In this document: positions 1 to 31,869 of the stretch, one piece after another
Layout: each line of letters starts with the position of its first letter
Position numbering within the stretch: position 1 is the stretch's first letter
NCBI GenBank assembly: GCA_014239625.1
Contig: JAAZYN010000001.1
Span: 1-31,869, forward strand
Direction: 5' to 3'
Length of the DNA: 31,869 nucleotides
Source of the DNA: Myxococcales bacterium
GTDB taxonomy: Bacteria > Myxococcota_A > UBA9042 > PHBI01 > JAAZYN01
Program-made: the position numbers and the translations under genes
The notes under the pieces: generated by a model
What the model was told of the DNA's origin: nothing
Seen by the model: the letters and a program-made list of their open reading frames with translations, nothing else
Databases searched by the model: none

Positions 1-26
1 GACAGCCGCTGGAGCCTACGCAGCGG

Positions 27-3000
27 TTGGTCGGGATCATCGCGTCTGACGCGCTCCCTGCCGGCGAGAGCGGCATCCAGGTCGACCCCGAATACCTCGC
101 GACGGCGGACATTCGAGACCTCGACCGGCCGTCCCCGGTGGAGGGCGCCCCAGCCATTCAGCGGCAGGTTGAAGGCTTCGAGCGCGTGCCTCGCGCCTAC
201 GACCCCACCAATCCAGACGACCGACCACTCACATCGGCGGACACGCTCGCGTACCGGGAGGACATTATCCGCGGTGGTCGAGCGAAGCGTTCGTCTGAGA
301 TGATGGCGCGCGGCACCAAGGCGGGGTTCGGCTCGATGGTCTACGGCACGTTGGCTGAGCGGGCCACCACCGTGTCGGCGGCGTTCAAGCAGTATGACGA
401 GATCGGCGGCACGATGCCGGACGGCACCGTCAAGCGCTCGCTCGCCTCGAAGATGGCCACCCCGGTGCTCGACCGGGTCGGCGAATGGGCACGGAAACGC
501 TATGTCGACAACCAAGCCGCCACGGCTCCTCCTGATCACATCGTCGGGGATATCCTTGACGACCCCCAGCTCCTTTCAGATCCCGACTGGTGGGCATACA
601 ACACTGGACAGATGGCTGCTTCGATTGCCGCCTTCGCCGCCCCGATGCGAGGAGTGGCGGCAGCGACCGGTGCGGTCATGCGGTACACCAGCCCGACCGC
701 GCAAGCCGTTGCCGGCCTGGCCGGTGGCACCGCAACGGAAGCGATGGTTGAGGGCTCACTCGCGTGGAACGACGCGATCGACCGGGGAGAGACCGAGGAG
801 ACGGCAGCAAAGGAAGCCGCCGAGGTCTACAAGCGAAACCTGGTCCTGATCGGCGCGACGGGTTCGGTGGGGTTCCTGCCGCGCTCGATGATTCCCGGCT
901 CGCTGGTCTCGGGTCGACTCGGGCGCGCGGCGGAGGCGACTCGTGGCGTGGTCTCGGAGTCGATACAGGAGGGTGGCCAGGAGGTCATCACCAACCTCGC
1001 GGCCGACCGCCCTGCCGGCGAGGGTGTGGCGACGTCGGCGCTGTTGGGTGGTCTGGCCGGCGGCGGCATGCAGGTCGGGTTCAACCGGCTCGACCAGGCG
1101 CGCGACAGCGCACGTCTCGACCGCGAGCAGGAGGCGGCGCGTCCGTGGGAGCGGGGCCAGACACCGGCTGAGCCACCGCCACCGGTCGACGTGGTCACGG
1201 CAAAAACCCAGCCAAGTGGTGGGGTTTCGCCCGAATTGCAGGAAAACGCTGCAATTGACAGCGAAACGGCGCGGAAAACTGTCGCAATTACCGAAAAACC
1301 GCCCGTAGCGACACGTTCTACAGGGCAGATATCGCCACCAGCTCCGAAGGGAGCGGGCGATACCGGGGGCGTGGTCAGGCCCGGCGAGGCAGAGGTCGAG
1401 CGCCCGCCCGACACGAGCCCCGTGCTGGCCGCGCCTCCGGTAACGCCCAAGAGAGAGCCCAAGAGCGTGCGTCCGCCACAGGTGGAGCCGTTCGACATCG
1501 AGAACGACGAGATAGCGGAGCTGGACCGCATCGAGCAAGAGCTGGAGACCGCACCCTTCCAGCCGAAGACCATCACGCCGCAGGACCGCTACGGCGAGGC
1601 CGACGTGTCGCCGCGCGAGGCTGGAGCGCCGGTCTACGACGACATCATCGGACTGTCTGGTGCGTTCCGTCACTACACGCGTGGCGACATCAGGGGAGCC
1701 ATCGCAGACCTGAAGGCCGGCAAGCGGTCGGTCGCGTCTGACCTGGTCATGGACGTCGTCCGGGGCCGGCGCAGCGGTGAGCGCGGATTGTCGAAGCCGA
1801 TCATTCCGCTCGACGAGGACATGGTCGAGCCTGAGCCCGACTGGGTCTCAGAGGAGCAAGCCGCGCCGCCGGTCACGCCAAAAGAGCCGTGGACGCCGAA
1901 GCCGTATGGGCAACAGGAGACCAAGGAGGAGACGGCGAAGCGGGTCGAGGATTCCAAGGCCATTCTCGCGCCGATGAAGGCGGCAGCGGAGCGTGGTCCG
2001 GGCGCGAAGGTCTACCAGGGGCGCGGAGCTGACCCGAAGGACGTCTACGGACCCGACGCCGTGCGCGAGGGTCGAGCGGTCCCACTGTTCGGGAAGGCGC
2101 AGTACTACGCCATCGAGGAGCGGGACGCCAGGACCTACGGCGAGGTCACGGAGCACGACGCGCCGCAGCTCAAGAACCCGTTGGTGCTCGACTCCGACCG
2201 GGCATGGCACGACCTACAGCGCGCCGCCGGCATCGACCTTGAGAAGTCAATGGCCACGGAGCCGGGGAACATTCCCGCGCTGACCGCGAAGCTCCAAGCG
2301 CACATCCGCAACCAGGGGCACGACGGCATCATCGTCGAGGCGGGGTGGGATGGTGACGTCAACGCGAAGGGCGAGGGCATCAAGCAGCTCCGGGGGAAGG
2401 TCGGTCACTCGCAGATCGTGGTATTCGAGGACGCCAAGAAGCCGGCCGCGCCGGTCGCGACGAAGGCATACCAGGGGTCTGGAACGCTTAGGCGCTACAT
2501 TCAAGGCGCCGATCGCGGTCAAAGCAAGAGCTGGGAGGAAATCGTCGACCAGGTACGCGGTGAGGGTTCTGGTTTCTCTGAAAGCCAGATCAGGCGGGCG
2601 ATCATCGAGCTGGACGCGGACGGAGAGATCGCCACGCCGGGGAAGAAGACGCCAGCCGAAGAGGCCGGGCTCGACTTGGGCGAGCGCACGGAGCTACCGG
2701 TCTCGTGGACGTCGGCTTTTCTGTTGGGACCAGAGGCCAGGGCGAAGACGCTACGCGAGGCGACGCACAGCGGTATTGAGAGCGAGTACGCCGCGTTCGT
2801 GGCGCAGCGTGGCCGGCTAGAGCTGGAGGCCGAGAGCGCCACAGGCCCAGCGCGTAACGACATCGCCGACCAGCTCGGCATGGTCAACGGGTACCTCGAA
2901 GATGTGCAGGCGGAGCGCGCTCGACGTAACGACCCCGCGTACGACACGAACGACAAGGGAGAGCAGCAGGGTCGCCTGCCGGGCGCAGTGGGCGACGTGC

Positions 3001-6000
3001 GAGAGCAGGACGTCGTCACGCCACAGGTGGTCTCGGACGACGATGTGCCGTTTGGGCTCACGCCACCAGTCGGCAAGAAGACCGAGGTCGAGGACGGTCT
3101 ATTTGGCGGGCTGAGCGCGGAGTATCAGAAGGCGCTCGAACGAGCCAACGCGGAGAGCGCGCGGCACGACAAGGTGGTCAAGCAGTATCGAGCCCAGGAG
3201 GTCGACGACGACACGTTCATCGCGTCCAAGGCACGGCTCGATGCTGCGGACCAGGCGTTCGACCTAGCGGCCGAGAAAGAAGCAGAGCGCACCAATGAGG
3301 CGCCATCGAAGCCGGCCGCGCCTGTCACGCCCAAGGCGGTTGAACCATCCCTAGATGACAAGAGCCGAAGGGCGGCGTTGGAGAACCTCGACAGGGTCCA
3401 GCGCGACCCGGAAGGATCAAGCACCAAGGATCTGCTGCGAGCCGCTGGTGTGCTGTCTCACCAAATAGCAAGCCTGAGCCGCAAAGGAGAGAACCCTGAT
3501 CGCGTCCGGTCGCTGAAAGTTGACATGGATCACTTCACCGCAATAGTCGGTGAAAGGTCTAAGGTGGCGCGTAAGCCAGCGCCCCCGGTGAAGCCAGTCG
3601 AGCAACCGGCAGCAACGGCGCCCGCAGGGGACCAACCGCCACCAACGGGCGCCGCGATCGAGCGCCTGAAGAAGCACGGCATCAGGGTCAACGAGACGAC
3701 AACGAAGAACGGCACGCCGGTCTGGGAGCTGACCGGCAAGACGTTCGACCACAAGGCGGCGATCAAAGCCGCAGGAGGTCGCTGGTATGGCCCGAAGAAA
3801 GCCTGGTCCATCTACGACGCGAGCAAGCTCACCGACCTCGTCGCCGCGCTCGACGGAGGAGACGCAACTGGAAGCGGCGCTCAGGACGACACCGGGTCTG
3901 GCGACAACACTGATGAGGACGCGCGCATCAAGCAGCTCCGACGAGACGAGGACGGACGAGCCGACGCCCGACTCTCTGGTAGCGAGCTTGCGGACCTTGT
4001 CGACGCCGAGACGCAACGGCTGATTCGACTCGGGCTCAACGTCGGCATGCCGGCGCATGTGGTCGACGAGCAGATCGAGGACATCGGCGGCATCGTCACC
4101 GCGTTCGAGAACGATCGCCCGATGTTCCTCCTGGCGAGCGAGGCCGGCACCGGGAAGACGTACGTGCTGGGCGGCGCCATTCGCGAGCTGGCGAAGCGCG
4201 GGCACACCAACGTGACCTACGTCACGCTCAACCAGGACCTCATCACGCAGATCAAGCGCGACCTGGCCGACTACGGCATCGACCACGTTCAGTTCGCGAC
4301 CTACTCGGAGCTGAGCAGCGGGCGGAGCCGTATCAGCGTCGAGGACGGTGTCCTGATGTTCGACGAGATGCACTCCGTCAAGAACGTGGAGAGCGCGCGA
4401 GGCAAGGCCGGCCAGAAGCTCATGGAGCAGGCCCGGCTCACGGTCATGGCCAGCGCCACGCCATTCGAGAACCCGGTGCAGGCGCAGTACCTCGCGGCCA
4501 CCGGCATCTTTGGCGGCACCGACATCGACAGCATGCGTGAGCGGTTCACCGACTGGGTGAAAGCCTACGGCGCCAGCATCCGCCGCATCCGCATTCAGAC
4601 ACCCTACGGCGAGAAAGAGATCGAGATTCCCTACTGGCAGGGTGGCAAAAAGGAAGACGGCGCCGCCGCGCGCCAGTGGTTCGTCAAACAGGGCATCTTC
4701 CATCAGCGCACCAAGCAGCTCGGCAAGGACGCCGTCGACAGCACGTTCCAGTCGGTCACGGTCACGAGCGAGTGGAACGAGCGGTATGACGCCGTCGAGG
4801 CCGTCTACGCCGGGGCCATGAACGAGTGGCAGAACGACCAGGGCAAGCCGCTGGACGCGAAGGTCCACGCGATGATTGCGATGCACCGGGTCAACGCCAT
4901 CAAGCGCATCCTCGAAGCCTCGAAAGTGCAAGACGGAATCCGCCTCGCAAAGCAAGAACTCTCCGATGGAAAAGCCGTGGTGTTGTTCACCGAGACCAAG
5001 GCCGATCGCGAGATGGGGCGGTTTCGGGAGTCAGGCGCCAAGGCCAGCTCACCGCTCTACGGATACCCAGAGATTCAGCAGCGCATCGCAGAGTGGGAGC
5101 AGGAAGCGGAGATCGCTCGTCGCAACTTCGAGCGTCCGCCGAGACGTCCGTTCAGCGAGGCCATCGAGACCATCGCGAAGCACTACCACGAGAGCGGCAC
5201 GCACTTCGAGCTGCCGTCTGTCGCCAGTGACATCGTCGCCGGCCTGGGCGGTCGGTCGAAGGTGGCCATCTACAACGGCTCCGTGAGCAACGCCGCCGCG
5301 ACCAAGAACAAAGCCGACTTCCTCGAAGGTCGGAAGCGCGTCATCATCGCGACGATGGCCAAGGGTGGCACCGGGCTGTCACTCCATGACACCACAGGCG
5401 AGCGGCCGACCACGCAGATCAACATCAACCTGCCGTGGGTGGCCACACAGGTCGACCAGGTCAGCGGTCGAGTGGCGCGCTACGGGATGCGCTCGCACGC
5501 CGACATCATGTGGGTCTTCGCGAAGAACATTCCGTTCGAGCGCGAGCTGTCGGGTCGCGTCGGTCGGCGGATGCGGGACATGGGCGCCGTGGTCAAGGGT
5601 GTCGAGAGCGCCGCCGCCAAGGTGCTCGCAGACGACTGGAACATGGAGGACGAGAAGGTCGACGTCTCTGGCGAGGGCACGACCATCAGCACCGAGGACG
5701 AGGGCGACATCTACGCGCAGGCCGACCGGCGCCAGGCGCAAGACAAGGGTGGGCGCGCGAGAGCGGCCGACACGAGCGGCGACTTCTTCCCGACCCCATA
5801 CCGGCTCGCCGCGCTCATGACGCGGATCTCGGGCGTGCGCGAGGGTCACGTTGTGCTCGAACCGTCTGTCGGGTCAGGGCGGCTGCTGACGTTCCTGCCG
5901 GACGGTGTCGTGCTCACCAAGGTCGAGCAACGGGGCGACCTCGCAGCCAAGCAGGACGCCACGCAGGGTGATTTCCTCGAGCTGGCGTCTGGGCTGGGCG

Positions 6001-9000
6001 AGTTCGACACCATCCTGATGAACCCGCCGTTCAGCAAGAGCCTGGACGCGGCCCACGTCATGCGAGCCGCGGACCTCCTCACGCCGGGCGGGCGCCTGGT
6101 CGCGGTGATGGGTGAGGGCGTCTTCTTCCGCCAGCAGAAGAAAGACGCCGCGTTCCGCGACTGGCTCGATGACCGTGGCGCCACCGTGGTGACGCTGCCG
6201 GACAACGCGTTCAAGACGAGCGGCACGGGTGTCAAGACGCGCCTGGTTGTCATCGACGAGACCGCGTCACCGGGCCGGCTCGATATCAATATGGCCGACC
6301 TCGACGCCGACGAGCTCGCGCGGGTCGAATCCTCGGTGCCGTCGCGCGAAAGCCTCCGCCAAGTGGCGCCGCAGAGCGGAGAGGCGCTCCCGTGGGACGG
6401 CCCGTCAGCCACCACAGACGGCTCACAGTCCAACCTGCCGGTCACAGCAAAGGGAGAGGACCAGCCGGACAGCGGCGGCGGTCGCAAGGTTCCTGTCACG
6501 CCGAAGCGGGAGACCGCGCGCAACTGGCCAGGCCGTTCACCGAGTGCGACGACGCCAGCTCACGGGCTGACCGGCACCGCGATCGCGCAGCGCATCGCCA
6601 AGATGATCGGGGACCTCCCGATCGCGGTGGGCAAGGCTGGCCGGTCCCGTGCGATTTTCAAGCACACCGGCACCATCCGCGAGGCGGTCGCTGAAGACTT
6701 CTTCGCGGAGCTGCACGAGCTGGGACACGCGCTCGACCTGATCGTGATGGGGTGGAGCGCAGCGCACAACCGAGACGCCATCGCGGAGGAGCTAAAGGTC
6801 GTAGGCGCGCCGACGTCGATGCCGTCCTACTCGGTCAAGACTATCCGTCGCGAGGGTGTCGCCGAGTACACACGTCGGTGGCTCATGGAGCCGGATGGGG
6901 TCCGCATCGAGGCGCCATTATTCACGCTGGTGTTCGAGGCGTTCATCCAGTCCGGCACACCACTGGCCAAGACGCTCGCGCAGGCGCAGGAGGAGACGCA
7001 ATATCTCTTAAACCTGAGCCCCGAGGAGACGCTCGGTCGCGGCATCGACAGCACGGGTGGACCTGGTCCAGTCGAGCGCCTCAACGTGCTGCTGCGCGCG
7101 GCTGACGACGACCCTCGCACGGGCTTCGACCGCATGTCGGTCGCGTGGAACGACGACGCGGCATCGCTGAAGCGCGTGACGTCTGCGATGCGAAACGGAG
7201 AGCCCGGTGACCCGGCGGTGGACGCCTACGCGCAGCACCGATTCGTGAACGGGTCGAGCGGGCTGGCCAAGGGGTTCCTAAAGTATGGCGTCCGCGACGA
7301 GAGCGGCAAGAAGATCGGGCCTGGTCTCTATGAGGCGCTGAAGCCGGTCTGGTCGGAGATTTACACCGTCGTTGGGAAGGCCGGCAAGCTCCAGAAGTAT
7401 CTCGTCGCGCGTCGAGCGGCTCGCATGGTGCAGCTCGGCAAGGAGAGCGGGCGCACCAAGTCAGAGATCACGGCCGGGCTGCTCCTGGGCGAGATGGACC
7501 CACGCCTGAAGGTTGCCGGCGAGGGCATCGACGCGTTCCGCAAGGCGATGCTTGACTGGTCGGTTCGGAATCATCTGATTTCCCCCGAGGTTCGCGCCAA
7601 GTTCGACAAGACATGGGGCGGCTACTACGTGCCCTGGAACAAGGTGCGCGACCTGGCGCTCCGAGTGTCGAGCGGCAAAGGCGGCGGGCGCAACTCCAGA
7701 GTGCCGTTTGGTCGTTTCTTTAGGGGCGACGGACGCATCCGCGACCCGCTCATGAGCATCATCACCAACACGTTCGAGCAGGTCCGTGCCGGGATGGACA
7801 ATAAGTGGAAGCTCGCGCTCGTCGACCAGGCGACGAAGACCGAACACCGCGGCGTGAAGGGGGAGAGCGAGCAGATCGAAACGCTGGGTGGTCGGTTTCT
7901 CGATCGCATCGTGGCCGACAAGCACGAAGTGTTCGTCAACTTCGAGCGGATCTCCGACGAGATATTCGAGGCAGCGCGCAAGCAGGGCTATATCCCCGAG
8001 TTAGAGGCCGGATGGATGTCGTCGAAGGAGGAGCTTCTCAAGGGGCACGCGTCGTACTGGGTGCCGAACACGCTGGCGATCGGCGGGAAGCACTACATGA
8101 CGGTGCTCCGCCACGGTGAGCGCGAGTGGTACGAGGTTCACGACCAAGGGCTCTGGGATCTGATTGAGTCGGGGTCCGGCCAGGCGGCGGCGGTCTACCT
8201 CTCCGTGCTGCGGGCGCCGGCACAGCTCCTTCGCCGGATGGCGACCTCGACGCTCGGATTCATTCAGCGCAACGTGATTCGCGACTTCCTCTCAGCGGTC
8301 AACTACTCGAAGGGCGTCTACACGCCGCTCGATTCCATCAACGGGTTGATGTCCGTGCTGAAGGAGGATGAGAACTGGCAACTGTTTCTCACGTCAGGCG
8401 CGCACGGCGGCACCGTCGTATCGCAAGATAGAAACTACCTCCGGGGGGAGATTCGCGGGCTGGGCAAGACGCGCATCAGGCGCTACGCCGAGATGATTGT
8501 CCGCAACCCGTTCGAGGGCATGCGCGCGTTGTCGGAACTGTCGGAGCACACCACCCGCGTGGGTGAGTTCAAGAAGGTGCGCGAGATGGAGCTGTCCGGC
8601 GGCGCCACCGACGAGGAGGGGCTCTCCCGCGCGGCCTGGGCGGCTCGCGAAGTGACGCAAGACTTCTCGAAGCAGGGCAGCTACGCGCGGGAGATCAACC
8701 AGCTCGTGCCATTCTTCGCCGCGCGCATCGGTGGCGTGACCCGGCTCGCCGAGGAGGTCAAGCGGTCCCCGATTCAGATCACCCGACGCGCGCTGATGAC
8801 GATCATCATGCCGTCGATGTTCTTGTGGTATCTGAACCGCGACGACGACGAGTATGAGGAGATCCCCGGCTGGGCGAAACGCGCCTACACGCACATCCCC
8901 GTTCACCAGGCGCTCCGCGACCGTGGGTGGGGCTCGCACGTCTGGATTCCGCGCGCCTTCGAGTTCGGTGAGATATCGAACGTGCTAGAGGCTGTGCTCG

Positions 9001-9875
9001 ACGCGTCGTTCAAGGGCGTGTCCAGCGACGAAGTGCTCGAACGTCTCCCGCTGCAAAACCGCGACGACGCAATGGCGTTCGTGTTGGACATGGTCCCGCA
9101 GGCCGTGCTGCCGCTGATGGAGGTCAGGACGAACTACGACCTGTTCCGCAAGCGCAACATCGTCAGCCCGTTCGACGAGGGCCTAGACGAGTCGATGAAG
9201 TACAGCCGGTGGACGTCTCAGACCGCGCGCCACCTGGGCAAACTTCTTGAGATGTCACCAGCCGTCATCGACCACCTGATCTACGGCTACACCGCTGGCA
9301 TGGGACGCGGCGTGGTGAAGATGGGCGACGAGGTACTCGGCCAGCTCGGGCTCTCACCGCAGGGGCCGGCGCTCACGTTGCGCGATGTGCCGGTTGTCGG
9401 CACGCTGCTGAAGGGAGACAGCCTGTCGTCGTCCTCGGCGTCGACCAATGCGTTCTACCGTGAGGTCGAGCGGCTCGACGGCGCCGCCGCCAGCATCCGC
9501 CGGCTGGTCAAGGCGAAGAACTACACAGGGGCTCAGAAGCGTGCCGAGAAAGACGGGCTGGAGATCAGCATCCGGGGCGGCGGGTTCGGGTCGGTCGAGG
9601 AGCGGCTCACAGCCGGCGCCCAGGTCGTCGTGATGAGCGATCGACTGCGTGCCCTACGCAAAGCTCAGCAGGGCATGCGCGACCTCCGTAGCGGGCTCGA
9701 CAGGGCGCTCGGCGACGAGACGCTCAGCCGCGAGGAGAAGTGGACGCATCTGAACCAGGTGTCGGTAGCGCTCGTTAACCTCAGTCGGGTGTCGCTGGGT
9801 AAGGAGCCGCTCGAACGGACGGACCGCGAGAAGGCTCGGACGCTGCCGGTCACCCCGGTCGCGAGTGGGCAGTAG
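27..9875 (+). CDS. Giant polyvalent (DarB-like/LPD38) protein, probable virion-ejected protein; 5'-truncated
   Basis: The frame is open from base 3 to the TTG at 27, so the true start is upstream. Motifs: ART-like YQG...GHDGII...QIVVF (about 2004-2430); Walker A EAGTGKT (4140-4160); DEMH (4362-4373); SAT motif III; GGTGLSLH...QVSGRVAR (Strawberry-notch-like helicase C); methyltransferase EPSVGSG and NPPF (6021-6032); HELGH (6714-6728) plus REGVAE; C-terminal LPD38-like REVTQDFSKQG...VPFF...SPAVIDHLIYGYTAG. Confidence 0.9.
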   Translation: MVGIIASDALPAGESGIQVDPEYLATADIRDLDRPSPVEGAPAIQRQVEGFERVPRAYDPTNPDDRPLTSADTLAYREDIIRGGRAKRSSEMMARGTKAGFGSMVYGTLAERATTVSAAFKQYDEIGGTMPDGTVKRSLASKMATPVLDRVGEWARKRYVDNQAATAPPDHIVGDILDDPQLLSDPDWWAYNTGQMAASIAAFAAPMRGVAAATGAVMRYTSPTAQAVAGLAGGTATEAMVEGSLAWNDAIDRGETEETAAKEAAEVYKRNLVLIGATGSVGFLPRSMIPGSLVSGRLGRAAEATRGVVSESIQEGGQEVITNLAADRPAGEGVATSALLGGLAGGGMQVGFNRLDQARDSARLDREQEAARPWERGQTPAEPPPPVDVVTAKTQPSGGVSPELQENAAIDSETARKTVAITEKPPVATRSTGQISPPAPKGAGDTGGVVRPGEAEVERPPDTSPVLAAPPVTPKREPKSVRPPQVEPFDIENDEIAELDRIEQELETAPFQPKTITPQDRYGEADVSPREAGAPVYDDIIGLSGAFRHYTRGDIRGAIADLKAGKRSVASDLVMDVVRGRRSGERGLSKPIIPLDEDMVEPEPDWVSEEQAAPPVTPKEPWTPKPYGQQETKEETAKRVEDSKAILAPMKAAAERGPGAKVYQGRGADPKDVYGPDAVREGRAVPLFGKAQYYAIEERDARTYGEVTEHDAPQLKNPLVLDSDRAWHDLQRAAGIDLEKSMATEPGNIPALTAKLQAHIRNQGHDGIIVEAGWDGDVNAKGEGIKQLRGKVGHSQIVVFEDAKKPAAPVATKAYQGSGTLRRYIQGADRGQSKSWEEIVDQVRGEGSGFSESQIRRAIIELDADGEIATPGKKTPAEEAGLDLGERTELPVSWTSAFLLGPEARAKTLREATHSGIESEYAAFVAQRGRLELEAESATGPARNDIADQLGMVNGYLEDVQAERARRNDPAYDTNDKGEQQGRLPGAVGDVREQDVVTPQVVSDDDVPFGLTPPVGKKTEVEDGLFGGLSAEYQKALERANAESARHDKVVKQYRAQEVDDDTFIASKARLDAADQAFDLAAEKEAERTNEAPSKPAAPVTPKAVEPSLDDKSRRAALENLDRVQRDPEGSSTKDLLRAAGVLSHQIASLSRKGENPDRVRSLKVDMDHFTAIVGERSKVARKPAPPVKPVEQPAATAPAGDQPPPTGAAIERLKKHGIRVNETTTKNGTPVWELTGKTFDHKAAIKAAGGRWYGPKKAWSIYDASKLTDLVAALDGGDATGSGAQDDTGSGDNTDEDARIKQLRRDEDGRADARLSGSELADLVDAETQRLIRLGLNVGMPAHVVDEQIEDIGGIVTAFENDRPMFLLASEAGTGKTYVLGGAIRELAKRGHTNVTYVTLNQDLITQIKRDLADYGIDHVQFATYSELSSGRSRISVEDGVLMFDEMHSVKNVESARGKAGQKLMEQARLTVMASATPFENPVQAQYLAATGIFGGTDIDSMRERFTDWVKAYGASIRRIRIQTPYGEKEIEIPYWQGGKKEDGAAARQWFVKQGIFHQRTKQLGKDAVDSTFQSVTVTSEWNERYDAVEAVYAGAMNEWQNDQGKPLDAKVHAMIAMHRVNAIKRILEASKVQDGIRLAKQELSDGKAVVLFTETKADREMGRFRESGAKASSPLYGYPEIQQRIAEWEQEAEIARRNFERPPRRPFSEAIETIAKHYHESGTHFELPSVASDIVAGLGGRSKVAIYNGSVSNAAATKNKADFLEGRKRVIIATMAKGGTGLSLHDTTGERPTTQININLPWVATQVDQVSGRVARYGMRSHADIMWVFAKNIPFERELSGRVGRRMRDMGAVVKGVESAAAKVLADDWNMEDEKVDVSGEGTTISTEDEGDIYAQADRRQAQDKGGRARAADTSGDFFPTPYRLAALMTRISGVREGHVVLEPSVGSGRLLTFLPDGVVLTKVEQRGDLAAKQDATQGDFLELASGLGEFDTILMNPPFSKSLDAAHVMRAADLLTPGGRLVAVMGEGVFFRQQKKDAAFRDWLDDRGATVVTLPDNAFKTSGTGVKTRLVVIDETASPGRLDINMADLDADELARVESSVPSRESLRQVAPQSGEALPWDGPSATTDGSQSNLPVTAKGEDQPDSGGGRKVPVTPKRETARNWPGRSPSATTPAHGLTGTAIAQRIAKMIGDLPIAVGKAGRSRAIFKHTGTIREAVAEDFFAELHELGHALDLIVMGWSAAHNRDAIAEELKVVGAPTSMPSYSVKTIRREGVAEYTRRWLMEPDGVRIEAPLFTLVFEAFIQSGTPLAKTLAQAQEETQYLLNLSPEETLGRGIDSTGGPGPVERLNVLLRAADDDPRTGFDRMSVAWNDDAASLKRVTSAMRNGEPGDPAVDAYAQHRFVNGSSGLAKGFLKYGVRDESGKKIGPGLYEALKPVWSEIYTVVGKAGKLQKYLVARRAARMVQLGKESGRTKSEITAGLLLGEMDPRLKVAGEGIDAFRKAMLDWSVRNHLISPEVRAKFDKTWGGYYVPWNKVRDLALRVSSGKGGGRNSRVPFGRFFRGDGRIRDPLMSIITNTFEQVRAGMDNKWKLALVDQATKTEHRGVKGESEQIETLGGRFLDRIVADKHEVFVNFERISDEIFEAARKQGYIPELEAGWMSSKEELLKGHASYWVPNTLAIGGKHYMTVLRHGEREWYEVHDQGLWDLIESGSGQAAAVYLSVLRAPAQLLRRMATSTLGFIQRNVIRDFLSAVNYSKGVYTPLDSINGLMSVLKEDENWQLFLTSGAHGGTVVSQDRNYLRGEIRGLGKTRIRRYAEMIVRNPFEGMRALSELSEHTTRVGEFKKVREMELSGGATDEEGLSRAAWAAREVTQDFSKQGSYAREINQLVPFFAARIGGVTRLAEEVKRSPIQITRRALMTIIMPSMFLWYLNRDDDEYEEIPGWAKRAYTHIPVHQALRDRGWGSHVWIPRAFEFGEISNVLEAVLDASFKGVSSDEVLERLPLQNRDDAMAFVLDMVPQAVLPLMEVRTNYDLFRKRNIVSPFDEGLDESMKYSRWTSQTARHLGKLLEMSPAVIDHLIYGYTAGMGRGVVKMGDEVLGQLGLSPQGPALTLRDVPVVGTLLKGDSLSSSSASTNAFYREVERLDGAAASIRRLVKAKNYTGAQKRAEKDGLEISIRGGGFGSVEERLTAGAQVVVMSDRLRALRKAQQGMRDLRSGLDRALGDETLSREEKWTHLNQVSVALVNLSRVSLGKEPLERTDREKARTLPVTPVASGQ

Positions 9876-9980
9876 GTGACGGCGTGACGCCAAGTGACGG
9901 GGTCTTGTGAGTTCTTCCTCCTGAGAGTCAGACAGAGGAAAAGCACGCAAGTCGGTGTCACCTACCGTCACGCCGTCACC
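9875..9980. repeat. 106-bp ungapped imperfect inverted repeat (axis 9927/9928)
   Basis: 9875-9889 GGTGACGGCGTGACG is the exact reverse complement of 9966-9980. Further paired blocks on the same axis are 9894-9898/9957-9961, 9904-9907/9948-9951 and 9915-9920/9935-9940. Hand count: 35 Watson-Crick pairs over 46 arm positions, plus 3 G.T pairs. Confidence 0.9.
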
Positions 9981-9991
9981 CCGGTCAAGGT

Positions 9992-10007
9992 TGGCCACAG
10001 GTGGCCA
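9992..10007. promoter_or_regulatory. Operator-like palindrome TGGCCAC-AG-GTGGCCA upstream of the lysis cassette
   Basis: Perfect 7-bp inverted repeat with a 2-nt spacer, ending 12 nt before the ATG at 10020. Function is inferred only. Confidence 0.35.
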
Positions 10008-10019
10008 GGATCTTAGCCG

Positions 10020-10370
10020 ATGGACATTTTCATGCAGCTCGTGCTCGGTGGCCTTGTCACGCTATCCCTCACAGCGATTGGCTACGTGGTGAAGACGAAA
10101 ACGGAGGCAATCGTGGCCCAGATGGTCCGAATCGAAACGGCAGTCATTGCGAGCAGCCAGGGTGTCCAGCACGCGCTACGTGTTGCCGCCGCCACCCAGC
10201 TCCTCATGGTCAAGCAGCTCCACGCGCACGACCTCACCGTGACCGGCGTGAACGAGGTATTCGCAGGAAAGGATCTCCCCGAGACCGTTCTCGACCTGAA
10301 ACGCAAGTGTGAGCAGCTCCAAGACGGCATCGAGGATGTGCGTCGGGAGTTGCTGGAGGCTCCGCCATGA
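10020..10370 (+). CDS. Membrane-anchored protein of the lysis region (N-terminal TM helix, C-terminal coiled coil)
   Basis: Hydrophobic LVLGGLVTLSLTAIGYVV. AGGA RBS. ATGA-coupled to the next gene. Confidence 0.7.
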   Translation: MDIFMQLVLGGLVTLSLTAIGYVVKTKTEAIVAQMVRIETAVIASSQGVQHALRVAAATQLLMVKQLHAHDLTVTGVNEVFAGKDLPETVLDLKRKCEQLQDGIEDVRRELLEAPP

Positions 10371-10567
10371 AGGTTTTAGAGTTCCTGTGGAAGAAGATCA
10401 ACGAGCACCCCGGAAAGTTCCAAGCCCTGGTAGTGGGTGTCCTGGCCAATCTCAGCTCGTGGGGGGTCAACCTCAACGGCGAGCAGGTTGCGGGCGCGAT
10501 CACGCTCACGGGACTGGCTATCGCCTTTCTCATCACCGACACGCCTGTTCAAAAAAAGGAAGAGTAA
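10367..10567 (+). CDS. Putative holin (66 aa, two hydrophobic segments, charged C-tail)
   Basis: GGAGG RBS; two TM-like segments; QKKEE tail; lies directly before the endolysin. Confidence 0.6.
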   Translation: MKVLEFLWKKINEHPGKFQALVVGVLANLSSWGVNLNGEQVAGAITLTGLAIAFLITDTPVQKKEE

Positions 10568-10599
10568 ATCGGCACGAGCTTTGCTCAGTCTGTTAGGGT

Positions 10600-11145
10600 A
10601 TGAGCCCATCACTGAATAAATCCGCCGCGCTGCTCGGTTCTGATCGCATGACTGGTCCTGGCGAACATCTCACCTGGTCGGAGATGGCGTGCTGGAATCG
10701 CCTGGTTCAGCCTCGGGTGCTCATTGCCCGTTACCCAGACGAGTGGCGACAGACTCGCGCGATACGGCTGGCCTACGCGTTCGAGGTCATCCGCTGGGCC
10801 TGCCAGCAGATGCCTGGTCGCTCGACGCTGGCGCCGTCGTCACACGCCATCTCGGTGCGCTCGGCGTACCGCACGGAGGGGTACCAGGCGCAGCTCAAGG
10901 CGGCAGGCTACGCGACCGCCGTCAAGAGCCAACACCTACAAGGCCGGGCGCTCGACCTGGCGCCGCCGGCCGGTATGCCGACCGCGCAGTTCTACGAGGT
11001 CATCCACAACCTCGCGACCACCACCATCGAGGAGATCGCCGGCATCGGCGAATACTCGACGTTCGTTCACGTCGACACCCGACCAAACCGGGCTAGGCTG
11101 GCCACATGGCACCGGACGACCCAAGACGCCCAACGCGCCGCATGA
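10600..11145 (+). CDS. Endolysin, peptidase M15 (Zn D-Ala-D-Ala peptidase fold)
   Basis: SAYR...SQHLQGRALD...GIGEY..FVHVDTR motif set typical of M15. The start could instead be the downstream ATG at 10648. Confidence 0.85.
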   Translation: MSPSLNKSAALLGSDRMTGPGEHLTWSEMACWNRLVQPRVLIARYPDEWRQTRAIRLAYAFEVIRWACQQMPGRSTLAPSSHAISVRSAYRTEGYQAQLKAAGYATAVKSQHLQGRALDLAPPAGMPTAQFYEVIHNLATTTIEEIAGIGEYSTFVHVDTRPNRARLATWHRTTQDAQRAA

Positions 11146-11492
11146 TCAGTGAGCTGGCGGACGACTTCCGCCGCGCGCACCCCGGTGCAGATGCCGGGCT
11201 GAATGCCTGGAGGTCCGTGCAGCGGCCGGTGCGCTCAAGGCACACGCGTGAGGTCGTCCCGCCGCCGGTCTCGCATGCCGGCACCGTCGTCTCGCTCATG
11301 GGTCACACGCACGTCCAGTCCGCTCCGCCCCCGGAGCGTGCGCGCTCGGTCACGCCCATCGGCTCCGACCAGGCCGTCTCGCTCGACCGTGGACCGGCGC
11401 CTGGTGAGGTCCGCTGCTCCGACTGCGGCGCCTGGCGGAACGCCGTCCTGTCCATCCGCTGCCCGCGCTGCGGTCTCGCCGAGACCCGATAG
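11142..11492 (+). CDS. Hypothetical protein with C-terminal zinc ribbon (116 aa)
   Basis: ATGA overlap with the endolysin stop gives the start at 11142. CSDCG...CPRCG. Confidence 0.65.
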   Translation: MISELADDFRRAHPGADAGLNAWRSVQRPVRSRHTREVVPPPVSHAGTVVSLMGHTHVQSAPPPERARSVTPIGSDQAVSLDRGPAPGEVRCSDCGAWRNAVLSIRCPRCGLAETR

Positions 11493-11497
11493 GTCAA

Positions 11498-11560
11498 CAG
11501 GTTCGTTAGATCCAGGGAACCTGAAGCGCTGTCACTTTCTGCCACTTTCTGCCAGTTTCG
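11498..11560. promoter_or_regulatory. Inverted repeat plus three 10-bp head-to-tail repeats upstream of the HTH gene
   Basis: CAGGTTC (11498-11504) / GAACCTG (11517-11523); then GTCACTTTCT GCCACTTTCT GCCAGTTTCG (11531-11560), ending 4 nt before the ATG. Confidence 0.55.
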
Positions 11561-11564
11561 AGGT

Positions 11565-11756
11565 ATGCTCGGCCGCGTGAAGGTCGACGACTCGATGGTG
11601 CGCGGGCTCAAGCGGGCGAAAGCGCGGCTCAGGGTGTCGTGGGAGGCGATTGCGGAATTGATCGGCATTCCCGCGCGCAGCTTGCACCGGCTCATCGGCA
11701 CCGGGCGAACCAGTCCCATCACCGCGAGCATCGTCGACGAGTGGTTAAATTCGTAG
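11565..11756 (+). CDS. Small Cro/XRE-like helix-turn-helix regulator
   Basis: 63 aa; SWEAIAELIGIPARSLHRLIGTG has the HTH pattern; GAGGT RBS; first gene after the regulatory repeats. Confidence 0.75.
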   Translation: MLGRVKVDDSMVRGLKRAKARLRVSWEAIAELIGIPARSLHRLIGTGRTSPITASIVDEWLNS

Positions 11757-11773
11757 CAGAAGGAGAGAAAACA

Positions 11774-11998
11774 ATGGGCGCACGAGTCGATCGACCGGAC
11801 ATCATCGCAATGAACAAACTGGGAGAAGTAATTGACGACATCGAGAAGGAGCAAGGGCGACCGGCGCTCGCGCGCATCCTGACCTACGTCATGGAGAACG
11901 CGGGTTTCGAGATTCGAGAAACACCCGCCGAACCGCTGGTATTGGAGCGCGAGCGCGACGCGCCACCACAGGACGAAGGAGACGCGGCGCCGGCCTGA
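11774..11998 (+). CDS. Hypothetical protein (74 aa)
   Basis: AGGAG RBS at 11761 selects the ATG at 11774 (MGARVDRP...). Confidence 0.65.
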   Translation: MGARVDRPDIIAMNKLGEVIDDIEKEQGRPALARILTYVMENAGFEIRETPAEPLVLERERDAPPQDEGDAAPA

Positions 11999-12034
11999 AG
12001 CGGCGACGACACATCGGCCCATCAGGAGCAACCC

Positions 12035-12253
12035 ATGACCAACGAACTCCACGACGAACTCGACCGCGTGCGGCAGCAGCTCGACCAGGCTGGCCACGCG
12101 GTCATGCACGTCAACGATTCGATGACCTTGCGCCACCCGCATCCGCTTAAGGGGATGACGGCTCAGCTCGAAGTGGACATCAGGCGCCTCGCGCGTCGGT
12201 GCGCCGGCCTGGCTGAGCAGGCGCAGGGCGCAAGGGAGGTCGCGAGTGTATAA
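12035..12253 (+). CDS. Hypothetical helical/coiled-coil protein (72 aa)
   Basis: AGGAG RBS; heptad-like pattern; overlaps the next start. Confidence 0.65.
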   Translation: MTNELHDELDRVRQQLDQAGHAVMHVNDSMTLRHPHPLKGMTAQLEVDIRRLARRCAGLAEQAQGAREVASV

Positions 12254-12602
12254 CCAAAAAAACCGTCTGGGTCAGATGGCGCCAGGTGCCATCGCGCAGC
12301 TCTTGGAAGAGGCGCGGTCGATGGCTGATGGACAACTCCCGCTCAGCGCGATCAATCAAGATCATCTACACGCGCTGTTCGGGCTGGCTGGGGCGAAGGA
12401 GGCAGGCGCCAACGCCACCACGAAACAGCTCGGGCAACTGGTGGAGGCGCTCACCGGCATCATGGTGAAAGGGGGGCTCACGCTACTCCACGTCGAGGGG
12501 CGGTATGTCGACCAGGCGAAGACCGCGAAGTCGCTCGTTGAGGTCGAACCGGTCGGCACGGGGTACCGCATCACGCGGACGAATCAAGACACGGTGAACT
12601 GA
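12246..12602 (+). CDS. Hypothetical protein (118 aa)
   Basis: GTG start with AGGGAGGT RBS at 5-nt spacing; codon usage fits the genome. Confidence 0.7.
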   Translation: MYNQKNRLGQMAPGAIAQLLEEARSMADGQLPLSAINQDHLHALFGLAGAKEAGANATTKQLGQLVEALTGIMVKGGLTLLHVEGRYVDQAKTAKSLVEVEPVGTGYRITRTNQDTVN

Positions 12603-12615
12603 AGGAGGTCAAACC

Positions 12616-13044
12616 ATGGGAGATATTCGAGACAGACGGTGGCCGGCGGGGATCACGTTCAATGCGAGCACGGTGCAGGGCGAGCACGGTGGTTCATTTG
12701 CCGTGTTGTCAGACGAGTATGACGATGGCGACTGCGAGGTCTACGTCACATTGCCGGCGAAAATGGAGCCGTGTGGGACCTGTCGCGGAACGGGATCGCA
12801 TGTCAATCCCAACATCGATCGCCACGGGCTAAGTGGCGAGGATTTCGAGGATCGAGACTTCGCGTCTAATTACGCGAGTGGTGTCTTCGACGTCGTGTGT
12901 TCGTGGTGCCGGGGTGTAGGCGTGGCTCCTACGCTCGATGAGTCGCGTTGCTCGCCTGACGAGCTGGATATCTGGCACGACCATTTCGATGCGGAAGCCG
13001 CGCATGAGGCCGAGTGTGCGGCAGAGCGACGAATGGGGTGTTGA
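12616..13044 (+). CDS. Protein with DnaJ-type CxxCxGxG zinc-finger motifs
   Basis: AAGGAGGT RBS; PCGTCRGTG and CSWCRGVG. Confidence 0.75.
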   Translation: MGDIRDRRWPAGITFNASTVQGEHGGSFAVLSDEYDDGDCEVYVTLPAKMEPCGTCRGTGSHVNPNIDRHGLSGEDFEDRDFASNYASGVFDVVCSWCRGVGVAPTLDESRCSPDELDIWHDHFDAEAAHEAECAAERRMGC

Positions 13045-13053
13045 GGTAGGATG

Positions 13054-13088
13054 AAAAAAGCCCGGCGCCCCTGGAGAGGGCGTCGGGC
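13054..13088 (-). terminator. Intrinsic terminator oriented for minus-strand transcripts
   Basis: 13-bp stem AGCCCGGCGCCCT/AGGGCGTCGGGCT (one G.T) with a GGAG loop, preceded on + by AAAAAA, which is a hairpin followed by TTTTTT on the minus strand. Confidence 0.65.
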
Positions 13089-13140
13089 TAGGCCGCAGAG
13101 GAGAGTGACAGCGTCCAACCACGCAGGAGGTCAATCGCGC

Positions 13141-13581
13141 ATGACAGACAAGAAAAGCCTACCACAAGAGTCTCGCCACGACGCCTTCTTTGAGCGCAAG
13201 CTCCGCGACTCTGAGGCCGGCGTCAAGGTACACCTGGTCATCATGGAGCGCTACGCGCGCACCACGGCGTCAGTGACCAATCCGCAGCAGGTTGCGGCGG
13301 CAGCATTCGCGATTCGGTATCCCTCGCGCTGGGGCGCCATCGCCCAGGCCGTCGCGGACGACACCCTCATCGAGCAGCTCGCCGCGCGCTACATGCTCGG
13401 CACGACGCTGGAGAACGTCAAGCCGAAGGTGCGGGCGAGCATCTTGCAAGCGTTCCACACAGCACAGCGCCGATACCTCGACGTGTTCACGGGGGATTGG
13501 CCGACCACGCCTGCTCAGCAGGTTCACATCCTTGGAGGAGAGACAGATGAACGACCAGGAGCCACCAGTGGAAACCGTTGA
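13141..13581 (+). CDS. Hypothetical protein (146 aa)
   Basis: AGGAGG RBS at about 13125-13130 selects ATG 13141 rather than 13051, whose first codons are the terminator hairpin. Confidence 0.65.
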   Translation: MTDKKSLPQESRHDAFFERKLRDSEAGVKVHLVIMERYARTTASVTNPQQVAAAAFAIRYPSRWGAIAQAVADDTLIEQLAARYMLGTTLENVKPKVRASILQAFHTAQRRYLDVFTGDWPTTPAQQVHILGGETDERPGATSGNR

Positions 13582-14860
13582 CGCGATGGAGGTCGCAGTC
13601 GAGCCCAGAGAGCGCGCGGCGCTCGTGGTGCAGCCATCAGCCGACGTGGGGCTGACGAAGGACCCCGACGAACTGCTCGACGACGCGGGCAAGGCGGCGA
13701 AGGCGCTAATGGGTGTGATGACCAAGCAGGACGACAAGGTCATGATGGGCGGCAAGCAGTACTTGGAATACAACCACTGGCAGACGGTGGGGCACTTCTA
13801 CGGCGTGACCGCGCGCATCGTTCGCACGCAGTTTGTTCATCTCGCGCTAGGCGACGAGGTTATCACCGGCTGGGAGGCGACCGCCGACGCCCTGGCGCCT
13901 GATGGCCGCGTGCTGTCGAGCGCTGACGCCATGTGCATGACCGACGAGGAGAAGTGGGGCGCCCGTCCGAAGTACGCCTGGTGCTACTTGCTGAAGGGCA
14001 TGCCGGCCGAGCAGGACAGCTCGTACGTCGAGGAGGACCCCGGCCCCGACAAGATCACCTGGCCCGAGACGCGGCCGGCTGATGGCTCGAAGAACCGGCC
14101 CATCAAGAAGCGCATGCTCATCGGAACCGAAAAGGTGCCCACGTTCCAGCTCCGCTCGATGGCGCAGACCAGAGCATGCGCGAAGGCGCTCCGTAACGTG
14201 CTGGGCTGGGTCGCGGTCATGGCCGGCTATAGCGCCACGCCGGCCGAGGAGTTGTCCGCCAGCCAGCGCGAATCGCCTGGGCGAATTGGCCCTGAGTCTG
14301 GACCGACCAGGCCCGCATCTGCGCCGGCAGCTCGCGCGACGTCGCCCACCGAGATCGCGGGCTACGAGCTCACCGAGACATCGGGTGTCCTGCTCGACGT
14401 GGAGACCGGCGCGCAGTTCACACTGCCGGCCGGCGCCTCGCTCATCACCAAGCTGCTGATTGCCGGCGGCAAGCGCCCCAACCGCATCACGTTCACGAAG
14501 TTCAAGGACGCCAGCTCCGTCGAGCTGGTGAGCATCGAGACGACTGTCTGGCCGTGGAAGAAGGAGGGGGACTACGACTGGACGAAGGTGTGTCAGCCGT
14601 TGCACGAGAATCGCACGCCCGTGAAGGTCACCACCAAGAAAGCCGAGAACGGCCAGTACGTCAACTGGCTGCTCACCAGCGTGGCGCCCTGGTCGGGCAC
14701 GGAGTCGATGACCTCGACGTCGGAGCTGGCAGGAGCCACGAAGCTGCCGCCGGTCGAGAAGGTCGCGCAGCCGACTGCTGATGAGGTATTCGGCGGCTCG
14801 CCGGTTGAGCGATTCCCAGACGGCGCCCCCAAGGTTTTGGAGGACGACATTCCATTCTGA
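13547..14860 (+). CDS. Putative single-strand annealing recombinase (Rad52/Sak-like fold) with extra C-terminal domain and SSB-like DDIPF tail
   Basis: GGAGGAG RBS. GKQY..Y.HW...G, GWEATA, ADAMC..DE.KW and SMAQTRACAKALR...GYSATPAEE match a common phage annealing-protein pattern. The protein ends in EDDIPF. Confidence 0.65.
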   Translation: MNDQEPPVETVDAMEVAVEPRERAALVVQPSADVGLTKDPDELLDDAGKAAKALMGVMTKQDDKVMMGGKQYLEYNHWQTVGHFYGVTARIVRTQFVHLALGDEVITGWEATADALAPDGRVLSSADAMCMTDEEKWGARPKYAWCYLLKGMPAEQDSSYVEEDPGPDKITWPETRPADGSKNRPIKKRMLIGTEKVPTFQLRSMAQTRACAKALRNVLGWVAVMAGYSATPAEELSASQRESPGRIGPESGPTRPASAPAARATSPTEIAGYELTETSGVLLDVETGAQFTLPAGASLITKLLIAGGKRPNRITFTKFKDASSVELVSIETTVWPWKKEGDYDWTKVCQPLHENRTPVKVTTKKAENGQYVNWLLTSVAPWSGTESMTSTSELAGATKLPPVEKVAQPTADEVFGGSPVERFPDGAPKVLEDDIPF

Positions 14861-14975
14861 AAGCTAGGTACGGGGCGGTGGTAAGAACAACCACACAAAC
14901 AGCATTCTGTAGGTTGAGAAATCGAGTCGTCAAGCCCCTATTTGTAGTGGTGTAAGGAGAGGACGGCACAAGCGA
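14861..14975. promoter_or_regulatory. AT-enriched intergenic region, candidate promoter or origin
   Basis: 58/115 G+C by hand count, clearly below the flanks. TTGAGA at 14914. Near-inverted repeat ACCACACAAA (14890-14899) / TTTGTAGTGGT (14941-14951). Confidence 0.35.
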
Positions 14976-15449
14976 ATGGAGATGGAGGGTACTGGCGCGG
15001 GCAGTACACCAGATGTGCTCACGCCGGCATTTATTTTGGAGCTGTGGAACGCGTCGGTGTCGCTGCCGATTCGACCTGGGCGCATGACCGACCTCCGTGA
15101 GCGCGAACTCTTGGATCGCATCAAAGAGACGCCGAACATCAACGATTGGCGCGAGGCCATCGCGATCATCGCCGACAGTGAGTTCTGCAACGGTGAGAAC
15201 GAGCGCGGGTGGGTGGCTAATTTTCGGACGTGGTTTTGTATCCGTCCAAACGCCATTCCGAACGCGCTGGGAGGCACCTACGACACGCACTACGGGCGTC
15301 AAGAGCTGGAGCAGGCGGCAGCGGTGCGCTCGCGTCTTGGGTGGGGGCGCTACTGCCAGCACGAGCCAACGTGCGAGGATTCAACAGCATGCCTGACGCG
15401 CATTGCGCGCCGGCTTCGTCAACAGCGCTGGAGGGAGGGAATGAGATGA
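14976..15449 (+). CDS. Replication initiator (lambda O/replisome-organiser-like) C-terminal domain protein
   Basis: ILELWN...LP.....TD.R...L..R.......W......I..SEFCNGENERGWVANF.W.......ALGG.YD resembles the conserved C-terminal domain of phage initiators. C-terminal CQHEPTC...C motif. Confidence 0.65.
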   Translation: MEMEGTGAGSTPDVLTPAFILELWNASVSLPIRPGRMTDLRERELLDRIKETPNINDWREAIAIIADSEFCNGENERGWVANFRTWFCIRPNAIPNALGGTYDTHYGRQELEQAAAVRSRLGWGRYCQHEPTCEDSTACLTRIARRLRQQRWREGMR

Positions 15450-15595
15450 CCGATAACCCGTGGACGGCGGAGCCGGGCGGACTGTGGCACGAGCATCAAG
15501 CGCTGACCAGGGACGACGACGACATGGGGCTTAGACCTCACGACGACGTTCAAGACGACGGGGACTACGACTCGGACGACCGGTACGAAGACTAG
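15446..15595 (+). CDS. Very acidic small protein (49 aa)
   Basis: ATGA overlap and GGAGGGA RBS; 17 of 49 residues are D/E. Confidence 0.55.
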   Translation: MTDNPWTAEPGGLWHEHQALTRDDDDMGLRPHDDVQDDGDYDSDDRYED

Positions 15596-15621
15596 CTAGG
15601 GCTCGTGGAGGACGAAGACCG

Positions 15622-15885
15622 ATGATTCATATCGCAGCGATCGTGTGTGGCGTGTCGGCCGTGCTGTTGTTCGTGGCCGGCTTCCATCTGCGGAGCGCGA
15701 CCTTGGAGAACGGTCAACTGCTCCAGCTCGTGCGGACTCAGGCCGGCACCATCAAAATGCAACGGGACACGATCGCTCGGCAGAAGTCGACGATCGACAC
15801 GCAGGCGAAGACGATCGCGATCAAGAACTCATCGCTGGGCACGGCCATCGAGATCATCGGAGAGATGGAGGAGCTGGGCCGATGA
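15622..15885 (+). CDS. Membrane-anchored coiled-coil protein (87 aa)
   Basis: GGAGGA RBS; N-terminal TM IAAIVCGVSAVLLFVAG; 7-residue periodic TI..Q..TI repeats. Confidence 0.65.
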   Translation: MIHIAAIVCGVSAVLLFVAGFHLRSATLENGQLLQLVRTQAGTIKMQRDTIARQKSTIDTQAKTIAIKNSSLGTAIEIIGEMEELGR

Positions 15886-16121
15886 AGGTCTGGCTCGTGG
15901 TGGCCATCATTGCGGCTGGCGTGCTGACCGCGCTCGACCGCAACCGCATCAAGGTTGAGCGTGACGAGCTGGTCGCGTCTCGGTCCGCCCTGCAACGCTC
16001 GCTCGACGACCAGATTCAGGGGAACCGCGACCTGGTCAAGCTGAATACCTGGCTGCTCGACCGCAACGAGCTGCTCGAAAAGCTCTATTCACTCACCACG
16101 CTTGAAGGAGACACACGATGA
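15882..16121 (+). CDS. Membrane-anchored coiled-coil protein (79 aa)
   Basis: ATGA overlap and GGAGGAG RBS; MKVWLVVAIIAAGVLTAL TM segment followed by a coiled coil. Confidence 0.65.
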   Translation: MKVWLVVAIIAAGVLTALDRNRIKVERDELVASRSALQRSLDDQIQGNRDLVKLNTWLLDRNELLEKLYSLTTLEGDTR

Positions 16122-16750
16122 GAAGCACTTGGCGACCCCGTGGCACGTACCTGACCGTCGTTCCGTTGTTGGAGGCGCACGTCAGCGCGGCCGGCAGCAT
16201 CATCATCCCCGAGGCCGTCAAGAAGAAGCCCTACATGGGCATCGTGTCGGCGGTCCCGCCCTGGCCGTGGTGGAAGCACCTGGTCGGGCTCAGGGTGGCG
16301 AACGTCGGCGACCTCATCGGCTTCAGCCAGTACGCCGGCCAGCCGTTTGACCAGCGCGACGGCGGCGACGAAGTGTTGATGGTGCAATCCATCGAGGTCA
16401 TCGTCGTCAAGCGCAAGGGCTCGTTTCAGCTCGTCACGCACCAGCTCGACGAGGGCCGCACCGCACAGCACGTTGAGGGCTACCTCTGCGAGCACTGCCT
16501 GGTCTCTGTGGGCGCGCTGGCTGATGAGACGTCGGCGATTCAGCGGCTCGCGGTGGCGGACGAGGAGGACCAGGCCGAGGCGCATCAAGCGAAAGAGGAC
16601 GCCGCCGAGGGCAAGCGCCGGCTCGCTCGCATCCGTGAGGAGGTTCGCGAGGACCAGCGTGCGATGAGTAAGTCAGAAGGGCGACCCACATGGACCGTGC
16701 CGCCGGCGGTGGCGGAGCTGACCGATAGGGAGCGTTCTGGCGATGACTGA
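16118..16750 (+). CDS. groES: GroES/Cpn10-like co-chaperonin with a long C-terminal extension
   Basis: RPRGTYLTV...GSIIIPEAVKKKP..G.V.AV...VANVGDLIGFSQYAG...DEVLMVQSIEVIVV aligns with the GroES consensus. About 110 extra residues follow, including CEHC. Confidence 0.75.
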   Translation: MRSTWRPRGTYLTVVPLLEAHVSAAGSIIIPEAVKKKPYMGIVSAVPPWPWWKHLVGLRVANVGDLIGFSQYAGQPFDQRDGGDEVLMVQSIEVIVVKRKGSFQLVTHQLDEGRTAQHVEGYLCEHCLVSVGALADETSAIQRLAVADEEDQAEAHQAKEDAAEGKRRLARIREEVREDQRAMSKSEGRPTWTVPPAVAELTDRERSGDD

Positions 16751-16985
16751 GCGTTGCCGGACGCCCGGCTGCTACCGACCAGAAACCAACAGCCTGGGCA
16801 CCTGTTGCGTGATGTGCGGTGCGTACACGGATAGCGGAGCCAACACCGCTACTCACACGACGAAATGCGAGAGGGACCATGCCGAGAACCGACTGGGTGC
16901 GGGGGCTGATCACGCAACTGATTTACGCGGGGTTGCTCGACCAAAGTTCGGCACAGGACGCGGCACGCCCACCGCTGGAACGTGA
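16743..16985 (+). CDS. Cys-rich hypothetical protein
   Basis: Start overlaps the previous stop; CRTPGC...CCVMC...H..C. The C-terminal part overlaps the next gene by 107 nt, which lowers confidence. Confidence 0.4.
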   Translation: MTERCRTPGCYRPETNSLGTCCVMCGAYTDSGANTATHTTKCERDHAENRLGAGADHATDLRGVARPKFGTGRGTPTAGT

Positions 16986-17334
16986 GCAGCCGTGGCCACC
17001 GCTCCGCGTGGTGCGGACGAAGGGCAGCACCGAATACCGGTTCCACCCGAAGCGGCGCTGGCGCTTCGACCTGGTGCTCGAACTGACGACGCTCCCGCCG
17101 ATCAGGGTGGGGGCGCCGCCGCCCCGGATCGCCGTCGAGATGGAGGGTCTGGTCTGGGCGACCGGCGGTAAGTCTCGGCACACGACGCCGGCCGGCTACA
17201 CGAAGGATTGCGAAAAGTATGCGGAGGCGCTCATCATGGGGTGGCGCGTGCTCCGGGTCACGCAAGGCCAGGTCAAGGACGGCAGCGCGGCGGAGTGGGT
17301 CCGTAGGCTGTTTCAATTACCCGAGTCGCGCTAG
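16879..17334 (+). CDS. PD-(D/E)xK (Vsr/DUF559-like) endonuclease
   Basis: EYRFHPKRRWRFD...IAVEMEG...RHT...GY.KDCEKY..A...GWRVLRVT is the classic phage Vsr-like pattern. GAGGGA RBS before ATG 16879. Confidence 0.8.
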   Translation: MPRTDWVRGLITQLIYAGLLDQSSAQDAARPPLEREQPWPPLRVVRTKGSTEYRFHPKRRWRFDLVLELTTLPPIRVGAPPPRIAVEMEGLVWATGGKSRHTTPAGYTKDCEKYAEALIMGWRVLRVTQGQVKDGSAAEWVRRLFQLPESR

Positions 17335-17344
17335 GATGAGCCAC

Positions 17345-17593
17345 ATGGACCGCCGCACGTTCATCAAGGCCACTGCCGGGCTCCTGGTCGCCGGGGCCAC
17401 AGCTCGAACCGCCGCCGCGCCCGGCCGGCTCACCTTCATGGGCCGTCCTGTGGTGGCCGACCCTTGCGCGCCTCGTGGTGTCATGTATTTCTACGACGAG
17501 TGCGCGGCGATCACGCCAGAGCAGTGGCGACTCCTCCTCCGGCGACAGCGGGAATACAACGCCGCCGTCAACGCGTTCAACGACCATGCCTGA
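17345..17593 (+). CDS. Small protein with twin-arginine (Tat-like) signal
   Basis: MDRRTFIKATAGLLVAG...AAA matches (S/T)RRxFLK plus a hydrophobic h-region. Alternative start at 17336. Confidence 0.6.
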   Translation: MDRRTFIKATAGLLVAGATARTAAAPGRLTFMGRPVVADPCAPRGVMYFYDECAAITPEQWRLLLRRQREYNAAVNAFNDHA

Positions 17594-18149
17594 TCCGTTC
17601 GTCTTCCTGCCTGACACGCTCGTGGTCTCCGAGGAGGCCATTGACGAGGTCATCCCTGCCGTGCAGCAGTACGAGGAGCACGCCCACACCGTTGGCGCCG
17701 CCTTTGGTGTCTACCTCCAAGAGATTCAGCCCGTGCTACACGGGACGCCATGTGCTGCCCACGTTCGCGTGCCGCGCCACCAGGGACCGGGCGCCGTCGC
17801 TGATCGGTTCCACCCGGCTATGGCGTTTCGTCGCTGGTTCGACGGCGCCATGCCGCAGTTCATCATCACCATCGACGCCGCGCTCTGGCGCGACTTCGAC
17901 GCCTCTCGCCGGGAATGCCTTGTCAGTCACGAGTTGCTCCACATCCAGCCCGTTCTGAACGACCACGGGATTCTGAAGCTCAACAAGGATGGGACGCCTA
18001 TGCTCGAACTGAAAGAGGCCCACGATACGGAGGTTTTTGACAGTGAAATCATCAGATGGGGGCCAGGGTTCCTTGGTCTCGAACACCACTGCACCACCCT
18101 CGCCGAAGGTCTCGCCAGAGAACAACGTCGCGGGCTCAAGCTCGCGTGA
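17586..18149 (+). CDS. Putative phage metallopeptidase (HExxH)
   Basis: FIITID...W......RECLVSHELLHI...L...HDTEVF...I.RWG pattern. The start at 17586 overlaps the previous stop. Confidence 0.75.
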   Translation: MPDPFVFLPDTLVVSEEAIDEVIPAVQQYEEHAHTVGAAFGVYLQEIQPVLHGTPCAAHVRVPRHQGPGAVADRFHPAMAFRRWFDGAMPQFIITIDAALWRDFDASRRECLVSHELLHIQPVLNDHGILKLNKDGTPMLELKEAHDTEVFDSEIIRWGPGFLGLEHHCTTLAEGLAREQRRGLKLA

Positions 18150-18351
18150 CGCGGGCGCCGACTGGAAACACGCGGGCGTCGGCTACATCTGGTGCTCCGC
18201 GTGTGGAGAGAGCGTCTCCGAGGGCGAATGCGTCTGTGACGAGGACCACCGTATCTGGCCGCTCTACTGCCTGAGCTGCCGCAAGGTTCGTCTACCGTGG
18301 CCGCAGGGTGGCGGCTGGTGCGCGTGCCCGCTTGGGGGTGCTGCCTCGTGA
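18043..18351 (+). CDS. Cys-rich zinc-finger-like hypothetical protein
   Basis: CSAC, CVC, CLSC, CAC motifs. GGAGG (18029-18033) precedes an in-frame GTG at 18043. It overlaps the upstream gene by 107 nt, so the start is uncertain. Confidence 0.4.
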   Translation: MKSSDGGQGSLVSNTTAPPSPKVSPENNVAGSSSRDAGADWKHAGVGYIWCSACGESVSEGECVCDEDHRIWPLYCLSCRKVRLPWPQGGGWCACPLGGAAS

Positions 18352-18650
18352 CCGCTCAGCGGTGGGAGGAGTGGCCGCTCCGCAAGTATCAGGACACCCC
18401 GGAGACGCACGTTTCGGTCGACGCGGTCCGCCTCCTGCTCCAGCTCGAGGAATTGGAAATCCCTTGCACCATCATCGCCGGCAGTTTCGTCGCGCACCGC
18501 GACCCACCCACTGAGCTGCAACCATTGTTCGGCCGGCGCGGCATGAAGCGCGAGTTGAAGCTGCTCGTGCGCTACTGCGACCAGGCGCCCGACGTCGCGA
18601 CGATGGAGAAGGTCTGGGCCTGGCTCGCTGAAGGAGGTCAATCGGTATGA
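18348..18650 (+). CDS. Hypothetical protein (100 aa)
   Basis: GTGA overlap on the 5' side and ATGA on the 3' side; globular composition. Confidence 0.6.
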   Translation: MTAQRWEEWPLRKYQDTPETHVSVDAVRLLLQLEELEIPCTIIAGSFVAHRDPPTELQPLFGRRGMKRELKLLVRYCDQAPDVATMEKVWAWLAEGGQSV

Positions 18651-18988
18651 CACAACCGCATTTCAACGGTCCAGCGTACGACCCGCGAGTAGACCTTGAC
18701 CGGTTGACGAAGCAGATTGGGCGCGTCTACTCGTCAATGACAAGCGGGGTGCCTGGTCAGCGACGACCGGGTGAGTGGGGTCGCTGCTGGCTCACGCTGG
18801 GCGAGCTGGCGGCGTCAACGGGTGACCCTGAGAGCAGCGTGAGCGCGCAACTCCGCCACCTTCGCAAAGCGCGCTTTGGCGGGTTCATCGTGTCCAGGCG
18901 GCATCGCGGCAAACGCTCGTCCGGGCTCTGGGAGTACCAGCTCAACGACCCACCGGAGCCACAGCCCGATCCGGGGAGGTTGTTTTGA
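18647..18988 (+). CDS. Winged helix-turn-helix DNA-binding protein
   Basis: AAGGAGGT RBS; WLTLGELAASTGDPESSVSAQLRHLRK..FGG..V.RR.RG....LWEY. Confidence 0.7.
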   Translation: MTQPHFNGPAYDPRVDLDRLTKQIGRVYSSMTSGVPGQRRPGEWGRCWLTLGELAASTGDPESSVSAQLRHLRKARFGGFIVSRRHRGKRSSGLWEYQLNDPPEPQPDPGRLF

Positions 18989-19407
18989 TTTCACAGAAGG
19001 AGCTACGCCTCAAACGCCGGCAGCTCGCCGAGGACAGTCGACAGTACGGGCACGTCATGCAGTCCATCGACGTGACGCCGGCCGTCGTCGCGGGTCAAGC
19101 GGCGGGCATCACCAATCCGCCCAAAGCCGCCTGGCGGTCGCGCGGGTTCCTGGCGCAGCTCTTTCGAGACCGCATCTCCGGGCACATGCGTCTGAGTATC
19201 CAGAAAACCACGCTCCAGAACAACGGCAACTGGGACGAGGGCATCACCTGGGAGCAGCTCATGACCATCAAGGACCAGTGTGGCTACGGGCGCATCTGGG
19301 CCGTCGAGGTCTTCCCGTCCAACGCTGACGTCGTCAACGTGGCCAGCATGCGGCACCTGTGGCTGCTCGACACCGTGCCGTCGTATGGCTGGAGTCGCGA
19401 CCGGTGA
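18985..19407 (+). CDS. Conserved phage hypothetical protein (ITWxxL..IK...AVEVFP....V.VA.MRHLW family)
   Basis: TTGA overlap; motif pattern recognised from a widespread phage family of unknown function. Confidence 0.7.
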   Translation: MISQKELRLKRRQLAEDSRQYGHVMQSIDVTPAVVAGQAAGITNPPKAAWRSRGFLAQLFRDRISGHMRLSIQKTTLQNNGNWDEGITWEQLMTIKDQCGYGRIWAVEVFPSNADVVNVASMRHLWLLDTVPSYGWSRDR

Positions 19408-20027
19408 AGCTGACCACAAAACCGACCTACGGCATGCGTCCGACGCCCGCGCTCGGCGCCCTGCCGCCCAACGGAGCCGGCGCGCCCAAGCGGCGTCAAA
19501 CGGCACCGAAATCTGCCCGAAAGGTCCCGTCGAAACTACAGTACCGATTCGGCCTGGTCCTGATGGAGGAGCTGGGCAAGCTCAGACCGCAGCTCAGCGA
19601 CCGACAATTGGCAGAGAAGGCCGGCATCAACCGACACACGCTCACGAGCTGGCGCCGAAAGCCGGCGTTCGTGGACTGGCTGAGCGCCTTTCTGAGTAGC
19701 CGTCTCGACCCGCTGTGGGCCGCAGGTATGGTCAGAATGGGCGTACTCGCGTCTCAGGGCTCCGCTGAGCACTTCAAAGCACTCGGACAGGCAATGGGCC
19801 ACATCGGCTCGGGAGGCGGTCGTATGGCCGTTTCTGTGGGCGGAGGGACCACTCCAGCAGCCGAGGCCGGCGACCAGGCTCGACCGTGGGTCATCAGCCA
19901 CATTCCGAGGCCGCTGAGCGACTACGAGACATTGCCGGACATCGTTGTGGCGAAACAGGATGGAGACCCGGACCTAGAGCGGCCGATCGACCCGCTCGCC
20001 ACCATGAAGGAGAGAGACCGTGGATGA
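19404..20027 (+). CDS. HTH protein, putative terminase small subunit
   Basis: GTGA overlap; LSDRQLAEKAGINRHTLTSWRRKPAF HTH followed by helical A..GS.....L...G and a low-complexity tail; lies upstream of terL. Confidence 0.55.
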   Translation: MKLTTKPTYGMRPTPALGALPPNGAGAPKRRQTAPKSARKVPSKLQYRFGLVLMEELGKLRPQLSDRQLAEKAGINRHTLTSWRRKPAFVDWLSAFLSSRLDPLWAAGMVRMGVLASQGSAEHFKALGQAMGHIGSGGGRMAVSVGGGTTPAAEAGDQARPWVISHIPRPLSDYETLPDIVVAKQDGDPDLERPIDPLATMKERDRG

Positions 20028-20157
20028 AAACATGAGATTCGAGCCGGCGCCGAGTTGCAATTACCTAAAGGTGGCGTTAGCGAGGCGCTCACCGTGCTCG
20101 CCGCGTTCATTGTCTGTGGAGCTCCAGGCTGGCGGAACTGTCAGGTTCCCGGGTTGA
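20020..20157 (+). CDS. Small ORF (45 aa) not in the supplied track
   Basis: AAGGAGAG RBS before GTG 20020; its TGA (20155-20157) overlaps TTG 20154 of the next gene. Confidence 0.35.
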   Translation: MDENMRFEPAPSCNYLKVALARRSPCSPRSLSVELQAGGTVRFPG

Positions 20158-20423
20158 CCGAGAAGGAGGCGTTTACGGTCGACCGCGCGTGGGAGATGTT
20201 CGCCGACCGCGTGTTCGAGCTAGACGACATGGACGCTGAGCAGCAGGAGGCGGCAAAGGTTACGTTCTGCGCGGGCGTCGTCGCCGGACTATCCGGGCTC
20301 GACAACTACATCGAGGGAATGAACCACCGAAACGCCGACATTCGAGCCGGGCTGTTGTCCATCGCGGACTACGTCGAGCGGTGGTCAAGCGAGGCGCTCA
20401 CCGTGCTCGCCGCGTTCATTGTC
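20079..20423 (+). repeat. Exact 36-nt direct repeat (20079-20114 and 20388-20423)
   Basis: AGCGAGGCGCTCACCGTGCTCGCCGCGTTCATTGTC occurs twice. An additional ATTCGAGCCGG occurs at 20037-20047 and 20340-20350. Confidence 0.95.
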
Positions 20424-20450
20424 AAGCACGAGAAATCAGTCATCCACTAG
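20154..20450 (+). CDS. Hypothetical protein (98 aa; the track extends it to 20055)
   Basis: TTGA coupling suggests a start at 20154; helical AWEMFA...AAKVTFCAG core. Confidence 0.55.
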   Translation: MTEKEAFTVDRAWEMFADRVFELDDMDAEQQEAAKVTFCAGVVAGLSGLDNYIEGMNHRNADIRAGLLSIADYVERWSSEALTVLAAFIVKHEKSVIH

Positions 20451-20464
20451 AGGGAGAGAGACAG

Positions 20465-21922
20465 ATGGCAGACGATTTGACGTATCACCAGTTCTTGGGC
20501 GAGTCGCACGACGTGGCGATCGCCTACGAGGAGACCAACGGGCGCCGGCCGTCGTCGACCGACTTCTACCACAACGCGTGGAAGCGCGCGGTCGAGGGGC
20601 GCCCGCACGAGGAGGTCATCGGGCTCATCCGTGGGACCTGGCCAGAGGAGCCGACACCAGTGCCGACACCAGAGCCGTCGTTGGTGCTGCCGGTCATATC
20701 GGGCAACCGCTTCCTCCGGTTTGTTCACGACCCGACGCTCGTCTACGACTGGCGCGAGGTCTCAGGGTTTGGCCTCTACCACCTGTCGCTCGCTGACCGC
20801 TACGAAGACCTCCATGCGTGGCTCAGGAGCATCAAGCTCTACGCCAACAGCGTGCGGGTCATGTTGGCGGTCGAGGGTGGGCCTGGCGACTTCTGGGGCG
20901 ACTACGCGACGAGCTGGAAGAATCCGTTGTTCTACGCGCGCCTGGTCGAGTTCGCTCAGATCCTCGACTCTCACGGTATGCGGATGCACGCCTGCCTCAT
21001 CGGCGCCACCGACTCGTTCGGCGCCATTCCCAATTGGGACACGCGGGAGGACGTCGTCACCGTCAACCACGACGCGCAACAGCGCATGCGGGAGTACGTC
21101 TCGCAGACGGTGGGCACGCTCACGGACCACGTCGGGACCGGCATCATCCAGATCGCGAACGAGCCACATCAGATTGGTTTCGGCACTCACAACGAGGAGT
21201 TCCTCGCGGAGCTGGCCGGCATCGCCCACGCCATCGCGCCTAAGATCCCTATCAGCCTGGGCGACGGCGGTGAGTGGGACGGTCAGGGCGACCTGCCGAT
21301 GTCGACGGCGCCGTCCAACATTCACGGACACCACCCTCTGCGGATGCGCGAGCGCGACTACCACCGGGCCATCACGCGTCGAATCCATCACTTCAACATC
21401 GACCAGGGCGACATGCCGGTGATGCTCGACGAGGATCTCAACATGGGCGACCAGCTCAGCGGTGCGAGCGGGTCCGCGTCAACGGCGGTCGCCTTCGCGG
21501 CGGCGGTCATGGGTCGCATCAAGCGGCTCGCCGGCGGACACTTCCACATGCGCGAGGGGCTCAAGCCGATGCACCACTCCAACGGCGTCGGCGTGGACGA
21601 CCCGATCAACCAGCAAACCACCAACGCGCTCAACGCGTGGAATCATGGCCTCAACCTGGTCCCGATGGAAATCGAGGGCGAAGACTGCAACGCCGATAGC
21701 TGCGGTTCGGCAGGGCCGGTCGACCGTGGCCAGGTGCCGCCCACCGAGAAGCTTGAAGGGCACGACGGACCCATCCGTGTGTTCGGGCTGCGTGACACCA
21801 ACCTGGGCGGGTACTGGGGGCTGAGCATCGGCGAGCCCATCGGCTACAGGTTGCGCGGTGACTTCGAGACCGTCCACCTGGAGCAGTGGGGCGGCTGGCA
21901 GTCTCGTTTCATTCGCGCGTAG
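20465..21922 (+). CDS. Clan GH-A (GH5-like) glycoside-hydrolase-like protein with N-terminal helical domain and Pro/Thr linker
   Basis: GAGGGAG RBS; NSVRV strand; IANEP acid/base motif (Glu at 21161-21163); PVMLDE nucleophile-like motif 90 residues later (Glu at 21431-21433); EEPTPVPTPEP linker. Confidence 0.65.
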   Translation: MADDLTYHQFLGESHDVAIAYEETNGRRPSSTDFYHNAWKRAVEGRPHEEVIGLIRGTWPEEPTPVPTPEPSLVLPVISGNRFLRFVHDPTLVYDWREVSGFGLYHLSLADRYEDLHAWLRSIKLYANSVRVMLAVEGGPGDFWGDYATSWKNPLFYARLVEFAQILDSHGMRMHACLIGATDSFGAIPNWDTREDVVTVNHDAQQRMREYVSQTVGTLTDHVGTGIIQIANEPHQIGFGTHNEEFLAELAGIAHAIAPKIPISLGDGGEWDGQGDLPMSTAPSNIHGHHPLRMRERDYHRAITRRIHHFNIDQGDMPVMLDEDLNMGDQLSGASGSASTAVAFAAAVMGRIKRLAGGHFHMREGLKPMHHSNGVGVDDPINQQTTNALNAWNHGLNLVPMEIEGEDCNADSCGSAGPVDRGQVPPTEKLEGHDGPIRVFGLRDTNLGGYWGLSIGEPIGYRLRGDFETVHLEQWGGWQSRFIRA

Positions 21923-21928
21923 AAAACT

Positions 21929-22046
21929 TTGCGGTCGGCTGACTGCCGCGCCCCGGCGACGTCATCCCCAAGCGTAGCCTCACTGCCGAGGGGGAGTGCA
22001 ATCGGCGTCAGACATGGTCTGGGGCACGTCGGAAGGCCGGCCGCAA
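21929..22046 (+). ncRNA. Candidate structured RNA or cis-element between the GH gene and terL
   Basis: Closing 12-bp stem 21929-21940/22035-22046 (2 G.U), with nested stems 21950-21954/22021-22025, 21958-21963/22004-22009, 21965-21969/21991-21995 and hairpin 22010-22020. No known family recognised. Confidence 0.4.
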
Positions 22047-23825
22047 CCCTTTCTTGGGGGAGGTGCGGCATGGAAACGACGAGAGGCACTGCTGTCTGTG
22101 AGCAGCTCACTCGAGAGGCCATCAACGGACACCCCACCCTTGAGACGGGGAATCTCTTTCCATCGGACTGACGATTTGCCACTGGTTCGACAGGCCGGCC
22201 CGTTCGAGTTCGGCTACATCAGCCCCACCACCGGACTGCACGAGCGCGGTCTGGAGAACCCCAAGCAATTCCTCGCGCACACGTCTCAGGCCGACTGGCT
22301 GTTCTACGGCGGCGCGGCCGGCGGCGGCAAGTCTGAATACCTCATCGTCGAGGCGGTCCAGGTCTGTCTCGACAATCCCGGCTGCGAAGTCGCGCTGTTC
22401 AGGCGGACCCACAAGGACCTGCTCCGGTCGCTCATCATGCGCTTCCGGGCGCTGGTGCCCAAGCGCATCGCTCGGTTCAACGCGACCGACATGTACGCGC
22501 AGTTCTTCAATGGCTCCATCCTCTGGTTCTGCTACTGCGCCACCGAGGCGGACGTCTACAACTACCAATCCGCTCAGTGGCTCATGCTCGGGCTCGACGA
22601 GGCCAGCCACTTCACCGAATACCAGTTCATGTATCTGCAAACGCGCGTTCGGTCGGTCATCCCGCACCGACGCAAGCGCGTGCGCCTGGCGTCCAACCCC
22701 GGCAACCGAGGCCACGGCTGGCTCAAGCGCTTCTTCCTCCGTCCGCCCCCGGAGCTGCTCGGCAACCGGGCGCCGCTCGCGATGCACGAGGTTTGGCGCC
22801 CGGAGCGGCCGAAGGAGTGGGAGCAGTTCGTGCCGCCGGGTCAGCAGATGCCAACGCGCCAGTTCATCCCGGCGTACTTCGAGGACAATTGGGCGCTCCA
22901 GCAGAACGACCCAGGCTATCTCGCGCAGCTCTACCTGCTCGGCGGCGACAAGGGCCGGCAGCTCGCGGAGGGCGATTGGGACGCCAACTCGACCATGATT
23001 TGTGGCAACGAGTGGCGGACGACGCACCGCGTAAGCTCCACCGACGTCGATTTGCTCGCGAGTAGCCGATTGAAGGTCGGCCAGGTCATCAACTGGCACG
23101 TCATTCCGAACGACCTATGGCGTCCACCGAAGGGCGCGACCATCTTTGGCAGCGTCGACTACGGCTACGGGGCGCCGTGGTCCGCGCACCTACACGCGGT
23201 GCTGCCCGGTGGCCACATTCGCACGTTCTGGGAGTGGTACGAGACGCGCGTGCGGGACGAGGACCAGGCGCGGTGGATGCGGGTGGACATCGAGGAGCTG
23301 GGGCTCGCTGACGAGATTCAATGGATCGTGCTCGACCCGGCGATGAAGAACAGCCGGTCTGAGGTAGGGCTGTCGCGGTCCATCATGGAGGTATATGATG
23401 ACCACCTCGGTCGACCACTCGGTATTCACCTACGACCTGGCGCGGCGGGCAGGGCCGCACGGATGAGCCGACCGAACCGTTGGAAGGACGCGCTGGCGAC
23501 CGGAGCCGATGGGTTCCCGAACTGGAGCGTCACGACGGCCTGCCCGCATCTCATCCGCACCGTGCCGGATGTGCCGTTCGATGAAAAAGACCCAGAGGTC
23601 GAAGACGGCGACTCTGAGAATCACGCCTACGAGGACGTGGGCCGGTTCTTCGAGGCGCGTCCGTTCGCACCGCGCACCATCGACATCGAGGCGGTCAACC
23701 TCGACGACGTCTCCACTCGACACCATGCCGCGATTGCGGCGAAACACGACCAGGGCGGGCACCGGTCCTACGGCGTGGCCACGCTGCACGTTCCTGGTCT
23801 CTCACCGAAAGGACCGACGCCATGA
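21996..23825 (+). CDS. terL: Terminase large subunit (start uncertain; TTG 22176 is also possible)
   Basis: Walker A GGAAGGGKS; Walker B LGLDEASHF; LASNPG coupling motif; RNase H-like GSVDYGY...VLDPA...ENHAYED. Confidence 0.93.
   Translation: MQSASDMVWGTSEGRPQPFLGGGAAWKRREALLSVSSSLERPSTDTPPLRRGISFHRTDDLPLVRQAGPFEFGYISPTTGLHERGLENPKQFLAHTSQADWLFYGGAAGGGKSEYLIVEAVQVCLDNPGCEVALFRRTHKDLLRSLIMRFRALVPKRIARFNATDMYAQFFNGSILWFCYCATEADVYNYQSAQWLMLGLDEASHFTEYQFMYLQTRVRSVIPHRRKRVRLASNPGNRGHGWLKRFFLRPPPELLGNRAPLAMHEVWRPERPKEWEQFVPPGQQMPTRQFIPAYFEDNWALQQNDPGYLAQLYLLGGDKGRQLAEGDWDANSTMICGNEWRTTHRVSSTDVDLLASSRLKVGQVINWHVIPNDLWRPPKGATIFGSVDYGYGAPWSAHLHAVLPGGHIRTFWEWYETRVRDEDQARWMRVDIEELGLADEIQWIVLDPAMKNSRSEVGLSRSIMEVYDDHLGRPLGIHLRPGAAGRAARMSRPNRWKDALATGADGFPNWSVTTACPHLIRTVPDVPFDEKDPEVEDGDSENHAYEDVGRFFEARPFAPRTIDIEAVNLDDVSTRHHAAIAAKHDQGGHRSYGVATLHVPGLSPKGPTP
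22070..22171 (+). CDS. 33-codon upstream ORF overlapping the start region of terL
   Basis: Strong GGAGGT RBS (22059-22064) 5 nt before ATG 22070, in a different frame from terL; TGA ends 4 nt before TTG 22176. Confidence 0.4.
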   Translation: METTRGTAVCEQLTREAINGHPTLETGNLFPSD

Positions 23826-24115
23826 ACCTGGTCGAACTCGCCGCATTTCTTCCGCAAATTGTCACCTTCATGCCGACGATTCTCGCGGCCATCGAGACGG
23901 TGGAGGTCTTTCGGGCAGATGACCCTACGGGGAAAAAGCGCGAGGACGCCGTCGTTGCGTTGATGGGTCCAACGCTTGCTTTGCTTGAGGCGCGGGCCGG
24001 TCGCGACCTGGCCAATGATGCAGAGGTCGAGATGTGCCTCCGGTATTTCATTCGATTCCTGGTGTCGCTCTTGGAGGTTGTCGCCAGCACGAAGGCGCGG
24101 TCCCCTGTAGGTTGA
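23822..24115 (+). CDS. Small amphipathic/hydrophobic protein, possibly holin-like
   Basis: ATGA overlap with terL; hydrophobic N-terminus and I...E......G.KK..AV pattern reminiscent of LL-H-type holins (weak). Confidence 0.5.
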   Translation: MNLVELAAFLPQIVTFMPTILAAIETVEVFRADDPTGKKREDAVVALMGPTLALLEARAGRDLANDAEVEMCLRYFIRFLVSLLEVVASTKARSPVG

Positions 24116-24312
24116 TAGCACTCCTGGTCGTGCCGGCGGCGGTCCTGTTCGTGATCTGGCAGGCTGACCGCGTGACGTACTGGCGGGCCAGGGCGACCGT
24201 TGCCGAGGCGGCGTTGGCTGTGCTGCGGACCCAGGCGGGACCGCCGAAGCCGACCGGCGAGCTGCTCATAATTCGAGGGCGGAAGTGGGACGGGATGAAG
24301 AGGGTTTCATGA
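24112..24312 (+). CDS. Small membrane-anchored protein (66 aa)
   Basis: TTGA overlap; MIALLVVPAAVLFVIW TM segment followed by an amphipathic helix. Confidence 0.55.
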   Translation: MIALLVVPAAVLFVIWQADRVTYWRARATVAEAALAVLRTQAGPPKPTGELLIIRGRKWDGMKRVS

Positions 24313-24462
24313 AGCTATTTGCCCACAGGTTGTTCGCACGGTGGTCAACGTGGCGGCTCTCCCGATTGCTGTCGCAAAAGACGTCGCGACTCTTGGGAAT
24401 TACGGCGAAGGCAGCTACACGGCGGCAGCGACGGAAAGACTCAAGGAAGAGGCGAGCGACTC

Positions 24463-25092
24463 ATGAAATATATCGCTGGCGCCGGCACCCGAGACTGGAC
24501 CTCTCCGCCCTGGCCACCACAGGCCGACTGGCGATGGTGGCAGCTCCGGTCGCGGTTCACGCAGAAGATGGCGGTTCACGGCCTGGAGCTGCATGCGCCC
24601 TGGTCGGTGTTCGGTATGGACGTCCCTCCGTGGAGCTGTGAGCTGTCTGGTACGTTCTTCGCCGGCAAGGATCTGCGCGCCTGGTGGCGCGGCGCTGCTT
24701 CGCTGGTGGCCGCGCTGCTGGAGCTGCCGCCCGAGGACCGCAACATGCTGCTCCACTCGCACTGTGGCAACGCCGGCATCCTGGCCGCGTTTCTGATAGA
24801 GGCCAACGGCGAGACGGTGCGGTCGCTGACGACGGTCTGCACGCCGAGGCGGCGCGAGCTGGACCAGTATTCAACCGCGTTGAAGTGCCGGCGCCGGCAG
24901 ATCACCACGAAGGAGATCATCGGGAACCACATGCAGTGGATGGGCGGTCGCTTTTCGAGCTGGTCGATGCCGGACGGGTGGGACAACTACGTGGCGAAGC
25001 GGAAGATTGGCCACAGCGAGCTACTCCGCGACGTCGACCGGTTCCCTGAAGACTTCGAGCACGGAATCGTCGAGTTCATGAAAGCCGCATAG
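24463..25092 (+). CDS. Alpha/beta-hydrolase (lipase/esterase-like)
   Basis: Nucleophile elbow LLHSHCGNAG (Ser at 24757-24759); LTTVCTP strand; late IGHSEL His (25012-25014); purine-rich RBS before ATG 24463. Confidence 0.65.
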   Translation: MKYIAGAGTRDWTSPPWPPQADWRWWQLRSRFTQKMAVHGLELHAPWSVFGMDVPPWSCELSGTFFAGKDLRAWWRGAASLVAALLELPPEDRNMLLHSHCGNAGILAAFLIEANGETVRSLTTVCTPRRRELDQYSTALKCRRRQITTKEIIGNHMQWMGGRFSSWSMPDGWDNYVAKRKIGHSELLRDVDRFPEDFEHGIVEFMKAA

Positions 25093-25100
25093 GGGGGCAT

Positions 25101-25343
25101 ATGCCGAAACCGGGACAGCACAGCGACGAGGAGATCAACAACTGGTTCACGTACCACCCGCCGAACGGGCCAGGGGTCGTGGATCGCTACGCGCGGATTC
25201 GGGCGTCAGCTAAGCGCCTCGCGCTGACCATCCGCGACAACTGCCCAGCCGGCGCTGATCGGTCGGCGGCGATGCGACATCTGCGCGAGGCGGTTATGAC
25301 GGCCAACGCCGGCATCGCGTGCGCGAGTGAAGAGGGGGCGTAG
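25101..25343 (+). CDS. Acb2/Tad1-like helical-hairpin protein, candidate anti-defence nucleotide sponge
   Basis: 80 aa; NWFTYHPP...RY.RIR..AK.LA..I.DNCP....RS.AM.HLREAVM.ANA.IA pattern; AGGGGG RBS. Confidence 0.65.
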   Translation: MPKPGQHSDEEINNWFTYHPPNGPGVVDRYARIRASAKRLALTIRDNCPAGADRSAAMRHLREAVMTANAGIACASEEGA

Positions 25344-25576
25344 TGATTTCAAGGCGCGGATTATTCAAGGCGCTGGCCTACGTTGATGGCCTGGTCAGTA
25401 AAACGCCAGCTCCGCCCCCAGTAGCCCACCTTTTTCTGGGGTCGGCGGGGATACACGCGACTGTGCGGGCTGCGATGGCGTGGCCCGGCTCCAGAACGCC
25501 GTCGACTCCAGCGATGTGCTGGGGCGGTGGTCAGCATTTCCCGTCGATATTGAAGGAGCCGTATGACCAGCGGTAG
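25343..25576 (+). CDS. Hypothetical protein with SRRGLFK N-terminus
   Basis: GTG overlaps the previous TAG; GAGGGGG RBS; low-complexity remainder. Confidence 0.4.
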   Translation: MISRRGLFKALAYVDGLVSKTPAPPPVAHLFLGSAGIHATVRAAMAWPGSRTPSTPAMCWGGGQHFPSILKEPYDQR

Positions 25577-26009
25577 CACGGCGCGCACGGCCAGGCGGGA
25601 GGCGCGGCGCCTCATTGACCCGTCCACGAAGACGCAGATCGAGAAGATGCACGCCACTGTGCTTGACCTGGAGCGCTCGAACAAGGAGCATAATCGCATC
25701 ATCGAAGCGTTGTGCCGGGAGCTCGAACGGCACAAGTCGGTGACGGCGATGCTCTCCAGCAGGCTAGTGGCGCTGGAACGGTGGAGAGAGTGGCATGAGC
25801 ACGGAACATTCCTCGAACGGCTCAGATGGGTTCTCACGGGGCGCCTGGGCGTGGCTTCCGTGGTGCAGCCGCCAGCGAGCAGTGGAGGCAGTATCCCGCG
25901 CGGACGAACGGGCATCCCTCTACCGACTCGAAAACACGAAAACCGAACAGGAAGTCTTGTATTGGAGAAGCCGGGCGGAGAAGGCGCTCGACCGGCTGAC
26001 GCAGAATAG
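25563..26009 (+). CDS. Coiled-coil hypothetical protein
   Basis: AAGGAG RBS; long heptad segment up to TFLERLRWVLTGR; the rest overlaps the next ORF. Confidence 0.55.
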   Translation: MTSGSTARTARREARRLIDPSTKTQIEKMHATVLDLERSNKEHNRIIEALCRELERHKSVTAMLSSRLVALERWREWHEHGTFLERLRWVLTGRLGVASVVQPPASSGGSIPRGRTGIPLPTRKHENRTGSLVLEKPGGEGARPADAE

Positions 26010-26130
26010 CAGCGGCAAGGTCGTCGAGCCGATCATGGCCGACCCGCTGGATGGTACTGACCTCTTGCGCGGGGCGAGCAACCCGCTGAGAGGTCTCGCA
26101 ATGACGCAGGTAGGAGACTCTGACGCATAG
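25795..26130 (+). CDS. Hypothetical protein preceding the portal gene
   Basis: WLPWCSR followed by a coiled coil, a layout often seen just before portal genes. The start is uncertain because of a 215-nt overlap. Confidence 0.5.
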   Translation: MSTEHSSNGSDGFSRGAWAWLPWCSRQRAVEAVSRADERASLYRLENTKTEQEVLYWRSRAEKALDRLTQNSSGKVVEPIMADPLDGTDLLRGASNPLRGLAMTQVGDSDA

Positions 26131-26156
26131 CCTGGGGACAAAGGCGCAATGCGAGC

Positions 26157-28565
26157 TTGCAACCCGTAGGAACACAGACCGGCCATCCACTCGACCAGGC
26201 CGTCCAGGTCGACTACGAGGCGCCCGCGCGCAAGTTGATGCGAACCTGCATCGACGACGCGAGCGGGAATCACGGCCGTCTCGACCGCGACCGCGCTGAC
26301 TGGCTGTCGCTCCTCTATTACCGAGGCGGGCAGGACAATCAGTGGGTCATCTGGGACAACACCTCTAGCCGCTACATCACGCGCGGCACGGACCCCAAGC
26401 GCGGCGGTCTCCCGTCTCACGTTCACCGGGCTGTCTCCAACCACTTCGCCCGCACCATCGACGGCATCTGCTCAATCCTCAACCAGAGCGCGCCGGCCAA
26501 GGTTTGGTCTCCCCAGACGCCCGATGACCCCGACCTGGCCGCAGCCGACGTCGCTTCCAACGTGGACGAGGTCATCCACGATGAGATCGCCTACCACGAC
26601 AAGCTCCGCCCTGAGCTGCACAAGCTCATCACCCTGACCGATAAGGCGCTCCTGGTCCCCTGGTTCGACGACGACGAGAAGTGGGGCATGGAGGGCATCG
26701 AGTTGATGAACTGCCCGGCGTGCAACCAGCTCGTCGAGCCGGTCGAGGCGCAGCAGGAAGCGCAGAAATTCAACGAGCAGCTCCCCGAGGCCGCGCCCGA
26801 GTCGATGCAGCGCGACGAGACGTCCTGCCCGGACTGCGGCGGCGACATGCAGATGGCGCTCGACCCTGCCGGCCGGCCAGAGTTGACCTATCGCCCGAGT
26901 GGCAAGTTCCGCGCAGACGTCTATCCGTCGTTCGAGTTCTCGTTGCCGCAGCACGCGCGAGGCACACGCTCAGACGCCGAGGGCGTCGATTGGGTGCTCA
27001 TTCACTCAGGGATGACCGACGCGCAAGTGCTCGACCGATGGCCCGGCGCCAAGGGGAGCCTCTCGAAGACGTCCACGGGTGGCCAGCTCGAAGACGGACA
27101 CCTCCAGCACCAGTACGCGCGGGCCATGCGGGCGCTTAGCTCGCCACAGACCGCCAGGGCATCCGCGCAGGCGTCCTACGGCTCTGGCGGGCCAGACCTC
27201 AACCTCGTCTACCGCGTCCAGCACGACCCCACCGAGGAGTTCCCGCAGGGTCTCCAGGCCATCATGGTCGGCGACTACTTCGAGGCCGGACCGCTGCCGG
27301 TGCAGGACGACCGAGGCCGGCACGTCAAGAGCTGGCTGGTGCGGAGCTACACCACGACACCGCAGTCTGGATTCGGCAAGCCGCCATCTGACGACCTGGT
27401 CCCGCTCCAGAACACGCACAACATCATCGAGACGCTCATCGGGCTCATCCTGATGCACAACGCGGCGCCTCGCACCTTCATACCGCTGTCGAACCGGCTG
27501 GAGCGCGAGCCGAGTGGCGTGCCGGGTGAGCACGTCTGGTTCTCGACTACGACGCCAGGTGAAAAGCCGTTCACGGAGCAGGGCCAGAACCCGCCACAGG
27601 GGCTCTACCAGTACCTCGCGCTCGTCGAGGAGAAATTCCAGACGCTCTCCGGGCTCAACAGCGTGCTCCAGGGACAGCGGCCGAAGGGCGACCCCACCCT
27701 TGGCGAGATAGAAATCTTGCAGGACAGGGGCATGGCGGCGTTCGAGGAGCCGCTCAAGGGGCTCGTCGCGTTCGAGCGGGATCTCGCCCGGCTGATGATC
27801 TGGATGGCGAAGCGCTCGATGTGGGCCAACCGCTTCCAATCGGTTCAGGGGGAGAACGGTGATTGGGAGATCGAGAAGTTCACACAGGCCGACCTGAGTG
27901 GCAAGGTGGACGTCCGCATCGACTTCGCGAGCGCCTGGCCCAAGACGGCGTCGATGCGGCTGCTGCGGATTCAGAAGGCGCTGGAGCTGGGTGTTCTACC
28001 TCCGGCCGCGATGGACCCAGAGCTACAGGGCAAGATGCTGACGCTCATGTCGCTCGAAGACCTCAAGCCGTCGTTCGACGTCACGCGCAAGCAGATTGCC
28101 CGCGAGCTGGACGTCTGGAAGACCGCCGAGAACCCACGCGCGATCGGTATGCCCAGCCAGCTCAACGAGCTGACGATGCACCTCCACTACAAGAGCCTCT
28201 GGATGCGGACGGAAGAGGCCGAGGAGATGGCCCGCGACCGGCCGGAGGTCTACAACGCGTGCTTCATGCATCTGACGATGACGGCTCAGATGGTTGCGAT
28301 GCAGCAGGCGCCTCCGCCCGAGGCCGGCGACGACAAGGGCGACAAGAACGAGAAAGACGACAAGGGCAAGGGCGACGACGCCGAGGCCACGACGGGTGAT
28401 GGTGGCGGCGAGGACCCAGCCCGAGGAAATGCCGTTGACGAGCTGACCAAGGCCGGCGTGATTCGCCCGGCCGGCGGTGGCGGCGGTGGCCAGGGCGACA
28501 ACGACCCTGGTGGTTTGGTGAAGGCGGGCGTACTCCAACCGGCCGGCGGTGGGGGTGATGGGTAG
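26157..28565 (+). CDS. Portal protein with internal CxxC...CxxC insertion and acidic Gly-rich tail
   Basis: W...L.YY.GGQDNQW...N.FA..I...CS.L.Q..P.....P....D...A portal N-terminal pattern; DDLVPLQ..HN...; SGL.SV.QG...GD.T..EI.ILQ; position between terL and scaffold. Confidence 0.85.
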   Translation: MQPVGTQTGHPLDQAVQVDYEAPARKLMRTCIDDASGNHGRLDRDRADWLSLLYYRGGQDNQWVIWDNTSSRYITRGTDPKRGGLPSHVHRAVSNHFARTIDGICSILNQSAPAKVWSPQTPDDPDLAAADVASNVDEVIHDEIAYHDKLRPELHKLITLTDKALLVPWFDDDEKWGMEGIELMNCPACNQLVEPVEAQQEAQKFNEQLPEAAPESMQRDETSCPDCGGDMQMALDPAGRPELTYRPSGKFRADVYPSFEFSLPQHARGTRSDAEGVDWVLIHSGMTDAQVLDRWPGAKGSLSKTSTGGQLEDGHLQHQYARAMRALSSPQTARASAQASYGSGGPDLNLVYRVQHDPTEEFPQGLQAIMVGDYFEAGPLPVQDDRGRHVKSWLVRSYTTTPQSGFGKPPSDDLVPLQNTHNIIETLIGLILMHNAAPRTFIPLSNRLEREPSGVPGEHVWFSTTTPGEKPFTEQGQNPPQGLYQYLALVEEKFQTLSGLNSVLQGQRPKGDPTLGEIEILQDRGMAAFEEPLKGLVAFERDLARLMIWMAKRSMWANRFQSVQGENGDWEIEKFTQADLSGKVDVRIDFASAWPKTASMRLLRIQKALELGVLPPAAMDPELQGKMLTLMSLEDLKPSFDVTRKQIARELDVWKTAENPRAIGMPSQLNELTMHLHYKSLWMRTEEAEEMARDRPEVYNACFMHLTMTAQMVAMQQAPPPEAGDDKGDKNEKDDKGKGDDAEATTGDGGGEDPARGNAVDELTKAGVIRPAGGGGGGQGDNDPGGLVKAGVLQPAGGGGDG

Positions 28566-28643
28566 TGAGGGAGGGGCCACGCTGATGCCGCTTTCTGTCC
28601 CCAGGCAGCGGCGCCGCGCCACGGGGCGTGGTTCCTCCTCTCA
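28566..28643 (+). ncRNA. Candidate structured 5' leader of the scaffold-capsid operon
   Basis: Outer stem GAGGGAGGGGCCACGC / GCGTGGTTCCTCCTCTC with G.U pairs; inner stem GCCGCT/AGCGGC; ends 14 nt before the GAGGT RBS. Confidence 0.4.
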
Positions 28644-28667
28644 TGTTTCACATTCACGAGGTAGCAG

Positions 28668-29789
28668 ATGACGATTTTTCACGACCCTTCCGACCCGCTG
28701 TTCGGTGACCTCATGGCTGACGACGATGGCCAGGGCGACACGGAGCAGGGAAATGTCGGTGGGGACCAGGCGAGCGGCGACGACACCGGCGGGGGTGGCG
28801 GCGCTACTGAGGTTGAACTCGACCCGGAGTTTTCTGTCGCTGGCACGGATACCGACGATGGTGCTGGCTCCGGTGGCGGGGAGACCGACGAGCTTGTCGA
28901 ACTCCTCGCGACGACCGACAGCGTTAAGGACGAGGCGGAGCGCACACGCATCCGCAAAGCTCTGACCAAGTTCGGCCGTCGCGACGAGAGTTACCGCACC
29001 CTCCGGAAAGCGCTGAACCTGAAAGACGGCGACGACGCGGGCACGGTCGTGGCCGGGCTGCTCAGGAGCCAGCGCGAGCACGGGGAGATGAAGACGTTAC
29101 TGGCCAAGAATCCGGGTATCCGGCGCATGCTTGACGGCGGCGCTGGTCCGACCTCGGCTGACGACACATCTTCACGGTCGACGAAGGGGAGCCCGCGCAC
29201 GAAGTTCGATCGAACCAAGTTGCCGTTCCACACTGAGGATGCGTCTGGACGATTCTTCGCCGACATGGCGGAGGAGCAGCACACTCTGCGACAGGACATC
29301 ACCGCGTTCATGGACGAGCTGAAGGGCTCGATGGGCGAGCTGAAGAGTGGCCAGGCGGCAAGCGCACGGCGGGTGCGGCAGGATGAGAACACCCGCACGC
29401 TGACGGCGTTCAGGGCCGAGTCAGAGGCCATCGCCAGCAAGCTCATCGACAAGAACGGACTGCCAGTCGACGCACAGGGTCAGCAGTTGTTTCTGGAGGT
29501 CATGGGCTCGCAGTCGGACGCGCGTCACAGGCACTCGACGAAGGCCATCGCACGCCACTGGATTGACAAGGCGGGATGGCGGGTGGCCCGTCAGCCAGTG
29601 GCGACGAAGCAGGCCGCATCGAGAGCTGCATCCAAGGGTCGGACGGTTCGAGCTAACCAGAATACCGGCGAACGATCGCGAGGGGGGACGCCCGCAGGGG
29701 CCGCACCGCAGCGCGAGAAGGGCGGTGGTCTCGCAGCCGTGGAGAAGAAAATCCGCGAGCAGGGCGACCGCATCTTTGCAGGCCGGTAG
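28668..29789 (+). CDS. Putative capsid scaffolding protein
   Basis: Acidic disordered N-terminus, coiled-coil middle and basic C-terminus; lies between portal and capsid genes. Confidence 0.7.
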   Translation: MTIFHDPSDPLFGDLMADDDGQGDTEQGNVGGDQASGDDTGGGGGATEVELDPEFSVAGTDTDDGAGSGGGETDELVELLATTDSVKDEAERTRIRKALTKFGRRDESYRTLRKALNLKDGDDAGTVVAGLLRSQREHGEMKTLLAKNPGIRRMLDGGAGPTSADDTSSRSTKGSPRTKFDRTKLPFHTEDASGRFFADMAEEQHTLRQDITAFMDELKGSMGELKSGQAASARRVRQDENTRTLTAFRAESEAIASKLIDKNGLPVDAQGQQLFLEVMGSQSDARHRHSTKAIARHWIDKAGWRVARQPVATKQAASRAASKGRTVRANQNTGERSRGGTPAGAAPQREKGGGLAAVEKKIREQGDRIFAGR

Positions 29790-29800
29790 GAGCTAAGACA

Positions 29801-31081
29801 ATGCCCGGATCAGACCTCACACAATGGGACCCGTTGTTCAAGGACGACTACGCCCCAGCCATCATCGACGAGCTGAATAAGGAGAACGTCATTCTCCAGT
29901 TCATGACGTCTGAAACGCCGGACGACACCTGGGTCGGTCGGCAGAAGATCATTCCAACAAAGGTCGGCCGCAACTGGTCGGTCGGGTCGATCGGTGCCGG
30001 CGGCGCGTTGCCGAACGCCGGGCGGTCGGCGTACGTCGACTTCAAGGTGCCGATGCGCGACACCTACGGTCGCGTCGGGTTCGAGCGCTACGTCATCGAG
30101 CAGTCGAGCAACTCGAAGGGGTCCTGGCAGCAGGTTATGCCCCAGGAGATGCGCGGCCTGGTCGAAGACCTGGCATTCTCTCGGAACCGGATGGCCTGGA
30201 GCTACGGCGAAGGCGTCCTGGCGCTCGTCAACGGTGCCCAGACGGCCGACACCACCATCGAGGTGGACGCGCCGGGCAACGTGGCCGGCTCCATCATGGG
30301 CAACCGCTACCTCTACGGCGACTCGACGTCGGGCATGCAAGTGGCCTTCATCGACTCATCGGATGCCGTTCAGGGAACCGGTGTCATTAACAGCGTGCCG
30401 GCGGCTGGCACGACGGTGGTCAGCGATACGGCCATCACCTGTGACGACAACGCCAAGATCGTGCTGGCGCAGACGCCGACGCAGAACAGTCTCGACAAGG
30501 AGCCCGAGGGCATCCTGGCCGGGATTGACGACGGCACCTACGTCGGGACGTACCACAACATCAGCCGGACCACGTACCCGATCATGCAGAGCTACGTCGT
30601 CAGCTCCGTGGGCACGTTGTCGCTCGATGCGATTCAGCAGCCGATCGACGCGGTGAGCATCCAGGTCGGTAAGGGCATCGATTTCTTCGCGTGTGAACAC
30701 GCGGTGCGTCGAGCCTACCTCGTGCTGTTGGAAACCGACCGGCGTTACACCGGTGCAGACCTGTCGAGCCCGGATGGAGGCACGTCGGCCGCCAAGAAGC
30801 CGACCGGCAAGACCATCTCCTACGGCGATATTCCGATGTGCGTCGACCGAGATGCGCCGTACGGCATGTTGTTCGGTATCAACAAGGCGTCGTGGGTCCG
30901 CTACGTGATGAGCGAGGGGACCTGGGCGGCTGACGAGGGACACGTCCTGAAGTGGGTGAGCGGCTACGACCAGTGGACCGCGTTCTACTACATTCTCGAC
31001 AACTTCCACTGTCAGAAGCCGAACTGCAACTTCCGCATGGAAGGCATCGACGTCAACCAGATCACGGTTCACAGCTACTAG
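29801..31081 (+). CDS. Major capsid protein (HK97 fold, with a probable insertion domain)
   Basis: AGGAG RBS; E-loop-like IIPTKVGRN...GGALP.AG; M..L..DL...RNR...S.G.G.LA spine helix; GILAGIDDG.Y.G..NISR..YP; YGDIP..VDRDAP.G C-terminal strand. Confidence 0.88.
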   Translation: MPGSDLTQWDPLFKDDYAPAIIDELNKENVILQFMTSETPDDTWVGRQKIIPTKVGRNWSVGSIGAGGALPNAGRSAYVDFKVPMRDTYGRVGFERYVIEQSSNSKGSWQQVMPQEMRGLVEDLAFSRNRMAWSYGEGVLALVNGAQTADTTIEVDAPGNVAGSIMGNRYLYGDSTSGMQVAFIDSSDAVQGTGVINSVPAAGTTVVSDTAITCDDNAKIVLAQTPTQNSLDKEPEGILAGIDDGTYVGTYHNISRTTYPIMQSYVVSSVGTLSLDAIQQPIDAVSIQVGKGIDFFACEHAVRRAYLVLLETDRRYTGADLSSPDGGTSAAKKPTGKTISYGDIPMCVDRDAPYGMLFGINKASWVRYVMSEGTWAADEGHVLKWVSGYDQWTAFYYILDNFHCQKPNCNFRMEGIDVNQITVHSY

Positions 31082-31102
31082 AGCTGAACCGCTCTGGCGT
31101 GT

Positions 31103-31145
31103 TTCACAGCGTGGTGAATGGCCCAGCGATGCCGGTCGCTGGGCC
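31103..31145 (+). other. Tandem hairpins after the capsid gene (no U-tract)
   Basis: TTCAC/GTGAA (31103-31118) and a perfect 10-bp stem GGCCCAGCGA/TCGCTGGGCC (31120-31145). Confidence 0.5.
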
Positions 31146-31194
31146 CACCCGCTCCCATCACAACTGAAGACCGGCAGGGAAGAGGGCCAGACAC

Positions 31195-31869
31195 ATGGCG
31201 CTTGGCGACAGTTACTCATATCCGACCGGCGTGGCCGACGTTCACGACCTCACGCCAGGGAACCGCGCGGGCAACAAGCTGACGCCCGAGACGGCGGTCG
31301 TCTGCGTGAACCGAGGGTCGGAGACCATCAGCGACACGTTCGACGCGGACCACTACGAGATTCCGCCGGGGCTCGTGAAGATGCCCTACGGCGCCGCGCT
31401 GCACTTCCAGCGCCGGCTGATTGTGCCGGGGACGCGCAGTCCCATCGACGGCACGCACATCTCCTTCATCGGCATCGTCGGCATCGACAAGGACCGGAAC
31501 TGCGAACCACTGACCGAGGCGGAGCTGCTCGCGGCGGGCCAGTCCGTCGAGGCGCTCGATCGCGGGCTCATGTCCGGGTCGGACGGCGACGTCCAGACGC
31601 TCACGGTGGCGTCTGAGCGCGGTCGCATGCCGGGCCAGGCGGCTGGACGCGTCAAGGCCCAACTCGACACCAGTCAGCAGGCGTCTGAGGTCGCAGCCGA
31701 TGCCGTGGCCGAGGCGCTCAGGCCGCTCGACGAAACCGAAACGTTCGCGCACGAGGCGCTCACCGAGGCGGCTGGCGACGGCGCGCTCGACGCGGCTATC
31801 GCGGCGGCGGTGAAGAGGGTGGAAGACGAAGACGCAGGCGAGGACCCAGCGAAGTGGACCACGCAGTTG
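31195..31869 (+). CDS. 3'-truncated probable virion structural protein (not in the supplied track)
   Basis: ATG 31195 after GAAGAGGG; open for 225 codons to the window end (MALGDSYSYPTGVADVHDLTPGNRAGNKLTPETAVVCVNRG...); directly downstream of the capsid gene. Confidence 0.75.
   Translation, partial: MALGDSYSYPTGVADVHDLTPGNRAGNKLTPETAVVCVNRGSETISDTFDADHYEIPPGLVKMPYGAALHFQRRLIVPGTRSPIDGTHISFIGIVGIDKDRNCEPLTEAELLAAGQSVEALDRGLMSGSDGDVQTLTVASERGRMPGQAAGRVKAQLDTSQQASEVAADAVAEALRPLDETETFAHEALTEAAGDGALDAAIAAAVKRVEDEDAGEDPAKWTTQL

Follow-up and report, generated by a model that had tools for sequence, protein, structure and literature searches.

In the core origin of SV40 and other polyomaviruses, inverted GAGGC pentanucleotides position two hexamers of the SF3 large T antigen head-to-head beside an easily melted region. 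Satellite phage P4 has two iteron clusters, ori and crr, which lie kilobases apart around the alpha gene, and its sites are not known to form a single compact palindrome. The P4 iteron is TGTTCACC, the complement of which, GGTGAACA, resembles GGTGAC. These iterons are octamers read by the alpha primase-helicase, a Toprim-SF3 helicase-winged-helix (WH) protein, and the comparison with SV40 has been drawn in the same work (PMC4234260). The origins of staphylococcal pathogenicity islands (SaPIs) consist of six to twelve penta- or hexanucleotide iterons located immediately downstream of rep, half of them on each side of an AT-rich centre and in opposite orientation, and they are bound by the C-terminal winged helix of Rep (PMC9371898; bioRxiv 10.64898/2026.10.17.759575). 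In plasmid pRN1, a 100-bp stem-loop lies 3' of orf904, a PrimPol-SF3-WH gene; the stem-loop is necessary for replication and acts independently of its position, and a similar one follows the replication gene of Bordetella BPP-1-like phages (PMC4234260).

Here we describe a palindrome from a phage contig, assign it to a widespread and so far undescribed family of DNA elements in phages, and compare it with these systems.

Results

The window, by which we mean the whole stretch of 31,869 nucleotides analysed, carries a palindrome of 106 bp with ungapped arms at 9875-9920 and 9935-9980. Thirty-five of the 46 arm positions are paired (76%), and the apex of 14 nt (9921-9934) is unpaired. GTGAC at 9876, 9884 and 9894 is mirrored by GTCAC at 9957, 9967 and 9975, with spacings of 8,10 and 10,8, and all six boxes are intact. 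An earlier sequence-only reading had given the same coordinates, spacings and pairing, and we confirmed them in the sequence. Pairing of 35/46 was reached nowhere else in the window with any loop of 0-30 nt, and in 30 shuffles of the window the best result was only 26-29 of 46. The palindrome far exceeds what arises by chance.

The left iteron set (9876-9898) consists of three direct GTGAC boxes, which together with their flanks read AGGTGACGGC, GCGTGACGCC and AAGTGACGGG; the right set (9957-9979) consists of three GTCAC boxes and is its mirror image. Between them, the centre of the element (9899-9956) has the pyrimidine tract TTCTTCCTCCT opposite the purine tract AGAGGAAAAG and is partly self-complementary. 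The central 46 nt have 48% G+C compared with approximately 65% for the contig, and we consider the centre a candidate unwinding region. The 12-nt direct repeat GTCACCCCGGTC, also noticed earlier, is present on the + strand at 9849-9860 and 9975-9986. Its left copy is offset from the palindrome by 15 nt, encodes VTPV of the C-terminal LPVTPV of the giant protein (by translation) and doubles as a further GTCAC box, the seventh, in inverted orientation and 27 nt ahead of the first GTGAC. The right copy, which overlaps the box furthest to the right, follows the left one at a distance of 126 nt, in frame.

An intrinsic (rho-independent) terminator was considered and rejected. The hairpin is 106 nt long, the sequence downstream (CCCGGTCAAGG) has no T-run, as had been remarked before, and a scan of 9000-11500 gave nothing terminator-like. 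A 435-nt contig from run X4 covers 9663-10097 with zero differences; its depth is only 2-4x, too low to inform on DNA ends or on coverage changes linked to replication, and the MAG may itself have been built from these runs. Since this contig is identical across the palindrome, there is no sign of the assembly chimera for which a check had been advised.

The palindrome is located at the structural/lysis junction, as described previously. Upstream lies the 3' part of a giant polyvalent protein gene (3-9875, + strand; >3290 aa, open at the contig 5' end), identified from the ORF list and Pfam, whose TAG stop at 9873-9875 touches the first arm. Its Pfam matches are ResIII/AAA_34 helicase, N6_Mtase (weak) and LPD38; the helicase is of SF2 type, and the protein has no D5/VapE domain. 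Two relatives at 36-37% identity (P0123, P0124) are also giant LPD38 proteins, encoded after podovirus structural genes. The first gene past the element (10020-10370, + strand), preceded by an AGGA Shine-Dalgarno motif at 10007-10010, is a small membrane-type ORF. The encoded protein of 116 aa is hydrophobic at its N-terminus and matches no family; a holin-like role is suggested by its location ahead of the endolysin. The endolysin itself (10600-11145, + strand) is an M15-family peptidase (Pfam Peptidase_M15_3, M15_2; PHROG 894 endolysin), homologous to the gene directly after the giant gene in the relative L147.

We did not find D5_N, VapE-like or DUF5906 domains in the 31.9-kb contig or in the 68%-complete MAG, nor a P-loop in any ORF between 10 and 22 kb, nor any recombinase in the window. 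Profiles of the C-terminal domains of D5-like and VapE-like proteins encoded next to related elements (see below) matched none of the window ORFs. By synteny with relatives, the unseen part of the phage probably consists of structural genes, and therefore an SF3-type initiator may be truly missing from this phage. Exact-protein look-ups gave no record of a longer assembly of the same phage.

A check of relatives at the junction had also been proposed, and we found the element and its symmetry absent in those detected. Relatives of the C-terminus of the giant protein had only 28-39% identity (viral, metagenome and genome contigs, and a set of 5.8 billion proteins); they have only 10-41 nt after the giant gene and no palindrome there. 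TerL relatives were not found in IMG/VR; those from the protein set, at 58-60% identity, were scanned over +/-10 kb. The GTGAC cluster was absent in relatives at 36-39% (giant protein) and 58-60% (TerL) identity. Excising 9849-9974 extends the giant ORF to a TAG at 10014-10016, 4 nt ahead of the next ATG. The element in the window was most likely acquired by insertion of 114 nt at the 3' end of the giant gene, and 12 nt appear to have been duplicated with it.

The proposal of a MITE-like insertion with a target duplication was thus partly right: the element looks inserted, and the repeat brackets an in-frame 126-nt unit. We rejected a MITE or small mobile palindrome: the 5.3-Mb MAG holds a single copy, with only chance 14-17-mers besides, the repeat does not directly flank the element, and flanking direct repeats across the family described below showed no excess over control. 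GenBank phages yielded no megablast or blastn match to the element or its surroundings, either for the window or for L019, a contig with the element.

An exact 30-base mirrored pattern was present in 13 IMG/VR phage contigs, in which most copies also measure 106 bp; a search of 400 host-phylum genomes (approximately 2.3 Gb) returned none. In 11 of these contigs the element directly adjoins the 3' end of a gene for a primase or primase-helicase. These neighbours are of PrimPol/D5_N/DUF5906/Pox_D5, VapE-like or zinc-ribbon primase type, and the VapE-like one in L027 matches SaPI1 Rep1 (PDB 7PDS; E 1.9e-46). The strict architecture occurs twice more in a structural setting, once immediately behind the major head gene (L024) and once near terminase genes (L111). 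A looser pattern matched over 119 contigs of IMG/VR as well as cultured phages of Arthrobacter and Microbacterium. A D5/VapE-like ORF was present at 44 of 121 loci, and its 3' end lay -120 to +400 nt from the element in 36 of these. Elsewhere the element abutted genes for a Cch-type DUF927+HTH_56 helicase, for a DUF5906 protein or for primase PHROGs. One subfamily has it against the 3' end of a gene for a large serine recombinase, and a DUF5906 gene is missing from three complete contigs found with the looser pattern. No protein was common to the window and any of 120 element-bearing loci. From contig G+C and the cultured carriers, the family is apparently carried by tailed phages of high-GC hosts.

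Arthrobacter AZ and Microbacterium phages have two copies, which flank a DNA-metabolism block with a Toprim-D5_N-DUF5906 primase/helicase, and the copies in two-copy IMG/VR contigs likewise flank such a block (5/5). The AZ-type copies lie exactly at module boundaries, a placement also compatible with a transcriptional role. Two other candidates were rejected. A cos/pac site does not agree with terminase distances of 0.7 to >12 kb and with AZ copies 20 kb from the genome ends; for attP, the centre matches nothing in the MAG, and most loci have no adjoining integrase.

We observed that the box takes an 8-10-nt form peculiar to each phage lineage, and that this form recurs inside an arm as well as in the opposite one. 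Identity of box flanks was 0.32 between lineages, compared with 0.63 for boxes of one arm and 0.64 for boxes of opposite arms that are not partners. Flanks are as alike within an arm as across arms, a likeness which base pairing alone does not require. The six iteron flanks of the window are less uniform than those of most lineages. Spacer columns of the family were paired in register in 80% of cases compared with approximately 30% when shifted. The centres are AT-richer than their own genomes or contain (CG)n, (TA)n or (GA)n tracts, and their pyrimidine polarity relative to gene direction was weak and inconsistent outside the serine-recombinase group. Arm mismatches across the family were G.T in 49 and A.C in 54 cases with no strand bias, and those of the window are, on the sense strand, A.C and not G.U, contrary to the previous argument from G.T pairs for an RNA function. 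Iterons, centres and mismatch balance indicate a DNA site to which a phage-specific protein binds, and not an RNA hairpin. The several options offered by the sequence-only reading were therefore supported in part: a protein-bound symmetric site, including an origin, is favoured by the lineage-specific iterons and by the recurrence of the 3+3 architecture beside primase-helicase genes; the telomere or resolution-site option and the RNA option found no support.

Discussion

We hold with moderate confidence that the element is a protein-bound DNA site, namely an iteron replication origin of the SaPI/P4/pRN1 type, or is derived from one. From its architecture, the family, the association with genes and the behaviour of iterons we infer protein binding, origin firing and activity of the window copy. 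In most of the family members whose context can be read, the element follows directly on the stop codon of a self-loading SF3-type primase-helicase gene, an arrangement shared by the origins of SaPIs, P4 and pRN1. The two inverted GTGAC iteron sets (3+3, with spacings of 8 and 10 bp, approximately one helical turn) surround an easier-melting centre of about 58 bp. The winged-helix C-terminal domains of an initiator helicase would bind the iterons of each arm, and one helicase hexamer would be loaded per side. The centre would then melt, possibly with help from the palindrome being extruded as a hairpin or cruciform, before priming begins. The window copy, having most likely arrived by the insertion at the 3' end of the giant gene, probably serves as, or derives from, an SF3-type origin, although no binding protein was identified in the 31.9-kb contig. 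The window is the weak point of this proposal, as it has no primase-helicase and no protein in common with other carriers, and its relatives do not have the element at the junction.

The GTGAC boxes may instead be operators for a phage-encoded regulator (a repressor, an activator or a sigma-like protein), placed at module boundaries, where they would flank a promoter or insulate neighbouring operons while the palindrome doubles as a bidirectional terminator. Every readable context is a same-strand junction between gene modules: from the giant gene to the lysis genes in the window, from the major head gene to the next genes in L024, and from the primase-helicase to late or packaging genes in L019, L027, L028 and L030. 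In Arthrobacter phage Cassia and Microbacterium phage Barnstormer, with two copies each, the junctions separate late/lysis genes from the exonuclease and the integrase from right-arm genes. AZ phages possess a gene for a sigma-like HTH protein (bioRxiv 10.1101/2025.05.26.655371), and lineage-specific iterons would suit any phage-encoded DNA binder. However, a scan found no sigma-70-type promoter in or beside the window element, and the centres of the family, with their (CG)n or (GA)n tracts, have no conserved -10/-35-like motif. Regulation also leaves unexplained why at least four unrelated initiator families (D5-like, VapE-like, Cch-like, and zinc-ribbon or other primases) adjoin the element with their 3' ends at 36 of the 44 loci that hold such a gene. 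An initiator gene whose 3' end adjoins the element is the hallmark of a cis site inherited with its trans factor. We regard a module-boundary regulatory element as rather unlikely.

It is unlikely, too, that the window copy is an orphan or relic, acquired from another phage or satellite through recombination or a single insertion event and without a role beyond the incidental effects of a long palindrome. Such a provenance would agree with the short gap after the giant gene in relatives, none of which carries the element, and with the 12-nt repeat bracketing an in-frame unit whose excision restores an ORF ending just before the next gene. It would agree as well with the less uniform iteron flanks and with a window in which no cognate helicase was seen and no protein is common to other carriers. 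On the other hand, all six boxes, both spacings and the length of the centre are preserved, a sign of selection or of very recent arrival. Neither target duplications nor multi-copy spread within a genome was seen for the family; therefore it has no known mechanism of mobility.

We consider it improbable that the element acts as an RNA hairpin in the mRNA of the giant gene, whether as a terminator without U-tract, a 3' stabiliser or, as had been proposed earlier, an RNase III site that uncouples expression of the lysis genes. The predicted fold is very stable (-64.5 kcal/mol, z -4.45 on the + strand), starts at the stop of a very long gene before lysis genes and would form in any transcript crossing the element; strong RNA hairpins are common behind major head genes, where the L024 element lies. 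However, the antisense strand folds slightly better (-64.7 kcal/mol, z -5.56), a Rfam scan of the whole window gave no match, and there is neither a T-run nor a preference for G.U over A.C. A unit of 8-10 nt repeated within one arm lacks an RNA rationale, and the relatives do without such a gap at the junction.

A more speculative version of the origin proposal, which we think highly improbable, is that the phage carries an SF3-helicase-type origin without encoding the helicase and that the element works in trans. If so, the phage could be replicated by the primase-helicase of a co-resident satellite or prophage. Alternatively, the element could be an origin decoy that titrates the initiator of a satellite, a weapon in phage-satellite conflict. 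The gene next door, for a giant injected anti-defence protein, would fit an in-trans or decoy role.

A protelomerase target or a crossover site of a site-specific recombinase is largely refuted. The N15 tos site has long dyad symmetry with flanking repeated boxes, as does our element, and in one subfamily a serine recombinase gene adjoins it; however, the centre is not a perfect palindrome, the 14-nt apex being unpaired and the inner arm imperfect, no ResT-TelK_cat (ResT/TelK protelomerase) domain was found in the MAG, where the earlier reading had suggested looking for one, the window has no recombinase, phages with a neighbouring serine integrase have a second copy far off with a D5-like helicase between the copies, and an independent contig reads straight through the element.

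Most replication origins of tailed phages are unknown and are not predictable from sequence. A searchable signature (mirrored GTGAC iterons, 8-10-bp spacing and a melt-prone centre) would let origins be annotated for phages with self-loading helicases of the D5, VapE or Cch type. The cultured carriers, Cassia and Barnstormer, make the hypothesis directly testable at the bench, and the short, symmetric sites of the family would suit structural studies of how two SF3 hexamers are loaded head to head. The window copy, away from an initiator gene and seemingly freshly inserted, raises the question whether origins move between phages as independent cassettes.

Among the known systems, SV40 resembles the element in logic only, as it is a eukaryotic virus with boxes of another sequence and number. 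The two-cluster layout of P4 resembles the two copies in Arthrobacter AZ-type phages. The likeness to pRN1 and BPP-1/BIP-1 lies in a stem-loop of approximately 100 bp with a large loop, located 3' of a PrimPol-SF3 helicase gene and conserved in structure and not in sequence, and the D5-like neighbours of the GTGAC family have the PrimPol and SF3 helicase build seen in pRN1. Size and conserved symmetry agree, while the gene context is found in the family and not in the window. Unlike our element, pRN1 has no iterons according to its authors (PMC4234260), and the published BIP-1 stem-loop contains no GTGAC boxes. The GTGAC elements differ from SaPI origins in size (approximately 100-116 bp compared with approximately 300 bp), in being true palindromes with fixed 8/10-bp spacing and in their presence in tailed phages; the window element, moreover, has no adjacent or detectable rep gene. 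They share with SaPI (Rep / PriRep) origins short iterons (5-7 nt), at least six in number (in the window six exact boxes and the seventh at 9849, with flanks extending to approximately 8-10 nt), arranged in two opposed sets around an AT-richer centre. Most members of the family, including 11/13 with the strict pattern, lie directly downstream of a primase-helicase gene, as SaPI origins lie downstream of rep, and one of these neighbours is a homologue of SaPI1 Rep1.

The palindrome of the window

We examined the 106-bp palindrome at 9875-9980, and the architecture claimed by the sequence-only reading was recovered. GTGAC was present at 9876, 9884 and 9894 and GTCAC at 9957, 9967 and 9975. The repeat finder returned ungapped arms at 9875-9920 and 9935-9980 (46 nt each, 76% complementary, 14 nt between them) and the 12-nt direct repeat GTCACCCCGGTC at 9849 and 9975. 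A scan of all window positions, allowing loops of 0-30 nt, found no other site with as many as 35 of 46 positions paired, and thirty shuffles gave a maximum of 26-29 of 46. No promoter-like or terminator-like sites and no Rfam match were detected in the element.

An assembly chimera had been named as a possible source of the symmetry. A 435-nt contig from a public run covered 9663-10097 with zero differences. Coverage was low (2-4x), however, and the MAG itself may have been assembled from these runs (X1-X4), which come from marine samples. We also observed a 230-nt Logan contig (run X1, record 3) which aligned to 9753-9955 and continued with 27 nt matching 9646-9672. It stops within the right arm, was not flagged as a joint by the tool and probably reflects misassembly at the repeat under low coverage.

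The window is an entire 31.9-kb contig of a 68%-complete MAG and represents a phage fragment with genes on the + strand. The first gene encodes a polyvalent protein of more than 3290 aa (ResIII/AAA_34, N6_Mtase, LPD38), and the palindrome starts at the G of its stop codon. Next come small ORFs and the gene of an M15 endolysin, then ~10 kb of early genes, among which no P-loop protein was seen, and finally the genes of an HTH protein, the large terminase, a P22-like portal and head proteins. The early region is fully visible and, apart from an SSAP-like lead, holds only a GroES-like protein, a metallopeptidase and HTH proteins. Relatives of the terminase (TerL) came from assemblies of Acidobacteria (Vicinamibacterales).

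Several other features of the contig were recorded. The first ~85 codons of the ORF at 13292-14860 resemble out-of-frame sequence, and translation probably begins at the ATG at 13547 (MNDQEPP…). For the resulting 437-aa product, leads to viral RecT/Sak-type annealing proteins came from a language model only. A small protein encoded at 18647-18988 matched winged-helix families (HTH_36, ArsR-type HTH_5) only weakly, with scores under the Pfam cut-offs, and is among the few candidate sequence-specific DNA binders of the early region. About 1 kb located 5' of the portal gene (25092-26157) has no long + strand ORF and contains a 17-nt inverted repeat (25211-25227 / 25280-25296, 88% complementary).

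A family of GTGAC palindromes adjoins primase-helicase genes

We searched for all six boxes at fixed spacing (GTGAC-N3-GTGAC-N5-GTGAC ... GTCAC-N5-GTCAC-N3-GTCAC). In 400 genomes of the host phylum this strict pattern was found in the window only, while 13 IMG/VR viral contigs gave exact matches, most of them 106 bp long as in the window. Eleven of the 13 contigs carry the element next to the end of a gene for a primase or primase-helicase: in ten it coincides with the stop codon or lies within 70 nt of it, and in L029, where the neighbour is a zinc-ribbon primase, the distance is ~300 nt. The other neighbours were PrimPol/D5_N/DUF5906/Pox_D5 proteins (contigs L019, L020, L021, L023, L025, L026 and L028) or VapE-like proteins (L022, identical to L031, L027 and L030). 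The VapE-like protein of L027 matched SaPI1 Rep1 (PDB 7PDS) with an E value of 1.9e-46. Besides that of the window, two copies with the strict architecture have structural contexts (L024 and L111).

In L026 the D5-like ORF runs uninterrupted through the element (4262-4367), giving an 861-aa frame, and in L028 the TGA stop of the helicase gene falls within the first GTGAC box (element at 1302-1407). Hence a putative origin of this type can share sequence with the 3' end of its initiator gene.

When just the two outer boxes per arm were demanded, more than 119 contigs were obtained. HMMs made from the neighbour proteins detected a D5/VapE-like ORF in 44 of 121 loci, with its 3' end at -120 to +400 nt from the element in 36 of the 44. 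Further adjoining genes encoded a Cch-type DUF927+HTH_56 helicase, two primase PHROG members and a DUF5906 protein. A second subfamily of ~25 loci has arms of the form GTGAC-N3-GTGAC-N9-GTCAC, or 8/9-bp spacing. Its elements occur two per 35-49-kb contig, next to unknown genes or to the gene of a large serine recombinase, and correspond to the cultured Arthrobacter cluster AZ and Microbacterium phages; these palindromes are not described in the two papers on cluster AZ.

Exactly two elements of ~100 bp, with GTGAC-N3-GTGAC-N9-GTCAC arms, were found in Arthrobacter phage Cassia (21699-21799 and 36584-36685) and in Microbacterium phage Barnstormer (21040-21143 and 39919-40021). The copies are syntenic, one lying between late/lysis and exonuclease genes and the other directly after the serine integrase gene. 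The pair brackets a 15-19-kb DNA-metabolism block which encodes a Toprim-D5_N-DUF5906 primase/helicase, gp37 in Cassia. The primase/helicase block likewise lay between the copies in five of five two-copy IMG/VR contigs.

We are confident of two points: the window palindrome is a member of this GTGAC-iteron family, and the family consists of DNA elements that are bound by protein and associated with SF3-type primase-helicases. A role as replication origins is the best-supported reading of the family. The main rival, an operator or terminator at a module boundary, is compatible with all contexts but leaves the tight coupling to initiator genes unaccounted for, and we consider it unlikely.

The window copy is an exception

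D5_N, VapE-like and DUF5906 domains were absent from the contig and from the 68%-complete MAG. For the window, we found no C-terminal domains resembling those of the neighbour helicases, and none of the 120 element loci shared a protein with it. Judging from gene order in relatives, the part of the phage genome that lies outside the contig is probably structural.

In relatives of the giant polyvalent protein (36-39% identity) the gap between its stop codon and the following gene, which in one of them is the endolysin gene, was 10-41 nt. The two copies of the 12-nt repeat are 126 nt apart and in frame. Deletion of 9849-9974 (126 nt) in silico extended the giant ORF to the TAG at 10014-10016, 4 nt before the ATG at 10020, with the end ...LPVTPVKVGHRWPGS. 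The present C-terminus (…PVTPVASGQ) may therefore come from an insertion. The earlier proposal of an insertion with target duplication thus fits the window, as 114 nt inserted plus 12 nt duplicated, but such duplications were not seen across the family. A seventh box is another possible reading of the left repeat copy.

We give about even chances to the whole statement that the family members are origins and that the window copy itself fires as one, the latter being uncertain. Next after the operator or terminator comes an orphan relic, which we regard as improbable.

A DNA site or an RNA structure

The extended box differs by lineage (for example GTGTGACGG, CAGTGACGCA, CCGTGACCC and CGGTGACACC). 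Identity of the box flanks was 0.63 within one arm, 0.64 for non-partner boxes of opposite arms, 0.76 for mirror partners and 0.32 between lineages. Since the values within and across arms are alike, the symmetry mostly reflects repeats of one lineage-specific 8-10-nt unit. Such a unit is what a phage-specific DNA-binding protein would need; base pairing alone would not require it.

Spacer columns were paired in 80% of cases in register and in ~30% when shifted, with several pair types per column. The RNA fold of the element reached -64.5 kcal/mol on the + strand (z -4.45 against shuffles) and -64.7 kcal/mol on the - strand (z -5.56). The G.T pairs had been read as fitting an RNA function, which found no support in the family, where G.T mismatches (49) do not exceed A.C (54). 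An RNA hairpin, ranked after the relic, is quite doubtful. A telomere or a recombination/resolution site is essentially excluded.

The centres of the elements were AT-richer than their own genomes or carried (CG)n, (TA)n or (GA)n tracts. Several family members had (CG)n or CGCGCAC alternating tracts at the centre and others (GA)n/(CT)n or (TA)n (loci L027, L030, L074, L076, L079, L085, L116 and L127), all prone to non-B DNA when supercoiled.

Comparison with known origins

In SaPI origins, 6-12 penta- or hexanucleotide iterons lie directly downstream of rep, divided equally between the two sides of an AT-rich centre and inverted between them; the C-terminal winged helix of a self-loading SF3 or MCM-like helicase binds these iterons (PMC9371898; bioRxiv 10.64898/2026.10.17.759575). 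Plasmid pRN1 requires a 100-bp stem-loop, located 3' of the PrimPol-SF3 helicase-WH gene, which works independently of its position and suffices when combined with the rep operon; the authors of that work likened the system to P4 alpha and SV40 T antigen, and a comparable stem-loop lies 3' of the replication gene in Bordetella BPP-1-like phages (PMC4234260). Unlike the GTGAC family, the stem-loop of Bordetella phage BIP-1 has no GTGAC boxes. A text search of the literature returned no description of GTGAC iterons in phages. The family would thus be a compact palindromic form, not described as such, of the kind of origin known from SaPIs and pRN1.

Follow-up and report, generated by a model that had tools for sequence, protein, structure and literature searches.

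The question raised by this locus is whether a small open reading frame on the contig of an uncultured phage encodes an immune-signal sponge, and of which kind. The Acb2 family consists of small helical phage sponges for the nucleotide alarm signals of CBASS and Thoeris. The original prediction named the open reading frame a divergent Acb2/Tad1-like sponge candidate, possibly with shifted ligand specificity. The window, i.e. the whole stretch of DNA analysed, is an entire contig of 31,869 bp from a fragmented MAG (5.3 Mb, 1,286 contigs, 68% completeness) and has a GC content of ~65%. The contig is phage; its head genes are listed in Table 1 together with the other features.

Table 1. Positions of genes, signals and protein segments in the 31,869-bp window
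Feature	Position	Strand	Basis or remark
Giant ORF	3..9875	+	5' end open, at least 3,290 aa
Peptidase_M15 (endolysin-type) gene	10600..11145	+	
Phage ORF with Cpn10 domain	16118..16750	+	
'Putative phage metallopeptidase' gene	17475..18149	+	PF18894
Large terminase	21996..23825		domain searches (Pfam/PHROG)
ORF directly upstream of the acb2-like gene	24466..25092	+	~208 aa
G-run GGGGGG, Shine-Dalgarno-like	25092..25097	+	3 nt 5' of ATG; read from sequence
Acb2-family sponge-like CDS, complete	25101..25343	+	ATG start, 80 aa, TAG stop within coordinates; ORF listing
Extended segment FTYHPP, residues 16-21	25146..25163	+	AF2: residues 16-25 non-helical
Acb2/Tad1 hairpin domain, residues 17-74	25149..25322	+	Pfam profile positions 1-58 of 58
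Loop, residues 22-30	25164..25190		
Helix 1 of hairpin, residues 26-47, bears R34	25176..25241	+	AF2, pLDDT 94-95 here
Helix 2, residues 52-79: A52, D53, R59, R62, E63, M66, T67, N69	25254..25337	+	AF2
P22-like portal	26157..28565		domain searches (Pfam/PHROG)
Major head protein	29801..31081		domain searches (Pfam/PHROG)

The acb2-like open reading frame is a real gene, whose signals fit and whose homology goes far beyond chance. The ORF listing and direct reading bear out what was first described: the translation includes both quoted strings (WFTYHPPNGPGVVDRYARIRASAKRLALTIRDNCPAGADRSAAMRHLREAVMTANAGIA), and FTYHPP, CPAGAD and REAVMTANAGIA are all present, with the CPAGAD and MT residues at the positions given. 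The N-terminus (MPK...) lines up with the N-terminus of the closest homolog, P0002. The G-run before the start codon looks like a Shine-Dalgarno site, a putative assignment, and shares one base with the last base of the TAG stop of the upstream open reading frame. At the 3' end, the TAG stop of the acb2-like open reading frame overlaps the GTG start of the next same-strand open reading frame by one base.

The gene lies within a run of small co-directional genes that extends from the terminase to the portal. A scan of 21.5-26.5 kb for promoters and terminators gave nothing exceeding shuffle expectation. The validated acb2 of JBD67 is likewise found among phage head genes, and the homolog in a Gordonia phage is situated directly 3' of the portal gene. 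Homologs of 10 neighbouring window proteins were looked for at 86 other loci, and none lies within ~6 kb of the acb2-like gene. Since no neighbour recurs at these homolog-bearing loci, the gene behaves as a mobile accessory cassette.

The open reading frame directly upstream ends 8 nt before the acb2-like start, and the two may therefore be co-expressed. Pfam and PHROG searches with it gave no match. Its nearest Atlas clusters, found with language-model features, are viral hypothetical and alpha/beta-hydrolase or lipase-like (scores 0.86-0.89), a lead only.

In an HMM search the protein matches the profile of the Acb2/Tad1 hairpin. Residues 17-74 match the full length of Pfam PF24729 (E-value = 3.2e-13, 50.1 bits), above the curated cut-off of 27, and a genome-wide profile search of the MAG gave the same PF24729 result. 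The protein also matches PHROG 1454 (E-value = 2.8e-19). Database homologs number 81, down to an E-value of 6e-18, and PF24729 is found in all 81. The experimentally validated JBD67 Acb2 matches PF24729 end to end with 59.6 bits. Membership in the family, and in the subfamily described below, is secure, and we hold it with very high confidence.

Searches of the PDB sequences point in the same direction. A broadened profile, consisting of the subfamily and of Tunturiibacter, Mycobacterium, Lactococcus, Gordonia and Paenibacillus phage homologs, gives as top match 9ptq (Acb2 homolog 43, here Acb2_43), gapless over 59 residues (E-value = 0.0011); the next match has an E-value of 0.19. Narrower searches, with the single sequence or with the subfamily-only profile, show weak in-register matches to 9ptq and to T4 Vs.4 (7uq2), and the subfamily-only profile reaches Vs.4 and Acb2_43 at E-values of ~0.1-0.2. 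With JBD67 Acb2, hhalign of the subfamily profile gave no alignment, the subfamily HMM gave no match, and the N- and C-terminal halves, aligned locally and pairwise, did no better than shuffles. The PF24729 match and the 9ptq top match support an Acb2-like sponge candidate, the function being suggested by homology.

In the Paenibacillus phage entries KT361654-KT361657 and NC_028767, Acb2-hairpin homologs are labelled 'phosphomannomutase'. These are proteins of ~67 aa with a PF24729 match, and the label is therefore implausible and probably a propagated misannotation.

In the confident AF2 monomer model (pLDDT 85.8), residues 9-15 form a short helix and residues 16-25 an extended stretch, and two long helices span 26-47 and 52-79, a topology that agrees with that described for Acb2_43. 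The protein is small (80 aa), its two long helices are antiparallel in the prediction, and its gene is flanked by those for terminase, portal and major head protein. Foldseek against the PDB gave no match at E <= 0.001 and no Acb2 chain, and VIA-align against 48,161 PDB representatives gave generic helical hairpins and bundles (Z <= 9.1), within the helical-model background of the tool. Fold searches with a monomer do not have the power to single out a two-helix hairpin, and thus the PDB fold result is not counted against the assignment. In BFVD, the top-ranking matches come from phages and carry the name Acb2/Tad1 hairpin (weak Foldseek E-values, the best 8.7e-3 and none reaching 0.001).

The 81 nearest database proteins are 45-65% identical to the window protein by BLASTP, with the consensus FTYHPP..Q..Y..IR.AAK..A.VI..NTP..AD..AAIRKLREAVMTANAAIAL. 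An exhaustive HMM search yields 8,239 cluster representatives at E <= 1e-3, with 3,708 at E <= 1e-10. The motif of this AD/MT subfamily, F-T-Y-H ... R ... P-x-x-A-D ... R-x-L-R-E-A-V-M-T-A-N-A, is present in the window protein. Among 156 unique members, conservation in the first half of the motif is F16 in 155, Y18 in 153, H19 in 153, R34 in 151 and P49 in 154. In the second half it is A52 in 127, D53 in 155, R59 in 155, R62 in 156, E63 in 153, M66 in 153, T67 in 154 and N69 in 156, values that are inflated around residues 51-70, part of the set having been retrieved by motif patterns. A further 143 representatives of 50%-identity clusters from the exhaustive HMM search show the same pattern. 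Members score 88-121 bits on the subfamily HMM.

At each of the 14 strongly conserved positions, the window protein has the residue of the majority. The AD and MT residues that had been read as a divergence are indeed there, but they are the near-invariant consensus of a large subfamily and not a departure of this gene. From these alignments the window protein is a typical subfamily member and individually not divergent. Its sole oddity is one extra residue in the H19-Y30 loop. Of 144 aligned subfamily sequences, 139 have this loop (residues 22-30) one residue shorter and 4 have it at the same length; in the window protein it reads NGPGVVDRY against the subfamily xxxQxxxY, and the usual Gln is absent.

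Of the many Acb2 homologs already collected (4,204 in Hadary et al. 2025, bioRxiv 10.1101/2025.08.24.671296), 46 were assayed against seven defence systems in the same study. The AD/MT subfamily is filed there under Acb2, and the accessible part of Table S1 holds at least 35 sequences with REAVMTAN (10.1101/2025.08.24.671296). A tested relative is Acb2_27, which is the 76 aa product of gene 27 of IMG/VR Ga0075436_100001672 (Table S2, 10.1101/2025.08.24.671296). It shares 53% identity with the window protein over 62 aa (E-value = 5e-19), and its score on the subfamily HMM, 102.7 bits, falls in the range of the members. Scanning IMG/VR with a degenerate pattern did not find the contig of Acb2_27; the same pattern retrieved the native contig from JGI metagenomes.

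Acb2_27 and the window protein share FTYH, R34, D53, R59, R62, M66-T67 and N69 and the subfamily pattern AD...R.(L/V)REAVMTANA, and they are of similar length (76 and 80 aa). They differ in 47% of aligned residues, in the additional loop residue after FTYHPP of the window protein, and in the C-terminal tail. In plaque assays Acb2_27 inhibits type I Thoeris, which signals with 3'cADPR, and the Yersinia 3'3'-cUA CBASS; with cGAMP CBASS there was culture collapse, which the plaque assay did not confirm, and it is inactive against type II or IV Thoeris and Pycsar (Table S2, 10.1101/2025.08.24.671296). Inhibition by Acb2_27 is known by assay, whereas the window protein is known from its sequence. 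Of two more distant relatives, Acb2_20 was active against cGAMP CBASS alone and Acb2_17 against none of the systems (Table S2, 10.1101/2025.08.24.671296). Because these two behave unlike Acb2_27, ligand specificity is not safely transferable at 53% identity.

The residues that contact ligands are known from other members. In PaMx33 Acb2, dinucleotides are held by Y11, which stacks on the ligand, and K26, which touches phosphate, and cA3 is bound through its phosphates at a separate three-fold pocket by R67 and T74. Tad1 has the same i/i+7 Arg/Thr arrangement (R88/T95). In Acb2_43, H5 touches the ribose and, via its backbone, the diphosphate of 3'cADPR, and K19 touches the diphosphate. T4 and CHI14 Acb2, each without one residue of the R67/T74 pair, do not bind cA3 but belong to Acb2 all the same.

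The direct comparison with JBD67/PaMx33 is non-significant (the PaMx33 sequence was taken from the PDB alignment of JBD67 Acb2), therefore the PaMx33 equivalences rest on Pfam coordinates, on MAFFT alignment via intermediates and on conserved spacing. Y18 corresponds to PaMx33 Y11. Apart from the initiator, no other residue in the N-terminal half is invariant in the MAFFT alignment including JBD67 Acb2, and in Pfam coordinates Y18 stands at profile position 2 in both the window protein and JBD67 Acb2. PaMx33 K26 is tentatively placed at R34, on the strength of spacing and of a local alignment with JBD67 K26 that is non-significant; the charge is kept and the identity changed, which may affect binding. 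The gapless 9ptq alignment puts H5 and K19 of Acb2_43 on H19 and R34. For the three-fold pocket, MAFFT alignment with phage intermediates sets T74 (JBD67 T89) opposite R59 and M81 (JBD67 M96) opposite M66, and gapless extension with a conserved Pro gives A52 as the equivalent of R67.

These equivalences point to an intact pocket at the dimer interface and a remodelled three-fold pocket, a trait of the subfamily and not of this gene alone. Homologs with the canonical SRE...T...MW, from Paenibacillus and Gordonia phage, retain the Arg/Thr pair, and the AD/MT subfamily has Ala/Arg. The pair R67/T74 marks the cA3-binding subset of the family only; the window protein has A52/R59 instead. As the Arg/Thr pair of PaMx33 Acb2 and Tad1 is replaced by Ala52/Arg59, canonical cA3 binding by the window protein is doubtful. 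The shifted ligand specificity that had been proposed is supported by A52/R59 at the cA3 pair and by the blocking of Thoeris and cUA CBASS by Acb2_27, but such a shift would belong to the subfamily as a whole and would not be specific to this gene.

Comparison with individual sponges shows how much is shared. Acb2_43 (PDB 9PTQ, a hexamer with 3'cADPR) has two long antiparallel helices after an extended N-terminal segment, as predicted here, but the relation is weak (single-sequence E-value = 0.71), GRE...T...FF stands against GAD...R...MT in the window protein, and the C-terminal beta-strand of Acb2_43 is not predicted in the window protein. The Acb2_43 contacts T4, L6, V7 and K55 align with Y18, P20, P21 and A70. 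PaMx33/JBD67 Acb2 (PDB 8H2J, 8H2X, 8J8O and others) belongs to the same Pfam family and shares the pocket Tyr (Y11, here Y18), the Pro before helix 2 and a Met (M81, here M66); the basic residue 15 positions after the Tyr (K26) may be kept as Arg (here R34). However, PaMx33/JBD67 Acb2 has an insertion of 15-30 residues between the helices, with direct similarity non-significant. PaMx33 Acb2 neither binds gcADPR nor inhibits Thoeris. T4 Vs.4 (PDB 7UQ2) gives a weak in-register profile match at both helices (IKGY against FTYH, E-value = 0.14) and, like the window protein, is without the Arg equivalent to R67; Vs.4 does not bind cA3. It differs in keeping the Thr equivalent to T74 and the MW dipeptide, and its inter-helix segment is longer.

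Taken with the known relatives, the window protein is a small Acb2-family protein in which, by prediction, an extended FTYHPP segment leads into two long antiparallel helices. Judged by its homologs, it would most likely form a homo-oligomer; every solved Acb2 is a hexamer. The oligomer would bind and sequester, without cleaving them, host nucleotide second messengers made on infection, so that the effectors would stay off and the phage would escape abortive infection. The likeliest ligand site would be the dimer-interface pocket formed from Y18, H19 and R34, and the likeliest ligands would be CBASS cyclic dinucleotides (3'3'-cUA or cGAMP type) and/or 3'cADPR, the signal of type I Thoeris, as with Acb2_27. 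We infer the oligomerisation, the ligand binding and the defence systems blocked by analogy with these relatives. An oligomeric sponge for CBASS dinucleotides and/or 3'cADPR acting through the Y18/H19/R34 pocket is the best supported and probable reading.

The Acb2 hairpin fold may also be present without sponge activity for the known signals, the protein being an inactive or relic copy, binding a protein partner, or taking an undiscovered messenger. Assays give this explanation some weight: 19 of 84 assayed sponge homologs inhibited none of seven systems (Hadary et al., 10.1101/2025.08.24.671296), and Acb2 homologs 2, 17, 19, 22, 24 and 38 are among the inactive ones (Table S2, 10.1101/2025.08.24.671296). 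The change of the cA3-pocket pair to A52/R59 and the loop insertion, shared with so few of the aligned sequences (4 of 144), could be taken the same way. Against it, every strongly conserved subfamily residue is intact, so that purifying selection is acting on a shared function; Acb2_27, the sole subfamily member assayed, inhibits two systems; and Y18, H19 and R34 match known ligand contacts. A hairpin without sponge activity for the known signals is therefore judged unlikely, perhaps one chance among several, and an active sponge remains the preferred reading.

A further reading concerns the second pocket of such a sponge. In the AD/MT subfamily the phosphate-binding Arg may have moved from the R67 to the T74 position, where it would be joined by the invariant D53, R62 and N69. 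The second pocket would then be remodelled for a signal other than cA3 or cAAG, possibly one not assigned to any sponge, with Y18/H19/R34 still taking dinucleotides or 3'cADPR. We regard this as a speculative proposal with rather long odds. If true, the subfamily would be a distinct two-pocket class of sponge with a new ligand.

The label 'Acb2/Tad1-like' leaves room for a Tad1-type Thoeris sponge in place of an Acb2-type one. Tad1 (CbTad1 7UAV/7UAW, CmTad1) is a sponge that forms hexamers, with the second helix bearing a three-fold trinucleotide pocket, and its two-helix hairpin is covered by PF24729, which is common to both families; moreover, the tested subfamily member Acb2_27 inhibits type I Thoeris. 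But Tad1 has an N-terminal antiparallel beta-sheet domain and R88/T95, both absent from the window protein, which has about 15-25 residues before helix 1, with no strand in the AF2 model, and A52/R59 at the equivalent of R88/T95. No Tad1 chain appeared in three PDB sequence searches with the window protein or subfamily profiles (E <= 10 in two, E <= 1 in one). Hadary et al. also list the subfamily under Acb2 (10.1101/2025.08.24.671296). With no N-terminal beta-sheet and no Tad1 chain matched, the window protein is of the Acb2 type; the Acb2 half of the label holds, the Tad1 half does not, and a Tad1-type sponge is very improbable. That the open reading frame is a chance product of GC-rich DNA, in a window of ~65% GC with many overlapping spurious open reading frames on both strands, is already refuted by the homology statistics (profile E-values of 1e-13 to 1e-19, and 8,239 cluster representatives at E <= 1e-3 with a subfamily profile headed by the window protein), its start and stop being placed as in homologs and the gene being co-directional and tightly packed with its neighbours, and has practically no chance of being right.

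Other open reading frames of the contig are of interest in their own right. The giant open reading frame, whose 5' end is open, gives an LPD38 match (E-value = 8e-27) and combines an N6 DNA methylase segment with SNF2/Sbno-like helicase domains (AAA_34, ResIII, Helicase_C_4). The product belongs to the 'large polyvalent proteins' found on some phages and plasmids, which we take to be of the DarB-like type, and it may provide a second counter-defence (anti-restriction) function on the contig. The phage also carries an open reading frame whose first 90 residues include a Cpn10 (GroES-like co-chaperonin) domain (E-value = 5.5e-6, above the cut-off), as well as the endolysin-type peptidase and metallopeptidase genes of Table 1.

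In the MAG with which the contig was binned, 68% complete and with the phage-host link unproven, a search with SMODS (CD-NTase) and ThsB_TIR profiles gave no match. On another contig of the same MAG, a TIR_2 open reading frame at 3725-4438 (-), cut by the contig end, adjoins a patatin-like phospholipase gene at 2157-3125 (+). These two genes could be a TIR-based defence pair. The pair is not recognisable as a Thoeris system, having no ThsB_TIR match.

The literature already describes the family, the subfamily and a tested representative, and there is nothing surprising in this gene. Thousands of phage proteins share the Ala/Arg in place of the cA3-binding Arg/Thr, and one has been assayed. The acb2-like gene marks this phage as the carrier of a probable counter to immunity by signalling (CBASS and/or Thoeris). 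Its presence on an uncultured high-GC soil-type phage would imply that the host population uses CBASS and/or Thoeris.
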